Origin: a virus
IMG/VR virus record: IMGVR_UViG_3300025010_000005
Coordinates: 1 to 64,000 of that record
Length of the DNA stretch: 64,000 bases
Direction: 5' to 3' (one strand)
Under the pieces are notes generated by a model that made no database searches, was not told the DNA's origin, and saw only the letters and a list, made by a program, of their open reading frames with translations. The translations under genes were made by a program, and so were the position numbers. Every line of letters starts with the position of its first letter. Within the stretch, counting starts at the first letter, position 1. Below, one piece after another: positions 1-64,000 of the stretch.

Positions 1-1553
1 CTTCAACAGTTTGTAATCTAGGTAGCATAAATCTAACTCAATATGTTAAATCAGATAGAACATTCGATTTTGTCATGTATCAAGAGGACATTAAGGTTTT
101 CACAAGAATGATGGATAATTTTTGTGATCTAACTTTTTCCCCGTTATCACAATATAATTGGTCTATTAAAAATCTTCGTCAGTTTGGTATTGGAATTAAT
201 GGACTTGGTTCAGTGTTATTCATGCTTGGGTTGAAGTTTGGCGGTAAAGATGCCAACGATTTTGTCGAACACATTTGTTGGTTAAAAGAAGATATTTGCT
301 GGGAAACTTCTGCAAAACTAGCTAAAGAAAAAGGTGTGTTTCCTGCTTACTCTGAAAAATTCTTAGAAACAAATTGGTTTAATCGTTTTACAAATATTAG
401 ACCACACACAAAAACTCTAATTGAAATGTATGGCGTTCGTAATGCAAAAACAACCACAAATCCACCTCTTGGAAATACATCTGTTATGTGTGATAATGTT
501 TCTAATGGTATTGAACCAGTTTTTCAATTAGAATATGAACGCACTTATATTGTTGATTCATGGCCTAGTGGCCTAACATTAGATAACGTAAAATCTCTTT
601 TAATCAAAGAAGAAAAAGGTGGAGAAGATATTTGGATTGGATATTTTGATGGAAAGAAATATTTTTACGATTCAAATAGAGGTCTTTGTAAAATCGAAGT
701 AGTAAGAGATTATGGTTATCAATGGGTTTTAGATAATTTTCCGGAAGATATAGTTGACGAATACAATGATGGAATGGCAGATTATTTAGTTACAACTTCT
801 GATTTAGGAGTAAATGAGCATCTTGATGTTCAACAAATCGTACAACGAAATTTAAATCAAAGTTGTTCAAAAACAGTAAATATTCCGTCAGATTATTCTT
901 TTGAAGATTTCAAAAATCTATATATTTGTGCTTGGGAGCGCGGATTAAACGGTATTACCACTTATAGAGATGGTTCACTCTCTGGTGTTTTAAATAAAAT
1001 TGAAGAGAAAAAAGAGAGAATTATTAAAAAGGATCTCAAACTTCCAGACACATTTATAAACGGCCCAATGAAAATCCTTAATCGTGAAGGCAGTAAATAT
1101 TATATCAATTTTAGCTATCTACCAGAAGATATTAAAATGAAAGAACCTGTGTGTATTTGGATTAACACAAACGATCACGGTGAAGCTGTTGCAATCAATC
1201 CTGCTGTTAAGAAATTAACACTTCTGTTGAAAAAATATGAAATTGATGAGCAATTAATTTTAAAACAATTGGAAAAAATCAAGGGTAATAGGGCAAATCA
1301 TAAGTTAGCAAAAATGGTTTCAATGTGCCTTAGACACGCACTTCCTATTGAGGAAATTGTTTCTTCGTTAGAAGGTCTTGAAGAAGATTATATTTCATCA
1401 TTACTTACAAGTGTTAGAAAATTTCTTGCTTCTCACATTGACGATGGCGTTAAAGTCTTCAACAAAAAATGTTCGTTATGTGGAAGTGAAAATATTGTTT
1501 ATCAATCCGGTTGCAATCTTTGTCAAGACTGTGGAAATAGTGGCTGTGGTTAA
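1..1553 (+). CDS. nrdJ: Class II (B12-dependent) ribonucleotide reductase, 5'-truncated by the window, with C-terminal TSCPD/Zn-ribbon region
   Basis: Frame open from base 3 (STVCNLGSINL); TTNPPLGNTS, SNGIEPVF, SCSKTVN, GITTYRDGS (no class I YY pair); C-terminal CxxC..CxxC..SGCG. Confidence 0.9.
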   Translation, partial: STVCNLGSINLTQYVKSDRTFDFVMYQEDIKVFTRMMDNFCDLTFSPLSQYNWSIKNLRQFGIGINGLGSVLFMLGLKFGGKDANDFVEHICWLKEDICWETSAKLAKEKGVFPAYSEKFLETNWFNRFTNIRPHTKTLIEMYGVRNAKTTTNPPLGNTSVMCDNVSNGIEPVFQLEYERTYIVDSWPSGLTLDNVKSLLIKEEKGGEDIWIGYFDGKKYFYDSNRGLCKIEVVRDYGYQWVLDNFPEDIVDEYNDGMADYLVTTSDLGVNEHLDVQQIVQRNLNQSCSKTVNIPSDYSFEDFKNLYICAWERGLNGITTYRDGSLSGVLNKIEEKKERIIKKDLKLPDTFINGPMKILNREGSKYYINFSYLPEDIKMKEPVCIWINTNDHGEAVAINPAVKKLTLLLKKYEIDEQLILKQLEKIKGNRANHKLAKMVSMCLRHALPIEEIVSSLEGLEEDYISSLLTSVRKFLASHIDDGVKVFNKKCSLCGSENIVYQSGCNLCQDCGNSGCG

Positions 1554-1572
1554 CATATCTTAATAAACACAT

Positions 1573-1602
1573 GTGTCGGGGATTTCCCCGGCACTTTCTT
1601 TT
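1573..1602 (+). terminator. Intrinsic terminator after nrdJ
   Basis: gtgtcgggga-tt-tccccggcac followed by a T-rich tract. Confidence 0.8.
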
Positions 1603-1612
1603 TAAAAACCTC

Positions 1613-1642
1613 TTGACTGTATGGCCTCCGGCCACATGTCAA
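1613..1642. repeat. 30-bp imperfect palindrome, copy 1 (TTGACTGTATGGCC-nnn-GGCCACATGTCAA)
   Basis: 27/30 identical to 19827-19856; only the 3-nt centre differs. Confidence 0.85.
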
Positions 1643-1659
1643 CCGATAAAAATTAGTGG

Positions 1660-1688
1660 TTGACAACTATCCTATTAGATGTTAAGAT
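1660..1688 (+). promoter_or_regulatory. sigma70/sigmaA-type promoter driving the tRNA operon
   Basis: TTGACA-17-TAAGAT with extended TG; near-identical to the promoter at 27656-27684. Confidence 0.8.
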
Positions 1689-1713
1689 GTATAAGTGATC
1701 GAGAGATTAGCAG

Positions 1714-1784
1714 CCTCCTATAGCTCAACGGTAGAGCGTTCGCCTTATAAGCGATTGATTCTGTTTCAACTACAGATGGGAGGA
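1714..1784 (+). tRNA. tRNA-Ile, anticodon UAU, CCA not encoded
   Basis: Acceptor CCTCCTA/TGGGAGG, D arm GCTC-AACGGTA-GAGC, anticodon arm TTCGC-CT TAT AA-GCGAT, T arm TCTGT-TTCAACT-ACAGA. Confidence 0.88.
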
Positions 1785-1810
1785 ATTATTTTTTTTGAAA
1801 GGAGAATTAA

Positions 1811-2116
1811 ATGTCGCGCTCAACTCAGTATATTGGTCTTAATTCTTTTGCAACAGAACTAGTAAAGGGAATGAAAAAGATTCCATTTCCGGGATGCGTT
1901 GGAATGTTCGACGAACCAATTGCGCTAAATATCTTTACATGCGTAAACGAATATGGAAATACAGAAACTTACGCCGAAGTGTTTGATACGGACGTTTGGG
2001 ATTCTGGCCCCATGATTTTCACAAAATTGGTTGATACTTGTAGAGGAATTATTGTAAAAGAGAGCGTTTGGACTAAAGAAGAGTTACAATCAGCTTGCGG
2101 TTTTGAGATTGTGTAA
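1811..2116 (+). CDS. Hypothetical protein
   Basis: AAGGAG RBS, first ORF of a tightly packed operon. Confidence 0.7.
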   Translation: MSRSTQYIGLNSFATELVKGMKKIPFPGCVGMFDEPIALNIFTCVNEYGNTETYAEVFDTDVWDSGPMIFTKLVDTCRGIIVKESVWTKEELQSACGFEIV

Positions 2117-2126
2117 GGAGAATGAA

Positions 2127-2363
2127 GTGATTTCTTTAGAAACTATCGGAACCTTTACTTGGTCTTTTGGACAAACATTTTTTATTGAAACAAACGAAGG
2201 AAATTATGTTTGGAGTGATCCTGATTACGGCGGAGACAATACAATAAGTTTATTTAACGGAAATTATTACGATTGGATTGAACACATTGGAATTCCGTTT
2301 GGCAGAGATAAAGGGTCTCGTTTCATTGGCGAATATTGTGGTAACGAATTAATTTTCGCGTAA
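2127..2363 (+). CDS. Hypothetical protein
   Basis: GTG start after AAGGAG; same frame as ORF 2103..2363. Confidence 0.65.
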   Translation: MISLETIGTFTWSFGQTFFIETNEGNYVWSDPDYGGDNTISLFNGNYYDWIEHIGIPFGRDKGSRFIGEYCGNELIFA

Positions 2364-2372
2364 GGAAGAAAA

Positions 2373-2618
2373 ATGATCGAAGCAATTGTTTTAGTTGACG
2401 GAACAGACAAAGTTATAATGCAAAGAATTTATGATTATCCGCACACACAGAAGTGGGTTCAACATGTAATGGATTTGGTTGAATCTTATATTAGAAAAGA
2501 AAATTTGGCCAATAAAGAAGTATTGCGTATTAAAGTTAACGTAAACAATAATATCAAACAGTTGGAAATCAATCAAGACGTTTTCAGTGAAAACAATATT
2601 GTGTGGAAAGGAAAGTAA
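2373..2618 (+). CDS. Hypothetical protein, tandem paralogue A
   Basis: 81 aa, MIEAI...KGK, aligns with the next ORF. Confidence 0.75.
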   Translation: MIEAIVLVDGTDKVIMQRIYDYPHTQKWVQHVMDLVESYIRKENLANKEVLRIKVNVNNNIKQLEINQDVFSENNIVWKGK

Positions 2619-2864
2619 ATGATTGAAGCAATTGCCTATGTTGGTGAGGATGCAACAAACAATGTTATTCTTCACAGGCTGTATGATGAATATCGTTTAA
2701 ATAGAGAGCAAGTTTTGAATTTAGTTGAATATTACATTCAATCAGAAGGTTTAAATAAAAATTTTGATATTGATGTTAAAGTTAGATTCACGAATACCCC
2801 ATTAAATCTTTCAATAAATGAATCAATCTTTAGCAAAAACAATATTTCTTTGAAAGGAAAGTAA
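2619..2864 (+). CDS. Hypothetical protein, tandem paralogue B
   Basis: 81 aa, MIEAI...KGK; abuts the previous gene (TAAATG). Confidence 0.75.
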   Translation: MIEAIAYVGEDATNNVILHRLYDEYRLNREQVLNLVEYYIQSEGLNKNFDIDVKVRFTNTPLNLSINESIFSKNNISLKGK

Positions 2865-3368
2865 ATGACAGACGCGGCTGGAAGAACAAAGGTAAAGCTG
2901 GACGATGAATTTTACATCGAAACTGATGCAATGAATTTTGTTCTTGTTCGAAAACATACCAGAGAGTCAAAGTCTCATTTGGCAAAAAGTGATGTAATCG
3001 AAGAGACTAATCGAATGTATTTTGCGACTCTTTTTGGACTCTTCAAGGGTTATCGGAATGAAAAGCAAATGACTTCGATTTCAAGCGATCTTTCTGATTT
3101 TATTACGATTGATAATGAAGCAACAGAAGACATTATTAAGGCAATCAAATCTTCTAAGATGTATAAATTAATGGAAGAAGCTGGACTCGCTCACAAGGTT
3201 TTAGAACCAAATGACGAAAAGAAAACAAAGGTTTTAAATCCAGTAAGTCAAGTTAATCCAGTTGTCGATTCCGAAAGAAAGAGAGGTCGTCCAAAGGGTT
3301 CAAAAAATACTATGAAAGTTACAAGACCAGTTAAGGTTACGAAATCGAAAGAGGTAAAGAGAAAATGA
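2865..3368 (+). CDS. Hypothetical protein with AT-hook-like basic tail
   Basis: KRGRPKG motif and Lys-rich C-terminus. Confidence 0.65.
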   Translation: MTDAAGRTKVKLDDEFYIETDAMNFVLVRKHTRESKSHLAKSDVIEETNRMYFATLFGLFKGYRNEKQMTSISSDLSDFITIDNEATEDIIKAIKSSKMYKLMEEAGLAHKVLEPNDEKKTKVLNPVSQVNPVVDSERKRGRPKGSKNTMKVTRPVKVTKSKEVKRK

Positions 3369-3547
3369 GTAAGCATTATGGAATTAGTTTGGCGCTGTCA
3401 ATGTGTACAGAATTTATATTGATTCCAAAATTCAGCAAACCTTCTTTTGGATGTATAACCAATTTTGTCGTAAATTGGGCTTTCTTTGGGTTTGCAATTG
3501 GTTTTACTAAATATGATATACAAACTATTAATATGGAGAAGAATTAA
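3365..3547 (+). CDS. Hypothetical protein
   Basis: ATGA overlap with upstream gene, abuts dut. Confidence 0.55.
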   Translation: MSKHYGISLALSMCTEFILIPKFSKPSFGCITNFVVNWAFFGFAIGFTKYDIQTINMEKN

Positions 3548-3964
3548 GTGCTTAAATTAATTGCTCAAAAAATCAATGATAATGCAACTATTCCAACTTT
3601 TGCACATGACACGGATGCAGCATTTGATCTATATTCCCCGATCAATACAACCATACTTCCTGGTGGTCAAGCAATGATTCCTCTTGGAATTAAGATTAAG
3701 ATTCCACAAGGATTTTATGTTGACTTTCGATCTCGTTCCGGACTTTCGTTTAAGTATCGAATCAGTCATAGGGCCGGTCTAATTGATGAAGATTATACCA
3801 GAGAACTTGGTCTTATTTTAGTTAACGAGGACAACAAACCTTTTCCGATTATGAAGGGTGACAGAATTGCTCAAGCCGTTCTTTGTAAAAAACATAATGT
3901 TGTAATTATTGAAGGAATTGTTGAAGACACTGCTCGTGGTGGGTTTGGAAGTAGCGGGAGATAA
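3548..3964 (+). CDS. dut: Trimeric dUTPase
   Basis: AAFDL, RSRSGL, GLIDEDY, GDRIAQ, RGGFGSSG motifs. Confidence 0.95.
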   Translation: MLKLIAQKINDNATIPTFAHDTDAAFDLYSPINTTILPGGQAMIPLGIKIKIPQGFYVDFRSRSGLSFKYRISHRAGLIDEDYTRELGLILVNEDNKPFPIMKGDRIAQAVLCKKHNVVIIEGIVEDTARGGFGSSGR

Positions 3965-3966
3965 TT

Positions 3967-4041
3967 ATGTTTGAACTTGTTGGCGGTTATGCAATAGGAC
4001 TTCTTATTGGATTTCTTATTATTAAAATTATTATGCTTTAA
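3967..4041 (+). CDS. 24-aa membrane micropeptide
   Basis: MFELVGGYAIGLLIGFLIIKIIML, GGGAG RBS; below ORF-track cutoff. Confidence 0.55.
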   Translation: MFELVGGYAIGLLIGFLIIKIIML

Positions 4042-4053
4042 GTGAGGAAAATT

Positions 4054-4155
4054 GTGAACGAATTTTTAAATCAAACTGTTACAATGGCACATGTTATTGG
4101 TTGGTTAATCGGTTGGGCAATTGGAGTGATTATTATTAGAATTATGGGCATTTGA
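4054..4155 (+). CDS. 33-aa membrane micropeptide
   Basis: MNEFLNQTVTMAHVIGWLIGWAIGVIIIRIMGI, GAGG RBS. Confidence 0.55.
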   Translation: MNEFLNQTVTMAHVIGWLIGWAIGVIIIRIMGI

Positions 4156-4168
4156 ACGAGGATAAAAT

Positions 4169-4381
4169 ATGGTAAAGATTGATGTTTACTTTGAAGAAAA
4201 TAATGAAACAAATAGAATCTTAGAAAAGAAATTTACAGATGAATCTTTAAAAGGAGACAGTAAAGAACAAAAAGATTTAATGAAAGTTGCTATTGATAAT
4301 ATTGAATATTATTTGATGGCAGAGGAAATCTCAAAAGACAAAGTTTATTCGATTAGCGCAACATATGAGGTGGAAAAATGA
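4169..4381 (+). CDS. Hypothetical protein, possible distant paralogue of 2373/2619
   Basis: TNRIL..IEYYL pattern resembles TNNVIL..VEYYI. Confidence 0.6.
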   Translation: MVKIDVYFEENNETNRILEKKFTDESLKGDSKEQKDLMKVAIDNIEYYLMAEEISKDKVYSISATYEVEK

Positions 4382-4527
4382 ATATTACTGGAATTCTTAT
4401 CAATGCTACTCTTGGATTTGCCAACCTATTTTTTGCAATATCAAAAGACGGAAGTAAGATTAATGCTTGGGTTTCAGGATTTTGTCTAGGCTCTGCGTTT
4501 TGCATGTTCGTTTTTGGACTAAAATAA
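4378..4527 (+). CDS. 49-aa two-helix membrane protein
   Basis: ATGA overlap; two hydrophobic stretches. Confidence 0.5.
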   Translation: MNITGILINATLGFANLFFAISKDGSKINAWVSGFCLGSAFCMFVFGLK

Positions 4528-4666
4528 AGGAGAAAATATGCATTACGATGACATAAGTGAGGAAGATTTTATCTACGCTCTAAACAAAAAAACTGAAATA
4601 AGAAAAAAATATAGAGACGAAAATGATAATAGTTTTGTAGGGTTATATGGAATTGAGGAGAATTAA

Positions 4667-5314
4667 GTGCGTGTATCTTTCTTTGGAAGTGTTTTAAGCG
4701 GCAAAACGACTCATGCAGATATTTTGGTTGATAAATATGGATTCACTAAATTATCCTTTGCAACCGAAATCAAAGAAGTTGGAAAAATCATGCTCGGTCG
4801 TGAAATTAACAAAATGACCGATAGATTCTTTTTAATCCAACTTGGAGACGTTATGAGGGGAAAAGGTTCTACACCAGATCTTCATCTTTGGGTTTGCAAA
4901 AATACAAAAATGAAATGTTATTTTGAAGATAATCAACAAAACTTCACTCAACTCTTCTGGTATGCAATGGAAAAACGAAATCTTCAAAACATTCCATTGA
5001 CCGATGACTTCTTTGTTAAGTGGATGGAAACTCAAATTGAAACAAATAGAGATATTGTAGTTGACGACTTGCGTTTTACAAAAGAATATGATATGCTTAA
5101 TACAAATGGATTTAAGTTTATCTATCTCACTTGTCCGAAAAGTGTTATTCATCGAAGAGCAATTCAAAGAGATGGTGGATTTGATATTTCTGTTTACAAC
5201 GAACCTTCCGAAAATATCCACAAGAACTTTGATTACAATTATGGAATCAACACTGATTACAATTTAGATTACACGGCAGATTCAATTGCTGCATTTTTAG
5301 GACTGGAGGGTTAA
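4667..5314 (+). CDS. Deoxynucleoside monophosphate kinase
   Basis: P-loop GSVLSGKT, SFA..K, R..L..LG, VVDDLRF..E. Confidence 0.85.
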   Translation: MRVSFFGSVLSGKTTHADILVDKYGFTKLSFATEIKEVGKIMLGREINKMTDRFFLIQLGDVMRGKGSTPDLHLWVCKNTKMKCYFEDNQQNFTQLFWYAMEKRNLQNIPLTDDFFVKWMETQIETNRDIVVDDLRFTKEYDMLNTNGFKFIYLTCPKSVIHRRAIQRDGGFDISVYNEPSENIHKNFDYNYGINTDYNLDYTADSIAAFLGLEG

Positions 5315-5623
5315 GTGAAGAAATACACTGTATATTCAACAGAAGAAATTTCAAATACACAACAAGTTGTTTTCGTTTGTTATGCCGAAGATGATGAAAT
5401 GTTTGAACGAAAATATATGTCAAAATTCGGCAAGAAACTTGATGGTGTTACGGCTTTGGTTGTTGAGTTGGAGGGTTAGATGCAAGAGTATAGTCTTCTA
5501 GGTATTGACAATGTTAACGAATTGCTTGATATTCTTGACGATGACAACGAAATGTTTAACAATACTGAAATGGAAGATTTTATGTTAGAAGCACTAAAGT
5601 ATACAGATTTTTCGGAGGTGTAA

Positions 5624-6823
5624 TTGTCTGAATCAGAAATTCTAAGTAAAGAAACATTAGTTCGAGCTTTTATTACAAAAGTTTGTTCTTTGAAAACGAT
5701 GCCAGATATTAAGTATGAAGTTGGATTCTTCAATCCACATGAACGAATCTATAAAGTTTTAATTGATCGTAAGAATGATTTGCCGTCTGAAACTTATATT
5801 AAGGAAAAATATAATTTTGAAACTTTATCTACCGATCTTACTTTCACAGATATTATTGGTGAGCTTGATAATTATTACATTAAGGAAAAATTTGCTCAAG
5901 TAATTGAGACTGCAATCACGGAAACCAGAAAAGACACAAACAATATTCTTGAAGTTCTTGATAAGATTAATCAAGAGTTTAATGCAACCAGAAGTGTTAT
6001 CACAAAAACTTTCGATGTTGATTTGAATAAAGATGAAGATAAAATCGTTGAAGAATACATTAAATCTGGCGAAGGTGGAGATAGAATCTTAACTGGATTC
6101 AGTAAGTTTGATGAACATGTAACAGCAAAGACTGGTCAATTAATGCTTCTTTGCGGAGGTAGTGGAAGCGGTAAGTCTTATACTGCCTTACGAATGATGT
6201 CTCATATGATTAAAAATGGCATTCCTTGTAGTTATATGTCACTGGAAATGTCTTTAATTGAAGTAACAAATCGTCTTATTTCGCTTAATGGACTTTATCA
6301 CTTCGCAGATCTCTACAATAATAGGGTCTCACCAGAAAACTATCGTGATGCAGTTAGAAAAGTTAGAAACGCTTCTTGTAATATTGTTACTCGACAGAAT
6401 GAAGGAAAGATTAATCTTCAAACGGTTGAGCGTCACATCATCGACAAAAAACCAAAGGTTTGTTTTATTGATTACATCACATTGCTTGATGGGCTTAATA
6501 TCTCTTGGGAAGCTCCAATTTCGCCAACAGCAGAATTTAAAAGGTTTGCAATGCAAAATGATTGCCTACTTGTTGTTCTTGCTCAGGCCGATACAGAGGC
6601 AAATCGAACTGGTGAAATTCCTAGAATGACAAGTTTAAGAAAGAATAAATCTTGGGCAGATGATTGTGATATTTTCCTTGGAGTTTCAAGCCAAAAGATT
6701 CTTACTGATGATAGTAAACGTAAGATTTCTTATGCTGTTGACAAGAGCCGCAACGGAGGATATAGCGAATGGTCAATGAGAGCAAATTTCGAGACAGGTG
6801 AGTGGTTTGACGATTATGACTAA
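5624..6823 (+). CDS. DnaB-like replicative helicase
   Basis: Walker A GGSGSGKS, SLEM, FIDYITL, LAQ, DKSRNG. Confidence 0.9.
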   Translation: MSESEILSKETLVRAFITKVCSLKTMPDIKYEVGFFNPHERIYKVLIDRKNDLPSETYIKEKYNFETLSTDLTFTDIIGELDNYYIKEKFAQVIETAITETRKDTNNILEVLDKINQEFNATRSVITKTFDVDLNKDEDKIVEEYIKSGEGGDRILTGFSKFDEHVTAKTGQLMLLCGGSGSGKSYTALRMMSHMIKNGIPCSYMSLEMSLIEVTNRLISLNGLYHFADLYNNRVSPENYRDAVRKVRNASCNIVTRQNEGKINLQTVERHIIDKKPKVCFIDYITLLDGLNISWEAPISPTAEFKRFAMQNDCLLVVLAQADTEANRTGEIPRMTSLRKNKSWADDCDIFLGVSSQKILTDDSKRKISYAVDKSRNGGYSEWSMRANFETGEWFDDYD

Positions 6824-6959
6824 AGAAATTTCCTTAACAAATTCAAAAACAAAATTAATAATTGATGATGAAGACTATGAAGAGGTGTCAAAATATAGAT
6901 GGCGCGAAACTAATTTTGAACTAAGAAATGTTTCATTTAGTAGCCAAGTTTATTTTTAA
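6816..6959 (+). pseudogene. N-terminal remnant of an HNH/AP2-type homing endonuclease
   Basis: 47 aa MTKEISLTNSKTKLIIDDEDYEEVSKYRW... then stop; no HNH motif follows. Confidence 0.55.
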
Positions 6960-6968
6960 GGAGTAAAC

Positions 6969-7535
6969 ATGATTTTATCAAAGACGGTAGAAACAACTTG
7001 GTCAACAACAAATAAGTCTCATTATGTTTCTCTTGGATATAAGTTTACATCAATGAAGCAGCCAATTAAGGTCAAGATTAAAGACCTTATGGTAAATTCA
7101 AGGGTTGAAGTTTCAATTGCTTGTGATATTTGCGGAACTAGAACAACTAGAGAATTTGGTGACATTCACGACAATTGCATTTGCAAACCTTGTGCAAAAC
7201 TTCATTCCGCATATAGTGGAGGAATTTATGCTTCGTTAAAAAACAGAAAAGATAATGGAGCGTCTTATGTCGATCTTGTCGGTACAAAAAACCAGAAAAT
7301 TGTTGATTACTCTTTAAATCAAATGGTAAAAAAGAATACCATCTCAAAACATAAACAACATCGGCACTATTTTCTGGTTGACAAAAGTATTCAACGTGAT
7401 ACCGTAAAGAATAATCCAAAAGGTATTGACTGTTGTGCGAAGCACACATGCGGCCATCATAAGATGGTAGACAACTTGATGTTAAAGGCGTATACTTATT
7501 TTGGTGACATGTTAAAAGGAAAGGGAATTATTTGA
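6969..7535 (+). CDS. Zn-finger DNA-binding protein with homing-endonuclease-like N-terminus
   Basis: HYVSLGY..VKIKDL..S...CDICG..CKPC module; no clear nuclease motif. Confidence 0.55.
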   Translation: MILSKTVETTWSTTNKSHYVSLGYKFTSMKQPIKVKIKDLMVNSRVEVSIACDICGTRTTREFGDIHDNCICKPCAKLHSAYSGGIYASLKNRKDNGASYVDLVGTKNQKIVDYSLNQMVKKNTISKHKQHRHYFLVDKSIQRDTVKNNPKGIDCCAKHTCGHHKMVDNLMLKAYTYFGDMLKGKGII

Positions 7536-7536
7536 T

Positions 7537-8460
7537 ATGAAAAATAACACTGATTTAATTCTTGAACTGTTAGATCAGTGTGGAATGTCTGGGAAGCCCA
7601 ACTATAAAGGGGAGATGCCACTTCAATTCTGTTGTTTCCATAATCACAATTTTGGATCACCTTCTTTGCAGATTAATGTGTTTAATGGTGCATATTATTG
7701 TTATAGTTGCCATTGTAAAGGAAATATTCGCAAAATATTTTATGAATATGGAATAGAAAATCCTTTTGATGACAATAAAATTCATGAACATAGTGATTTT
7801 GAAAAAGAACTTGGATTGAGTCTTACAAAATTATTTGATTTGCCAGAGGAGGAAAAGAATCATGCAGACGTGAATGAATTAAAAGATTATCGTTATTATC
7901 ATCCATATCTTCTTGAGCGTGGTTTTTCAAAAGAAATTCTTAAATTAAATAATGTTGGTTTTGATAAAGAAACATGTAGAGTTACAATTCCAATTCATTT
8001 TAATGGAAAGTACCACGGATGCGTTAAAAGAACTGTTATCGATGAATTACCCCGCTATGTTCAACAATGCAATATGCAAAAATCAAGTATATTATATATT
8101 CCAAAGTTGGTCAACGTCAATGATGACAAAAAAATCTTCATTGTTGAAGGGAATTTAGATGCCTTAAAAGTAGCTCAATTCGGAAGCAAAGCCGCTTCAA
8201 TACTTGGTTGTCATATTAGCAAGGTTCAATTAGCGTATCTTGATAAATTAGGCTTGGATATAGTCCTCGCTTTAGATAATGATGAACCGGGAAAAGAAGG
8301 AATTAAAGATGTTTTATCACGCACCAGGAATTTCAACATTAGTGTATTACAATTTCCTAAAGGAGTCAAGGATCTGGGTGACATTAAAACCCAAGAAGAA
8401 TTTGATTCATTGGTTAAAAACAATCTTAAACATCGACTAAAATGGATGATGGAAAATTAA
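7537..8460 (+). CDS. DNA primase (CHC2 Zn finger + TOPRIM)
   Basis: CCFH..CYSC; IVEGNLDA; LALDNDEPG; KDLGD. Confidence 0.92.
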   Translation: MKNNTDLILELLDQCGMSGKPNYKGEMPLQFCCFHNHNFGSPSLQINVFNGAYYCYSCHCKGNIRKIFYEYGIENPFDDNKIHEHSDFEKELGLSLTKLFDLPEEEKNHADVNELKDYRYYHPYLLERGFSKEILKLNNVGFDKETCRVTIPIHFNGKYHGCVKRTVIDELPRYVQQCNMQKSSILYIPKLVNVNDDKKIFIVEGNLDALKVAQFGSKAASILGCHISKVQLAYLDKLGLDIVLALDNDEPGKEGIKDVLSRTRNFNISVLQFPKGVKDLGDIKTQEEFDSLVKNNLKHRLKWMMEN

Positions 8461-8466
8461 GAATTG

Positions 8467-8498
8467 AAAAGCCCCTCATTTGAGGGGCTTTTTGTTTT
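8467..8498. terminator. Bidirectional terminator between convergent primase and fibre genes
   Basis: aaaagcccctca-tt-tgaggggcttttt. Confidence 0.85.
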
Positions 8499-11400
8499 AT
8501 CCTATTGTTGCTCCGACTGGTAATGTTGGTGATCCAATAACAACGTTTGAAAGGATTCCGTATGTATTTCCATCGCTTAGATAGATTTTATCTGGAGCAA
8601 TCCAAGCAGTTGAATTATATAATGCTGCAACGTTTTGAGAAGCAATCAAAACATTATCAATCCAAATTCTCTGCCACATATAACGAACTCCATTGAAAAC
8701 AAAGTTTTCCCATTGCAGTTTGATGTGATGAGCATTTCCGTCCCAGATATCAACAGTATTTTCATTTAACTGTCCCCATCCGGCATTCCCAACAAGCCCA
8801 GTTGAAGAGTTATGTTTTCTCTCAAAATAAATATCTTTACAATTTATTCCAGTATTATTTAACCTCCACAATAATAACGTATTATTTCCGTAAGTAGCAT
8901 TTGGATCAAATCCGCCAATTATCGTGTAACTCTTACCGGATGAAATTGTTGGTGGAACATAATCGAACTCAATATAACCATTTTGCACCCAATAAGGATC
9001 AACACTTCCAGATGGAGTTGAACAAATGTCTGCATTCCTGGTTCCATTTGTGCCATTTGTTGCAATGTAAGAGGTCATAAATGGATTTGCTTCGCATTGT
9101 GCGCCCCAAATATAAGCATTTCCCAAACCATCACCAGTGTATGAAATTGCACCATCTTTTGCAAGACCAAAGTCAATATTGTTATTTGCTGTTGTTGCAG
9201 TTAAAGTAATCCAACAACGATATGCTCCATTTCCAACATATTGAATTCCTGCTGCAACAGAAGAACCAGCAGACAAAACACTTTTTGTGTTTAAATCAAA
9301 TATCCTATATTGTCCAGATGCACCGTTATCACCAATCCAAATTTGACTTCTTGTTCCCTTTCTAACAAATATAGATATTGTATAAACAACATCATTTGTT
9401 AAACATGTTTGTCTACGAATGTAATGTGTGTTAATTGCAGTTGTATCTTCTGTAATAATACTAAAACCGGGAGTTAATGATTGATCTAGTTCAACAACTG
9501 TTCCAGTTGAAACGGTACATCTTGCTTTTGTTTGCCACCAAGCATTTGGAAAATCTTCTGAATATTGAACAAGATTGGTTCCAGCACCTTCAAAAATTAA
9601 ACCAGAAGATGCTATTGAAGGAGTAACAATTGTTCCAGAAGGCATTGTGCCATATGATTCTGTTACAGTTCCAGCAAGATATCCACCTTTTAAAGAAGCC
9701 AATGCTTTAATATTTGCACTTCCAGATGAACCAGCAGGTTTTTGTACATACGCAGTTCTAGCCAATCCATTGAAAGTGGAAATACCGTCTGCTGTTCCAA
9801 CATATAAATTATTAACGTCTTCGTCATAAGATAATGCTTGAACTACGTTGGAAGTTCCGCCAAGGAGGCATTTGGTGTTTGCCTGAAAAAGAGGGGCTTC
9901 CTGGGCATAGATGAAGGCGATATCTTCGGCGGTGGGGGCATAGGCCATAGTCCTCCACAAGGCTACTGATCCGTGTAAAAGGTCGGAGAAATTATCCTGG
10001 CGTTTTCCGATCACCAGGGTAGCAGAACTGTTTGATATCCCTAACACTGCTGCGCTTATGGTTACATCTGAAGCTGCCTTACCATCATCAATCCACAACT
10101 CTAGTTTTCCCGCCCGACATATGAGAAGAACTAGATGGGGGATGCTGTCGTCTACAGCTACCCCACTGCAAATAGTGTCATACGTCAAAACATTATCATC
10201 TGAAATGTAGGCCTGTAAAGTGCCGTCAATATTTACGAGTAGTTCTAAAAACCCGCCGCCGGTGAAGGCTGACTCATTGTAAGAACATCTACACAATACA
10301 ATCTCTATACCCGTGTTAGAAGTCTCTTTCAGCCACCCCATAATGCAGAAATCGCCAGTCCCTACGTCAAGATCCGCGCTATATGGCTGTTCCAGATAGT
10401 TTTCCGCAGAGAAGCCCGAATAGGCTACCAGGTCGCTGCCAGCTGCTACGGGTGTCTTGGTGAGAGAGCCGTAGACCGCCAGCCCCTTGGCTTTGACCGA
10501 GCGATCTGATTCCACTGGCCTGCAAGAAACATTCTTTACAGTTATGCTCGTGTCGGTATCTGTAGAATGGAATGAGAGGTATGAAAGGGCCGAAACCGCC
10601 GTGAAATAGAGGTTAATCGAGCCAACAGGAACCTGCGAATAGATGGCTGTTCTTAGTTCATTTCCGCGCACCGTAGTCCCGGCGAAGACATATAAGTCTG
10701 CTCCGGCATCGTGCGCAGTGACATCTAACGTTATGCAGTACTGTTTTCCAGCCTCGGTGGTTATTGGCCGACAAATAGAGCCATCCGCATTGCTAACATC
10801 AGAGATAACTGCACCAATGGAAGACCACACGGCATTTATGCTATTCCATCCGGTAAGATCGGCAGCAAAATCGCCATTCGCCACAAGCTCATTCGTTACC
10901 TTACAGGAAACATTATCTACCTTGAAATAATATCCCTCATGCGCGCACTCAATCCTGAAATACGTGGTCGCGGTTGTTGCCGTGAATGTGCGCGTAAATG
11001 TTCCACTTAACCCAGCGATTGATTCATATGTGTAGTCCGTGCCGTTTAGGGTGCTTCCAATTCTAAAAACAGAGCCTATGGTGCTTGTTCGTTCAGTAAT
11101 TGTGAACGAAAGTTGGTATGTTTTTCCGATCTCTGTAGGAAAACTATTTTGAAGAACGCCACCAGGACTATTTATGTCGTATCTCCAGACTTTAGCCGTG
11201 CCAGCATCCCATACGGTGGCTCCAGAAACAGTCCATCCGGTAAGATCGGCAGCAAAGGTTCCATTTGTAACCAATTCAATCGCAGGTTCTCCGATCACTC
11301 CCGCAACCGAATCAGCCAGCCATGCCCCTCGAATGTCACCGGGCATCCAGCCGGATATCCAGTCCTTGGTGGTGTAGTTCACCATCCCGCTCGCGGGAGT

Positions 11401-12357
11401 GATGGTGTTCTCTTTGAGGGTGGAGATTCCCCCGCCAGAGCCGCGCATTATGCGCCCACCGCCTCCCGATAGCGCAAGACCACCACCCGGCACAGGATAG
11501 AGAATCGCAGGAATTGATTCGTTGGTGTACCAGTCTATCGAAAAGCCAGCTCCTAAAGAGCCAATATTCCTTGCGTATCCAGAATAGGCCGTACCATAAG
11601 GTGCGTGCAGGGAGAAGTCTGCCGCAATAAAAACACCAGGAAAATCCCATGTAGAAGCACTATTTACCACTGTTCCACTGTCATGAATGATTGAAACCCC
11701 TCCAGCGGTCCCAACAACCACAGTAGGCACGGGAAGGCCTGTCAAGGCATCGATAGGAGCACCGGGGAGGACGGTGGCTGTCACGTCGTTAATGGTGCTG
11801 CTGGCAAGAGCTGTCACACTACTCGATGTGTAAGATCGGTAAGAGTTTCTTGCAATAATACCGCCAGAGAAATTATGCAATGCTGAACCTTGACGTTCTT
11901 TCATAGTTTCGTCTATAAAATTACAAAAACCGAAATAAAGCGCTAAACCAGCAAACAAGTAGCCATCAACCATCCAAACAGAACTGAGTGTTGTGCCACC
12001 TATAAAATAGACATTTCCTGTAGTAAATACCATCCACATGGGCAACGTGGAATCTGTGGCATCATAAATCGTTATTTTGGCAGCTTCCGCCACAATCAAA
12101 GCCAGCGCAGGAAACATCCTGGTTGCCCCACGAGTAGCCGTGTTTAGTGCCTCGTTGTACCAGCTAGTGTTCTGGCAACGCAATCTCCACTCGCCGCCGT
12201 CCGAATCTTTGGTGGTATCATAAATAAATACATCTACAATTGTTGTTGAAGAACTAACGATGGCAGAATAAGCATTTAAAGTAGATGGTGAAAATGTTGA
12301 AAGATATTGATAACCATTTCTAATGGCTCCATCTTGTGCAGTTGCGAAATTGGGCAT
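8497..12357 (-). CDS. Large virion fibre/spike protein with tandem carbohydrate-binding-like modules and a LamG-like domain
   Basis: 1286 aa; ELV(T/A)NGxFAADLTGW repeats; DFCIMGW..HLVL..LWID LamG pattern; C-terminal GLIFEG..TNL..WGAQCE..TSYIAT..TRNAD fibre domain. Confidence 0.75.
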   Translation of the reverse strand: MPNFATAQDGAIRNGYQYLSTFSPSTLNAYSAIVSSSTTIVDVFIYDTTKDSDGGEWRLRCQNTSWYNEALNTATRGATRMFPALALIVAEAAKITIYDATDSTLPMWMVFTTGNVYFIGGTTLSSVWMVDGYLFAGLALYFGFCNFIDETMKERQGSALHNFSGGIIARNSYRSYTSSSVTALASSTINDVTATVLPGAPIDALTGLPVPTVVVGTAGGVSIIHDSGTVVNSASTWDFPGVFIAADFSLHAPYGTAYSGYARNIGSLGAGFSIDWYTNESIPAILYPVPGGGLALSGGGGRIMRGSGGGISTLKENTITPASGMVNYTTKDWISGWMPGDIRGAWLADSVAGVIGEPAIELVTNGTFAADLTGWTVSGATVWDAGTAKVWRYDINSPGGVLQNSFPTEIGKTYQLSFTITERTSTIGSVFRIGSTLNGTDYTYESIAGLSGTFTRTFTATTATTYFRIECAHEGYYFKVDNVSCKVTNELVANGDFAADLTGWNSINAVWSSIGAVISDVSNADGSICRPITTEAGKQYCITLDVTAHDAGADLYVFAGTTVRGNELRTAIYSQVPVGSINLYFTAVSALSYLSFHSTDTDTSITVKNVSCRPVESDRSVKAKGLAVYGSLTKTPVAAGSDLVAYSGFSAENYLEQPYSADLDVGTGDFCIMGWLKETSNTGIEIVLCRCSYNESAFTGGGFLELLVNIDGTLQAYISDDNVLTYDTICSGVAVDDSIPHLVLLICRAGKLELWIDDGKAASDVTISAAVLGISNSSATLVIGKRQDNFSDLLHGSVALWRTMAYAPTAEDIAFIYAQEAPLFQANTKCLLGGTSNVVQALSYDEDVNNLYVGTADGISTFNGLARTAYVQKPAGSSGSANIKALASLKGGYLAGTVTESYGTMPSGTIVTPSIASSGLIFEGAGTNLVQYSEDFPNAWWQTKARCTVSTGTVVELDQSLTPGFSIITEDTTAINTHYIRRQTCLTNDVVYTISIFVRKGTRSQIWIGDNGASGQYRIFDLNTKSVLSAGSSVAAGIQYVGNGAYRCWITLTATTANNNIDFGLAKDGAISYTGDGLGNAYIWGAQCEANPFMTSYIATNGTNGTRNADICSTPSGSVDPYWVQNGYIEFDYVPPTISSGKSYTIIGGFDPNATYGNNTLLLWRLNNTGINCKDIYFERKHNSSTGLVGNAGWGQLNENTVDIWDGNAHHIKLQWENFVFNGVRYMWQRIWIDNVLIASQNVAALYNSTAWIAPDKIYLSDGNTYGILSNVVIGSPTLPVGATIG

Positions 12358-12387
12358 TATATTCTCCTTGTGAATTTAAACGAATGT

Positions 12388-13086
12388 TTACACGAAGTAT
12401 GTTGCGATTCCAGTTCTCGTTGCTGTTGCTGGATCTGGAAAATCAAAAGAAAAAGAACCATCTGATTCTGTTATATTTCTAACGGGGATTACAAGATTAT
12501 TTAATAATAAATTTGTTGATTGAATATTTTGTGTGGATAGATTGTCGCATGCAATATTTCCAGAGGGATATGCAATTGTTGACAAAGTTAAATCAATAGA
12601 TTGAATACCACCAGAGGTTAAATACATTGTTCCAAGTGAAACATAACCAGATGTGAGTCCAGAAGGTGCCGTATTACTGAATACCTGAATCTTTGCTGCA
12701 CCAAATTTCCTAGTATTTAAAGTTTGTACTTGTTTGATTCTGTTGATAATATTATTTAAAACATAACCAGTTGCAGGTGAATCCAATACTTCCTGGTAAT
12801 ATGCTGCGATGGTGTCAGTTCTCACTAAAGCTCCTGTTGGTGGAATGACAACAAATCCACTTGATGATTCAAGTTCTCCGATAATTCCGTTCATAATAAT
12901 TGCACCAGTTGAGACATATCCAGAAGTTGAATTAATTTTAATAACGTTCAATCCAGTTAAAACTCCATTAGTAATTCCTAATAGATTGGATGAATACATT
13001 TGAACGGCTTCTTCAATATAATCGGAAATACGAGTTATATCACTCGTTTGAATTTCTTTAAGCTTGTGACAATACGATTTTTTCAT
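12388..13086 (-). CDS. Putative virion/tail-fibre attachment protein
   Basis: GVLTGLNV..VSTG..G..RTDTI pattern typical of fibre N-termini; upstream of the fibre gene. Confidence 0.55.
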   Translation of the reverse strand: MKKSYCHKLKEIQTSDITRISDYIEEAVQMYSSNLLGITNGVLTGLNVIKINSTSGYVSTGAIIMNGIIGELESSSGFVVIPPTGALVRTDTIAAYYQEVLDSPATGYVLNNIINRIKQVQTLNTRKFGAAKIQVFSNTAPSGLTSGYVSLGTMYLTSGGIQSIDLTLSTIAYPSGNIACDNLSTQNIQSTNLLLNNLVIPVRNITESDGSFSFDFPDPATATRTGIATYFV

Positions 13087-13178
13087 TGCTTCTCCTTTTC
13101 GACTTCTAAAAGTTATTATAGACTTTGGTATTAATAGTTATAATTGCTTAATATATCTTAATGAAGGAAAATAAAGTC

Positions 13179-13207
13179 TTGACAATGAGTTGTCATTATG
13201 CTATACT
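13179..13207 (+). promoter_or_regulatory. sigma70-type promoter for the SSB operon
   Basis: TTGACA-17-TATACT with extended TG. Confidence 0.8.
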
Positions 13208-13333
13208 GTATAAAGTTGGTTCGAGAAAGATGACAAAGGAGGTAACGAAATTTGATTGTTCTGTAGATTGTCTCGTGTAATCGAGCTGGAAAAGTTTTTT
13301 GTGTTAAATTTTTGAAGGAGAACAAAACAAACT

Positions 13334-14071
13334 ATGGCAAATCTAAACGATATTTTCAATGCTCCCAAGAAGTCAACAATTCCTTCACCTCTTTGTCGTT
13401 ATGACTATATGCAAGAGAAGGCAAAGGAATATATTCGTTTCCGCTTTGGGACTGAGTTCGATAAACTTGAACTTCTAGTCCGACATTGGGTAACTGGTGT
13501 TGGTCAAGTTGCTTGCGGTCAAACGCCAACAATGAAGTCTGATGGAACTCTTGGATTGTTTGGTGAATGTGAATATTGCGCTCGCAAACGTGCAATGCGT
13601 GATGATCTAAAGAACAAGGCAATTGCTGACGGACAACCTGATATGTCAAAGGATGATGCTAAGAAGTGTGGCGACCTTTACCGTCGAGAAGTTGCACTTG
13701 TTGGTGAAGCCGAAATCGAAGTCCGAATTGGCAAGAAGGTAATTAAGGAACTTGCTCCTCATGCGATCAAATTAAAGGTAATGGATGGTTTCTCTTCAAA
13801 TGGCAAGGGATATTACAAGCAACTTGCTTCTATCTTTGAGAATAAGGGAACCATTATGGATCGTTGGTTCACTCTTGGAAAGGGAACTCTAACTGCCGAC
13901 GATCCTCTTAAGGACGGTGAGAACACTCCAATCGAGGGTGTTGATCTTACTTACTTCGATAAGACTACCATTCCTTATGCAGACGGTGTTGCAAAACTTG
14001 GTATTCAAAAGAATGCTGTTGGCGCTGCAACTCCGATGGATGATGATATTGAAGAAGGAGCTGATTTCTAA
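13334..14071 (+). CDS. Single-stranded DNA-binding protein (gp32-like)
   Basis: H..C..CEYC Zn site; acidic tail DDDIEEGADF ending in Phe; own promoter and terminator. Confidence 0.7.
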   Translation: MANLNDIFNAPKKSTIPSPLCRYDYMQEKAKEYIRFRFGTEFDKLELLVRHWVTGVGQVACGQTPTMKSDGTLGLFGECEYCARKRAMRDDLKNKAIADGQPDMSKDDAKKCGDLYRREVALVGEAEIEVRIGKKVIKELAPHAIKLKVMDGFSSNGKGYYKQLASIFENKGTIMDRWFTLGKGTLTADDPLKDGENTPIEGVDLTYFDKTTIPYADGVAKLGIQKNAVGAATPMDDDIEEGADF

Positions 14072-14082
14072 ACAAGACTATT

Positions 14083-14108
14083 GGGAGGGGGACTTGCCCC
14101 CTCCCTTT
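14083..14108 (+). terminator. Terminator hairpin after SSB
   Basis: gggaggggg-acttg-ccccctccc-ttt. Confidence 0.7.
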
Positions 14109-14122
14109 CAAAAAGGAGACAA

Positions 14123-14269
14123 ATGAGTAAATTAGATTCCACATCACCAAATTGGCCATGTACGAAATGTAAAGATAAAAAATCATGCTATCATGAAGAA
14201 TGTGATGTTTGCCCTAAATGGAAAAGTGAAATACAAAAATGGTTTGAAGAAAATACACAAGGAGAATAA
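14123..14269 (+). CDS. Small Cys-rich protein
   Basis: AAGGAG RBS; CTKC..C..CDVC. Confidence 0.55.
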   Translation: MSKLDSTSPNWPCTKCKDKKSCYHEECDVCPKWKSEIQKWFEENTQGE

Positions 14270-14271
14270 AA

Positions 14272-14412
14272 ATGTCAATGACTATTATTAAAGGTTGTTC
14301 CTGTCAACACGAGTTTCAAGACAAAACTTACGGCAAGGGAAATCGAGTACATAATATCGGTGTAAATGGACAACAAACTTGCACCGTTTGTGGAACTAAG
14401 AAGGGTAAGTAA
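14272..14412 (+). CDS. 46-aa Zn-finger protein
   Basis: CSCQHEFQDKTYGKGNRVHN..CTVCG, AAGGAG RBS; not in ORF track. Confidence 0.65.
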   Translation: MSMTIIKGCSCQHEFQDKTYGKGNRVHNIGVNGQQTCTVCGTKKGK

Positions 14413-14431
14413 TAATTTAAGGACGTTTTAA

Positions 14432-14809
14432 ATGTGTAAGCATCACGATTGGTTGAACTTTGCAAAGAAGATTGCAGAAAAGTCTACTTTTCCTAAGTTT
14501 CGGATGGCCGCCATTGTAACAAAGTCTGGAAGACCGCTTTCTAGTGGGTGGAACAAGTTATCTCCAGGAATCTTGAAAAATCCAATATACGGTGAACACC
14601 AGATGCTTCACGCAGAATGTCAAGCAATTTTGCAATTGGAACCGAAACAACTCCGGAACGCCACAATTTATGTCGCTGGTTTAACTAGAGGTGGCAATCT
14701 TCTGTTAAGTAAGCCTTGTGATGCTTGCATGTTTCTAATCAAGCAAGCTGGGATCAAACGAATTGTTTTTCATACTAAAGAGGGAGAAGTGGTTATCGAG
14801 AATATCTAA
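14432..14809 (+). CDS. Cytidine/dCMP deaminase-family Zn-dependent deaminase
   Basis: HAE...PCDAC...AGIKRIVF. Confidence 0.85.
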   Translation: MCKHHDWLNFAKKIAEKSTFPKFRMAAIVTKSGRPLSSGWNKLSPGILKNPIYGEHQMLHAECQAILQLEPKQLRNATIYVAGLTRGGNLLLSKPCDACMFLIKQAGIKRIVFHTKEGEVVIENI

Positions 14810-14863
14810 TTGTAAAGCAATGTTAAGAAAATATTACAAAGTGTAAAGAAGGAGAAAGAATCG

Positions 14864-14892
14864 TTGACAACTAAGTTATAAAGAGGTATTAT
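14864..14892 (+). promoter_or_regulatory. sigma70-type promoter for the operon ending in the NAD genes
   Basis: TTGACA-17-TATTAT. Confidence 0.75.
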
Positions 14893-14969
14893 GAGAGGGT
14901 CAAGTCGGCCCTCTCGTTTTCGTGAACCAAAGTTCACATGTGCCGTAAGCAACAATTGAAGGAGAAAAA

Positions 14970-15140
14970 ATGCTTTTTATTGCTTGGTTTAGTTTGTTTA
15001 TGGCGGCGGTTAATACTTGGAAGTATTTTCCAACAATTTTCACCGAAAAAACAGTCCCAGAAAGAATTGCATCTTTTACGATTGTTATTATGCAATCAAT
15101 TTTGCTTTATTTTGTTTGTTATCACATGTTTATTGGATAG
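14970..15140 (+). CDS. 56-aa membrane protein
   Basis: AAGGAG RBS; two hydrophobic segments. Confidence 0.55.
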   Translation: MLFIAWFSLFMAAVNTWKYFPTIFTEKTVPERIASFTIVIMQSILLYFVCYHMFIG

Positions 15141-15148
15141 GAGAAAAG

Positions 15149-15541
15149 ATGAATTATTTAATCGGAAAAAAGATTGAAAGAGTTTTTATTAGCAAAAATG
15201 GTAATGATCAAATGGTTTTTATTACTGATCAAAACGAAAGGATTTTATATTCTGCGGAAGGCGATTGTTGCAGTTATAGTTATTTTCAAGATTTAATTGG
15301 TGTAAAAAACCTACTTGGTCATACTATTGAGTCTGTTGAAAGCATCGATCTTGAACATGATGGATGGACTAATCACGATGAAAATAAATCATATGGTTAT
15401 ATAATCAGAACCGATAACGGAGTTTGTGTTTTGTCTTTTAGGAATGCAAGTAACGGATATTACGGAGGTTGGCTGCAAAGAGAAATTGGTGATTTTAAAC
15501 TAGATATGGATGAAATTCTTAACGACTGGATTGCTGATTGA
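15149..15541 (+). CDS. Conserved phage hypothetical protein
   Basis: GDCCS..F and RNASNGYYGG motifs; ATG after AGGAG. Confidence 0.7.
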   Translation: MNYLIGKKIERVFISKNGNDQMVFITDQNERILYSAEGDCCSYSYFQDLIGVKNLLGHTIESVESIDLEHDGWTNHDENKSYGYIIRTDNGVCVLSFRNASNGYYGGWLQREIGDFKLDMDEILNDWIAD

Positions 15542-15552
15542 AGGAGTTTAAA

Positions 15553-16077
15553 ATGTTTGAAAAAGGTGATCGAGTTAGATGTGTTGGTCTTGAATCTACA
15601 CATAATCAACAATATAATGGAATGTTTGGTACTGTTATCAGTTATTCGTTTGGTAGTGTACAAGCAAAATTAGATAATGGTGAAGTTGTTAAGTTTGCAG
15701 AATACAGATTTGAGAAAGTTGAGAATGAAATGCAAATTGAAGTTGGAAAGTCTTATTGCAATGCAAGTGGAAAGAAAATTACAATGGTTGCAGACAGAGA
15801 CAAAAATGAACAAAAAATTAAACATCTTCTAAGATTTATCGCATTTAACGAAACCAATGGAGAATATTCACTGTTTGATATTGATGGCAAAGTTGGTGTT
15901 CTTAACGAAGAATTTGATTTAGTTTCAGAATGGCGCGAACCTATTGAAGTTAAAGGTTATGTTGCTGTTTATGCTGATGAAAGTTTTGGCAGAATTCAAA
16001 AAAATAGAACAGAAGCAAAAAATACATATCCCGGCGCAATTGCTTACGTTGAAGTTTATGGAAAGGAAGTGCTTTAA
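15553..16077 (+). CDS. Hypothetical protein (SH3-like N-terminal part)
   Basis: FEKGDRVR..GMFGTV pattern; AAGGAG RBS. Confidence 0.65.
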   Translation: MFEKGDRVRCVGLESTHNQQYNGMFGTVISYSFGSVQAKLDNGEVVKFAEYRFEKVENEMQIEVGKSYCNASGKKITMVADRDKNEQKIKHLLRFIAFNETNGEYSLFDIDGKVGVLNEEFDLVSEWREPIEVKGYVAVYADESFGRIQKNRTEAKNTYPGAIAYVEVYGKEVL

Positions 16078-16418
16078 TGTTTGAATTGAATAAATATTAC
16101 AACATTGGTGGAAACAAATATCAATTGATTCATGAACGAAAAACTGTTGGAAAAGATAAAGAGTATTTTTTCATTTTAGATAGCGGAACATTATTAAGGT
16201 ATTACAGTGATTATAAAGGACTTAAAGAAATTATTCCTTGGAAAGAAAAAGTTGTAGTTACAAAATACATTGATGTTTACAAATCTAAAAATTCAAATGC
16301 ACTTTGTACCGGGCCAATTTTAAATTTTCCGGCTAACGAAAAAGATAGAAATAAATACACCCATTACACTTATATTAAAACTATTGAGTTTGAATTAGAA
16401 GAGGAAGTGGAATCTTGA
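16077..16418 (+). CDS. Hypothetical protein
   Basis: TAATG coupling; resembles C-terminal half of the preceding gene. Confidence 0.65.
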   Translation: MFELNKYYNIGGNKYQLIHERKTVGKDKEYFFILDSGTLLRYYSDYKGLKEIIPWKEKVVVTKYIDVYKSKNSNALCTGPILNFPANEKDRNKYTHYTYIKTIEFELEEEVES

Positions 16419-16600
16419 TTTGTAAACTTTATACTCTAAAACGTGGTGATAAATTCAAATTCATTGGCGACGATCAAATTGTTGTTTATAAAAAGACTGA
16501 TGGAATGTACGCACAGTGTTTCAAAGATGGTGATGATTTGAATGATTACAATAGGATGGGACTTATAGCCGCTTGGACAGATGTTGAAAGGATTGATTAA
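16415..16600 (+). CDS. Hypothetical protein
   Basis: Overlap with upstream stop, abuts next gene. Confidence 0.55.
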   Translation: MICKLYTLKRGDKFKFIGDDQIVVYKKTDGMYAQCFKDGDDLNDYNRMGLIAAWTDVERID

Positions 16601-16834
16601 GTGAAGAAAATTATTTGTTTTTGTATTTTAGCGTTAACAATTTCTGGCTGCGGTTTAGACGAACAAAGCAAATATAACGTCACTACTTTGAGAGGAAACA
16701 AAACAATTGTACATGAAAATGTAGTTATCTTTAGTTCAATCGATAATTGTAACGCTATCGTTGTTAAACAAAATGATGTTAAAAAACTAATTGAATTTAA
16801 AATGTACGACAAAATTATCATTGAAAAGAGATAG
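16601..16834 (+). CDS. Putative lipoprotein
   Basis: MKK + hydrophobic stretch + lipobox ISGC. Confidence 0.65.
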   Translation: MKKIICFCILALTISGCGLDEQSKYNVTTLRGNKTIVHENVVIFSSIDNCNAIVVKQNDVKKLIEFKMYDKIIIEKR

Positions 16835-16847
16835 AAAGGAGAATAAA

Positions 16848-17642
16848 TTGCTTAAAATTAACGGGAAAGTGGTTGGTGATGAAACGTATCCAAACGGCGA
16901 GACCATTATGTATTCGGATGTTGGAATTACAGATTTGATAATGTCTTTTGAATTAAAGTTTGAAAATGATTCAGATTTGTTCAATTTGATGATGTATAAA
17001 AAATATGTTGATGAAAAATATCCCAACACACAAAAATGCTTGATTATGAGATATATTCCTTATTCAAGAATGGACAGAAAAATTGATGGTTACATTTTCA
17101 GTTTGAAATATTTTTGTCAATTTATTAACGATTTGAAATTCAATCAGGTTTTTGTTTTAGATCCTCATTCCTCGATGTCAATTGGACTGTTAAACAACGT
17201 TAGTGAATTAAATATTTCCAATTTGGTAAATAAAGCTATGTTAGGTAAAGACATCGATTACATCTTTTATCCAGACGCAGGAGCTTGTAAGAGATATAGC
17301 GAGACTTTAAATCTTTGGAAGCCTTACGATTACTTTTACGGAAATAAAAAGCGTAATTTACAAACCGGTGAAATTATTGATTATGAATTGGTTGATTGTC
17401 CGAATATCAAAGGAAAGAATATTTTAATCGTTGACGATCTTTGTTCAAAAGGATTTACATTCTATAATGCTGCTCAAAAACTAAAACAAACCGGAGCAGA
17501 TAAAATTTATCTTTATGTCTCTCATTGTGAAAACTCAATTTATGACGGAAAACTGTTGATTGGAGATTATTTAATCGAACGAATTTATACAACCGATTCA
17601 ATTCTCACAAATTTTACAAGCAAAAAGATTGTTGTACTTTAA
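16848..17642 (+). CDS. PRPP-synthetase-like protein (likely ADPR-PP synthetase, NARP1 Adps-like)
   Basis: YPNGE, YIPYSRMDR, LDPHS, YPDAGA, LIVDDLCSKGFTF, LYVSH; TTG start after AAGGAG. Confidence 0.85.
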   Translation: MLKINGKVVGDETYPNGETIMYSDVGITDLIMSFELKFENDSDLFNLMMYKKYVDEKYPNTQKCLIMRYIPYSRMDRKIDGYIFSLKYFCQFINDLKFNQVFVLDPHSSMSIGLLNNVSELNISNLVNKAMLGKDIDYIFYPDAGACKRYSETLNLWKPYDYFYGNKKRNLQTGEIIDYELVDCPNIKGKNILIVDDLCSKGFTFYNAAQKLKQTGADKIYLYVSHCENSIYDGKLLIGDYLIERIYTTDSILTNFTSKKIVVL

Positions 17643-18043
17643 TGGATTATTATTTGAATTATGAAAATTGCATCAATAGATTGGTTGATGAATGGAGGTT
17701 ACATAAAAAAATCATAATTGCTTTTGATTATGACGATACGGTATTTGATTTTCACAACAAGGGAAGAAAATACAATAATGTAATTTCGCTTTTAAAAAGA
17801 TGTAATTTTGCGGGTGCTTATTTTATAGTTTTTACATGTTGCGGTGAAGACCAATATGATGAAATTTATGAATATTTAGAAAAAAACGATATACCTTGTG
17901 ATAAAATAAATGAAAATATGGATTTCATCAAATTTACAGGAAGAAAAATTTATTACAACATATTATTGGATGATAGAGCTGGACTAGAATCTGCATACGA
18001 CGTTTTAACCGAAGCAGTACATAGATATTTAAAAGGAGAATAA
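17642..18043 (+). CDS. HAD-superfamily hydrolase
   Basis: AFDYDDT, FT, K..Y..LLDDRAG motifs. Confidence 0.75.
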   Translation: MDYYLNYENCINRLVDEWRLHKKIIIAFDYDDTVFDFHNKGRKYNNVISLLKRCNFAGAYFIVFTCCGEDQYDEIYEYLEKNDIPCDKINENMDFIKFTGRKIYYNILLDDRAGLESAYDVLTEAVHRYLKGE

Positions 18044-18045
18044 AA

Positions 18046-19767
18046 ATGCCAAACATCGCTTATCCTGCTACCCTACTTTGCGATTTTTATAAGATTTCGC
18101 ATCGTGAACAATACCCTTCTGGTACGGAAACCGTTTATAGCACTTGGATTCCTCGCGCAAGCAGAATTAAAGGAATTAATCACGTTGTTGCTTTTGGATT
18201 TCAGGCGTTTATCAAAGAATATATGATCAAATATTTCAATGAGAATTTCTTTAATCGAAACCTTTATGATATTGTTACCGAATACAGACGAGTTATTAAG
18301 TTTACTTTGGGAGTTGATGATCCAGACGTTCAACATATTACTGATCTTCATAATCTTGGTTATCTTCCAATCAAGATTAAGGCATTGAAAGAAGGCACTC
18401 TAACTCCTCTTCGTGTTCCAATGCTTACAATGGAAAATACAGATCCTCGTTTCTTTTGGGTTACAAATTATCTCGAAACTCTAATGTCTTGTTCCATGTG
18501 GATGAGCGCAACTTCCGCAACAATCGCCTTTGAGTATCGAAAGATTCTTAACAAATATGCCATGGAAACTGTTGGAAATACAGACGGAGTTCAATTCCAG
18601 GGCCACGACTTCTCAATGAGAGGAATGGGTTCGCTTGAAACTGCAAAATATAGCGGGGCAGGACATCTTCTTTCATTCGTTGGAACCGATACAATCCCTG
18701 CAATCCTAGCCCTTGAAGAGAATTATAATGCAAATATTAAAACTGAATTGGTTGGAACTTCGATTCCGGCAACGGAACATTCAGTAATGTGCGCTCACGG
18801 TAGAGATGAATTTGCATCTTATAAGAGAATTATCACCGAGACTTATCCAAAGGGATTTGTTTCAATTGTTTCCGACACTTGGGATCTTTGGAAGGTTCTA
18901 ATTGATGTTGTTGGAAAATTAAAAACTGAAATTATGAATCGTGATGGTCGAGTTGTTATTCGTCCTGATAGCGGTGATCCAGTTGACATTATTTGCGGAA
19001 CTGTTAAAATTGACGAAGATCCAGACCTAACTCTCGATAATATTATTGATTGGTATGAAGATCTTGCTAATGATGAAGTTGATAGAGACAATATTCCTGA
19101 TAAAATGATTTATCATTGTAGAATTAATGGAAAGATTTATGAAGTTACTTGTAAAATCGAACTATCAAATGAAAGAGGCGCTTATACTGGCAATAAATAT
19201 TATATTGTTGATGAAATCAATGTTTCGTATAAGGAAGTTGAACTAACTCCTCAACAAAAGGGTGTTGTTGAAGTCCTTTGGGAAATGTTTGGCGGAACCA
19301 TTACAGACAAGGGATATAAACAGTTAGATTCTCACATTGGTTGTATTTATGGTGATGCAATTACAATTGATCGTTGTAAACAAATTTGTAAAAAACTAAA
19401 GGCAAAAGGATTTGCTTCAACGAACATTGTTCTTGGAATTGGTTCTTATACTTATCAATACAATACCAGAGATACTTTTGGTTTCGCTCTAAAATCAACT
19501 CATGTTGTTATTGACGGAGTGGAAGTTAATATCTATAAAGATCCTATCACGGATTCTGATAAGATTAAAAAGTCACTTACTGGCCGCTGTGTCGTACATG
19601 ATAATTTGCCTTATGAAAACATTGTTGTAACAGATAATCTTTCAATTACAGATCAAGAAAATATGAAATTTTGGGACATGCTTGAAGACGTTTTTGTAGA
19701 TGGAAATCTGATTCGTGACGAAAAGTTGTCCGATATTAGGAGTCGTTTGCTTAAAACGCTTGACTAA
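18046..19767 (+). CDS. Nicotinamide phosphoribosyltransferase-like protein (likely NARP1 Namat-like)
   Basis: DFYKISH, HDFSMRG, F.GTDT, PATEHS, VSDTWD, IRPDSGDP, IYGDAIT, GIGS, RDTFGFA.K. Confidence 0.9.
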   Translation: MPNIAYPATLLCDFYKISHREQYPSGTETVYSTWIPRASRIKGINHVVAFGFQAFIKEYMIKYFNENFFNRNLYDIVTEYRRVIKFTLGVDDPDVQHITDLHNLGYLPIKIKALKEGTLTPLRVPMLTMENTDPRFFWVTNYLETLMSCSMWMSATSATIAFEYRKILNKYAMETVGNTDGVQFQGHDFSMRGMGSLETAKYSGAGHLLSFVGTDTIPAILALEENYNANIKTELVGTSIPATEHSVMCAHGRDEFASYKRIITETYPKGFVSIVSDTWDLWKVLIDVVGKLKTEIMNRDGRVVIRPDSGDPVDIICGTVKIDEDPDLTLDNIIDWYEDLANDEVDRDNIPDKMIYHCRINGKIYEVTCKIELSNERGAYTGNKYYIVDEINVSYKEVELTPQQKGVVEVLWEMFGGTITDKGYKQLDSHIGCIYGDAITIDRCKQICKKLKAKGFASTNIVLGIGSYTYQYNTRDTFGFALKSTHVVIDGVEVNIYKDPITDSDKIKKSLTGRCVVHDNLPYENIVVTDNLSITDQENMKFWDMLEDVFVDGNLIRDEKLSDIRSRLLKTLD

Positions 19768-19774
19768 GAGTAGT

Positions 19775-19811
19775 TGTTAAGTAGTGTTAAGCAATACTAA
19801 GTATTATAAAG
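19775..19811 (+). repeat. Four phased 7-mers with 10-bp period (TGTTAAG, TGTTAAG, TACTAAG, TATAAAG)
   Basis: Starts at 19775, 19785, 19795, 19805. Confidence 0.7.
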
Positions 19812-19826
19812 AACAATAAAAACTCA

Positions 19827-19856
19827 TTGACTGTATGGCCGAAGGCCACATGTCAA
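19827..19856. repeat. 30-bp imperfect palindrome, copy 2
   Basis: TTGACTGTATGGCC-gaa-GGCCACATGTCAA. Confidence 0.85.
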
Positions 19857-19863
19857 GAACAAC

Positions 19864-19892
19864 TTGACAAGTAGATAGAACTCAGTTATAAT
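19864..19892 (+). promoter_or_regulatory. Consensus sigma70-type promoter
   Basis: TTGACA-17-TATAAT. Confidence 0.85.
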
Positions 19893-19943
19893 TAAGGGGT
19901 GGAGGTTAAGCCTTCGCCCCGATTTTTCTTTTAGGAGGTTTTA

Positions 19944-20426
19944 ATGAACATCTTTGTTCTTGATGAACGTCCCTTTGTTTCTGCTCAAATGATGTGTGAT
20001 CGTCATGTTGTCAAGATGATTGTGGAATCTGCTCAACTTCTCTGCTCTGTCTATTGGATGAATGGAATTGAAGCACCGTATAAGTTGACACATAAAAACC
20101 ATCCTTGTGCTATTTGGGTTAGTGAATCTAGGATAAACTTCGCGTGGCTTTATGCTCATTTAGCAGGATTATTGATGGAATATAAATCAAGATATGGTAA
20201 AGACCACAAAACAGAAGAAGTATATAATTGGATTTTGAATAATCCATCTGATTTTCTTGAAAACAAGGGTTTAACTAAATTCGTTCAATGTATGCCTGAA
20301 CAATATAGAATCGAAGGAGACGCCGTAACTGCTTACAGAAATTATTACATCGGAGAAAAGTCTTCGTTTGCAACTTGGAAAAATGGAAATGTACCTGAAT
20401 GGTTTGTGAAAGGAATTAACAAATGA
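19944..20426 (+). CDS. Pyrimidine-dimer DNA glycosylase (DenV/endonuclease V family)
   Basis: MNIFVLD..CDRHVVKMIVESAQLL..YKLTHKNHPCAIW..EY..RYGK.H..QCMP..AYRNYY. Confidence 0.82.
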   Translation: MNIFVLDERPFVSAQMMCDRHVVKMIVESAQLLCSVYWMNGIEAPYKLTHKNHPCAIWVSESRINFAWLYAHLAGLLMEYKSRYGKDHKTEEVYNWILNNPSDFLENKGLTKFVQCMPEQYRIEGDAVTAYRNYYIGEKSSFATWKNGNVPEWFVKGINK

Positions 20427-21613
20427 TTGAAGTTAACGGGAAGTACAACTCTGCCAAGATTTTCACCGACAACGTGGAACAATCTGCAATCTCTCAAATC
20501 ATCGAGCTTTGCTGCCAGGAATTTACTAAGGACTCAAAAATTCGTATCATGCCGGACGTTCATGCCGGAAAAGGTTGCACCGTTGGAACTACAATGACCA
20601 TACAAAATAAAGTTGTTCCTAATTTGGTTGGAGTGGACGGATCATGTGGAATGTTATGCGTTGAACTCTGCGATCAATCAATTAATTTTGCCAAACTAGA
20701 TTCTATAATTAGGGCCATGATTCCTTCTGGTTTTAATACTCGTAACGATGACAAACTTTATTCAGAAAAAGAAATTGGACTTCGTGGGCTTCGTTGTTTT
20801 GAACACATCAACTTTGAAAGAGCAAAGGCGAGCATTGGAACTCTTGGAGGTGGAAATCATTTTATCGAAGTGAATCAAAATTCCAAAGGAAATTATTATC
20901 TGGTTATTCACTCTGGAAGCCGCAACCTTGGAAAGCAAGTTGCAGAATATTATCAAGATGTTGCCGTTAAATCGATTTCAAATCACAATTTCGATAGAAA
21001 CAAAATTATTTCTGATTTTATGGCAGCAGGAAAAAAGAATGAAATCGAATCTGCTCTGAGGAATATTCCAATTGTGAAAGTTACCAAAGGACTTGAATAT
21101 CTTGAAGGAGAAGGCTTCGACAACTATATTCATGATATGAAAATTGTTCAGCGTTATGCTTACGAAAATAGACTTGCAATGGCAAGGATTATCGTTAACG
21201 AAATGCAAATTGTTCCTTTGATGAATTTTACCACCGTTCACAATTACATCGACACCAAAAATATGATTCTTCGTAAAGGCGCTGTTTCTGCTCAAAAGAA
21301 TGAAAAGTTGTTGATTCCAATGAACATGCGTGACGGTTCATTGATCTGTATTGGAAAAGGAAATGAAGATTGGAATAACTCAGCTCCTCACGGAGCCGGA
21401 AGAATCATGAGCAGATCAAAAGCAAAGGAATTGGTTGACATCGAGGAATACAAAGATTCAATGAAAAATGTCTTTACAACTTCAGTTGGATATGGTACAA
21501 TTGATGAAGCTCCAATGGCATACAAGCCGATGCAAGAAATTATTGACAATATTGGAGATACGGTTGACATTTTGGAAGTTATTAAACCTGTGTATAACTT
21601 TAAAGCGAATTAA
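20423..21613 (+). CDS. rtcB: RtcB RNA ligase
   Basis: MPDVHAGKG, VGVD..CG, GTLGGGNHFIE, HSGSR, HNY, RKGA, HGAGR, DEAP.AYK. Confidence 0.95.
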   Translation: MIEVNGKYNSAKIFTDNVEQSAISQIIELCCQEFTKDSKIRIMPDVHAGKGCTVGTTMTIQNKVVPNLVGVDGSCGMLCVELCDQSINFAKLDSIIRAMIPSGFNTRNDDKLYSEKEIGLRGLRCFEHINFERAKASIGTLGGGNHFIEVNQNSKGNYYLVIHSGSRNLGKQVAEYYQDVAVKSISNHNFDRNKIISDFMAAGKKNEIESALRNIPIVKVTKGLEYLEGEGFDNYIHDMKIVQRYAYENRLAMARIIVNEMQIVPLMNFTTVHNYIDTKNMILRKGAVSAQKNEKLLIPMNMRDGSLICIGKGNEDWNNSAPHGAGRIMSRSKAKELVDIEEYKDSMKNVFTTSVGYGTIDEAPMAYKPMQEIIDNIGDTVDILEVIKPVYNFKAN

Positions 21614-21760
21614 GGAGATAAATATGAAAATTCATATTATAGCCGATACATATTTAATTGATGAGAGAACTAGGTTGGTTGAAGTTGCTGCCGCTTGGAT
21701 TAAATGCGGCTGGAAAGTCTGTAAACAAGAAACAGATAGAATTGTTTTGGAGGGAAATTA

Positions 21761-22957
21761 ATGAGAGAAACAATGGTTTCACTCCACAATCACAGCATTT
21801 ATTCGTTCAGTGATGGACTTATTAAACCAGAGGAGTTGGTTCAAAAAGCAAAGGAATTTAATGCTCCTGCTGTAGGAATTTCCGAGCATGGAAATCTTTG
21901 CTCGATGCCTGATTTTATCAAGAGTTGTGAAAAGGCAGAGATTAAACCAATTATTGCAATTGAGTTTTATATGGCGTTGGATGAAGTAAAGGGAACTCAA
22001 CGTGGCTCCAACCACATTATCTGCATCGCAAAAAATGAAGCTGGATATAAAGAGCTTCTTAAACTAACTCAAATTTCAAATATTCCAATTAAGGACGGCG
22101 GATCTTTCTTTTATCGTGCAAGAATTACCGAGAAGCTTCTTTATGCCAACTGTAAGAATCTAATCGTAACAACTGCTTGTATAGGTGGAATTATTCCTGA
22201 ATTATTGCTTGCCGATAAAGATGATGATGCTGCAATTCTTCTTGATGAAATGAAATATCATATTAAAGATTTGTATGTCGAGATTCAACCTCATGACGAT
22301 GTAAAACAAGAAAAGGCAAATCTAAAACTAATTGCTTTGGCTAAAAAGCTAGATATTCCTATTGTAACTTGTTTAGACGTTCATATGAAGGATATGAGTT
22401 ATAAAGACGTTTACAAACTTAATAGCGATCTTCGTCGTGGTGTTACAATTTCTCATTCGGAAGAATTTAAGTATTATCTCTATTACAAACCGATGAAGGA
22501 AATTTATGAAACACTCCTGGCACAAGGAATTGACGAATCGGTAATTGACGAGTCCATCGACAATACAATTAAAATTGCTGATATGTGTGATTTCAAATGG
22601 GAAAACAGAAGTTTCGATCCTCCAAAGTTTTGTGATGATGCACCAGCAGAGTTGTATAAATTGGTTTCAAAAGGTTTGGTTAACAAGTTTGGAAATAAAA
22701 TTCCCACAGCACACAAACAGAGGGCAAGACATGAATATGATGTTATTTGTAAGATGGGATTTGCTAATTATTTCCTAATCCTTGCAGATGCAATGGAATA
22801 TTGTCACAAAAGTAATATCCTTGTTGGGCCAGGTCGAGGTTCTGGAGCGTCAAGTCTTATTCTCTGGTTGCTTAACATCACTGCCTTAGATCCACTTAAA
22901 TATAATCTTCCTTTCTCACGATTCCTAAATGAAGAGAGAATTGATACTTGGCCTGAT
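21761..22957 (+). CDS. dnaE: DNA polymerase III alpha (family C), exon 1
   Basis: PHP motifs HNHS, EHG, TACIGG, DVH; GPGRGSG, FSRFLN..R..WPD. Confidence 0.92.
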
Positions 22958-24157
22958 TAACAATTATAATATTCTAACATTTAAGTAAAATAATCTGTAG
23001 ACAGTGATATATGGAGGTCTACAGATATGCAAAACTCGAACATTGAAAATTCTATAAGAGAAAAATGGTTGGAACTTTATCAAAGCGGATTGTCTGGAAT
23101 TAAGATAGCTAATATGTTTGGAATAAATAACTGTGTTGTTTATCGTTATCTAAAAAATCATCCCGATTATAAACCTAGAACTACAAAAGAAACGGCTAGA
23201 TTGTATGAGGTTGATGATAATTTTTTCGACACAATAGATACAGAAGAAAAAGCGTATTGGCTTGGATTTATGTATGCCGATGGATTTGTAAATACACAAA
23301 GAAATGTTGTCGGAGTAACTCTTCACAATAGAGATATAGAACATCTTGTTAAATTTAAAAAAGCTTTAAAATCAACTTATCCAATTAAAACATATGAACT
23401 TAAAACATCATATACAACGAAAGAATCTTATTGTTGCAGACTGAGAGTTTTAAGCGATAAATTAAAAAGTGATTTAATAAAAAATGGGTGCGTTGAAAAT
23501 AAAAGTTTAATTTTAAAATTTCCAGACAAAACCATGGTTCCAGATAATTTAATTTGGCATTTTATAAGAGGTTATTTTGACGGTGATGGCAGTTTAACAA
23601 ATTGGAAAGGTTCACGTTGGAACATTAAGATTTGTGGAACATATGAATTTCTTGATGGAATTAGAAATAAACTTTTTGAATGTGAGATTGATAAGTATAT
23701 TTATAAAGAGAAGAGAAATGAAAAAAATAATTATACTTTAAATTTGGCATGCAATTTGGCAATCAAAATTACCTCAAAAATGTATGAAAATTCAACCATT
23801 TTTCTTGATAGAAAATTCAATAAATATAATGATATGTTAGAATATTATAATAGTCGTCTTAAAAAGTGATTTTTAAGAATATTAGCATGTGAATTGCTGG
23901 AAACCCCTTAGAGCCACAAAAACTACAAAGAAGTTGGAAACGACAATCTTGAATGTTTGAAAATTTTGTGGATTGGGCAATCAGCAGCGAAGCCGCTAAA
24001 TCATAAGATAAGCGGAACGTTCAACGACTATCCGTGGCTGGAGTAGAGTTCTAGAGAACTCGAAGTGCATGCTGCCCTAACAAGGGTAAAGATATAGTCT
24101 GCGCTTTAGGGAAACCTAAAGAGATATAACGGAATCGGTTATATCGTAACACAACGG
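22958..24157 (+). mobile_element. Group I intron (1200 nt) in dnaE
   Basis: Exon ends in U, intron ends in G; P AATTGCTGGAA, Q AATCAGCAG, R GTTCAACGACTA, S AAGATATAGTC; splicing restores PD-VDTD in frame. Confidence 0.92.
23027..23869 (+). CDS. Intron-encoded dual-motif LAGLIDADG homing endonuclease with N-terminal HTH
   Basis: YWLGFMYADG and HFIRGYFDGDG motifs. Confidence 0.9.
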   Translation: MQNSNIENSIREKWLELYQSGLSGIKIANMFGINNCVVYRYLKNHPDYKPRTTKETARLYEVDDNFFDTIDTEEKAYWLGFMYADGFVNTQRNVVGVTLHNRDIEHLVKFKKALKSTYPIKTYELKTSYTTKESYCCRLRVLSDKLKSDLIKNGCVENKSLILKFPDKTMVPDNLIWHFIRGYFDGDGSLTNWKGSRWNIKICGTYEFLDGIRNKLFECEIDKYIYKEKRNEKNNYTLNLACNLAIKITSKMYENSTIFLDRKFNKYNDMLEYYNSRLKK

Positions 24158-26056
24158 GTTGACACGGATTTAAGCCCTAAAGATAGACCAAAACTATTTA
24201 AATATATGCAAGAAAAATGGGGAGTTGATAAAGTAATCCAGATTTCAAACTATTCTTATCTTAAATCAAAAGCTGTATTAAAAGATTGTGCCAAATATCT
24301 TGAAATTGATTTTGACATTATCAACAAGATTACATCTTTGATTCCTGCCAAAAGTGCAGACGAAGACGGAAATCCAATCGAAGTTGATATGGACGAAGTC
24401 CTAACACTACCTCAAATGCAATCATACATTGAGAAGTATCCAGAAATGTTCAAACTGGCGAAGAAGCTTGAGGGTTCAATTCGAGGTGCTAATATTCATG
24501 CGGGAGGTCTCGTAATTCTTCCACAACCAATTGATGAGATTATTCCAGTAACAAAGAAAAAAGGTGATGATGGAAGCGATGTTTATGTTTCTCAATGGAA
24601 CAAAAAACAGATTGAATCCATTGGTTTAATTAAATTTGACTTTCTTGGATTATCAACTCTTGATGTTTTATCTGATTGCGAAGAATTAACTGGTATGAAT
24701 CCAAACGACATTCCTTTAGATGACGAAAATACTTGGGAATTTCTCAAGCAAGGTAAAAATATGCTCGGTGTTTTCCAATTGGCGGAAAATAAAACAAAGA
24801 AACTCCTTCGTGATGTTCAACCATATCGACTTCAAGACCTTTCGGACATTAACGCACTAATCAGACCAGGGATGGACATTGAATCTTATTTGAGTAATAA
24901 AAAAGCCAAAAAGATTACATATCAATTCAATATTCCTGAATGGCAAGAAGAACTAAAAGATACTTGTGGCATCGTGCTTTATCAGGAAAACGTTATTCGT
25001 CTTGCGAACAAACTTGGCGGACTAACTTTAGGTCAAGGCGATATGCTTCGTCGAGCAATGGAAAAAAATAAAACAGAAGAGATCCAAAAGTGGAAGAAGG
25101 TGTTCGTTGAAAACTGTAAATATAAAGACATTGCAGAAAATTTGTTTGAGGCTATTGGCGGAAATGCTTCGTACAGTTTTAACTCTAGTCATAGTTTGGT
25201 TTATAGTCTTATTGGCTATTGGTGTGCTTACTACAAAGTAAACCATCCTGAAGCATTCCTGGTCTCTCAAATCAATCATCCAAAAAGTAGTGCCAAACAA
25301 AATGAGTCTGAATACATCGAATCTTTCATTAAAGAAGCCGCTTGTATGGGAACTAAATTAAAGCTTCCTGTATTACGCAGTAATTCACCAACAACGGTTC
25401 TAATCGAAGGTGAAGTGTTTTACGGCTTAACTGGAATTAAAGGTATTTCAGAGACAACAGCAAAGATTCTAACAAAGATCAATGCAAAAGATTTTGATGA
25501 TTATGTTGACAAAGCATTAAACATTAAAAAAGTTTCAATTACAAATGGAAAGAGAATATCTCGTCAATCAATTACAAAAGCACACATTGAGTCTTTAGTC
25601 AAGATTGGATTCTTTGGTGATGTTTACGAGAATCTGGACAAATATCATAATTGGTTGATTGAGCAAAATAGATCAGAAAAGACTGGTTATATTTCTGAAA
25701 AGGTGATGGCAGGTCTAAATATTGAAAGGGAAAAAGACCTTGCAATTTCACCAGAAGATCATGCAAATGACTCTTTAGGTTTTTGTTGGTTCTCAAAGAT
25801 AGCAAGAATTTATGATGGTCTTCATATCAAATATCAGGATAAAGATTCCTGGATGTTGATTGAGGTTAACGAAGTTAGAAAAGGCAATAAGAATGGTCGT
25901 GACTGGAAGATGATTAAAGGTGAAACTTTAGACGGAGACATAACAGCATTCTGCGATACTTGCGGAGTCGTAAGTAAAGGCGATGTTATATTAGCATCAT
26001 TCAAGCGAGGAAGGTCTGATGCTATCTCTATAAGTGAGATTCACCTAGTTTCTTAA
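24158..26056 (+). CDS. dnaE: DNA polymerase III alpha, exon 2
   Basis: VDTD, HAGG, GLIKFDFLGL, GVFQ, ALIRPG, LYQE, YSFN.SH; spliced product 1031 aa. Confidence 0.92.
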   Translation, partial: VDTDLSPKDRPKLFKYMQEKWGVDKVIQISNYSYLKSKAVLKDCAKYLEIDFDIINKITSLIPAKSADEDGNPIEVDMDEVLTLPQMQSYIEKYPEMFKLAKKLEGSIRGANIHAGGLVILPQPIDEIIPVTKKKGDDGSDVYVSQWNKKQIESIGLIKFDFLGLSTLDVLSDCEELTGMNPNDIPLDDENTWEFLKQGKNMLGVFQLAENKTKKLLRDVQPYRLQDLSDINALIRPGMDIESYLSNKKAKKITYQFNIPEWQEELKDTCGIVLYQENVIRLANKLGGLTLGQGDMLRRAMEKNKTEEIQKWKKVFVENCKYKDIAENLFEAIGGNASYSFNSSHSLVYSLIGYWCAYYKVNHPEAFLVSQINHPKSSAKQNESEYIESFIKEAACMGTKLKLPVLRSNSPTTVLIEGEVFYGLTGIKGISETTAKILTKINAKDFDDYVDKALNIKKVSITNGKRISRQSITKAHIESLVKIGFFGDVYENLDKYHNWLIEQNRSEKTGYISEKVMAGLNIEREKDLAISPEDHANDSLGFCWFSKIARIYDGLHIKYQDKDSWMLIEVNEVRKGNKNGRDWKMIKGETLDGDITAFCDTCGVVSKGDVILASFKRGRSDAISISEIHLVS

Positions 26057-26092
26057 CAATGTTAAATCTATATTAAGACTCTTGACAACCTA

Positions 26093-26121
26093 TTGACAAG
26101 TATCTCTATATATAGTAGTAT
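26093..26121 (+). promoter_or_regulatory. sigma70-type promoter (second TTGACA at 26082)
   Basis: TTGACA-17-TAGTAT. Confidence 0.65.
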
Positions 26122-26191
26122 GGGGTGAGTTGCTTAATTCACCCCGGCCTATGGCCATTAAAGGGTCGGAGCAAGCGCTCCGACCCTTTTT
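26122..26191 (+). ncRNA. Candidate small structured RNA or attenuator leader
   Basis: Hairpins ggggtgagtt-gctt-aattcacccc, ggcc-tat-ggcc and terminator gggtcggagc-aagc-gctccgaccc-ttttt. Confidence 0.45.
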
Positions 26192-26210
26192 GATGTAAAG
26201 GAGATATACA

Positions 26211-26465
26211 ATGGGACTTACAAAAATGGATCGACTTCTGAAGGCGATGCAAAAAGCTTCCTTTTCTAACATGATGGACTTGCTTTATTTGAACAAGAAA
26301 GGTGAATTGAAAATCTACACAGTGGAAGTTTACGATTATGATGATATTGGATTCTTTGGATACGATCTCGCCGCAGAACACATAAAGCGTTTTAACTATT
26401 CAAATGTAAACAGATTTGAAGTCAAAGAAAAGATGATTCCTCGTTTTATAAAGAAGGAACAATAA
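26211..26465 (+). CDS. Stand-alone WYL-domain-like protein
   Basis: LLYLNKKGE..YTVEVY....FFGYDL....IKRF...V pattern. Confidence 0.55.
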   Translation: MGLTKMDRLLKAMQKASFSNMMDLLYLNKKGELKIYTVEVYDYDDIGFFGYDLAAEHIKRFNYSNVNRFEVKEKMIPRFIKKEQ

Positions 26466-26624
26466 TGGAAGAAAATACAATAATCAAAATTAGAATTCCA
26501 GTTGAAAAATGCTTATGCAAAAATCAAACATTCCTAGTCAACCAAATTGAAACAGATTTAGTTTTCACTTGCACAAAATGTTCTCAACTTTTTGTTATTT
26601 CAAATATCGAAAGGAAATTGAAAA

Positions 26625-26912
26625 ATGGCGCATGAAGTTCAAGTAAATCCTCATGTCGTTCAGAGGTTTAAAGAACGAGTATTTAATTTTAGTGATGAAA
26701 AAATCATTCGCATTGTTAAAGAAAATGTTATGTGTGGAAGAAACAGAATCATTACCAAATTAGTTAAGTCAAAAGGAATTTATGTTCATAGTTTCTTCAT
26801 CGAAGCAAGAATTAAAGGAAAGAAGTTTTATATCGCTTGCAATGACAAAGCGGACTACACTTATACTGTGTTGACGGATCACATGTTCAATGGACTGAAA
26901 GGAAAATTTTAA
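26625..26912 (+). CDS. Hypothetical protein
   Basis: PHVVQRFKER..TVLT pattern reminiscent of RelE-fold/DUF4258-like proteins. Confidence 0.55.
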   Translation: MAHEVQVNPHVVQRFKERVFNFSDEKIIRIVKENVMCGRNRIITKLVKSKGIYVHSFFIEARIKGKKFYIACNDKADYTYTVLTDHMFNGLKGKF

Positions 26913-27097
26913 TGCAAGAATTTATGACGCAAAAGGAAGAAGAATTGTACAATGAAAATCAAAAGCTTAAAGAAAAATTGGCGGAAAACAAAATTGAAAT
27001 TGAAGAATTAATTGAAGAAAGAAGTATACTAAACGAAATAATTGGTATGTACGAGGAAGGTTAAAGACTGGCCCCCATTCCACAAATACATTCATAC

Positions 27098-27124
27098 ATG
27101 CGCCCTTGACGGGGCGCATTTTTT
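27098..27124 (+). terminator. Intrinsic terminator
   Basis: atgcgccctt-ga-cggggcgcat-ttttt. Confidence 0.75.
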
Positions 27125-27185
27125 ATATCATACATCTTCACGCAAACCTCATTTACATTTAATCGTAAACATATGTTAACAGCCT

Positions 27186-27214
27186 TGACAAAGCCTTCAT
27201 CCTGTGATATATTA
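27186..27214 (+). promoter_or_regulatory. sigma70-type promoter
   Basis: TTGACA-17-TATATT with extended TG. Confidence 0.75.
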
Positions 27215-27265
27215 ACGTATGTTAAGGGTTACAGAGCGTTACAACGCTTAGTTAAGGAGGAAAAC

Positions 27266-27589
27266 ATGGATAAGAAAACGATCGACGAATTGACCGCTAG
27301 CTTCAGAGCTATGCTCGTCGCCAAGTATGGCGAAGATGACGTTAAAGGCCCCTCAGAGGCTCATGACGGCGTTGAATTTACCTCTAGTATGATAGAGGCG
27401 GGCATGCGCTCAGATACTATTAATAGGGCAAAAAAGATGCTTAAAAGACTTCCCAAACACTTCGATCACCTTGACGTTGCAGCCGTAGAAGGAATCAGCA
27501 CCGGAGCCGCTCATGCACTTCTTTACAGGCTTTGTAAAACCGGAGCCATTAAAAGGGTCAGGAAGGGAGAATATTCGAAGATCGATTAA
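27266..27589 (+). CDS. Winged-helix DNA-binding protein
   Basis: AAGGAGG RBS; LPKHF..DVAA..GIS..AHALLYRL..GAIKRVRKGEY. Confidence 0.7.
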   Translation: MDKKTIDELTASFRAMLVAKYGEDDVKGPSEAHDGVEFTSSMIEAGMRSDTINRAKKMLKRLPKHFDHLDVAAVEGISTGAAHALLYRLCKTGAIKRVRKGEYSKID

Positions 27590-27625
27590 CCTCGATTCAC
27601 AAAACTTAATGAAGTAAACTTATTG

Positions 27626-27652
27626 AAAAAGAGGGCCATGTGGCCCTCTTTT
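27626..27652. terminator. Terminator (bidirectional form)
   Basis: aaaagagggcca-tg-tggccctctttt. Confidence 0.75.
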
Positions 27653-27655
27653 CTG

Positions 27656-27684
27656 TTGACAACTATCCTTTAAGATGATAAGAT
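27656..27684 (+). promoter_or_regulatory. sigma70-type promoter
   Basis: TTGACA-17-TAAGAT, near copy of 1660-1688. Confidence 0.8.
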
Positions 27685-27775
27685 GGATACATCGAAAGGA
27701 GTTTTAAATGGACGGAAATGATCAATATGAAGAGTTTATTGGTTGCGAAGAATTTTATAACGAAAGGAACCAGGA

Positions 27776-29293
27776 ATGAATCTTACTAGAACCTATTATT
27801 TGGATTCTGCAGAAGCACAACAAATTATGGCAAAACATGGAGATAATAAGTGGTGGAATTCTACTGATACTTTCGAGGCTGCATATTATCAACTTCAAGA
27901 AGATTATCTTATCATGGACTACTATTATTTCACTGAGGGTCTTTGTAAAATGTTTGGACGAGGTTTTAGCCCCAGTTATCTTAAAGACGAGTGTTATGTC
28001 AAAGAACTTCGTCAAAAATCTACTAAGGTTTGGGAGACTTATCAAAATAGAAAACAGGAGCGTAAAGGACTAAAAAGTGATGTACAATGCAAAGTCTTTT
28101 ATGATGATCTAAAAGATGAACGGGAAAAATGCATCGGGATTATCGAGGATAAAAGTCAAAAAAAGTTTCACATGAATTACAGAATCTTCGATGAAATCAT
28201 TCAACAATCTTTTGAAGGAAAGGTAAATCTTAAAGAAAAGCTTGGCCTTGGAGATGATTATAGAAGAACCATTGAGATTACCGATAATACTTTTATAAAG
28301 CGTAACGCATATTATTTGAAAATCAAATACGTTATCAGAAATATTCTTGGATTCACTTATCAAGATAAGTCCATTATTGGATTTATCATGGCAAACAGAA
28401 TTAAAATCGAAAAACGGGAAATGAAGTTTGGTAAGTGGTTGCTAAACGAAATTTCAAAACAAAAGAAACAAACCGAAGTTGATAATTATTTGGCAAAAGA
28501 TTATTGGAATAAGGTAACTCTTCAAGATTGTCTATCTTTGCTTATGGAACAAACTTCTAGTCTTAACAGTCAAATCGTGATTACTGCCAATCCTCTCGAT
28601 ATGTTTCTTGCTTCTGAATGTTGCAGTTATGACTCTTGCTACAACATAGGTGGAGCATATAATTCTGGATGCCTTGCTTATATTCGAGATAACACTACAT
28701 TTATGGTTTTTGTTAAATCAAAGTCTAAAAATATTGAAGCAGAAAAGATTAATAACTATCCTTTCTGGAAGGATGGACGCTCTTGGTGTCATTTGGTAAA
28801 CAATGATGTTTTGGCAATGGGAAGAAAGTTTGGAAACATTACCCAAAGTCAAATTAAGAGCGTTGCAGATATTCTAACAAAGGAAATCTCTGGTGAAAAG
28901 TGGTATTCAAAGACTTCTAAATTACCACTTCCAAATAAATATCTTGATGGTCAAAGATCTATTTACCGTGACAAATTCTCAAAGGTTTGTGCAACTGGAA
29001 GTTATTTTTCGGCAATGGAAGTGCCGCCAAAACTTGAAACCAAAGCTGCCCGTTGCCTTTGTTGTGGTGAATTGGTTGGACAAACGAATTATTTCTTCTG
29101 CCCAAATTGTTACTCAAAATCCGTTGATGTTGTCCTTGGATTACCCAGAACTGAAATTGAACAACCATCTTTGATTCAAAATAATGGTATACTTAGGCAA
29201 CAACGATCACCAGCTCTTTATGCTGATTGGTTTACTATTACCCCAACTCCAATTATTCTTCCCAGATTAAATGTTGATGATATTCAATTTTAA
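27776..29293 (+). CDS. Cys-motif protein with one Zn ribbon, paralogue A
   Basis: LGLGDDYR, KFGKWL, NPLD..S....SC....G.Y..G...Y..D, CLCC/CPNC; aligns with 33337..35058. Confidence 0.75.
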   Translation: MNLTRTYYLDSAEAQQIMAKHGDNKWWNSTDTFEAAYYQLQEDYLIMDYYYFTEGLCKMFGRGFSPSYLKDECYVKELRQKSTKVWETYQNRKQERKGLKSDVQCKVFYDDLKDEREKCIGIIEDKSQKKFHMNYRIFDEIIQQSFEGKVNLKEKLGLGDDYRRTIEITDNTFIKRNAYYLKIKYVIRNILGFTYQDKSIIGFIMANRIKIEKREMKFGKWLLNEISKQKKQTEVDNYLAKDYWNKVTLQDCLSLLMEQTSSLNSQIVITANPLDMFLASECCSYDSCYNIGGAYNSGCLAYIRDNTTFMVFVKSKSKNIEAEKINNYPFWKDGRSWCHLVNNDVLAMGRKFGNITQSQIKSVADILTKEISGEKWYSKTSKLPLPNKYLDGQRSIYRDKFSKVCATGSYFSAMEVPPKLETKAARCLCCGELVGQTNYFFCPNCYSKSVDVVLGLPRTEIEQPSLIQNNGILRQQRSPALYADWFTITPTPIILPRLNVDDIQF

Positions 29294-29413
29294 TTGAAAT
29301 GAGAGGGGACTTTGTCCCCTCCGTTCTTCCTTTAAAATATGTGGCCCCTATCCTATAAATATTCTATAATATTTTGCACTATAAATTTGAAAAGAAAATA
29401 AGGAGAATTATAT

Positions 29414-29761
29414 ATGGCTCTTATTGCTTATTGGTCTGGAAAGTGGCCTAATCTTTGCTCTGGAAAATGGAGCCTAACTTGTAATGATATTGAATTGGAA
29501 ATTCCAGAAGATAAAATTCATAATCCAATGGGAACACATGGGTTTTATAGAAAATTAAATTCAACTACAAGTGAAGAAATTAGTTATTTTGATTACGAAG
29601 ATGGAATGTATTTTGATGAATGGGCAAGATGGAATGGTAGTTGGGTTAAGCAAATGTTTGAAAAAGTTGGAATCAAAATGAATGGTGATTTATATGCAAA
29701 CGTTTTTCTTGAGTTTCAGAAGCACGATTGGCGTCGTAATTCTTGTGGAGGTTGTCGTTGA
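29414..29761 (+). CDS. Conserved phage hypothetical protein
   Basis: WPNLCSG ... DWR..SCGGC; AAGGAG RBS. Confidence 0.7.
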   Translation: MALIAYWSGKWPNLCSGKWSLTCNDIELEIPEDKIHNPMGTHGFYRKLNSTTSEEISYFDYEDGMYFDEWARWNGSWVKQMFEKVGIKMNGDLYANVFLEFQKHDWRRNSCGGCR

Positions 29762-30153
29762 AGACTTTTGAATTTGGTAAATCTTTCCAACAAATTAAAA
29801 AAATTTTTCTAACACAGTTTTCGCTACTTAGCTCAAAACTTAGTAAATCAAACAGTTTCAACAAAGCAAAAAACATTCTAGGACGAGCCTTTCGGTTCGT
29901 CTTTTTTATTATATGGGAACTTATTTTTAATCTTCTTATTGTTTTTTTATTGTTATTCTTTTTGATCCGTCTGGCCTTCTTTGAGCTTCTTGAAAAGTTA
30001 ATCAAAATTTAACCAGAACAGGGTTGACAAATCGGTATAAATGTGCTATGCGCGGGCGATATATTCATTATATAATCGCTTTTTCGCCAGCTTGATTCAT
30101 CGGAACTTCCTGGATTAAAGAACTTCTTTTAAAACTGCTCTGTGAGGAAGTCG

Positions 30154-30182
30154 TTGACAAGTATGAAGACCTCTGATATAAT
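30154..30182 (+). promoter_or_regulatory. Consensus sigma70-type promoter
   Basis: TTGACA-17-TATAAT with extended TG. Confidence 0.85.
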
Positions 30183-30221
30183 GGTAGCCTAGAGTGATAT
30201 AGTGTAAGAAGGGAGATTGGA

Positions 30222-30512
30222 ATGAAACAGTTGGAAATGGTTCGGGAATCTAGCAAGACTGTTTTTCTTTCAAACGGAACACAAATGGAAATGTGTTCCA
30301 AACCTACCGTAAAACAAATGGATTCTGGTAAATATCGTTACAAGTTTACCACCAATTATTTCGGAAGGTTGGCAAACAGAATGACTTTCAAATTCTTCGG
30401 AACTGGCGATAAATTCACCATGAACGAAATCATCAAATTCCCTTATTGGACTGATGATACCATCGTCAAGGACGAAAACGGACGGCCCTTCACCAACGCT
30501 TCGATGGAATAG
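30222..30512 (+). CDS. Hypothetical early protein
   Basis: GGGAG RBS directly after promoter. Confidence 0.7.
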   Translation: MKQLEMVRESSKTVFLSNGTQMEMCSKPTVKQMDSGKYRYKFTTNYFGRLANRMTFKFFGTGDKFTMNEIIKFPYWTDDTIVKDENGRPFTNASME

Positions 30513-30521
30513 GAGATTAAA

Positions 30522-31520
30522 ATGGAAGATTATTTGAAGGTTGACTACACTTCGTCAATCCAGATTGGAACTTGCAATGTTTGTGATGAAAACAATATTC
30601 CCGTTTACATTCAAGATAATATGGATTGGGGAACTTGCGAGTCCTGCTTGATGGAAGCTTTTTCCAATTTCAGCAAAATGAATAAGAAAGGAGAATGACA
30701 ATGAAACAAACAATTTACAACATCGTGATTGCGGTTCTTATTTCGGCAATCCTGTTTCAACTGGGCGAGATTCGGAATGATTTCATCAAGCTTCAACAAT
30801 GGCAAATCAATGTTGAGAAGGATTTGGGGGTTTAGAAATGAAAGTTTGTTTTTGCGCTTGGAGACAGACACAAACAAATTACGTTTGTGGTTTTCAATCA
30901 TATGATCAAGAAAAAATGATATGTAATTCTGAAGATTGGTGCCAACATCAAATTAGAATGAAATCGGTTGAAGAATACTTTAAGGCAAAACAATTTAAAA
31001 TTCATTAAGGAGAATATACAATGTTCGTCGCAGAAAAGATCATGGAGACCAGAAATTTAAACAAGGAAATTGCACAACTCAGAACTAAAAGTTTGGTGAT
31101 GGAAGACGTCATCGAAGAGATTCGCAACATCGCAATTAAGGAGGGAAGCTTCCAGGAAATTCTCGATCTCACGGAATACGTTCGACTTTTTAAGTAGTTT
31201 CATTTTAAATAAGAAAGGAATTATACAATGAAGACTCAAGTTTGTCGTTGCCTCAAGAAACGGAAGCGTTACAATAAGAAGGCGATCACGTATTGGAATA
31301 AAGCAATCTTTTGTGGCCCTGAAACTTCTAGAATGTATAAACGACTTTATGTTCTGTTGAAGCCTTCTTTTGGTTGTTGGAGGAGATAAAATGACTTTTT
31401 CTGTTAAAACAAAACCAACAACGCCTCCTTCAAAAGATCCTCCCGGAGCGCAAGACGAAGGAAGGAAATAATGAATAATATCATCAAAGCAAAAAATCTT
31501 CTGGAAGCTCAACAATAAAT
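30522..31520 (+). other. Cluster of about seven very short early ORFs (<60 aa)
   Basis: Successive AGGAG/AAGGA-preceded ATGs, e.g. MEDYLKV..CNVC..CESC, MKQTIYNIVIAVLISAILF.., MFVAEKIME.. Confidence 0.55.
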
Positions 31521-31589
31521 TTCAACTTCATCGAGCGGAACGATCAAATCGTTTGCGTTTTCAATCAAGAATAAGAAAGGGGTTATTTA

Positions 31590-31829
31590 ATGAAAAATCG
31601 GAATTATTGTCTTTATCTTCATCACAACGAGATAATGCGCTATCATTATTCAAATACTCCAGTTCTTTACGGTAACTTCCAAGAGTGTTTGGATTACATC
31701 AGTAAAAAACTTGAAGAAGTGTTGAAGGACAAAGATATCAAAATTATTAGTGCTTCCAATACAGAGCTTCACATTAGGAATGAAAAAACAGAGTCTGATG
31801 ACTTCTACTTCATTGTTGTGTGCAAATAG
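31590..31829 (+). CDS. Hypothetical protein
   Basis: Abuts helicase start. Confidence 0.6.
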   Translation: MKNRNYCLYLHHNEIMRYHYSNTPVLYGNFQECLDYISKKLEEVLKDKDIKIISASNTELHIRNEKTESDDFYFIVVCK

Positions 31830-33221
31830 ATGAATAAAATCAAACTATATAAACACCAAGAGGAAGGCATTGCCTTCCTTTCTTCATTGAAAGATTCCAG
31901 ATTGAAAGGAAAGATATTAACTGACTCAATGGGAATAGGAAAGACTCCTCAAGCAATCTTCTCGGCAAAGGCATTAGCAATCAATTCCAGAAAGATTCTC
32001 ATTGTTTGCCCTGCAACTTTGAAGATCAACTGGAAGAGGGAGATTAAAAAGTTTATTAATGAGAAGGCATTGATTATTGGAAACAAATCTTGGGAATCAA
32101 GAATCGATCATTATAATTGGTTCATCATAAATTATGACCAACTGAAGAAATGGGAAGATTATTTGTTGTCAAAGAAATTTGACGTTTGTATCATCGACGA
32201 AGCTCACTTCCTAGCAAAGAAAGGAAATAATAGAACAAACATATTTATGGGATGTAAACAAAACAAAAAGAAAAAGGATAGCAAAGAACATCGAGGAATT
32301 ATTAAAGTCTGCAAGAAGCTGATTTTATTGACTGGAACACCAATCACTTCAAGGCCAGAGAATCTTTATAATCTTCTCAAAATGTGTAATCATTCTACAG
32401 CAAAAAGTTGGATGAATTTTGTTGTTCGATATTGCAATGCAAAAAGAACAAGATTTGGTCTTGATACAAGCGGTTGCTCGAATTCTCGAGAACTTTACGA
32501 TTTAACCAGAGATGTTATGTTGGGAAGAAATAAAGAGGACGTTCTGGATCTTCCGCCAAAAACTCGAAGGACTTTGGTTGTTGAAATCGATAAACGGGAG
32601 TATAACAAACTTTGGACTGATTATAAAAACGATCCAAAGAATAACAAAGCAATCATGAATTGCGAAGCTTTGGTTATGCTTGGAAAACTTAAAATGGCTT
32701 GTTCTATTGCCAAACTTCCGGCTACAATTGAATTAATCGAGGAAATGTTAGAGGAAGGAGAAAAGGTTCTAGTATTCACAAATTATACACAAGTTGCGAC
32801 AACTTTAAAGGAACATTTCAGCGAATTTGCTGTTATGCTTACAGGAGGAATGACTGACAAACAAAAACAAGAATCAGTTGATTCATTCCAAAATAATGAA
32901 AATATAAGGCTTTTAATTGGGAACTTGAAAGCTGCTGGTGTTGGATACAATATGACGGAAGCAACACAAGTTGTTAAGAATGACTTCTCATTCATTCCGG
33001 CAGATCATTTCCAAGCAGAAGATCGAGCGCATAGAATAACAACGAAACATCATGTTCAAGTTACATACATGGTAGCCAATGGAACGATTGATGAAAGGCT
33101 TGCGGATATTATCATCAAGAAGGTTGAGTATATCGCCAATTGCTTAGAAGGTAAAGACGTAACCGAGTCCAGCGTTTATTCCGAGCTTCATGCAATGTTA
33201 ACCAATGTAAAGCAAGATTAA
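31830..33221 (+). CDS. SNF2-family (SWI2/SNF2, HARP-like) helicase/translocase
   Basis: DSMGIGKT, LIVCPA, IIDEAH, LLTGTP, AAGVGYN, QAEDRAHRI. Confidence 0.92.
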   Translation: MNKIKLYKHQEEGIAFLSSLKDSRLKGKILTDSMGIGKTPQAIFSAKALAINSRKILIVCPATLKINWKREIKKFINEKALIIGNKSWESRIDHYNWFIINYDQLKKWEDYLLSKKFDVCIIDEAHFLAKKGNNRTNIFMGCKQNKKKKDSKEHRGIIKVCKKLILLTGTPITSRPENLYNLLKMCNHSTAKSWMNFVVRYCNAKRTRFGLDTSGCSNSRELYDLTRDVMLGRNKEDVLDLPPKTRRTLVVEIDKREYNKLWTDYKNDPKNNKAIMNCEALVMLGKLKMACSIAKLPATIELIEEMLEEGEKVLVFTNYTQVATTLKEHFSEFAVMLTGGMTDKQKQESVDSFQNNENIRLLIGNLKAAGVGYNMTEATQVVKNDFSFIPADHFQAEDRAHRITTKHHVQVTYMVANGTIDERLADIIIKKVEYIANCLEGKDVTESSVYSELHAMLTNVKQD

Positions 33222-33232
33222 GAGTTGTAAAG
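33196..33232 (+). repeat. Four phased 7-mers with 10-bp period (TGTTAAC, TGTAAAG, GATTAAG, TGTAAAG)
   Basis: Starts at 33196, 33206, 33216, 33226. Confidence 0.7.
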
Positions 33233-33336
33233 ACCGTGATATGGTTATATCATGGTCTCTTGTTTTGTGCTATAATAGATATAATGAAGTCAGGAGTGTA
33301 TGATTCGGAATGGGTTTTGAGAAAGGAATTTTAACA

Positions 33337-35058
33337 ATGGAGATCGGAACTAAGAATGTCATCGACTACCCTACTTTCGAAGCTGAACGCAATTTTTTGT
33401 GGAATAGACTTAAGAGTCACAATCCCACTTTCGTAGAGAATATATTCCAAAATTCAATCGAAAAAGCGTTCTACAACAAGATCGACCTGAAGATTCTTCT
33501 CGGTCTTGGCGATGATTATCGAAAGGAATTGGTGTTGGAAGAACCGTCCTTTATGAGCGATCTTCGTTTCTCAATCTTTTACGAGACCATGCGTAATGTA
33601 TTTGGTTCAGAATACAGCGATGTTGTGAAATGGATTAGCACCAACAAGATCGAAGTGGAAGTCGAAAATAGAATGGGAAAAGCAACCAGGAACTTCAAGT
33701 TTGGAAAGTGGCTTTCCGACAAGCTGGCGAACGAAGGAACAAGGGATAAATGGAATCAATATAAAGTTACTAATTCCAGATACAGAGACGAAAGTTTTGG
33801 AAAATTGTCCAATGAAACTATCATTTCTCAAATCATCGAGATGGGAAAAACAACAAAAAAGAATAACATTATCATTTCTTGCAATCCGCTCGACTACTTC
33901 TTCTCATCAGAAGAAGATTTTTGCGGTTGGTCTTCCTGTTTCAATTGGCAAGGAGAATATTGCAACGGCAATCTTTCCTATATGGAAGATAAGATGACTG
34001 CCATGATTTACGTTAAAGGAGAAGATTGTGATCTAAAAGAATATCCATTCTACAAATCAGCAAGGTTCTGGACTATGTTTCTCAAGAATGACAAGGATAT
34101 TTATGATTGCATTTCCTTTGGGAGAAGGTATGGAAACTTCACTGATCTTCTGATGATCCAAACTTCCAACGAGATCACCAAAGCAATTAGTGAAAAACAA
34201 GGAATTTCAAATAAATGGCACGGCAAACAGAACTTCGACTGGGGGAATACTAATAAAATCAATGAAGCAAATTTTGCAGGGTATTTCGATTACGGAGTCC
34301 AACGTGTAACTATACATGAAAACCGAAGAGGTATTTCGGAATCCTTCAATAATTGCGTTCCAGAAGTAAGACTAACTGGTGCTACTTGCCTTATTTGTGG
34401 AAACATAACATCAAATGATGAAAAATTCTGCTGTCAAGATTGTGACAACTTCGTTGGTCATTGTGAGGAATGCGGAACTTTAATCGAAGATAACGATTGT
34501 TACCATCATACCGCCGAAGGGCTTATGTGTAAATCCTGCTTTGATAGTAATTACGTGGAATGTGAAGTCTGTGGTCAAAATATTAGAACAGAAGATGCAC
34601 TTAAATCAGAAGATAACGGAAATTACTATTGCAATTATCATTACATTAGACTTCACAAACAATGTTCTGATTGTGGTAGAACACATCACATCGATAACAT
34701 GCGTATCATAAATCATAAATATGTTTGTGGGTCTTGTTTGGTGAAATACAAACCGTGTTCTACTTGTGGTAAACTCGAACACGAAGATAACATCATAGAG
34801 AATGACAATGGAGAACCATATTGCGAAGACTGCTATAACAAACAATACACTTCCTGTGCTTGTTGCTTTAAGGAAATCAAAAAGGTAGACGGAATCAAGG
34901 TTGAAAATCATGAATTCCTTTGCCATGATTGCACCGCATGTCAGAAGTGCAACCAATACATCAAGAAGGAAGATGTAATTCAGCACGGAGATTATAGTTT
35001 GTGCCAGAAGTGTTCGCAATCAGTGAGCGAAATTCCCAATACGATGCTTAGGAATTAA
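33337..35058 (+). CDS. Cys-motif protein with about seven tandem Zn ribbons, paralogue B
   Basis: Same core as 27776..29293 plus 14 CxxC/CxxH units; ATG after AAAGGA. Confidence 0.78.
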   Translation: MEIGTKNVIDYPTFEAERNFLWNRLKSHNPTFVENIFQNSIEKAFYNKIDLKILLGLGDDYRKELVLEEPSFMSDLRFSIFYETMRNVFGSEYSDVVKWISTNKIEVEVENRMGKATRNFKFGKWLSDKLANEGTRDKWNQYKVTNSRYRDESFGKLSNETIISQIIEMGKTTKKNNIIISCNPLDYFFSSEEDFCGWSSCFNWQGEYCNGNLSYMEDKMTAMIYVKGEDCDLKEYPFYKSARFWTMFLKNDKDIYDCISFGRRYGNFTDLLMIQTSNEITKAISEKQGISNKWHGKQNFDWGNTNKINEANFAGYFDYGVQRVTIHENRRGISESFNNCVPEVRLTGATCLICGNITSNDEKFCCQDCDNFVGHCEECGTLIEDNDCYHHTAEGLMCKSCFDSNYVECEVCGQNIRTEDALKSEDNGNYYCNYHYIRLHKQCSDCGRTHHIDNMRIINHKYVCGSCLVKYKPCSTCGKLEHEDNIIENDNGEPYCEDCYNKQYTSCACCFKEIKKVDGIKVENHEFLCHDCTACQKCNQYIKKEDVIQHGDYSLCQKCSQSVSEIPNTMLRN

Positions 35059-35068
35059 GGAGAATATT

Positions 35069-36232
35069 ATGGCACATTCAATATTAGACATTCTCAAAAT
35101 GACGGACGAACAAGTGTTCGACTACATCATCGAGTCTTTGTTTGACAAGGACTACAAGATCTTCACAGACCAGGAGGAAGATAATTATATCCTTGCTATT
35201 CCAACTGATGCAGAAGGAGTGGTGGTAGAACCAAATAAAATCTGTTTGGTTGCTCACATCGACACCTGTATGAGGACAAGAAAAAACCAGAAGATTATTC
35301 AAAAGGGACATATAATCAAGAATAAGTCTGGCATTCTTGGAGCAGATGATCGAGCTGGAGTTTACGCAATCCTGGAATTATTGGAGTTGGAACAAGAGAA
35401 GCGACCAATCGTCGTCTTCACCAATTATGAGGAATCAGGAGGTCTTGGAGTCAATCGTCTTCTGGAAGATAAAGGACTTGATGACGTGATCGAGAAGATC
35501 AATCTGTTTGTCGAGTTAGACCGAAAAGGTGCAAATGAATATGTTTTCTATACCAATATTCTACCAAAGGATATTAAAACTTGGGTTGAGAAACATGGCT
35601 GGAAGGAGCATTACGGCTCATATTCTGATGTATCAGATATAACAGAGGAGTTAAAGATTCCTCATGTTAACCTCAGTGTTGGCTATTATTCCCAACATAC
35701 CTCTGGCGAATACCTCAATATGAAAGTCCTTAAGGAGAACATTACCCTTTACAATGAACTTCTCAATGATTCAGAAGGTCTTCCTCGTATAATAATGACA
35801 AAGGAACAGATTACTGCTTACCAATGGAAGTCTGGATACTCTGGAAATTGGAGGGAAAAATATAAAGCAAGTTCTTTTGATTATGAATCACAAGATCAAT
35901 GGGATACGGACGCACCTTTTGGATCGGACGAATGGTGGGAATACTACTACGAATATAATAAAAACATTCCTTATCCCGGTCCAAAATCAAGAGGTTTTGA
36001 AAATAGGGAATTTGAAGAGGAAGACCCTTCATACAACGATTGTCAAATGGAATTATGGGAGGAAAAACTAGCCTTTCAATCAGACCATTTCGAGGTTCAT
36101 TGGCTGATGCTAATGAAAACAGTCAATTACTTCCGAACCGTTGATCGCCTTCTTTGGTTCAGAGAGTGCAAGGTCTTGTTCAAACAAGAGTCTAAACCGG
36201 AAGTTAAACCTGTCATTAAGAAGGAGGAATAA
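35069..36232 (+). CDS. M28/M20-family Zn peptidase/amidohydrolase
   Basis: AHID, LGADDRAG, EESGGLG, ELDRKG, SD, NLSVGYY.QHT. Confidence 0.85.
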   Translation: MAHSILDILKMTDEQVFDYIIESLFDKDYKIFTDQEEDNYILAIPTDAEGVVVEPNKICLVAHIDTCMRTRKNQKIIQKGHIIKNKSGILGADDRAGVYAILELLELEQEKRPIVVFTNYEESGGLGVNRLLEDKGLDDVIEKINLFVELDRKGANEYVFYTNILPKDIKTWVEKHGWKEHYGSYSDVSDITEELKIPHVNLSVGYYSQHTSGEYLNMKVLKENITLYNELLNDSEGLPRIIMTKEQITAYQWKSGYSGNWREKYKASSFDYESQDQWDTDAPFGSDEWWEYYYEYNKNIPYPGPKSRGFENREFEEEDPSYNDCQMELWEEKLAFQSDHFEVHWLMLMKTVNYFRTVDRLLWFRECKVLFKQESKPEVKPVIKKEE

Positions 36233-36556
36233 ATGGTTGAAGTAATTGGTGCATTTTATGAATTACCTAATGGACAAATTGCAAAAACCATTGGATGGAA
36301 TGGAAAAAAGAAAACAATATTATATTATTTCGATGATGGTCAAGGCTCTCATACCATTAATGAAGATGAGACCAAAGAATGGAAATACCTTAAATTGTAT
36401 GATTTTCCAAATGCACGTGATCCAAAGTTGCCATATGTGTTTGATCTTCTTTGGGATATTAAATATACTTCCGATCTCGTTAGGGAATTAAACGGCCATT
36501 ACGATGAAGAATCAATCAGGGAAGAAATGAAAAATTATAAAATTCAATTAGGTTAA
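36233..36556 (+). CDS. Hypothetical protein
   Basis: GGAGG RBS, abuts peptidase. Confidence 0.65.
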   Translation: MVEVIGAFYELPNGQIAKTIGWNGKKKTILYYFDDGQGSHTINEDETKEWKYLKLYDFPNARDPKLPYVFDLLWDIKYTSDLVRELNGHYDEESIREEMKNYKIQLG

Positions 36557-36580
36557 GCTTCATATAGAAAGGTGGAATAA

Positions 36581-36790
36581 GTGAAACTAAATGTTGAAGA
36601 GTTGAAATTCCTTGACTTCACAATGGAGTTCTTAAAAAGGAGATGGGATTCAGACCAACGATCCTTAGAAATAATTAAAACCATTTCAGATAAAATCCAA
36701 AAGGAATTGGCACAACAAGATATGAATAAGAAATTGTTCGGAATCAAATCGGAGAGTAAATATAGCTTCTTCAAAGACTTGAAAGGATAA
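36581..36790 (+). CDS. Hypothetical protein
   Basis: In-operon ORF with RBS. Confidence 0.55.
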   Translation: MKLNVEELKFLDFTMEFLKRRWDSDQRSLEIIKTISDKIQKELAQQDMNKKLFGIKSESKYSFFKDLKG

Positions 36791-36793
36791 ATT

Positions 36794-36898
36794 ATGCCAA
36801 TTGTAGAAATGGTTCTTGCTTCCATCGCTGGCGGAGTTATTGGTTGGTTTATTGGAGAAGCTATCTGGCTTGTTTTAGTAACCGTCTTTAAATTTTGA
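36794..36898 (+). CDS. 34-aa membrane micropeptide
   Basis: MPIVEMVLASIAGGVIGWFIGEAIWLVLVTVFKF. Confidence 0.55.
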   Translation: MPIVEMVLASIAGGVIGWFIGEAIWLVLVTVFKF

Positions 36899-37131
36899 GA
36901 GGAGAATAAAATGAGTGGAGAAATTATAAATAAAGTTTTGCCTTGTGGAAATAAAGTCGTTAGCAATGATGGGAAGTTTTGGATATCTTCTTGTTTCGAT
37001 TTACCTTGCGCAGAATGTGATATGGAAAACTATAACAAATGTAAACGCGACTTTCAAGTTATTGAATAAAAGGAGGAGAATAATACATTATATTTGTTTG
37101 ACTAGAACCAGATAAATAAAGGAGAATAATA

Positions 37132-37371
37132 ATGATTAAACTGTGTTATCAAATTGTTTGGAATGTCATTTACAACAAAGACCATTCGATGCTCATGAAT
37201 CTCACAAGCCAGGAATTGGTTAAGGAGATGGTGACCTATTTACAAGACATCGACCAGAAGCTTTCAATTCAAGAATATGCAATTGAACAAATGTTTAGAA
37301 GAGGTTGCATCCAATGTGTCATTGCAAAATTTTGTTTGCATTCCCTAAACGTTGAGAAGAAGGAGATTTGA
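37132..37371 (+). CDS. Hypothetical protein
   Basis: AAGGAG RBS. Confidence 0.6.
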   Translation: MIKLCYQIVWNVIYNKDHSMLMNLTSQELVKEMVTYLQDIDQKLSIQEYAIEQMFRRGCIQCVIAKFCLHSLNVEKKEI

Positions 37372-37634
37372 TGATGAGTAAACCAGATGTTAAAATTTAT
37401 AAAGTATTAGATTTTTATAATGTAATGTCTTACATTCGAGAAGAATTTGGCATCGAGTTTTATAATGAATTTGATAATTGGTTTTATTCTAGGCATAATG
37501 TTAACAATGATTCTATGATAAACATTTATGTTGATGATATCAACAACGAGTTTCACAAATTTCTAAAAGAAACATTTCCGGAAGCTTTAAACGGAACACA
37601 CAATGATATTATCCGCTTCTGGGTTTCGTGGTAA
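37368..37634 (+). CDS. Hypothetical protein
   Basis: AAGGAG RBS; ends FWVSW. Confidence 0.65.
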   Translation: MMMSKPDVKIYKVLDFYNVMSYIREEFGIEFYNEFDNWFYSRHNVNNDSMINIYVDDINNEFHKFLKETFPEALNGTHNDIIRFWVSW

Positions 37635-37646
37635 AGGAGAATAAAG

Positions 37647-37853
37647 ATGGATGAAGAAGATTTGAAAAATTTGGAAAGCTGGTTATCTTATGAAGTGGAA
37701 CAAAATCTTGATAGGTATATGGGAAAGGTTTTAGACCTAATCATAGACTATCGAGAAATTACAAAAGATAGAGATGAATGGGAGAAAATGTATAACAAGT
37801 TAAAAGACAATATTCCAGAACGTTGTACTGGTTGTGATGAGAAGGGATGTTGA
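37647..37853 (+). CDS. Hypothetical protein
   Basis: AAGGAG RBS. Confidence 0.6.
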   Translation: MDEEDLKNLESWLSYEVEQNLDRYMGKVLDLIIDYREITKDRDEWEKMYNKLKDNIPERCTGCDEKGC

Positions 37854-37963
37854 ATATGGCCCCTGGGCCACAAATATCTAGGGAATAGAATATTCCCCCC
37901 TATGGGTGAAATATCCTTGGGGCGAACGCACTATAATCCTGGAATTTAATATCTACTTCTAAT

Positions 37964-37991
37964 GGAGGCCGTATTTTACGGTCTCTTTTTT
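37964..37991 (+). terminator. Intrinsic terminator ending the early operon
   Basis: gaggccgta-ttt-tacggtctc-tttttt. Confidence 0.75.
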
Positions 37992-38835
37992 GCTTGGGAC
38001 TATACTGATCGGTATATTACAGTCTTAGGATTTGAAAAGTGGACCCATATTTCAAATTATTGAGCGTGTTTTTAAATAAAGAAGAAAAAGAGAGAAGATA
38101 ATATTTAGTCAAATGATTGAAGAACGGAAGAAAAAGAGAAGAGAAATAAACATTAAGCGTTAATAACAACATATATTTGAGGTGTGTTGGAGGAATGAGA
38201 AGATTGAATGAAAATTTTGTTGAGTATTATAAAGAAATGAAAGAATTTTGTATGTTATTTTGTAAGATATATAAGAAAAGAAGAAAAATTGAAAGATAAA
38301 TATGTCCGATATGTTTTATTTTGGTTCTGCAAAAGAACTTCCTTCCATCGATTTATGGAATAGAACAAGACAAAAAAAATACACTTAGACTCTTTTTACA
38401 AGAATTTAAGCGTTATAGTTATTTTATATTATTATTCCCATATATTGATCTGTCTTATGGTCTCCTGCATGGGACTAGTCTCTTAACAATTCTTAATGTT
38501 AAGTTTTGTAAAGCTTCATTCATCGTTACAAACTACCCTCCATAGGACTATTCCCATTAGTTTTAAGGCGTGAATCGCTCAGGTCAAACTTGACCTAAAA
38601 ATGTTTTTATCGGCCTTAAATCATTTCTGACAAAACATTCAATATAAGGAAAAAACCGATGTTTTCGTTTTGAAGGATCGAGCGACAAGCATGGCGGAGT
38701 CCGATGGAGTTGTATATAAGCGAGGCGAAGTCTCTTTTTTTCCTGAAGTCGAGTAAACAAGTCGAGAGTCCAGGACTCTGCTATGTACCATAGTAAAGCT
38801 GGAAAAATTGATCTAATTTTGTTTTCTAAAACCCC

Positions 38836-38864
38836 TTGACAGGAGAAACGATCGGAGTTAATCT
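38836..38864 (+). promoter_or_regulatory. sigma70-type promoter
   Basis: TTGACA-17-TAATCT. Confidence 0.7.
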
Positions 38865-39007
38865 TGTTTCAAGTTCAAAGGGACATTGACAATTTGAGGG
38901 AAAACAAGCGTAACGGCGAAAGCCAACAAAACGCCATGCTATTATGTTATAGCCGTTTTCTCACTCATACCATAGCGCTCCAAGTGAGCGCGGAAAAGGA
39001 CTATCTA

Positions 39008-39625
39008 ATGGCTAAAGCAAATGACAACACCACCACCAAGCAAGCTCAACTCCAAGCCGCTATCGACAACGAAGCGATGATCAAGGCGGCCACTCAAGAG
39101 CCTAATGAGGCTCAGCAGGAAACGGAAAAGATCATGGCTGTCATCGCCAATCCGATCGAGTTGTTGCGCAACAAGAAAAAAGTGGCTTTGCAGGCGGAAA
39201 TTGACGAATTGAAGGCTTTGATGGTCGATCCTGAAGCGATCGATCAAGCAAGGGAAGACCTCGAATTGGCCGAGTCCAACTATAACACCGCCAAACAAGC
39301 CTACGATGCCCTCAAGGCCTCCAACCGTGACGCTGAAGTATATTTGAATCAGTTGACGGCCGACATGGGCAAGCTCAATGCTCCCATCTCAGTTCAAAGC
39401 GCACCCACTGGCTCCCGTCAAAGGACGGATAGCACTCAACTCCTCTCCAAGCTTCCCTCCACGTTCAAGCGTGGCGACATGAAGCAAGCGCTTGCCAACG
39501 TCAAAGGATGTGACGTGGACATGGTGAGTGATAACAGCGTTTCCGGCATGATCTACAAATTGGCGCATGGTGAGCGCCCGGTAATCCAACCCACCAACAA
39601 CTCCGGCGAATACTCCAAGGTTTAA
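39008..39625 (+). CDS. Coiled-coil protein with C-terminal winged helix; GC-richer than flanks
   Basis: ATG after AAAGGA; LPSTF..SVSGMIYKL..GEYSKV resembles 27266..27589; 31/60 G+C at 39301-39360. Confidence 0.75.
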   Translation: MAKANDNTTTKQAQLQAAIDNEAMIKAATQEPNEAQQETEKIMAVIANPIELLRNKKKVALQAEIDELKALMVDPEAIDQAREDLELAESNYNTAKQAYDALKASNRDAEVYLNQLTADMGKLNAPISVQSAPTGSRQRTDSTQLLSKLPSTFKRGDMKQALANVKGCDVDMVSDNSVSGMIYKLAHGERPVIQPTNNSGEYSKV

Positions 39626-39631
39626 CGCAAG

Positions 39632-39658
39632 GGACTCCCGAATGGGAGTCCTTTTTTT
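39632..39658 (+). terminator. Intrinsic terminator
   Basis: ggactccc-gaat-gggagtcc-ttttttt. Confidence 0.85.
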
Positions 39659-39761
39659 AACTATATATCCTCACAGACTCCTCACAGAAGTTATACGCTT
39701 CCTTTGTGTTTAAAGTCCGATTCGGGAGTCTTTTTTTTCTGTTTTTCTTGCTTAACATATA

Positions 39762-39790
39762 TTGACAACAGACTATGAACCTGCTATTGT
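39762..39790 (+). promoter_or_regulatory. sigma70-type promoter
   Basis: TTGACA-17-TATTGT with extended TG. Confidence 0.7.
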
Positions 39791-39823
39791 GTAGGAGTGG
39801 ACGCAAGGGAAAGGAGAAACGCA

Positions 39824-39982
39824 ATGACAATTAAGGAATTTAAAGCTTTGATGGTCAAGACGGCAGCCGAAAACAAAAACAATAAAATAATATTTAAAGC
39901 GTGTTTCGGGGCGTTAGAGTCCATTAATTTCGAGGTTGACTGGCTGGACGTAATTGAACAGTACAAAGGGAAGGGAGGCTAA
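39824..39982 (+). CDS. 52-aa monocistronic early protein
   Basis: AAGGAG RBS; followed by terminator ggaggc-taac-gcctcc-T9. Confidence 0.65.
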   Translation: MTIKEFKALMVKTAAENKNNKIIFKACFGALESINFEVDWLDVIEQYKGKGG

Positions 39983-40273
39983 CGCCTCCTTTTTTTTGCC
40001 TATATGTCAATTGACGGGTATATCATGGCACCTTCCATACAATCGCTTTAAACACCTCTCACAGCCTCAGGAAGGCCCCTTACATATGGCCATGCTACAA
40101 TCTATCATCCGACCAGGAGAGGCACCTTTACGACTCAACCAGGGTGCTTCTGCAACACGAGTCCAAAATAGGCCCCCTGTCGCAAAAATTTCGGGAGTCT
40201 GCATGTGGGTGGGGGCTGGATGGGTGACAATATATTAGTAGTATTTAACCGTTTGTCGGAATCGCTGACCGGA

Positions 40274-40609
40274 TTAAAACAAAGTAATTTCGACTAAGGC
40301 AATAAATTTTAGATCAAAAAATTTACCACTCAATCTTGTTTGTTCTGTTTTTATGTAATTTAATTTCTTCATTCTCCTAATATATCCTGCAATCTGGTTA
40401 AATGTATATTCTTCTTTGTTATAATTAAATTCTAAAAGTATATCTCTATAACTTTTTGGGTCTTCATTCTTTATAATTTGTAAAATTTTAACATATTTTC
40501 TGTTATAAGCATTATTTTTTAAAGAAATTTTTTGCATATTTGTCTCCTTTATACCGTTAACCACAAACGTTGACCGTAATCGTTTGTCACTTTTTATTTT
40601 ATATATCAC
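40274..40609 (-). CDS. Winged-helix DNA-binding protein
   Basis: KILQII..SYRDI..IAGYIRRMKKLNYIK; alternative start at 40537. Confidence 0.6.
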   Translation of the reverse strand: MIYKIKSDKRLRSTFVVNGIKETNMQKISLKNNAYNRKYVKILQIIKNEDPKSYRDILLEFNYNKEEYTFNQIAGYIRRMKKLNYIKTEQTRLSGKFFDLKFIALVEITLF

Positions 40610-40808
40610 GTCTCCTAATATAACAAATTAGAACTCTACATCTCCTATTTGATGTATTAGATTCATTTAAACATTTTCAGAAATTGTATAAGGTGTATTT
40701 GTACGTCTCCTGTTACAACTTAACCTTACAAAAAGAAGCCCCCTTTATGGAGGCTTCATCATATCTAAATGAATAAAACTTTTCGGGCAAAGCATATAAA
40801 CTTCTGGT

Positions 40809-41231
40809 TTATTTAACTCCAAGAACTCTACGACTATATCTACTTCTATATATGCCTCTGGAAACAACTGCTGATCTTCCCATATTATAGGCACATAAGG
40901 TTCTATGCCAATCTCCATTGAAGAACAAATTAAGTCTCTTAAGCAATCGAGCGCCAGCGTTAATATTGTCTTGAGGGTTATTCCACTTCTCTCCTTTATA
41001 GAAGTGATCTAATTTAACTTGCATCAATCCATATGCTTGACCAGAAACAACTGTTCTCCTAAAGCTTGATTCATACAAAATAACTCTTTTAATTATCTTC
41101 TCTGGTACTTTATATCTCACTGAAGCAGAATATATCTCTTTATTGTATCTGTCTCTTATATCTCCTGCATACACCTTTTCGGGTAAACAAATATTAAATA
41201 GTAAAACAATTAATAATATATATCTTAGAAT
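40809..41231 (-). CDS. Lytic transglycosylase (SLT) with N-terminal signal peptide; probable ATT start
   Basis: YESS, AYGLMQ, NINAG, AYNMG; upstream in-frame ILRYILLIVLLFNICLPEKVYA after AAGGAG. Confidence 0.82.
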   Translation of the reverse strand: MLRYILLIVLLFNICLPEKVYAGDIRDRYNKEIYSASVRYKVPEKIIKRVILYESSFRRTVVSGQAYGLMQVKLDHFYKGEKWNNPQDNINAGARLLKRLNLFFNGDWHRTLCAYNMGRSAVVSRGIYRSRYSRRVLGVK

Positions 41232-41344
41232 GATTATCTCCTTATTCTCTGGTATATCCGTTAAAAATAAAATAAACTCCTAACTATTATCTAGTTAAGA
41301 GTCTTATAAATCCCATATATCTCGTATAGTCTTCTTTTATAGTC

Positions 41345-41662
41345 TCCTACGTGAGTAGGATAACCAGGAAGGTTAAACTGAACTATCCCGTTGTCCCTCG
41401 TCTCTTTCTTTCATCCTTTGATGGTTTCACGAGGTTTTTTGGAACACCCGTTTATAAACATCAGAAAATGCCGAATAGTATTTTGGCACTATTCAGAAAG
41501 AGCGAGGAACAGCGGATGAAGTTGTACACCTCCACTTGATAGTTCAGATAACCTCTGGTTTTTGTTTGTTCCCAGTATAGGCCGATCTTCACTAGGTACT
41601 TGTCGTTGCCCCTGTCCCTACAGCCCAACGTGTTGAATTCTATTTCAACATTAAACTTGTAC
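41345..41662 (-). ncRNA. Candidate roughly 320-nt highly structured non-coding RNA
   Basis: Nested long-range stems (41362-41387 with 41538-41560; 41388-41409 with 41495-41515), several hairpins, late-promoter motif at 41668-41680, no credible ORF. Confidence 0.65.
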
Positions 41663-41673
41663 CATGTATTATT

Positions 41674-42114
41674 TTACATCTCTTTTGCTAATTCATCACA
41701 TCTCTCATTGTATTGGTTTCCAGAATGTCCTCTTACATATTGCCATGTAATATCCAAACCTTGAGTCTTCTGGTCTAACTCAATCCAAAGGTCTATATTT
41801 TTATATTTGGAGTTAGAATCGAATTGACCAATCCTCTTCCAGTTATGAATCCATTTTGTTATACCACTGATTACATACATGGAATCTGTATGAATCGTTA
41901 TAGGGATTGTTTTTATATCTAATTTGTTCATTACCAAGATTGCTGCTTTTAATTCTTCCCTATTATTTGTTGTATATGCAGATCGTTCACCTTTAAATTC
42001 TCTTTTTTGAATTGTAAAGTGTTCGTTTCTAAGTAATAATATTGCAGAATGATTTCCTGAACCGGGATTTCCCAAACATGATCCATCACAATATGCTTCT
42101 ATTTTAAAACTCAA
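41674..42114 (-). CDS. rnhA: Ribonuclease HI
   Basis: YCDGSCLGNPG, TTNNREEL, TDSMYV, KNIDLW, VRGHSG..NERCDELA. Confidence 0.95.
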   Translation of the reverse strand: MSFKIEAYCDGSCLGNPGSGNHSAILLLRNEHFTIQKREFKGERSAYTTNNREELKAAILVMNKLDIKTIPITIHTDSMYVISGITKWIHNWKRIGQFDSNSKYKNIDLWIELDQKTQGLDITWQYVRGHSGNQYNERCDELAKEM

Positions 42115-42157
42115 ATTTCCCCCTAATAAAAAGGCCAGATTTCTCTGGCCAATAAAT

Positions 42158-42400
42158 TTACTTGCTCTGGAATAACATACAATGGCATTGTCCGTTAAAC
42201 TGTATATTATCTTCTGAATCTTTACAAGGGCAAATATATTGTCTTCTACTAACCTCTGGAACTAAATCAATAACAATGCATGGACAATAAGCTCGCTTGT
42301 ATATTTTCTCGTTGTGTGCAAGTCCTTCAACGATTGTGTCATATACTTCTTCGTTTACTGTATATCCTTTTATTTCGGCATACTTCTTTATATTAAGCAT
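42158..42400 (-). CDS. Ferredoxin-thioredoxin reductase catalytic subunit-like protein
   Basis: CPC...CPC...CHC 4Fe-4S/disulfide signature; GL..N..Y...YCPC. Confidence 0.88.
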   Translation of the reverse strand: MLNIKKYAEIKGYTVNEEVYDTIVEGLAHNEKIYKRAYCPCIVIDLVPEVSRRQYICPCKDSEDNIQFNGQCHCMLFQSK

Positions 42401-42401
42401 T

Positions 42402-42584
42402 TTACCTCTTCATATTATAATTCAATTCTGAGTCTTCATACCAGCAGAGTGTATTATCTCCGAAGATCAACAAGTAAGGTAAGTTATTATTATCACGAAA
42501 ATCTACTCTGTGAACAATTCCAACTCTTCCAACATTATTATCCTTTTGGTTGATAACGACAACTTCATCATCTAATCGAAACAT
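42402..42584 (-). CDS. Small SH3/KOW-like hypothetical protein
   Basis: D.V.VI..VGRVG.V..PY..WY..SEL pattern. Confidence 0.6.
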   Translation of the reverse strand: MFRLDDEVVVINQKDNNVGRVGIVHRVDFRDNNNLPYLLIFGDNTLCWYEDSELNYNMKR

Positions 42585-42600
42585 CTTTGTTTCCTCCTAT

Positions 42601-42894
42601 TTACTTCAACTCCACTATATAATCCCGGAGATTATTTAAGTCCCAATAAAGATCTTTGTTTCCGATTCTCGTTTCAATGATGTAACTGCAAGTATCTAAT
42701 TCTGTATCAATATCATAACAATGGATTCCACAATAATTTATATCTCCGTAAGTGAACACGATTAAGAAAGAATCTTCTGCTTCTCTAACGTATTCAATAT
42801 TCACTTGTTTCATCTCTGTTAGTTGCGAGAACACGTTAGCCATTTCGCCAAAATCACAATGTTTGATCACACCAAATAAATTTGAGCAATCCAT
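42601..42894 (-). CDS. Hypothetical protein
   Basis: In tightly packed minus-strand operon. Confidence 0.6.
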   Translation of the reverse strand: MDCSNLFGVIKHCDFGEMANVFSQLTEMKQVNIEYVREAEDSFLIVFTYGDINYCGIHCYDIDTELDTCSYIIETRIGNKDLYWDLNNLRDYIVELK

Positions 42895-42896
42895 CT

Positions 42897-43226
42897 TTAA
42901 GTTTCTCCCTTCATCACTTCCAATACTTTTCTAGCAATTTCATCTTTTTCTTTTCTCTCTTCAATTTCTTGAAGTCTAATAACTTCTTTAATATGATTTC
43001 TTAATTGAACGCATTCTAACCAATCTAATTTAATTTCATAAAATCCAAAATCCCAACCATTTTTTTTATCATATTTATTAAACGTAATCGTTCTAAAAAA
43101 TAAATTAATATTAACCCTAGCTGAAAGTGTTGGAAGATATTCGTCATCTGAATTTATAACATAAAATGTTCCGTGGTCTTGTATATATTTCATTGAATAA
43201 AGTAATTTAAGATATTGATCTCTCAT
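42897..43226 (-). CDS. Hypothetical protein
   Basis: GGAG RBS. Confidence 0.6.
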   Translation of the reverse strand: MRDQYLKLLYSMKYIQDHGTFYVINSDDEYLPTLSARVNINLFFRTITFNKYDKKNGWDFGFYEIKLDWLECVQLRNHIKEVIRLQEIEERKEKDEIARKVLEVMKGET

Positions 43227-43240
43227 ATTTAATTATCTCC

Positions 43241-43528
43241 TTAGTAATAATATGTTGCTATTTCTTTGAGTTTTACTTTGTTACACAAAAACTCATTTAG
43301 AAGGCTTTCTACATTTGTAAAAGGTTTATCAAGTCTATAAACAAACCATCCAATTTTTGCAACATATTTTTCATCTACATCTGGAACATGTCCAATAAGT
43401 TGAATCAACTTTTTATTGATGCTTTTTGAATCGCATCCGACGTTAACCTCGTAACTGTCAAATGGATCTCCATCTTGTACAAACATTTCTTCGCGAAGTC
43501 TTTTGGTTTTATAAACAATTATCTTCAT
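43241..43528 (-). CDS. Hypothetical protein
   Basis: GGAGG RBS. Confidence 0.6.
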   Translation of the reverse strand: MKIIVYKTKRLREEMFVQDGDPFDSYEVNVGCDSKSINKKLIQLIGHVPDVDEKYVAKIGWFVYRLDKPFTNVESLLNEFLCNKVKLKEIATYYY

Positions 43529-43536
43529 ATACCCTC

Positions 43537-43782
43537 CTATACATCAATTAAATTATCAAACTCTTTCGTAAGTCTATTTGGCGATCCACCATCTTCTATT
43601 ACACGCAAACATCTCCTTAAAGAATCAACATCAGAACCAGTATCATTGTCTATAAAAACTTTTATTGCTGCTGCTCTGTAAATCAATTGTGCTGGATATT
43701 GGCTACAATAATTTCTACTAAATCCAAGAAATTCAAACATCTCTTTTTCTTTTTCAGAGTAATCGTATTTCCTTCCGTTCAT
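43537..43782 (-). CDS. Hypothetical protein
   Basis: AAGGA RBS. Confidence 0.55.
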   Translation of the reverse strand: MNGRKYDYSEKEKEMFEFLGFSRNYCSQYPAQLIYRAAAIKVFIDNDTGSDVDSLRRCLRVIEDGGSPNRLTKEFDNLIDV

Positions 43783-43883
43783 ATTGTTTTCCTTTCATTT
43801 AACGTTTGTCTAAAATTCAATAACGGCCTTATATATATCTTTAGGTACAAAGTGACGTGTAGATTGTATAGCGCCTTTATGAA

Positions 43884-44384
43884 TTACTGTCTAATAAATT
43901 CAAGATAATCATTCCAAACGTTTAAAACATATACTTGCTTTTGTACAGCATAATTTACTGCGTTATATGTTCCTCCACCTATATCGCCATTCCATAAAGC
44001 CAAAAGGGTATCTCCTTCACCAACAAGTTCATCAACCATCCAGACATTTCGTTTCATCATCTTCCATGGATCATATCCAGGCCCACAAACATAATAAACC
44101 TCTTTTGATTCAGATAAAAGTTTTCTATATAATATCCTTGTTTTTTCTGGCCATACAGATTCTTGTCCTTTAAACGGAACCGCTGCAATAAATGGAATTT
44201 CCAAACAAATTGCTGCATCTGCAAGAGCCATGTCCCAACCAAGAGCCATACCAGAGATTACTTCCGCTGGCTTTAATTTAGATAAAATACTTTGTGCAAA
44301 ACAAATTAACTTATCATATTCTTCTGTCTCTGGATACGCGTTGTTCAATTTGTTTGGTCTGTGACCTGTTCCTGCTAAAATCAT
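43884..44384 (-). CDS. SLOG-family protein (YspA/DUF1273-like)
   Basis: GTGHRP, ISGMALGWD, AVPF..Q...W, RN.WMVD, ALWNG..GGT.N.V.YA. Confidence 0.85.
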   Translation of the reverse strand: MILAGTGHRPNKLNNAYPETEEYDKLICFAQSILSKLKPAEVISGMALGWDMALADAAICLEIPFIAAVPFKGQESVWPEKTRILYRKLLSESKEVYYVCGPGYDPWKMMKRNVWMVDELVGEGDTLLALWNGDIGGGTYNAVNYAVQKQVYVLNVWNDYLEFIRQ

Positions 44385-44623
44385 TTGCCAAGTACCTCAA
44401 CAATAAGTTTTTTGAATTTAATTCGAATATATTCTCCTTGTTGTAACTCTGCATATAAATCATTTCCTGCCATTCCATATTTTTTTACATTATAAATCGT
44501 GCTAACTGAATTAGATGTTACATTTAACCTATATTTTCCCTTTTCACACATATCAGAATTTTGTTCGGCCACGCTACACCCAAGCGAAAACAAGAACATT
44601 GCACCAATAATTAATCTTTTCAT
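44381..44623 (-). CDS. Putative lipoprotein
   Basis: MKR + hydrophobic stretch + lipobox SLGC. Confidence 0.6.
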   Translation of the reverse strand: MKRLIIGAMFLFSLGCSVAEQNSDMCEKGKYRLNVTSNSVSTIYNVKKYGMAGNDLYAELQQGEYIRIKFKKLIVEVLGK

Positions 44624-44625
44624 AT

Positions 44626-45129
44626 TTACCATCCTTTGCATTGAAGTGTATAAATCCCGACTTTATTTAGTTCTTCAATATTTCTCTGGTTGTCATCAAT
44701 CATAACTGTCACACCGTAGTCCAGACAAACTTGAGCCTTCCATTTTGCCAACTTTAAGGAAAATTTTTCATCGTCAAGTTGTTTTAACTTTCCACTATCT
44801 CTCAATTCATCAATATAATTGCTTCTTTCTGCCATAGATTTGAATAGTTGAGTTCCCCAATCTTCGTAGAAATGGCACGTTTTTTCGTCAATTCTTGCAA
44901 AAAGATGAGGAAAAGTGCACATTTGAAGCAAATCATAGCAAGAATGGTCAATTTCGAGACTTTCTAGGTATTTAATGGTAATTAGTGTTTCAGAAACGGG
45001 TCTTGCGGTAATAACATTGACATAACCAATATCCATGTAAGATTTCATCATGTGTTTATAAAATTTCGGATTACGGTCGATTGTACCATCCAAATCAATA
45101 CCAAGAACAAATATTTTCTCTTTATCCAT
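44626..45129 (-). CDS. HAD-superfamily phosphatase/nucleotidase
   Basis: GIDLDGT, ITAR, K..C, MIDD. Confidence 0.8.
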   Translation of the reverse strand: MDKEKIFVLGIDLDGTIDRNPKFYKHMMKSYMDIGYVNVITARPVSETLITIKYLESLEIDHSCYDLLQMCTFPHLFARIDEKTCHFYEDWGTQLFKSMAERSNYIDELRDSGKLKQLDDEKFSLKLAKWKAQVCLDYGVTVMIDDNQRNIEELNKVGIYTLQCKGW

Positions 45130-45335
45130 TAATCTCTCCTGCCATATTGAATAAGTTTAAGAAATTGATTTAACCCCATTTCAAACTTCTCGTTATCCTT
45201 CTCACTATATAAAATAACCGAGTTCGTTTCTTTTTCATATGAAAACACATGACAGTTTCCGTATATATTATGTTCGTCGTCGTCCTTAAATGAAACACTC
45301 ATTCCTGGTGTTGGAAAATAAAGAATATTACTCAA
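45129..45335 (-). CDS. Hypothetical protein
   Basis: TTG start after AAGGAG. Confidence 0.55.
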   Translation of the reverse strand: MSNILYFPTPGMSVSFKDDDEHNIYGNCHVFSYEKETNSVILYSEKDNEKFEMGLNQFLKLIQYGRRD

Positions 45336-45383
45336 TTTTTCTCCTTTTAAAATAATTGTAAACAATTTTGGAAAGGATTTTTT

Positions 45384-45704
45384 ATGTATCCAAGAAAAAC
45401 ATCTGATTTGGTAAAAACATATTCGCTTGATTCTAGAATCAGATTAGAAACCGGATTAAATTCTGGTTCACTTCACCTTTACTTTCTTATCAAGAAATAT
45501 CAATATACTTACAATATCTCTTTGCGTCAATATTCTAAATTAATGGGAATATCATTAAGGGCTGTCGTGAGATTGATAAGACCACTTTATGCTTTGGGTT
45601 ACATCGAAGCAGAGTGTAAAGATCTTCAAACTTCCGGCAAACCAAATGTTATTAGCATTGTAAAGAATATTAGCCTTTCCGATTACGATGAAGATGGAAA
45701 TTAA
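45384..45704 (+). CDS. Winged-helix protein opposite to surrounding genes
   Basis: ISLRQYSKLMGISLRAVVRLI..L..LGYI..GKPN; AAAGGA RBS. Confidence 0.65.
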   Translation: MYPRKTSDLVKTYSLDSRIRLETGLNSGSLHLYFLIKKYQYTYNISLRQYSKLMGISLRAVVRLIRPLYALGYIEAECKDLQTSGKPNVISIVKNISLSDYDEDGN

Positions 45705-45937
45705 TTTCTTCGCTTTTCAATTAGATATTTAATGAAGTTAGTATATTCTGGTTGGAAACTAAGTTTGTACCAAGTTAACTCACAATCTTCGACAACATCC
45801 AAAATTGCCATATCTTCGTATTCAGACTTTTTATGCATTTTGACGTACACTTTACTAGAAAATTCTTTCAAAAGTTGCATAAGGAAAAGTTTTTCATAGT
45901 CATTGCGGATTTCAACATAGTCTGTTAGATCGTTCAT
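45701..45937 (-). CDS. Hypothetical protein
   Basis: AAAGGA RBS. Confidence 0.55.
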   Translation of the reverse strand: MNDLTDYVEIRNDYEKLFLMQLLKEFSSKVYVKMHKKSEYEDMAILDVVEDCELTWYKLSFQPEYTNFIKYLIEKRRN

Positions 45938-45992
45938 AATTCATTTCCTTTCTATATTTGTACTACATTTAATTTTCAAGGTTCTATTTAAA

Positions 45993-46002
45993 GTAAAATA
46001 AT
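45993..46002 (+). promoter_or_regulatory. Putative late promoter motif GTAAAATAAT
   Basis: Same motif upstream of other late units (22985, 47344, 51835, 41668-41677 minus; GTATAATAAT at 56204, 62436). Confidence 0.65.
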
Positions 46003-46055
46003 ATTAGATAGAATTTATTTTTGCAAAAAACTCATCAAATGTTATGGAGAGATAA

Positions 46056-47303
46056 ATGACAAATGAGCCATTTAAGTTAACCATCCCGATTACACGAGCG
46101 TATAAAAAAGATGGCAAGATGATGATTGACGGGGTTGCCTCTTCAACCGCTCTTGATACCTATGATACCATATTTGCGCGTAGTTGTCAAGAGAATTTTA
46201 GTATTCTTATCAACGAGTCAAGTGAATCAGATGACCCTATTCAACTAGAAGCCGAGCATAAAGGCGACGAAGAGCCGATGAATATCCTTGGCCCTATTCA
46301 AAGTGCATGCGTAACTCCAGATGATGAATTATTTATTGTTGGCCGCTTAGATGAAAAGAACCCTAAAGCGGTGTTTTACTATGATTTGTTAACAAATCCA
46401 GATCCAAAACTTGGTAGACCTAGAATGCTTGGCCTATCAATTAATGGTGTTGTCGAAGAGGCTCACTGGGAGTATCGTGAAGATTTACAAAGAAACATTC
46501 GAGTCTTCGATAAAGTCAAATTGCTTAAAGTTGGTATTGTACGTTATCCAAGTAATCCAAATACATATTTGGAAAAAATGATTAGAAGCGTTGATTGGGA
46601 CGCAATTGAGAAAAAGGAGATCGAGTTAATGTCTGATAATATCGAAACTGCTGTTGTGGAGGAAACTGTTGATGTTGAAATTCGTTCTGATGAAGTTGTC
46701 TCCGATTCAACCGATTCAACCGTTACAGAAACCGAAACCAGTGAAGAAGTAGAACGTGCTTGTAATTGTGATCCCGAAAAAGATTGTACCTGTAATAAAG
46801 AAGAAGTTATTGAAGAAGAACGTGCAATGGATACCAGCGATGTTGCAGTTCAAACAGAAGATGTTGAAGAAACTTGTGATGAACAACGATCTGAAGAAGT
46901 TGTAGAGACAGTTGAAGAAGAAGTTGTTCGTGAAGATAATATCGAAAAAATGGCTGAAATTATGGCAAAGATGATTTGTGAACTTAAAGACGAACTTACT
47001 CGCTCAATTGACGAACTCAAATCTAAAGTGGAAATTATTGAATCTGAAAAATCAGAATTGGTTGAGAGAGTTGCTGTTCTGGAAACCGAAAAGGTTGAAT
47101 TAGTAACAAGAATGGCTGTTATGGAAAAAACTCCCACAACTTCTCCTGGCGCTCAATTGGTTGGAAATGTTGTTCGTGCAGAAAAAAGACCTGCTAAGGG
47201 TTCACAAGCAGAATATGAATTACTTCTTCGCGAAGCAGAGGCTAAAGGCGATAAAGAAACAGTTAAGAAATTAATGATTCTTAATCTATTTAAAACCACC
47301 TAG
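46056..47303 (+). CDS. Prohead protease fused to acidic/coiled-coil scaffold
   Basis: IDGVASST.LD, EH, GLSING, V..PSNP; Glu-rich and coiled-coil C-half; upstream of capsid. Confidence 0.85.
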   Translation: MTNEPFKLTIPITRAYKKDGKMMIDGVASSTALDTYDTIFARSCQENFSILINESSESDDPIQLEAEHKGDEEPMNILGPIQSACVTPDDELFIVGRLDEKNPKAVFYYDLLTNPDPKLGRPRMLGLSINGVVEEAHWEYREDLQRNIRVFDKVKLLKVGIVRYPSNPNTYLEKMIRSVDWDAIEKKEIELMSDNIETAVVEETVDVEIRSDEVVSDSTDSTVTETETSEEVERACNCDPEKDCTCNKEEVIEEERAMDTSDVAVQTEDVEETCDEQRSEEVVETVEEEVVREDNIEKMAEIMAKMICELKDELTRSIDELKSKVEIIESEKSELVERVAVLETEKVELVTRMAVMEKTPTTSPGAQLVGNVVRAEKRPAKGSQAEYELLLREAEAKGDKETVKKLMILNLFKTT

Positions 47304-47313
47304 ATTGTTGTTA

Positions 47314-47340
47314 TGAGCGGACTTTATGTCCGCTCTTTTT
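47314..47340 (+). terminator. Intrinsic terminator
   Basis: gagcggac-tttat-gtccgctc-ttttt. Confidence 0.85.
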
Positions 47341-47461
47341 GATGTAAAATAATAGTATGACTATGGATAGGATGGAGTAATTAACCGTCCGACAAGAGCC
47401 TCCCTACTCTTCCATCTGTCTTTTTTTTATAGGGATTTTTGAAAGACATGGGGAGACAAAT

Positions 47462-48346
47462 ATGCCTATTAAATTTACTACCGAATATTTTAAAAATTTT
47501 GTTGAAAATAAATATCCGGGATATAGCATTATTGACGAATATAAAGGTGTTATTACAGAGATTAATTTTATCCACAACGAGTGTGGAACAATTTTTCTTA
47601 AAAAACCTCATAGTGCGATCAACAGAAATTGTTTTTGTCCTGTATGTTGTAAAAACACTATATTTGAAAAAGATTTATTTACAAAATGGCTTAAAAAAAA
47701 TAGACCTGATTTTGAGTTTATATCTGAATATACTGATAAAATTCGTAGAGTTGTTTTAAAACATAATTGCGGAAATTTACTAGATGTTAGTTATGGCTCA
47801 TTTAGAAGCGGAAAGGGTTGTCCAAAATGTAACGGTGGTGTTAGAAAAACTCACGAAGAATTTACAAAATGGATGCATGAAAATAGAAGCGATTATAAGG
47901 TTGTTGGTGTTTATAAAAACTCATCAACAAAAATTGAAGTCGTTCATGAACAATGTAAAAAATCTTGGTTTGTTTTGCCAGGGGATTTAATTCAATTTGT
48001 AAATTGTCCTCATTGTCACATAAGTAAAGGCGAACAAGAAGTAGAAAAATATTTAATTAAAAATAATATAAAATATGAGAGAGAATTTAAATTCAAAGAT
48101 TGTAAAAACATAAAAGAATTAAAATTTGATTTTTTGGTAAAATATAACGATGAAAATATTTTAATAGAATATCAGGGAATTCAACATTATGAACCAGTAA
48201 AACTTTTTGGTGGAATTAAAAAATTTGAAGCAAGTAAAAAAAGAGATTTAATAAAAAAAGAATATTGCGAACAAAATAATATAAAATTGATTTGTATAAA
48301 ATATAACGAATGTATTAGTAATAAATTAAATAAAGAATTTAATTAA
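47462..48346 (+). CDS. Free-standing putative homing endonuclease (Zn-ribbon repeats + PD-(D/E)xK/Vsr-like domain)
   Basis: Three H..CG..CP.C repeats; SKGE, FDF, IEYQGIQH, D..K..YC; very AT-rich. Confidence 0.8.
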   Translation: MPIKFTTEYFKNFVENKYPGYSIIDEYKGVITEINFIHNECGTIFLKKPHSAINRNCFCPVCCKNTIFEKDLFTKWLKKNRPDFEFISEYTDKIRRVVLKHNCGNLLDVSYGSFRSGKGCPKCNGGVRKTHEEFTKWMHENRSDYKVVGVYKNSSTKIEVVHEQCKKSWFVLPGDLIQFVNCPHCHISKGEQEVEKYLIKNNIKYEREFKFKDCKNIKELKFDFLVKYNDENILIEYQGIQHYEPVKLFGGIKKFEASKKRDLIKKEYCEQNNIKLICIKYNECISNKLNKEFN

Positions 48347-48476
48347 AATAATATACGTGTTAATCTTTTATTGAATTTCCACTTGAAAAAGTTTTGCGAT
48401 TCAATGTAAGCATAAATTAACATGAGATATGTAGTAGAAGTTTATTATTATTTTTTCTTACGAAAGGAAAAAACAA

Positions 48477-49394
48477 ATGTCTGATAAGTACGAACTAATT
48501 TTAAGAGCGCTCAACACAAGCGCAACAGCTTTACAACCTGAAGATCTTTCCAGATTAATGGAACTTATTACTCCCCGTGATGTTCCAATGTTTTCTCGCC
48601 TTGCTCGTTCCAAAGCAACCGGCCTTCTTCACGAGTGGGTAGAATCTTCATTAACAGCATCTTTCACCGCTGGTGCATATGCTGATGGTGGAATCCCTGC
48701 TGGTCATGATAACACCCACGTTCGTAAAGACAACAAGGTTATGTCTGTTGGTCGTATCGCTTCTGCTACCAACCTAATGCGTGCAGTTGACACCATCGGT
48801 GCTTCTGATGCATTGGCTCTTGAACTAGAAGAAAAAATGGTTGACATTATGCGCGTTATTGAATATTACATCTTCAATGGCGACCGCGACAACACAAGCC
48901 CCCAAGAGATGGACGGCCTTCTAAACATTATCACAACTGGTAATGGCGCTACAGAAATTGATGGCGTTTCTGGTTATCTAACTGAGGCCGTACTTCAGTC
49001 TGCTCTAGTTGGTTGTTATAACAATGGTGGTTCCCCTAACATCATCGTTGCTCGTCCAGAAGTTGCTCAACGTATTGCCAATTTCACAGACGATAAGATT
49101 CGTTTCAACGGTGCTGGTGGTGGTGCTGGTGGTGTTGGAGCCGAAGGTCTTCGTTACCTTAACCCATTTGGCCCTTCCCTAGATGTTATTCCTGTTCGTA
49201 GTTCTTTCCTACCTTCCGGTAATGTTCTAGTCCTAGACTCAAGCAAGATTAAGTTGGCCTTCCTTTCTAACCTAATCGAAATCCTTCCTCTTGCTATTAC
49301 CACAGACGCCGAGAGCAAACTACTTAAGGCTTATCTAACTCTAGAATGTCGCGCAGTTGCTCATCACGCTCTTATCAAGAACGTTGCTGATTAA
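48477..49394 (+). CDS. Major capsid protein (HK97 fold)
   Basis: P....A...HEW, E...FNGD..EMDGL; strongly biased codon usage; terminator after. Confidence 0.88.
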   Translation: MSDKYELILRALNTSATALQPEDLSRLMELITPRDVPMFSRLARSKATGLLHEWVESSLTASFTAGAYADGGIPAGHDNTHVRKDNKVMSVGRIASATNLMRAVDTIGASDALALELEEKMVDIMRVIEYYIFNGDRDNTSPQEMDGLLNIITTGNGATEIDGVSGYLTEAVLQSALVGCYNNGGSPNIIVARPEVAQRIANFTDDKIRFNGAGGGAGGVGAEGLRYLNPFGPSLDVIPVRSSFLPSGNVLVLDSSKIKLAFLSNLIEILPLAITTDAESKLLKAYLTLECRAVAHHALIKNVAD

Positions 49395-49410
49395 GACTAG
49401 ATTAAACTTT

Positions 49411-49441
49411 GAAGCCCCTCGAAAGAGGGGCTTCTTTTTTT
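49411..49441 (+). terminator. Intrinsic terminator after capsid; near copy at 62398-62422
   Basis: gaagcccctc-gaaa-gaggggcttc-T7. Confidence 0.9.
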
Positions 49442-49489
49442 GTTTGTAAAGTAATTTGTGAGTTTAACTTAAAATAAAAAGGAGTAAAA

Positions 49490-50101
49490 ATGTACATTAC
49501 TTACGAAGAATTTATTAATTCTCCTTATGGTGCAGAATATAATCCTGTATCTGGGTCTATTTTTGAAACAAGTGGAAATGTTGTAGACTTTCTTGAAAGT
49601 GTTTCTTCTATTATTGATTTATATTGTGGAAGAACTTTTGACATTGTTTTATATGAAGAAACTAAATATGGATTAAGTGGAAAATCAATTTTCTTAGACA
49701 ATATTCCTGTAACTGGAATTGTTTCTATTGAATGGTCAACTGGATTTGGCTCTTCTGGTGTGGTTTCACCCACTTCATATTTATTGCTTAAACCAGAAGG
49801 TAGAATCATTTCTCAATTAAGTTTAAAGCAAGATTTTCTATATACAATCAAATATCACGCCGGATTTTCTGTAATTCCAGATCCAATTAGATACGCAACA
49901 TTGGTTCTTGCAAAAACACTTACTCAATCTCTTGAATCTGGATCTCTTGGAATTCCTGATGGTGGAACACTTACATCATTCAAGTTTGGTAAGTTTGCAG
50001 AAGAGTATGCAAACTCTCAACAAAAATATACAGATTACGCCGAGGCGATACCGCCAACTGTCTGCGCCATCCTTAAAAAATATAGATATATGAAGGCATA
50101 A
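49490..50101 (+). CDS. Head-tail adaptor
   Basis: YIT.EE, S..ID.YCGR.F, Y.AGF..IP..I..A, IL..YR. Confidence 0.8.
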   Translation: MYITYEEFINSPYGAEYNPVSGSIFETSGNVVDFLESVSSIIDLYCGRTFDIVLYEETKYGLSGKSIFLDNIPVTGIVSIEWSTGFGSSGVVSPTSYLLLKPEGRIISQLSLKQDFLYTIKYHAGFSVIPDPIRYATLVLAKTLTQSLESGSLGIPDGGTLTSFKFGKFAEEYANSQQKYTDYAEAIPPTVCAILKKYRYMKA

Positions 50102-50103
50102 TT

Positions 50104-50496
50104 ATGAATCCATATTCGTTAAGATCAAAACTACACAAAAGAGTAATGGAAAATCTTGGTATTGCCACAAAAATTCTTAGAGCAAAAGAAGTTGCAAAAG
50201 ATTTATATGGCGAACCAATTGAAACTCCATGGCCTTTTGATGAATATATTTTAAAGATTGTTATTGATTCTGAAAAAATTGATCAAAAAAATTCATCAGT
50301 TGGTTCTGGCGCAGATCCCAAAAAAGAATATATTTATTTTTATTGCGATGGTGATTTTGATATTCGTGTTGGTGATAAATTAGTTTATCCTGCAAATTCT
50401 ACAAGTCAATGGTTTGTTGATTTCATTGAACCTGTTGTACTTCGTGGAGTTCCTATTATTTGTGAAGTCAAGGCATATAAAGATGATCGATATTAA
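50104..50496 (+). CDS. Head closure/stopper protein
   Basis: D.YGE..., DIRVGDKL; position after adaptor. Confidence 0.65.
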   Translation: MNPYSLRSKLHKRVMENLGIATKILRAKEVAKDLYGEPIETPWPFDEYILKIVIDSEKIDQKNSSVGSGADPKKEYIYFYCDGDFDIRVGDKLVYPANSTSQWFVDFIEPVVLRGVPIICEVKAYKDDRY

Positions 50497-51115
50497 AGTA
50501 ATTCCAAAAACGAGTAATAAAGATTTGCCTCATTTTATTCTTTTACTAAAAGACATTGATTTAAATATGCCAAGAATTGTTAAACTAGTTCTTCGTGAGA
50601 TCGCAAGAGCTTCTGTTAGAAAAGCACAATCTTATATTCGCGGAACAAGAAAACCAAAACCTTTCTCTGGTGGCCCAGGAGGTTCTATACCTTGGACTCC
50701 ATTATATAATATTGGCCCCAAAATGGGTGAATCAACAATGTTATGGAACAAAACTTCTCGTAAATCCAAAACAGGTAGTTCTCATCCATTATCTGATGAA
50801 GGTGGTTTGGAAAAGTCATTAAAGTTTTGGGATTTAAAATATGGGACTCATAGTGCGTCTGTAAAAGTTGGTATTTTGGATTCACATTATGCAAAAGTCG
50901 GCCTTAAGCAGGAATATGGTGGATCTAACCCATTAAAAGGACATAAAAGAATTCCTTCAAGACCTTTTCTTTTTCCAGCAATTATGGATGTTAAAAACGA
51001 TCCAAGATTGAAATCAAAAATAAAAAATAGAATTACTAGAATGTTAGAGGCATCAAGACAAACTGGTGCTATAAAAATATCAGAAGATATGTTTGAAGGT
51101 ATAGGTGAAGAATAA
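50483..51115 (+). CDS. Neck/tail completion protein
   Basis: PL.D.G.L..S, VG....YA...EYG, IPSRPFL.PA. Confidence 0.75.
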   Translation: MIDIKVIPKTSNKDLPHFILLLKDIDLNMPRIVKLVLREIARASVRKAQSYIRGTRKPKPFSGGPGGSIPWTPLYNIGPKMGESTMLWNKTSRKSKTGSSHPLSDEGGLEKSLKFWDLKYGTHSASVKVGILDSHYAKVGLKQEYGGSNPLKGHKRIPSRPFLFPAIMDVKNDPRLKSKIKNRITRMLEASRQTGAIKISEDMFEGIGEE

Positions 51116-51838
51116 ATGAGACATATAGAGGATTTAATCCTGCAAACGTTGGTTAAAATTATTTCGGATGAAGTTAGCATTTCTAGTGGAAATATGTGGC
51201 TTCTTAACCCATCATCTGAATTTGTCAATTCACAAGAAGGCCCGAATAGTGTTTCTAAAGTTTCATATCCTGTTATCGGAATCCATTATATGTCAGATGT
51301 TGTTTACAAATATAACAACTATGGCGAGAATAAATATATTTACGATTCATCTGGAAATGTTACTGAGTACTCTCCGCTTGGTGAAGTTAAAATGCCTTTG
51401 GGTATTTCGTTATACGCAAAATCAAGAAAAGATATGAGAGAATATGGGGACAAACTATATTCATTCCTTTTAAAAAATAAATTTATCGGTTTACAAAATG
51501 ATTGTGTTACTGGTGAATATTTTGCTTTAAAATTTTTGACAAAGAAAGATACTTATGAGGAAATGCCATATCAAGAAATTTATATTATTGAATGTGCATC
51601 AAGAATTTTTAAAGAGACATTTGCACCTAGAATTGATGAGATTGTGGTTACTATTGATACTGATATAGTTGACGGAGTATCTTGTACAAACGGCCCTGCA
51701 TACATAAATCCAGACGCAGAGATATTCGAACCAGGAACTATGTTGTTATATGACGAAACAGCCGGAGTTTATTATATTTTAGACTTTTTTAGAGATGGAG
51801 AAGCAACCTATATAGCTTCTGGTGCAAATTCGATGTAA
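51116..51838 (+). CDS. Tail terminator-like protein
   Basis: Position before sheath; YP.I pattern. Confidence 0.55.
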   Translation: MRHIEDLILQTLVKIISDEVSISSGNMWLLNPSSEFVNSQEGPNSVSKVSYPVIGIHYMSDVVYKYNNYGENKYIYDSSGNVTEYSPLGEVKMPLGISLYAKSRKDMREYGDKLYSFLLKNKFIGLQNDCVTGEYFALKFLTKKDTYEEMPYQEIYIIECASRIFKETFAPRIDEIVVTIDTDIVDGVSCTNGPAYINPDAEIFEPGTMLLYDETAGVYYILDFFRDGEATYIASGANSM

Positions 51839-51900
51839 AATAATATATGATGTTTTTTGTAAAATAAAGTAAGACCTTTTTTCTTGAGAGAGGAAACAAA

Positions 51901-53361
51901 ATGTTTGTAAACAGTTTCAATTCCATGATTACCCCAAACGTATTCCTTCGTGAAGCCGCTCCCGCTGCCGCAATTAGAGGTAGTGGTATCGGAACTATTG
52001 GTGTTGTTGTTCAGTCTATTCGCGGTCTTGTTGGCGTACCTACCGTTGTTTCCGATCTTTCAGACTATACCCGCAAGTTCGGTGACTATGATGTAGCAAT
52101 CAAAGACGATTTTATGTATGTTTACAATATGCTAAAGCAAGGCGCTGATAGTTTGATGGTAGTTCGCGCTGTAGACGGAACTGCTGTTGTTGCATCTGGA
52201 ACAGTTCAAGGAACTACATTCACACTGAAATCTGGCGGTACTTGGGGCAATGCCGTAACACTTACAATTGCTGCTTCTACCGTTTCAGGTTATGTCGATC
52301 TTTCATTCAAATATGGCGCTAAAGAACAATATGACTACAAGCAAGTGCAATTCACTTCTACTACTGGAACTCGTTATTTCAAAGATGTTATCGAAGCTGC
52401 ACCAGATGATTTCGTAAACGTTTTGGTCGCTGGAACAGTAAATCCTTCTGGTCAAGTTGTTTCCTTCGCTGGTGGAACAAACGGTACAACTGTTGGTTCT
52501 GCTGCTGCTGATAGCATCTATGTTGGTACAAATGCATCTGGTGGACTAACTGGTTTGGTTGCTTTTGAAGCAGAAGATTCAGTCAACTTTGTTTGTTCTG
52601 CTCGTAACACTGATACCGTTAACGCAGCCCTTCTTGCTCACGTTGCAATTGCCGGAGTAACACCTAGAATGGCAATCGTTTCACCTGCATCTGGAAAGAC
52701 TGTTTCTGAGATGGTAACTCTTATGGCAACCTACAATCAAGACCAAGTTATCATGACTTACCCTTGGTTGCAAGTTGTTAATCCTTACAACAACAAGAAA
52801 GAATATCACGCCCCTAGTTCTTTCTATGCCGGTCTTCTTTCAACACTATCTTATGAACAATCTCCTTCACGCAAACAAATCCTTGGAGTTATTGGTAGCG
52901 AGCGTTCATTAACTAATGCAGAAGTTGACACACTAACTTCTAACCGCGTTTCACCAATCACTCTTATCTCTGGTCAAGGTTTTGTAGTTCGTAATGGCTA
53001 TAACACTTCCTCAAATCCTGCACGTCAAAATATTACTCGTCGTCGTGCAGTAAACTTCTTTGCAACAGCATTTGAAGCTGGTTCACAACAATTCGTTTCT
53101 CGCCCACACACAGAAGCACTTCGTAACGATATTAAACGTGCTTTTGGTTCATTAATTGAGAATGAACTTGCTGTTGGTAAGATTGGCAATGTTAATGGTG
53201 GAAAAGTTTATGCCGTTAAGTGCGATTCCCAAAACAATCCTAATGAAGTAGTTCGCGCTAATCGTTGTATGGTAGATATTCAAATTAGTTTACTTGCACC
53301 AGCGGACTTCATCGCAGTTACTCTTGACGCAAGTGAAGCCAAAGTAGTTGACACTCAATAA
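51901..53361 (+). CDS. Contractile tail sheath protein
   Basis: P.V...E, G..G.P, YPW, PS...AG, V.CD..NN, PADFI. Confidence 0.93.
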   Translation: MFVNSFNSMITPNVFLREAAPAAAIRGSGIGTIGVVVQSIRGLVGVPTVVSDLSDYTRKFGDYDVAIKDDFMYVYNMLKQGADSLMVVRAVDGTAVVASGTVQGTTFTLKSGGTWGNAVTLTIAASTVSGYVDLSFKYGAKEQYDYKQVQFTSTTGTRYFKDVIEAAPDDFVNVLVAGTVNPSGQVVSFAGGTNGTTVGSAAADSIYVGTNASGGLTGLVAFEAEDSVNFVCSARNTDTVNAALLAHVAIAGVTPRMAIVSPASGKTVSEMVTLMATYNQDQVIMTYPWLQVVNPYNNKKEYHAPSSFYAGLLSTLSYEQSPSRKQILGVIGSERSLTNAEVDTLTSNRVSPITLISGQGFVVRNGYNTSSNPARQNITRRRAVNFFATAFEAGSQQFVSRPHTEALRNDIKRAFGSLIENELAVGKIGNVNGGKVYAVKCDSQNNPNEVVRANRCMVDIQISLLAPADFIAVTLDASEAKVVDTQ

Positions 53362-53431
53362 ACTTAAATAATTGTTGACAGGTTGCGGGGGTTATTCCCC
53401 GCAACAAAATCTTATTAAAAGAGGTGTGTAA

Positions 53432-53941
53432 ATGGGAAAAGCGAGAGTTTGCGGTAGCAACGCAAAAATTTATGTTTATGATGAAAAGCAAGGCGAAATT
53501 CTTATTGGTGAAGTTGATAAATTTAGCGCAAAAGACGCAAGTGATCTTAAAAAATATCGTTCACTCGGAACTGCTAAAATTGGTTCTCAAGCAATTTTTG
53601 GTGGTTGGGAAATTTCTTGTGATGGTGGTAAAGTCGATTGGAAGCTTGCTCAACTTATTCATGCTCAGGATGAAAGAATTGCCAATAGCGACTGTTCTGC
53701 ACAGTTTTTCGTGATTCAGACTGTTGATTATTTTGACGGCATCCAAGATGCTTATAGATACGATGAAGTAACATTCCATGGTTACGAACTAGATTCCCCT
53801 ATCGAAGAAATGACAGAAAAATTTAATGGTTTTAGTGGCGTTAATCGTGTTCAACTTACTGCTGCCGACGAAAGTTATAAAGAAGCAATTAAAACCAAAT
53901 ATAGTTCACTCGTTGACTATTTAATCAATAAGAAAGCGTAA
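53432..53941 (+). CDS. Tail tube-like protein 1
   Basis: Directly after sheath; GEVD.F, GW...GGKVDW.LA. Confidence 0.75.
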   Translation: MGKARVCGSNAKIYVYDEKQGEILIGEVDKFSAKDASDLKKYRSLGTAKIGSQAIFGGWEISCDGGKVDWKLAQLIHAQDERIANSDCSAQFFVIQTVDYFDGIQDAYRYDEVTFHGYELDSPIEEMTEKFNGFSGVNRVQLTAADESYKEAIKTKYSSLVDYLINKKA

Positions 53942-53954
53942 GGAGTGATACAAA

Positions 53955-54455
53955 ATGGGAACACCTAAACCAAGAGTTTTAGGCTCAAGAGCCACAATCA
54001 AAATTGGTGAAATTAAAATTGGTGAAATCGAAAAGTTTGGTGCAAAAAATCTCAATGAGTTAAAAAAATCTCAACCACTTGGAGATAAGACTGTTACCTC
54101 TCAAGTAATTTTCAAAGGTTGGGATCTTAACTTTGAAGGTGGAAAAGTTGATTGGGATCTAGCCCAAATGATTCATCTTCAAGACAAACAAATTACCTCT
54201 GGTGGACGTTCACCTTTGTTCGAAGTAACCCAAGAGATTCTTTATTATAACAAAACAATTGAATGTTGGACTTATCCAGAAGTTAGCATTCACGGTTACG
54301 AAGTCAATATTCCAATGGAAGAAATCACAGAAAAGTTTGATGGTTTCTGTGGAAAACCAAGAGTTGCTTCTTCTGTTGACACTACAACTGTTGATAGCAA
54401 AACTTCAATTGCAAGATATTTAAAAGATAATTCAAAGGATTATACAGTATTATAA
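53955..54455 (+). CDS. Tail tube-like protein 2
   Basis: GEIEKF, GWDLNFEGGKVDWDLA. Confidence 0.72.
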   Translation: MGTPKPRVLGSRATIKIGEIKIGEIEKFGAKNLNELKKSQPLGDKTVTSQVIFKGWDLNFEGGKVDWDLAQMIHLQDKQITSGGRSPLFEVTQEILYYNKTIECWTYPEVSIHGYEVNIPMEEITEKFDGFCGKPRVASSVDTTTVDSKTSIARYLKDNSKDYTVL

Positions 54456-54466
54456 GGATGAAATAA

Positions 54467-55045
54467 ATGGGAAAAGCCAGAATTCATGGCACAAATGTTC
54501 ATCTTTACTTTATGCCGCAAGTTCCGCTTGCGGCTTTTGAACTAGGTGAAGTGGATGACTTTAAAGCCAAATCAAGAACGAAAATTATTCACTCAAGACC
54601 AATTGGAAGTGTTATAGAAGGTGCTACATTACAATATGGTGGTTGGGATTTAACTTTTGAAATGGGTAAAGTTGATTGGAAACTTTGTCATATGTATTAT
54701 CTTCAAGATTTAGAATTAAGAGGAAATATTGTTCCTCCCAAGTATTCGATATTTGAAGAAATTCAACATTATGATGGAAGTATTGAACAATTTATATATC
54801 GAGATGTTACATTGTTTAATCTTGATATTAGTAGACCATCTCAAGAATCAAAAGAAACGATTCAAGGATTTTCTCCAATTCGTGAAATTGGGCCATTATC
54901 TATTCCTAACCTTGTTGGGATTGATGAACTAAAAATGGAAGCTTATTTTGCTGCCAAACTTGCTTTAGATGCAAACGGTGGCGCTTTAAACGTTGTAAAA
55001 AATACTACTGGAAGTATTGGAAAATGGATTTCGGGTGGTCAATAA
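54467..55045 (+). CDS. Tail tube-like protein 3
   Basis: GEVDDF, GWDLTFEMGKVDWKL. Confidence 0.7.
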   Translation: MGKARIHGTNVHLYFMPQVPLAAFELGEVDDFKAKSRTKIIHSRPIGSVIEGATLQYGGWDLTFEMGKVDWKLCHMYYLQDLELRGNIVPPKYSIFEEIQHYDGSIEQFIYRDVTLFNLDISRPSQESKETIQGFSPIREIGPLSIPNLVGIDELKMEAYFAAKLALDANGGALNVVKNTTGSIGKWISGGQ

Positions 55046-55695
55046 TGGGATTTTTAGATAATTTAAAAAACAATCTAATCAATGAAGTATTGTCTTCACC
55101 AAAACCAAGGGTATTATCTTCAAATGTAAAGTTAACAATTAGACCTCAAAATATGGGAATGTCCGAATATGATCAACACGATTCTATCGATGTTGGTGAA
55201 ATTGATACATTCAAAAAAGCAAAAGTTATTGGTGTTGTTAAAAAATTCAAACCTTATGGTGAAAAATTTGAAACAGTTATAACAGAAGATAACGGTTGGG
55301 ATATCTCTTTTACTTGTGGTAAGGTTGATTGGAATCTAGCATATTTTGTTTATATGAATGAAGTTGCGATGTTAGGAAATATAAAGGAAACGGATTCAAT
55401 TAATAGAACCGCATTTGAAAATATAATGGGACGACCTGTTTTTACAATCACAGAAGAAATTAAATTATATAATGGAAAAACAGAGATTTGGGAGTATCAA
55501 GATTTTGTCTTGCTTGGTTACGAATCAAACACAAATGATGACAATCAAGTTATCGTAGAAAGTGTAACTGGATTTGCTTCTCGCAGAGTTGCAATTGGAG
55601 ATATGAATCAAGATTTAGAATTATCTAAAATAAACAGTAGCGTTAGCAAAATTTTGTTAGCGTTGAAAAAGTCAGGAAAATATGGTTTACAATAG
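55045..55695 (+). CDS. Tail tube-like protein 4
   Basis: GEIDTF, GWDISFTCGKVDWNLA; TAATG coupling. Confidence 0.7.
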   Translation: MGFLDNLKNNLINEVLSSPKPRVLSSNVKLTIRPQNMGMSEYDQHDSIDVGEIDTFKKAKVIGVVKKFKPYGEKFETVITEDNGWDISFTCGKVDWNLAYFVYMNEVAMLGNIKETDSINRTAFENIMGRPVFTITEEIKLYNGKTEIWEYQDFVLLGYESNTNDDNQVIVESVTGFASRRVAIGDMNQDLELSKINSSVSKILLALKKSGKYGLQ

Positions 55696-55704
55696 GAGGT
55701 TCTA

Positions 55705-56016
55705 GTGTTAGAGAAGACTTTAAAAGATGGCACAAAGATTGTTATGAAAGAACTTTCTGCTCTCGAAGAAATGCTCGCCATTGAAATTATCAGCAAAGAT
55801 ATTGATGAAAGCAATGATATTAAAAATGGAATGCAACATCGCTTCGTAAGTTGTCTACTTTCAATCGTTAAAGTAGATGATGAAGATTTTATTGGCCCAA
55901 CCAATTTAGAAGAAGCTTATGCTTTGCTTGCAAATCTTCCTAGTAGAAAATGGAAACAAATTTTGGAAGTCCACGATGAGGTAAACTCAGACGAAGATGA
56001 GCTAAAAAAAAATTAA
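55705..56016 (+). CDS. Tail assembly chaperone (G)
   Basis: After tube genes; ends ELKKN over an A9 run. Confidence 0.75.
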   Translation: MLEKTLKDGTKIVMKELSALEEMLAIEIISKDIDESNDIKNGMQHRFVSCLLSIVKVDDEDFIGPTNLEEAYALLANLPSRKWKQILEVHDEVNSDEDELKKN

Positions 56017-56179
56017 TAGTTTAGCAGATAATTCTGTTTTTAAACAGTGTGTTTCCCTGGTTCAAGCTGGGTTTCCTTATAAAGTAGTTTTTGGAAATGA
56101 AAAACCAATGAACAGGATTTGGCGAAACGCTTCAATTATTGTGTTGAATGAATTAAATGGAACAGATGACGAGGATTAA
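56004..56179 (+). CDS. Frameshift extension of tail chaperone (T part, -2/+1 frame)
   Basis: A9 at 56004-56012; INSLADNSVFKQCVSLVQAGFPYKVVF...DDED stop 56177-56179; no own start/RBS. Confidence 0.7.
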
Positions 56180-56194
56180 TCCTCGTCTTTTTTT
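56168..56194 (+). terminator. Intrinsic terminator
   Basis: gacgagga-ttaa-tcctcgtc-T7. Confidence 0.85.
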
Positions 56195-56237
56195 ATTGTG
56201 AATGTATAATAATTTTTGAATGTAAAAGGAGTAAACA

Positions 56238-56861
56238 ATGATTAAGATTACAGATGCAAATGATGATAAACAATCGTTTACATTTTTAACAAGGGAATAT
56301 CCAGAAGAAATTAAATTTGATAAAAAAGCAACAATTAATCATATTGAATATGCTGGAGGATTCCAAACAAATCAATTAATTGGAGTATATAATCAACCTC
56401 TTGATTGGTCTGGATTGTTTTATGGAACATATAATGGTGAAAAAGGAACAATCTTAGCAAACCACAAAGCAAATACACTTCAAGGATTTGTTGGTAAAGT
56501 TGTTAACATAGAAATTAATGAACATAAAAAAATGTATCTAGTTGAATCTGTAGAATTGAAAGTAAAAAATCCAACAAATGTTGAATACTCGATTAAATTA
56601 GTTCCTCATCAAACAATGGAAAAAATTAAAATAGATGCAAATTCTACAATGAGAGTTGAATTTAAACCAGAGGATATTTCTAATGCTGCCGCTAACGCTG
56701 GAAAAAAGGGTGGTAAATTAAATTCAAAAGATGCTAAAAAAAAGGTTAAAGATGCCAATAAAGAAATTGCAAAAAAAACTGGCGGACATGATAAAGAATT
56801 TTCAGAAGGAACAAATCCTAAACCAAAAACACCAAAAAAAAGAAATACTATTTATTTATAA
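56238..56861 (+). CDS. Putative tail tube initiator/baseplate-proximal protein
   Basis: F...EYPE.I.F..H...GG...Q..G...WSG.F..Y.I.L pattern; in tail module. Confidence 0.55.
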   Translation: MIKITDANDDKQSFTFLTREYPEEIKFDKKATINHIEYAGGFQTNQLIGVYNQPLDWSGLFYGTYNGEKGTILANHKANTLQGFVGKVVNIEINEHKKMYLVESVELKVKNPTNVEYSIKLVPHQTMEKIKIDANSTMRVEFKPEDISNAAANAGKKGGKLNSKDAKKKVKDANKEIAKKTGGHDKEFSEGTNPKPKTPKKRNTIYL

Positions 56862-56871
56862 GGGGAAATAA

Positions 56872-59448
56872 ATGTCAGACTTTCAATATGATATTTCTGT
56901 AGTATTAAAAGCATTAGGTTTAAAAGAGACTTCAAAAGAGGCTCAAAATCTTCTTGGAAATTTAAATCAACTTAGTGGTGTCAAACTAAAAAATATCACT
57001 TCTATGACAACCGGGCAAGAAAAGCCATTTATGACTTATAATCTTGCAATTAGGGATGCAATCGCTCATAAAAAAGCCCTAAATGCAATGTCTGGTCTTA
57101 AAGAAGATCCATCTCGTATGTTCAGAATGACAATTGATCCAAAACCCTTTGAACAAGAACAACAAAGAATTCAAAAAGAAAAACAACAATTGGAAAAAAT
57201 CCGTCAAATGAAAGAAGATATGTATAAAAAACTCTTCATTCAGGCGGAAAATAAAACTGCAAAAGAAATTGAATTAGCACAAAAAGAACGACAAGCAAAA
57301 GAAAATATGTATCGCGGCATGTTTGCTATTATCGATCAGCAAGAACGAAAAGCTGCCGAGAAAAGCAGACAACGATCTGAAAAAAAATTAGAACAAGATC
57401 GAGTAAATACTAGAAAACAGCAAATAACATATACAAATATGTTTAAAAAAATTGAAGCAGATCAAGAAAGATCCATTAATAAAATGGTCTCTCATGGTCT
57501 TAAACTTGTTAAATTTAATCAAGATTCAGAATTTAATATTTTTAAAGCAAAATTAAAAACAAAAAATATTACAGATCAACTTGCTGGTGCATCTGCTCGT
57601 TTAGGAACTCAAGATGCCACAACACAATCTAAGATTCGTGTAGCAATTTCCAATTCAAATGCCGCATTACAACAAGCAACTTCTTTATATCAAAGATATT
57701 CAGAAGCAAGAATTCGTGGCGACGAACAAGCGGCAAGAATGCATAGACACGAAGCGGAAGTATTTGTTTCTACCGCTAGAAGTGCTGCAAATGAAGCAAC
57801 AAGATTAGCAAATAGACAAATAAGAGGAAACCAACAAGTATCCTCTTCTTATAGAGGATTGACTCAAAGCGTTCAAGGATTATATCATCAAATGAGAACG
57901 CTAAACCATGCATTTTACGCTTTTGGTGGATATTTAGCAATTAATACACTCAAAAGAGTTGATGGTTATTTTGTTAACGCCGGTAGAAGCGCTTTAAAAT
58001 ATGCTGACAATGTAAATAAAGCGCAATTATCAATGACCGCTTTAGGTATCGTTAAAACAGGTAAAAGTGAAGAACAAATTGATACGTTTGGAAATACAGA
58101 AGATAAAAAAACGTTAACAAGAGCAAGAAAGTTTTCAAAAGAAATGCATGCGCTACTTCAAGATGAAGCCGCAAAAACAGGTCAAGACTTCAATGAAGTT
58201 TATGGCGTTGTAAAAACACTTTTGCCCGATATGATGAATAAATTTAAGGGAAAAGGAAACTATCTTCTTGAGCATGGCGAAGAAGTTAAAGGATTAACTA
58301 AAGACTATGTTGAATTACTAAGTGCTTTGAAAATGGTTGATCCTCGTGGTGGAGATTTATTTTATCAAGCATTCCCAATTCAAAAAATGTTAACTGGTAG
58401 TGGAAAAGAGGATGGTGAAAATGCCGCACAAAACTTCCGTTCAGCGTTAAATAGATTAAATATTCGTGTTCTTGAAAAAGATCAAAAACTAATTACAAAA
58501 TATGCAACCCAAGGCAAAATGAGACAAGCCATGGATGAAGTTATGCGAATTATGAAAGCCTCTGGTGTTTCTGCTGCAACACTGGGAACTATGATGAGCA
58601 AAACAATGGAGCCAAACGTTGCTGGTACAATTTCATCATTGATGAGAATTAGAAATGTAATTACTGGGCCAACTTATGGAGCTTTCACGGAGTTCTTTAA
58701 AACAGTAAATCGTGGTTTTAGAGAAATTATGATGAACGACGGTTTTAACAAGCACCTAGAAAAAGTCGGTAAATCTATTAAAGAATTTATTCTTAAAGAT
58801 TTGCATATATTTACAAGAATGATGGATAGATTTGACGCAAACGGAATGTCTGGATGGAAAAAATTAATTGATGGAGCGGCAGAGTTTGGTAAAGCGATTT
58901 GGAATATTAACGTAAATATTCTGGAATTTTTTGCAGGTCTTTTTGGTATATCTAAAAATACAAGTATTGAAGGATACACAAAAGATTTAAAAACATTAAA
59001 TGTAGAGTTGGTTAAATCGAGAGATGCTGCGCGAGAACTTGGAAATAAATTTCATACAGCTTTTAGTTGGATTCAAAAAATTGTTGATCTAGTTGGAATA
59101 GAGACTTTAACTGGAGCTATAGTTGGTGGTGCGGTAACGGGCGGAAATCCTTTTGGAATCGTTGGAGGTGCTGCGATTGGTGGTGCTGTTAAACGAAGTA
59201 ATCAAGATGAAGAAATGCTTAAAAAAGGCGATTGGTTAGATAAATTAAAATGGCACATCGAAAATATGTTTACGCCATCGCTTATGCCAAGAGTAACTCC
59301 TTACGGGGAAAAGAAAAATGAACAAAAAACAAATAATGCTAAAAAAGAAAATAAAGGAACTACAATATCAATCGGAAGTATTACAATTAACGAACAAAAA
59401 AATGCAAAACAATTCGTTGATGGTTTAAATGGATATGGGGTTGCTTAA
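56872..59448 (+). CDS. Tape measure protein
   Basis: 858 aa helical, Gly-zipper near C-terminus; position. Confidence 0.85.
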   Translation: MSDFQYDISVVLKALGLKETSKEAQNLLGNLNQLSGVKLKNITSMTTGQEKPFMTYNLAIRDAIAHKKALNAMSGLKEDPSRMFRMTIDPKPFEQEQQRIQKEKQQLEKIRQMKEDMYKKLFIQAENKTAKEIELAQKERQAKENMYRGMFAIIDQQERKAAEKSRQRSEKKLEQDRVNTRKQQITYTNMFKKIEADQERSINKMVSHGLKLVKFNQDSEFNIFKAKLKTKNITDQLAGASARLGTQDATTQSKIRVAISNSNAALQQATSLYQRYSEARIRGDEQAARMHRHEAEVFVSTARSAANEATRLANRQIRGNQQVSSSYRGLTQSVQGLYHQMRTLNHAFYAFGGYLAINTLKRVDGYFVNAGRSALKYADNVNKAQLSMTALGIVKTGKSEEQIDTFGNTEDKKTLTRARKFSKEMHALLQDEAAKTGQDFNEVYGVVKTLLPDMMNKFKGKGNYLLEHGEEVKGLTKDYVELLSALKMVDPRGGDLFYQAFPIQKMLTGSGKEDGENAAQNFRSALNRLNIRVLEKDQKLITKYATQGKMRQAMDEVMRIMKASGVSAATLGTMMSKTMEPNVAGTISSLMRIRNVITGPTYGAFTEFFKTVNRGFREIMMNDGFNKHLEKVGKSIKEFILKDLHIFTRMMDRFDANGMSGWKKLIDGAAEFGKAIWNINVNILEFFAGLFGISKNTSIEGYTKDLKTLNVELVKSRDAARELGNKFHTAFSWIQKIVDLVGIETLTGAIVGGAVTGGNPFGIVGGAAIGGAVKRSNQDEEMLKKGDWLDKLKWHIENMFTPSLMPRVTPYGEKKNEQKTNNAKKENKGTTISIGSITINEQKNAKQFVDGLNGYGVA

Positions 59449-59449
59449 A

Positions 59450-59836
59450 ATGAATGAAGAATTATATACGACCGAAAATTATAATAATTTAGTCTCACTT
59501 AAAGATTACCTTCAATCTACAATCAATGAATTTTATGTAAATTATGATAACTTTGTTTTTGATGATAAACTTATTATTGCAGAAATAATTGACGAATATA
59601 AAACTATTATTTTTGAGTTAGAAAAGTTTATCATCATCTATAACCAAATTCAAACAGATATTAAAATTAAGAATCAATATACGGTAATTTATGGTGACAC
59701 GCTTCCAAGAGTTGCATTAAAATCAACTGGAAATGTTAACAACTGGAAGGCTATTTATAAATTTAATAATTTAAAAGATATATTTTTAACACCGGGAGAC
59801 ACACTAGATATACCAGAGGAATCTTATTATGAGTAA
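59450..59836 (+). CDS. LysM-domain baseplate protein
   Basis: YTVIYGDTL..VA...GN...W..I..FN.L...L.PG..L.IP. Confidence 0.85.
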   Translation: MNEELYTTENYNNLVSLKDYLQSTINEFYVNYDNFVFDDKLIIAEIIDEYKTIIFELEKFIIIYNQIQTDIKIKNQYTVIYGDTLPRVALKSTGNVNNWKAIYKFNNLKDIFLTPGDTLDIPEESYYE

Positions 59837-61010
59837 TGTTGGATATATCCCTATCGTTTTTGCCATTCTTGGCAAACAATATGTTATGTGTACATCATAT
59901 GACTTTGTTATTAATAATAAGAATGAAACTTCGACTTGTAATTTAACAATTCCTCTGGAAAACGTTGACACCACTATCTTCGCGTCTGATAGTGAATTTA
60001 GTAATATTGTTCCTGTTGAAATTTATAGTGGATATTTTAACGATATTGACCAAGTTAATATTATCTATAAAGATATTGCAGAAGGAAAAATTGGAAAACA
60101 ATTTAAGAAAAGATTCTCTGGTTATGTCTCTCAACCCGAATGGAAATTTGGAAAAGAGAGATTGTTAAATCTTGCTTGTTTGGATTGGACTGGATTCCTT
60201 CGTGAATTTAAGTTTGCAGACAATGTTGAGTCCAACTCAACTGAATGTAGTGCAATTGTTAATGTTATCAAATCCAGAGTCAAGGGAATTAATATTACAA
60301 TGGATAAACCACCTGGAAGTTATCTTCTTGGAGACAACGATAATAAGAGTAATAAACAAACCTATAATGCCTCTGGTAAAAGTTTATACGATGTTTTAAA
60401 AGATGTTGCAAACAAACTTGGTTACATTATTACGGTAGATGGAAATAACGTTCACCTTGGAAAATCTGGAACAATTGTTAACACTTGGCATTTTGATTAC
60501 AGCAATGAACATACAGATACAACAAAAACTTGTTTTGATGATCTTTGTTTTAGATTTGGTGAAAAGGGTAGAACGGACAAAGCAAATTTGGTCATTCGTG
60601 TTCTTGGTAGCGATCACACAAAAAAGGGTAAAGAAAAAAAGATCGAAGTCATTTATCCAGAAGGAACTAGAATAACTAAAGACACTCAGGTAAAGACTGT
60701 TAAGATTTATCTTGATATTAAAGCATCAGAAGCCAATGCTATTGCTAAAAACGAATATCATCGTAACGCAAAACGCGCAATCACAGGAACAATCAGTATT
60801 CCTTTTGCAAATAACGATATTAATATTTTGGATGCAATTGTTATAGATAGCAAGCAAGACGGTTTAAATGTTTTAAAAGATTATATATTTGGAATTAATA
60901 GCATCACGGAAACATTTGACGATAACGGATATTCACAATCAATTGAGTTTGAAAGTGATAAAACATTAACCAAAAGACCTGTAGTTAAATTACAAACAAA
61001 GAAGAAGTAG
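59829..61010 (+). CDS. Baseplate hub (gpD/gp27-like)
   Basis: V.IYSGY, F.G.V, L.C.D.T, GY...IEF; position. Confidence 0.75.
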   Translation: MSNVGYIPIVFAILGKQYVMCTSYDFVINNKNETSTCNLTIPLENVDTTIFASDSEFSNIVPVEIYSGYFNDIDQVNIIYKDIAEGKIGKQFKKRFSGYVSQPEWKFGKERLLNLACLDWTGFLREFKFADNVESNSTECSAIVNVIKSRVKGINITMDKPPGSYLLGDNDNKSNKQTYNASGKSLYDVLKDVANKLGYIITVDGNNVHLGKSGTIVNTWHFDYSNEHTDTTKTCFDDLCFRFGEKGRTDKANLVIRVLGSDHTKKGKEKKIEVIYPEGTRITKDTQVKTVKIYLDIKASEANAIAKNEYHRNAKRAITGTISIPFANNDINILDAIVIDSKQDGLNVLKDYIFGINSITETFDDNGYSQSIEFESDKTLTKRPVVKLQTKKK

Positions 61011-61020
61011 GTGATTTACT

Positions 61021-61647
61021 TTGACTGACGCTTATAGTCCAATTAGACGAATTTTCGAAGAAACAGATAAGAAGATTGAGGATACGAGGTGGATTGCTAC
61101 CGCAATCGTTCTTGAGGTTCGTAAAGAAGATAGAAAAATTCGTGTTGCAATTCTTCCCGATTTGATTGAATCAAATTGGATTAGAGTTTATTATTTGAAC
61201 GCTGGAGATAATTATCTCTCTGGGCCTTTGCCAGAAATTGATACTGAGGTTGTCTGTCTTTTCATTGGCGGAAACCCTAATGCGTGTTTTGTCCTTGCTG
61301 GTGGATTTCTGCAAGATGTAGACAAACCAGAGGATATTGAAGACGACTTTACCTTTCCAATTCAAGACAAGTATGGTAACAAAATAGTCATGAGTTCTAA
61401 AGGAATCGTTATCACTTCAAAACTTGTTCAGATTGGTGACAAAGATTTGTCTGATAACGATAATGTTGCAAGAAAAAGCGATTTAGACGCCTTGATTTCA
61501 GAATTTAATTCTCATAAATTATTAATGAAGTCTCATTATCATATTGGAAATATGGGCGCTCCGACGATATTAGATCCTACAATTGCTAGTCAAATTGTTG
61601 ATACCGATAAATCTGTTTGCAGCAAAACAGTAAAAGCAAAGGATTAA
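61021..61647 (+). CDS. Baseplate spike (gpV-like)
   Basis: S.WI, P.IDTEV...F.GG.P; FNSH..SHYH..G.PT metal-binding tip. Confidence 0.82.
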   Translation: MTDAYSPIRRIFEETDKKIEDTRWIATAIVLEVRKEDRKIRVAILPDLIESNWIRVYYLNAGDNYLSGPLPEIDTEVVCLFIGGNPNACFVLAGGFLQDVDKPEDIEDDFTFPIQDKYGNKIVMSSKGIVITSKLVQIGDKDLSDNDNVARKSDLDALISEFNSHKLLMKSHYHIGNMGAPTILDPTIASQIVDTDKSVCSKTVKAKD

Positions 61648-61651
61648 ATTT

Positions 61652-61954
61652 ATGCCATTAATCAAAGCAACCTTATATGAGAATATGAAAAGCACAATGA
61701 AGCCAGCAATTATAAGCGCATTAGAAGCATCAATGTCAAAAAAGGAGCCAATGACTATCGAACAATCTGCAGAAGCATTAGCGGAAGCATTATCAGAAAC
61801 CATTGCAAAAACAATTTCAGATAAAATTGATGATTATATTAAAGCGGCGACCGTAACTGTTACGGTCTCTACAATTACTGGTGTTACTGGTTGCAGTACC
61901 GGACCTGGAACAATTGTCTCTGGTGCTGGTACCGGAACAGCCGTTATTTCTTAA
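61652..61954 (+). CDS. Small baseplate/spike-associated protein
   Basis: LA..I...ID.YIK.A.V + Gly/Thr-rich tail; between spike and gp25. Confidence 0.55.
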   Translation: MPLIKATLYENMKSTMKPAIISALEASMSKKEPMTIEQSAEALAEALSETIAKTISDKIDDYIKAATVTVTVSTITGVTGCSTGPGTIVSGAGTGTAVIS

Positions 61955-61963
61955 GAGGTAAAA

Positions 61964-62395
61964 ATGAATAGATACGGAAATGATATTATTCTAAAAGATG
62001 GTGATTTTGTTACAACAAATAATGGAGATTTATTTACTTGTAGCGATTATGAAAAAACAGTTACAACTGAAGAATCTCAACCCAAATTTGAAGGATATTA
62101 CAATGTTTTATTTTCTTTGACTGATAGACTTTTAACTTTAAAGGGTGATAATATCTTTCATGAACAGTACGGAAGTGATTTATACAATCTTTTATCCAGA
62201 CCAAACTCGAACGATTTAAGCCAATCTTTGAGAAATTCAATTAGTGAATGTCTTCTTAAGGACGACAGGGTTAAAGAAATTTCAAGTATTGTTGTTGAAC
62301 AAAAAGATAACAAAGTATTTATTTCTGCTGATATTGTATTAATTGGAAGTGATGAAATATCACGATTTGTTTTTCCAAGTTTTATTGTGTCGTAA
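61964..62395 (+). CDS. Baseplate wedge/sheath initiator (gp25-like)
   Basis: RL.T.KG...H..YGS.L, L..D.RV. Confidence 0.85.
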   Translation: MNRYGNDIILKDGDFVTTNNGDLFTCSDYEKTVTTEESQPKFEGYYNVLFSLTDRLLTLKGDNIFHEQYGSDLYNLLSRPNSNDLSQSLRNSISECLLKDDRVKEISSIVVEQKDNKVFISADIVLIGSDEISRFVFPSFIVS

Positions 62396-62472
62396 ATGAA
62401 GCCCCTCGAAAGAGGGGTTTTTCCATTATATGAATGTATAATAATTTTTGATGTTCAAGAGAGGATGAATCA

Positions 62473-63612
62473 ATGCCAGAACGTAAAATTTATACGAACG
62501 CAGAAATCGTTCAAAAAATTATAACTGAGATTGGGAATAAATCAACAAATTTAACCGATATGGGTGAAGGTTCAAACATTCGTTCACTCGTTGATGCTTT
62601 TGCTTATTATGTAGAATATATGCAACTTCAAATTAACAATGCTTTTGAAAGTTTTAAAATGAGTAAAGCAAACGGGACAGATTTAGACAATCGTGTTAAA
62701 GATTTTGGAATTATTAGAAATTCTTCTACTCCCGCTTATGGTAATATTAAATTTGGTAGAAATACAGGAGCGCCTGCCGCTTTCGTTATATCTGCCGGAT
62801 CTCAAGTTTCAACTGTTCCAGATGTATTTGGTAATACAATTGACTATACTTTAGATAGTGATTTAACATTTGCTTCTGGTGCGTTAGCCGCTACAGGTCA
62901 AGTTACTTGTACCGTTGACGGAATCATTGGAAATGTACCTTCTGGTTATATAACAAATATTACAAGTTCAATTCCTGGTGTAGATTATGTAATTAACGAA
63001 GTGGCATATTATCCCGGTGCTAATGAAGAAACAGACGAAGCCTTAAAAAAGAGAGTTCCAATTTTTCTTAATGGTTTAAAAATGGGAAATGAAGACGCCA
63101 TTAAGTCTGCCGTTTCTGCCATTCCAGGCGTTACAATTGTAAGAGTTATTGAAGAACTTGGTCAAATTAATGTTTTCGTTTCAACTCAATCTGGTGTTTT
63201 AACAGATCAACAAAAACAAGATATGTTAACCGTTGCGGACAAAGCTGCTGCATTTGGAATTACTGTTAGTTTAACAACACCAACAATTGAACCAATCACA
63301 ATTTCATGTGATATTTCGTATGATGAAGATAATTATATTGAGAATGAATTAGCCGTAATTATTAAAGAAAAAATTAATAGTTTGGTTATTGCAAACTCAG
63401 AGATTAAAACAATTAATGGAATTTCCAAGCCAGTATTAAAACTTTCAGATATTATTGTAATGGTCAATTCAATTCCGGGTGTTGTTGATATTTCTGATGT
63501 TAAGATAAATAACATTGCATCAAATTATGTTGCAACTCAAATTTATAATGTTTTGAGATTTTCAAACAACGATTATACATCTGGAATCACATTAACAATG
63601 ACTGGTGAATAA
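62473..63612 (+). CDS. Baseplate J-like protein
   Basis: D...GS..R, A.G..LD...FG..R, G..GN, G...ETDE.L..R, A..IPGV. Confidence 0.9.
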   Translation: MPERKIYTNAEIVQKIITEIGNKSTNLTDMGEGSNIRSLVDAFAYYVEYMQLQINNAFESFKMSKANGTDLDNRVKDFGIIRNSSTPAYGNIKFGRNTGAPAAFVISAGSQVSTVPDVFGNTIDYTLDSDLTFASGALAATGQVTCTVDGIIGNVPSGYITNITSSIPGVDYVINEVAYYPGANEETDEALKKRVPIFLNGLKMGNEDAIKSAVSAIPGVTIVRVIEELGQINVFVSTQSGVLTDQQKQDMLTVADKAAAFGITVSLTTPTIEPITISCDISYDEDNYIENELAVIIKEKINSLVIANSEIKTINGISKPVLKLSDIIVMVNSIPGVVDISDVKINNIASNYVATQIYNVLRFSNNDYTSGITLTMTGE

Positions 63613-63614
63613 TT

Positions 63615-64000
63615 ATGGGAAATTTAAGTGTTGATGATATTGTCCAAAGAATTATGTTGGTTTTGCCAAGTAAATTTGATAAAGCTAATGACACAGATTT
63701 ATATGCTTTTTGGTATGGAATTGCTGCTGCGTTAGAAATTGATTCGGATTTGATTGATGAATTGTTCAAACAAACAAACCTTATTGGTTTAGCCAATGCT
63801 TCCAGTGGATATGTTGATGAATATATTAATAGTCTTGCTAATATAGGAAGATTAACTGACGAAACAGATGAAGATTATAAAGAAAGATATTCGAGCGTAT
63901 TATATAAATATAATTGTTCATCTGATGGAATTGCTTCGATTGTTTTAGATTTATATGGTCAAAATCCAGATGGTATGGTTTCAGCAAAAACAAGAGGAGC
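63615..64000 (+). CDS. Baseplate wedge protein (gpI-like), 3'-truncated
   Basis: Open frame to window end; LP, ASSG.VD, GR..DETDE.Y..R. Confidence 0.65.
   Translation, partial: MGNLSVDDIVQRIMLVLPSKFDKANDTDLYAFWYGIAAALEIDSDLIDELFKQTNLIGLANASSGYVDEYINSLANIGRLTDETDEDYKERYSSVLYKYNCSSDGIASIVLDLYGQNPDGMVSAKTRG

Follow-up and report, generated by a model that had tools for sequence, protein, structure and literature searches.

In this phage, the gene for RNase HI and the gene for a soluble lytic transglycosylase (SLT) are separated by a stretch of about 400 nt that is ORF-free and matches no known RNA family. Its predicted fold is real and statistically exceptional. We tentatively suggest that this stretch serves the SLT endolysin gene as an untranslated 5' leader, made late in infection, and as a leaky attenuator, while also being a separate transcription unit. 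Judged from its sequence, the RNA probably has a regulatory role as a leader and belongs to a type not yet described, whose sequence family is novel and whose kind is familiar. The window that we analyzed is the first 64 kb (64,000 nt) of a complete 100,704-bp IMG/VR virus record, and the features discussed here are as follows, in the order in which they are met on the minus strand.

41674-42114, minus strand: RNase HI gene with a TTG start (Pfam PF00075, 1.4e-37; PHROG 531).
41668-41680, minus strand: late-promoter-like motif GATGTAAAATAAT, a recurrent 13-mer directed into the element.
41598-41664, minus strand: 5' domain with hairpins 41650-41631 and 41630-41604; its GGUAC/GUAC closure is optional.
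41571-41596, minus strand: hairpin CCUAGUG/UACUGGG (41596-41590 with 41577-41571), from the predicted fold.
41362-41560, minus strand: core domain, a branched hairpin, from the predicted minimum free energy (MFE) structure.
41345-41360, minus strand: small hairpin UCCUAC-UCAC-GUAGGA, from the predicted fold.
41320-41345, minus strand: tandem 13-mers AGACUAUAAAAGA / AGACUAUACGAGA, between the core and the terminator, read from the sequence.
41262-41304, minus strand: intrinsic-terminator-like site, an AU-rich hairpin of 12-13 bp (41304-41274) followed by the U-tract UUUAUUUUAUUUUU.
40809-41243, minus strand: SLT lytic transglycosylase gene with revised start (Pfam PF01464, 2.7e-16).

The fold of this region is very stable on both strands. 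A 391-nt stretch gives -126.3 kcal/mol on the minus strand (z -7.26) and -112.9 kcal/mol on the plus strand (z -6.48). Nearly all of the folding signal sits in the 199-nt core at 41362-41560. On the minus strand the core reaches -83.1 kcal/mol with a z of -8.49, and its centroid is identical to the MFE structure; on the plus strand its z is -6.94. None of 200 shuffled sequences was equally stable. We also folded every 200-nt window of the whole 100.7-kb genome and regressed the energy on G+C content; the minus-strand window at 41351 was the top outlier. The second most structured region of the genome, at 26060-26200, is structured on both strands and carries tandem TTGACA promoters and two GC-rich hairpins preceding a small gene, and its sequence is unrelated to that of the 41362-41560 element. 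The same scan gave a folding-energy outlier on both strands at 89700-90000 of the record, beyond the window, with z values of about -3 to -3.5.

The core is organized as two long stems with hairpins, as the preliminary description had proposed, and both stems are present in the sequence and in the predicted MFE structure. The outer trunk has 22 bp (6+6+10, with small bulges), pairs 41362-41387 with 41538-41560 and contains the perfect 10-mer CTGAACTATC/GATAGTTCAG. The inner trunk has 20 bp and pairs 41388-41409 with 41495-41515. Within this framework the predicted fold has three hairpins, at 41516-41535, 41473-41494 and 41412-41470. A three-way junction bears a side hairpin whose 8-nt loop, GUGUACAA, includes the palindrome UGUACA, and both apical hairpins of the core carry a CCAAAA hexaloop. 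Outside the core, the CCUAGUG/UACUGGG pairing that had been described on the minus strand is also recovered in the predicted fold. This hairpin is minus-strand specific through two G-U pairs and is followed by an A-rich linker at 41570-41561. The 5' domain was described as two hairpins closed by GGTAC/GTACC. The two hairpins are found, but the closure forms solely when the domain is folded by itself, and the domain as a whole is weakly supported (z -1.9 to -2.7). The tandem 13-mers AGACUAUAAAAGA/AGACUAUACGAGA have no further copies in the genome.

The fold shows a moderate bias toward the minus strand. For the whole unit, the minus strand gives -137.3 kcal/mol and 14 G-U pairs and the plus strand -111.4 kcal/mol and 9, a difference of 26 kcal/mol. 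The 42-bp trunk is entirely Watson-Crick with no G-U pair at all, and the six G-U pairs of the core are all in the peripheral hairpins. Since a trunk without G-U pairs contributes nothing to it, the strand call comes from the peripheral hairpins, the terminator and the flanking signals.

Because such a trunk is equally good on both strands, the element could also be a palindrome at the level of DNA, or what is left of a selfish element that forms hairpins (MITE-like), and its RNA would then have no function under selection. The pure Watson-Crick trunk is what this explanation expects, the plus strand is strongly structured too (core z -6.94), and the sequence is an orphan with a composition unlike that of its surroundings. 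We nevertheless regard it as quite improbable. The peripheral hairpins and the terminator depend on minus-strand G-U pairs, and the element is framed exactly by the promoter motif and the terminator. In addition, it is single-copy in the genome, with no paralogous element elsewhere, direct reading of the sequence reveals no target-site duplication at 41362/41560, and neither exact-word scans of other collections nor blastn of phage and plasmid records found copies. With neither multiple copies nor a target-site duplication, we rejected membership of a MITE or palindromic-repeat family.

The element does not appear to encode a protein. Under table 11, table 4 and a code with TAG=Q alike, the stretch has no ORF of 60 codons, in agreement with the earlier statement that the gap has no credible ORF, and since none opens under code 4 or TAG=Q, we ruled out a hidden ORF of that kind. 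The short frames have no ribosome-binding site, PHROG match or hydrophobic peptide. A small toxic hok-like peptide was ruled out, as there is no hydrophobic short frame with a ribosome-binding site. Rfam 15 gave no match in 41255-41690 (436 nt) at E<=10, nor at gathering scores in wider scans; this search took in 6S, pRNA, RNase P, tmRNA, group I/II introns, GOLLD/ROOL/OLE and riboswitches. ARAGORN found no tRNA or tmRNA in the element. The view that it is none of tRNA, tmRNA, RNase P or intron is therefore sustained. A retron was ruled out, since the genome has no reverse transcriptase. A group I intron does occur elsewhere in the window, at 23834-24121, where it interrupts the DnaE-type polymerase gene (Rfam, 96.8 bits). 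Like bacterial 6S RNA, the element has an extended hairpin of about 200 nt with paired 5' and 3' ends. Unlike 6S RNA, it lacks a central bubble open on both sides, since the junction is fully paired on its 3' side, and it has no Rfam match.

Searches for homologues of the element were all negative, which is because the lineage is an orphan. By sequence comparison, the tail sheath has at most 25% identity to that of any GenBank phage. In IMG/VR, a search with the sheath found a single relative, a fragment of 28.7 kb whose sheath is 62% identical. That fragment has a G+C content of 45.6%, its synteny is confined to the structural genes (45384-61010 of the phage studied here), and it lacks the element. 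The phage itself has a G+C content of 34% genome-wide, and its genome contains a contractile-tail structural module, a DnaE-type polymerase gene and one tRNA (ARAGORN). At the nucleotide level, blastn against GenBank phages and plasmid records gave no match to the element. Exact-word scans, which detect close relatives alone and could let distant homologues escape, found no copies in the genomes of 185,579 species, in IMG/VR or in JGI metagenomes. Across exact-word and gapped scans of metagenome, viral and genome collections, we obtained either nothing or chance matches that were rejected by covariance models. Covariance models built from the core and from the 5' domain matched the element itself and nothing else.

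The neighboring proteins lead to the same result. Among 5.8 billion proteins, the SLT protein has no relatives and the RNase H has none above 48% identity, which is the identity of its nearest relative. The RNase H's own cluster represents the same phage, which is present in about 13 contigs. A protein scan of JGI metagenomes had no matches. The three RNase H loci from IMG/VR belong to unrelated phages.

The 5' edge of the unit is marked by the motif GATGTAAAATAAT, which overlaps the last codons and the stop codon of the RNase H gene (GAG ATG TAA) and points into the element. The preliminary description had called it a late-promoter motif, and its distribution in the genome bears this out. The exact 13-mer occurs at three sites; the other two, at 47341 and 51832 on the plus strand, are ahead of late genes, and the 51832 copy immediately precedes the sheath gene. 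Copies that differ at one position at most are found 25-75 nt ahead of genes at 45991, 56202, 62434, 66747 and 71949, and those before structural genes usually come directly after a terminator. At this threshold, we observed 11 sites in the genome, compared with 4.3 +/- 1.8 expected from Markov simulations. The recurrent form of the motif is (A/G)TGTA(A/T)AATAAT. From this sequence pattern, a late-gene promoter of the -10-only type is a credible identity for the motif. We sought a phage sigma factor that would explain it, and none was recognised. A genome-wide AGACTATA motif was not supported in a search of the genome.

The 3' end is marked by the intrinsic-terminator-like hairpin, which has -14.2 kcal/mol, near the stability of two neighboring terminators, and is minus-strand specific through two G-U pairs. 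With the motif at one edge and this site at the other, the unit extends from about 41680 to 41262 and would give an RNA of about 400 nt. The extent of about 320 nt given in the preliminary description was thus too short.

Downstream of the terminator-like site, the SLT gene appears to have been annotated too short. Its listed start is a GTG at 41174, and its frame stays open farther upstream. There, a Shine-Dalgarno sequence AAGGAG at 41243-41238 is followed, after six bases, by an AUU (ATT) start codon at 41231, which is probably the true start. The revision adds 19 residues, LRYILLIVLLFNICLPEKVYA|G, which form a typical signal peptide and suggest a Sec-exported endolysin. We searched the genome for seven endolysin families (SLT, Phage_lysozyme, Amidase_2, Amidase_3, GH25, Peptidase_M15_4 and CHAP), and SLT was the only match. 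Since it is the only match, the SLT gene product is probably the phage endolysin, and thus would be needed late.

Given the revised start, only 18 nt lie between the end of the U-tract and the SLT ribosome-binding site, which leaves the gene without its own promoter. Consistent with this, no sigma-70-like minus-strand site is found in that gap. Therefore, the SLT gene must be transcribed through the terminator. Other terminators in the genome are normally trailed at once by a new late motif, whereas none follows 41262-41304. The sole late motif feeding the SLT gene precedes the structured element.

Where the minus-strand gene block ends, three terminator-like sites form a cascade, at 42133-42150, 41262-41304 and 40735-40757, and each is followed by one further gene, namely RNase H, SLT and a 111-aa ORF, respectively. 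For RNase H and SLT, there is no promoter between the preceding terminator and the gene. Directly upstream of RNase H, the minus strand encodes at 42158-42400 an 80-aa protein homologous to the catalytic subunit of ferredoxin-thioredoxin reductase (Pfam, 8.4e-17). Beside the block, at a convergent junction, lies a G+C-rich island at 38500-40300, with up to 55% G+C against 34% for the genome, which contains a 253-aa ORF with no Pfam match.

We suggest the following model for the leader. Late in infection, RNA polymerase would initiate from the late-type motif at the end of the RNase H gene, and transcription would cover the weak 5' domain and then the very stable 199-nt branched hairpin. The majority of transcripts would end at the AU-rich intrinsic terminator, 18 nt ahead of the endolysin ribosome-binding site, and endolysin mRNA would come from the read-through fraction alone. 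In this way, the leader and terminator would hold the Sec-exported wall-degrading enzyme at a low level or delay it, and the terminated RNA of about 400 nt would build up as a by-product. The 42-bp near-perfect duplex would be an RNase III-type substrate, and a cut there would part the RNase H message from the endolysin message, setting their stabilities. Transcription of the stretch, use of the motif as a late promoter, partial termination and a role for RNase III are all inferred.

Several lines of evidence support the leader reading. These are the fold statistics, the recurrent 13-mer at the 5' edge, the terminator-like site, the revised SLT start, the lack of a late motif after 41262-41304, the position of SLT as the sole endolysin-family match and the folding preference for the minus strand. 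Other observations count against it. A simple attenuator would need far less than a 199-nt hairpin. The genome has a second case of motif plus leader, at 47342, where the fold is not significant. Furthermore, RNase H follows the terminator at 42150-42133 with no promoter between them; since this gene, too, is behind a promoterless terminator, read-through may be usual in this gene block, in which case the leader may have no special role. A riboswitch-like antiterminator leader was rejected, as the duplex search gave no mutually exclusive structures. In that search, the arms of the terminator paired with upstream sequence at -8 to -13 kcal/mol at best, and without specificity.

The position of RNase H also allows an explanation in which the element belongs to the gene upstream. 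It would then be a 3' element of the early operon, namely an RNase III site or 3' stabilizer for the RNase H message in the style of lambda sib or the T7 R sites. The element starts at the RNase H stop codon, RNase H itself is promoterless and read through from upstream, and the long duplex trunk would be suitable. As in the T7 R sites and lambda sib, a long imperfect duplex lies between co-directional genes and is read through from upstream. We consider this very unlikely, however, because the late motif would place a 5' end downstream of RNase H, and because known RNase III sites, which are hairpins of about 60 nt, are much smaller than the 199-nt branched domain. In contrast to the T7 R sites and lambda sib, the element is three times larger, is branched, and has its own promoter motif and terminator.

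These same boundaries raise the alternative that the unit is a stand-alone gene for a trans-acting phage ncRNA (an "RNA moron"), whose stable product of about 400 nt acts through its loops. Such an RNA might bind or titrate a protein, or oligomerize, and expression of SLT would be incidental read-through. We find this somewhat unlikely. It agrees with the unit having its own promoter motif and terminator, with a G+C content of 41% compared with 34% for the genome, and with a well-defined fold whose centroid is the MFE structure. The repeated loops (two CCAAAA hexaloops and a self-complementary UGUACA loop) and the fact that antiterminator logic was not found also fit. Yet no homologues were found and so there is no covariation, no partner is identifiable, and the element abuts a promoterless gene, which favors a cis role. 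CCAAAA hairpins are no genome-wide theme either, as a search of the genome did not support one.

A more specific form of this idea seems to us unlikely, namely that the unit encodes a large late phage ncRNA (about 400 nt) of a new kind, with its own promoter and terminator, that acts in trans and is more than a leader. We would say the same of the mode of action that it could have, in which the rigid 42-bp trunk displays the two CCAAAA loops and the UGUACA loop for self-assembly or for capture of a host or phage protein. The element resembles phi29 pRNA, GOLLD, ROOL and OLE in being a phage- or prophage-borne structured RNA, and it would be pure conjecture that its UGUACA loop could self-associate. 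It differs from these RNAs in size and architecture, and it has no Rfam match at E<=10.

The neighboring RNase H gene had also suggested a pre-primer like ColE1 RNA II, in which the R-loop of the transcript is trimmed by RNase H to prime replication. The element adjoins rnhA and is followed by AT-rich DNA, and like RNA II it is structured and several hundred nt long, with RNase H at hand. Even so, we give this explanation scarcely any credence. The promoter motif is of the type that precedes structural (late) genes and not early ones, the transcript is ended by a terminator, the RNase H is an ordinary HI enzyme, and there is no evidence of an origin. Unlike ColE1 RNA II, the element combines a late-type motif and a terminated transcript with gene adjacency as its sole link to RNase H. 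A replication origin was rejected on GC skew, since the cumulative skew has no inflection at the element. Of the roles listed in the preliminary description, a leader that times the lysis enzyme fits the anatomy best.

The closest parallel to the leader reading is the late region of lambdoid phages. It is established for PR' that a promoter, a terminated leader and the lysis gene follow one another, and in Stx phages the product of the terminated leader is a regulatory sRNA, StxS (PMC7547250). As in lambda PR'/6S/tR', the element combines a promoter, a non-coding leader and an intrinsic terminator just upstream of a lysis gene, all of which are consensus-level predictions in our phage, and it is predicted to give a terminated short RNA as a by-product. 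The lambda endolysin is also a transglycosylase. There are clear differences. Lambda has a single PR', whereas the -10-only type motif of this phage serves many late genes. The leader here is about twice as long as the lambda 6S leader and is dominated by the 199-nt hairpin, and the upstream gene is RNase H, unlike in lambda. In addition, the Q antiterminator families PF06530 and PF03589 are absent from the genome, with positive controls for both that worked; a search with the Q family PF06323 had no match either, though it lacked a working control. Because no Q antiterminator family was found, the element is not a member of the lambdoid PR'/6S/tR' system.

With one sequence from one orphan lineage, the element is a well-framed candidate and not a discovery. 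If the leader reading is true, a non-lambdoid myophage of the virulent type gates its sole recognizable endolysin by a promoter-proximal terminated leader. Logic known from lambda would then have been rebuilt from unrelated parts, with an RNA domain of unusual size and stability. Such a case would be a further indication that structured leaders before lysis genes recur across unrelated phages, and the element would offer a concrete candidate RNA for the control of lysis timing.
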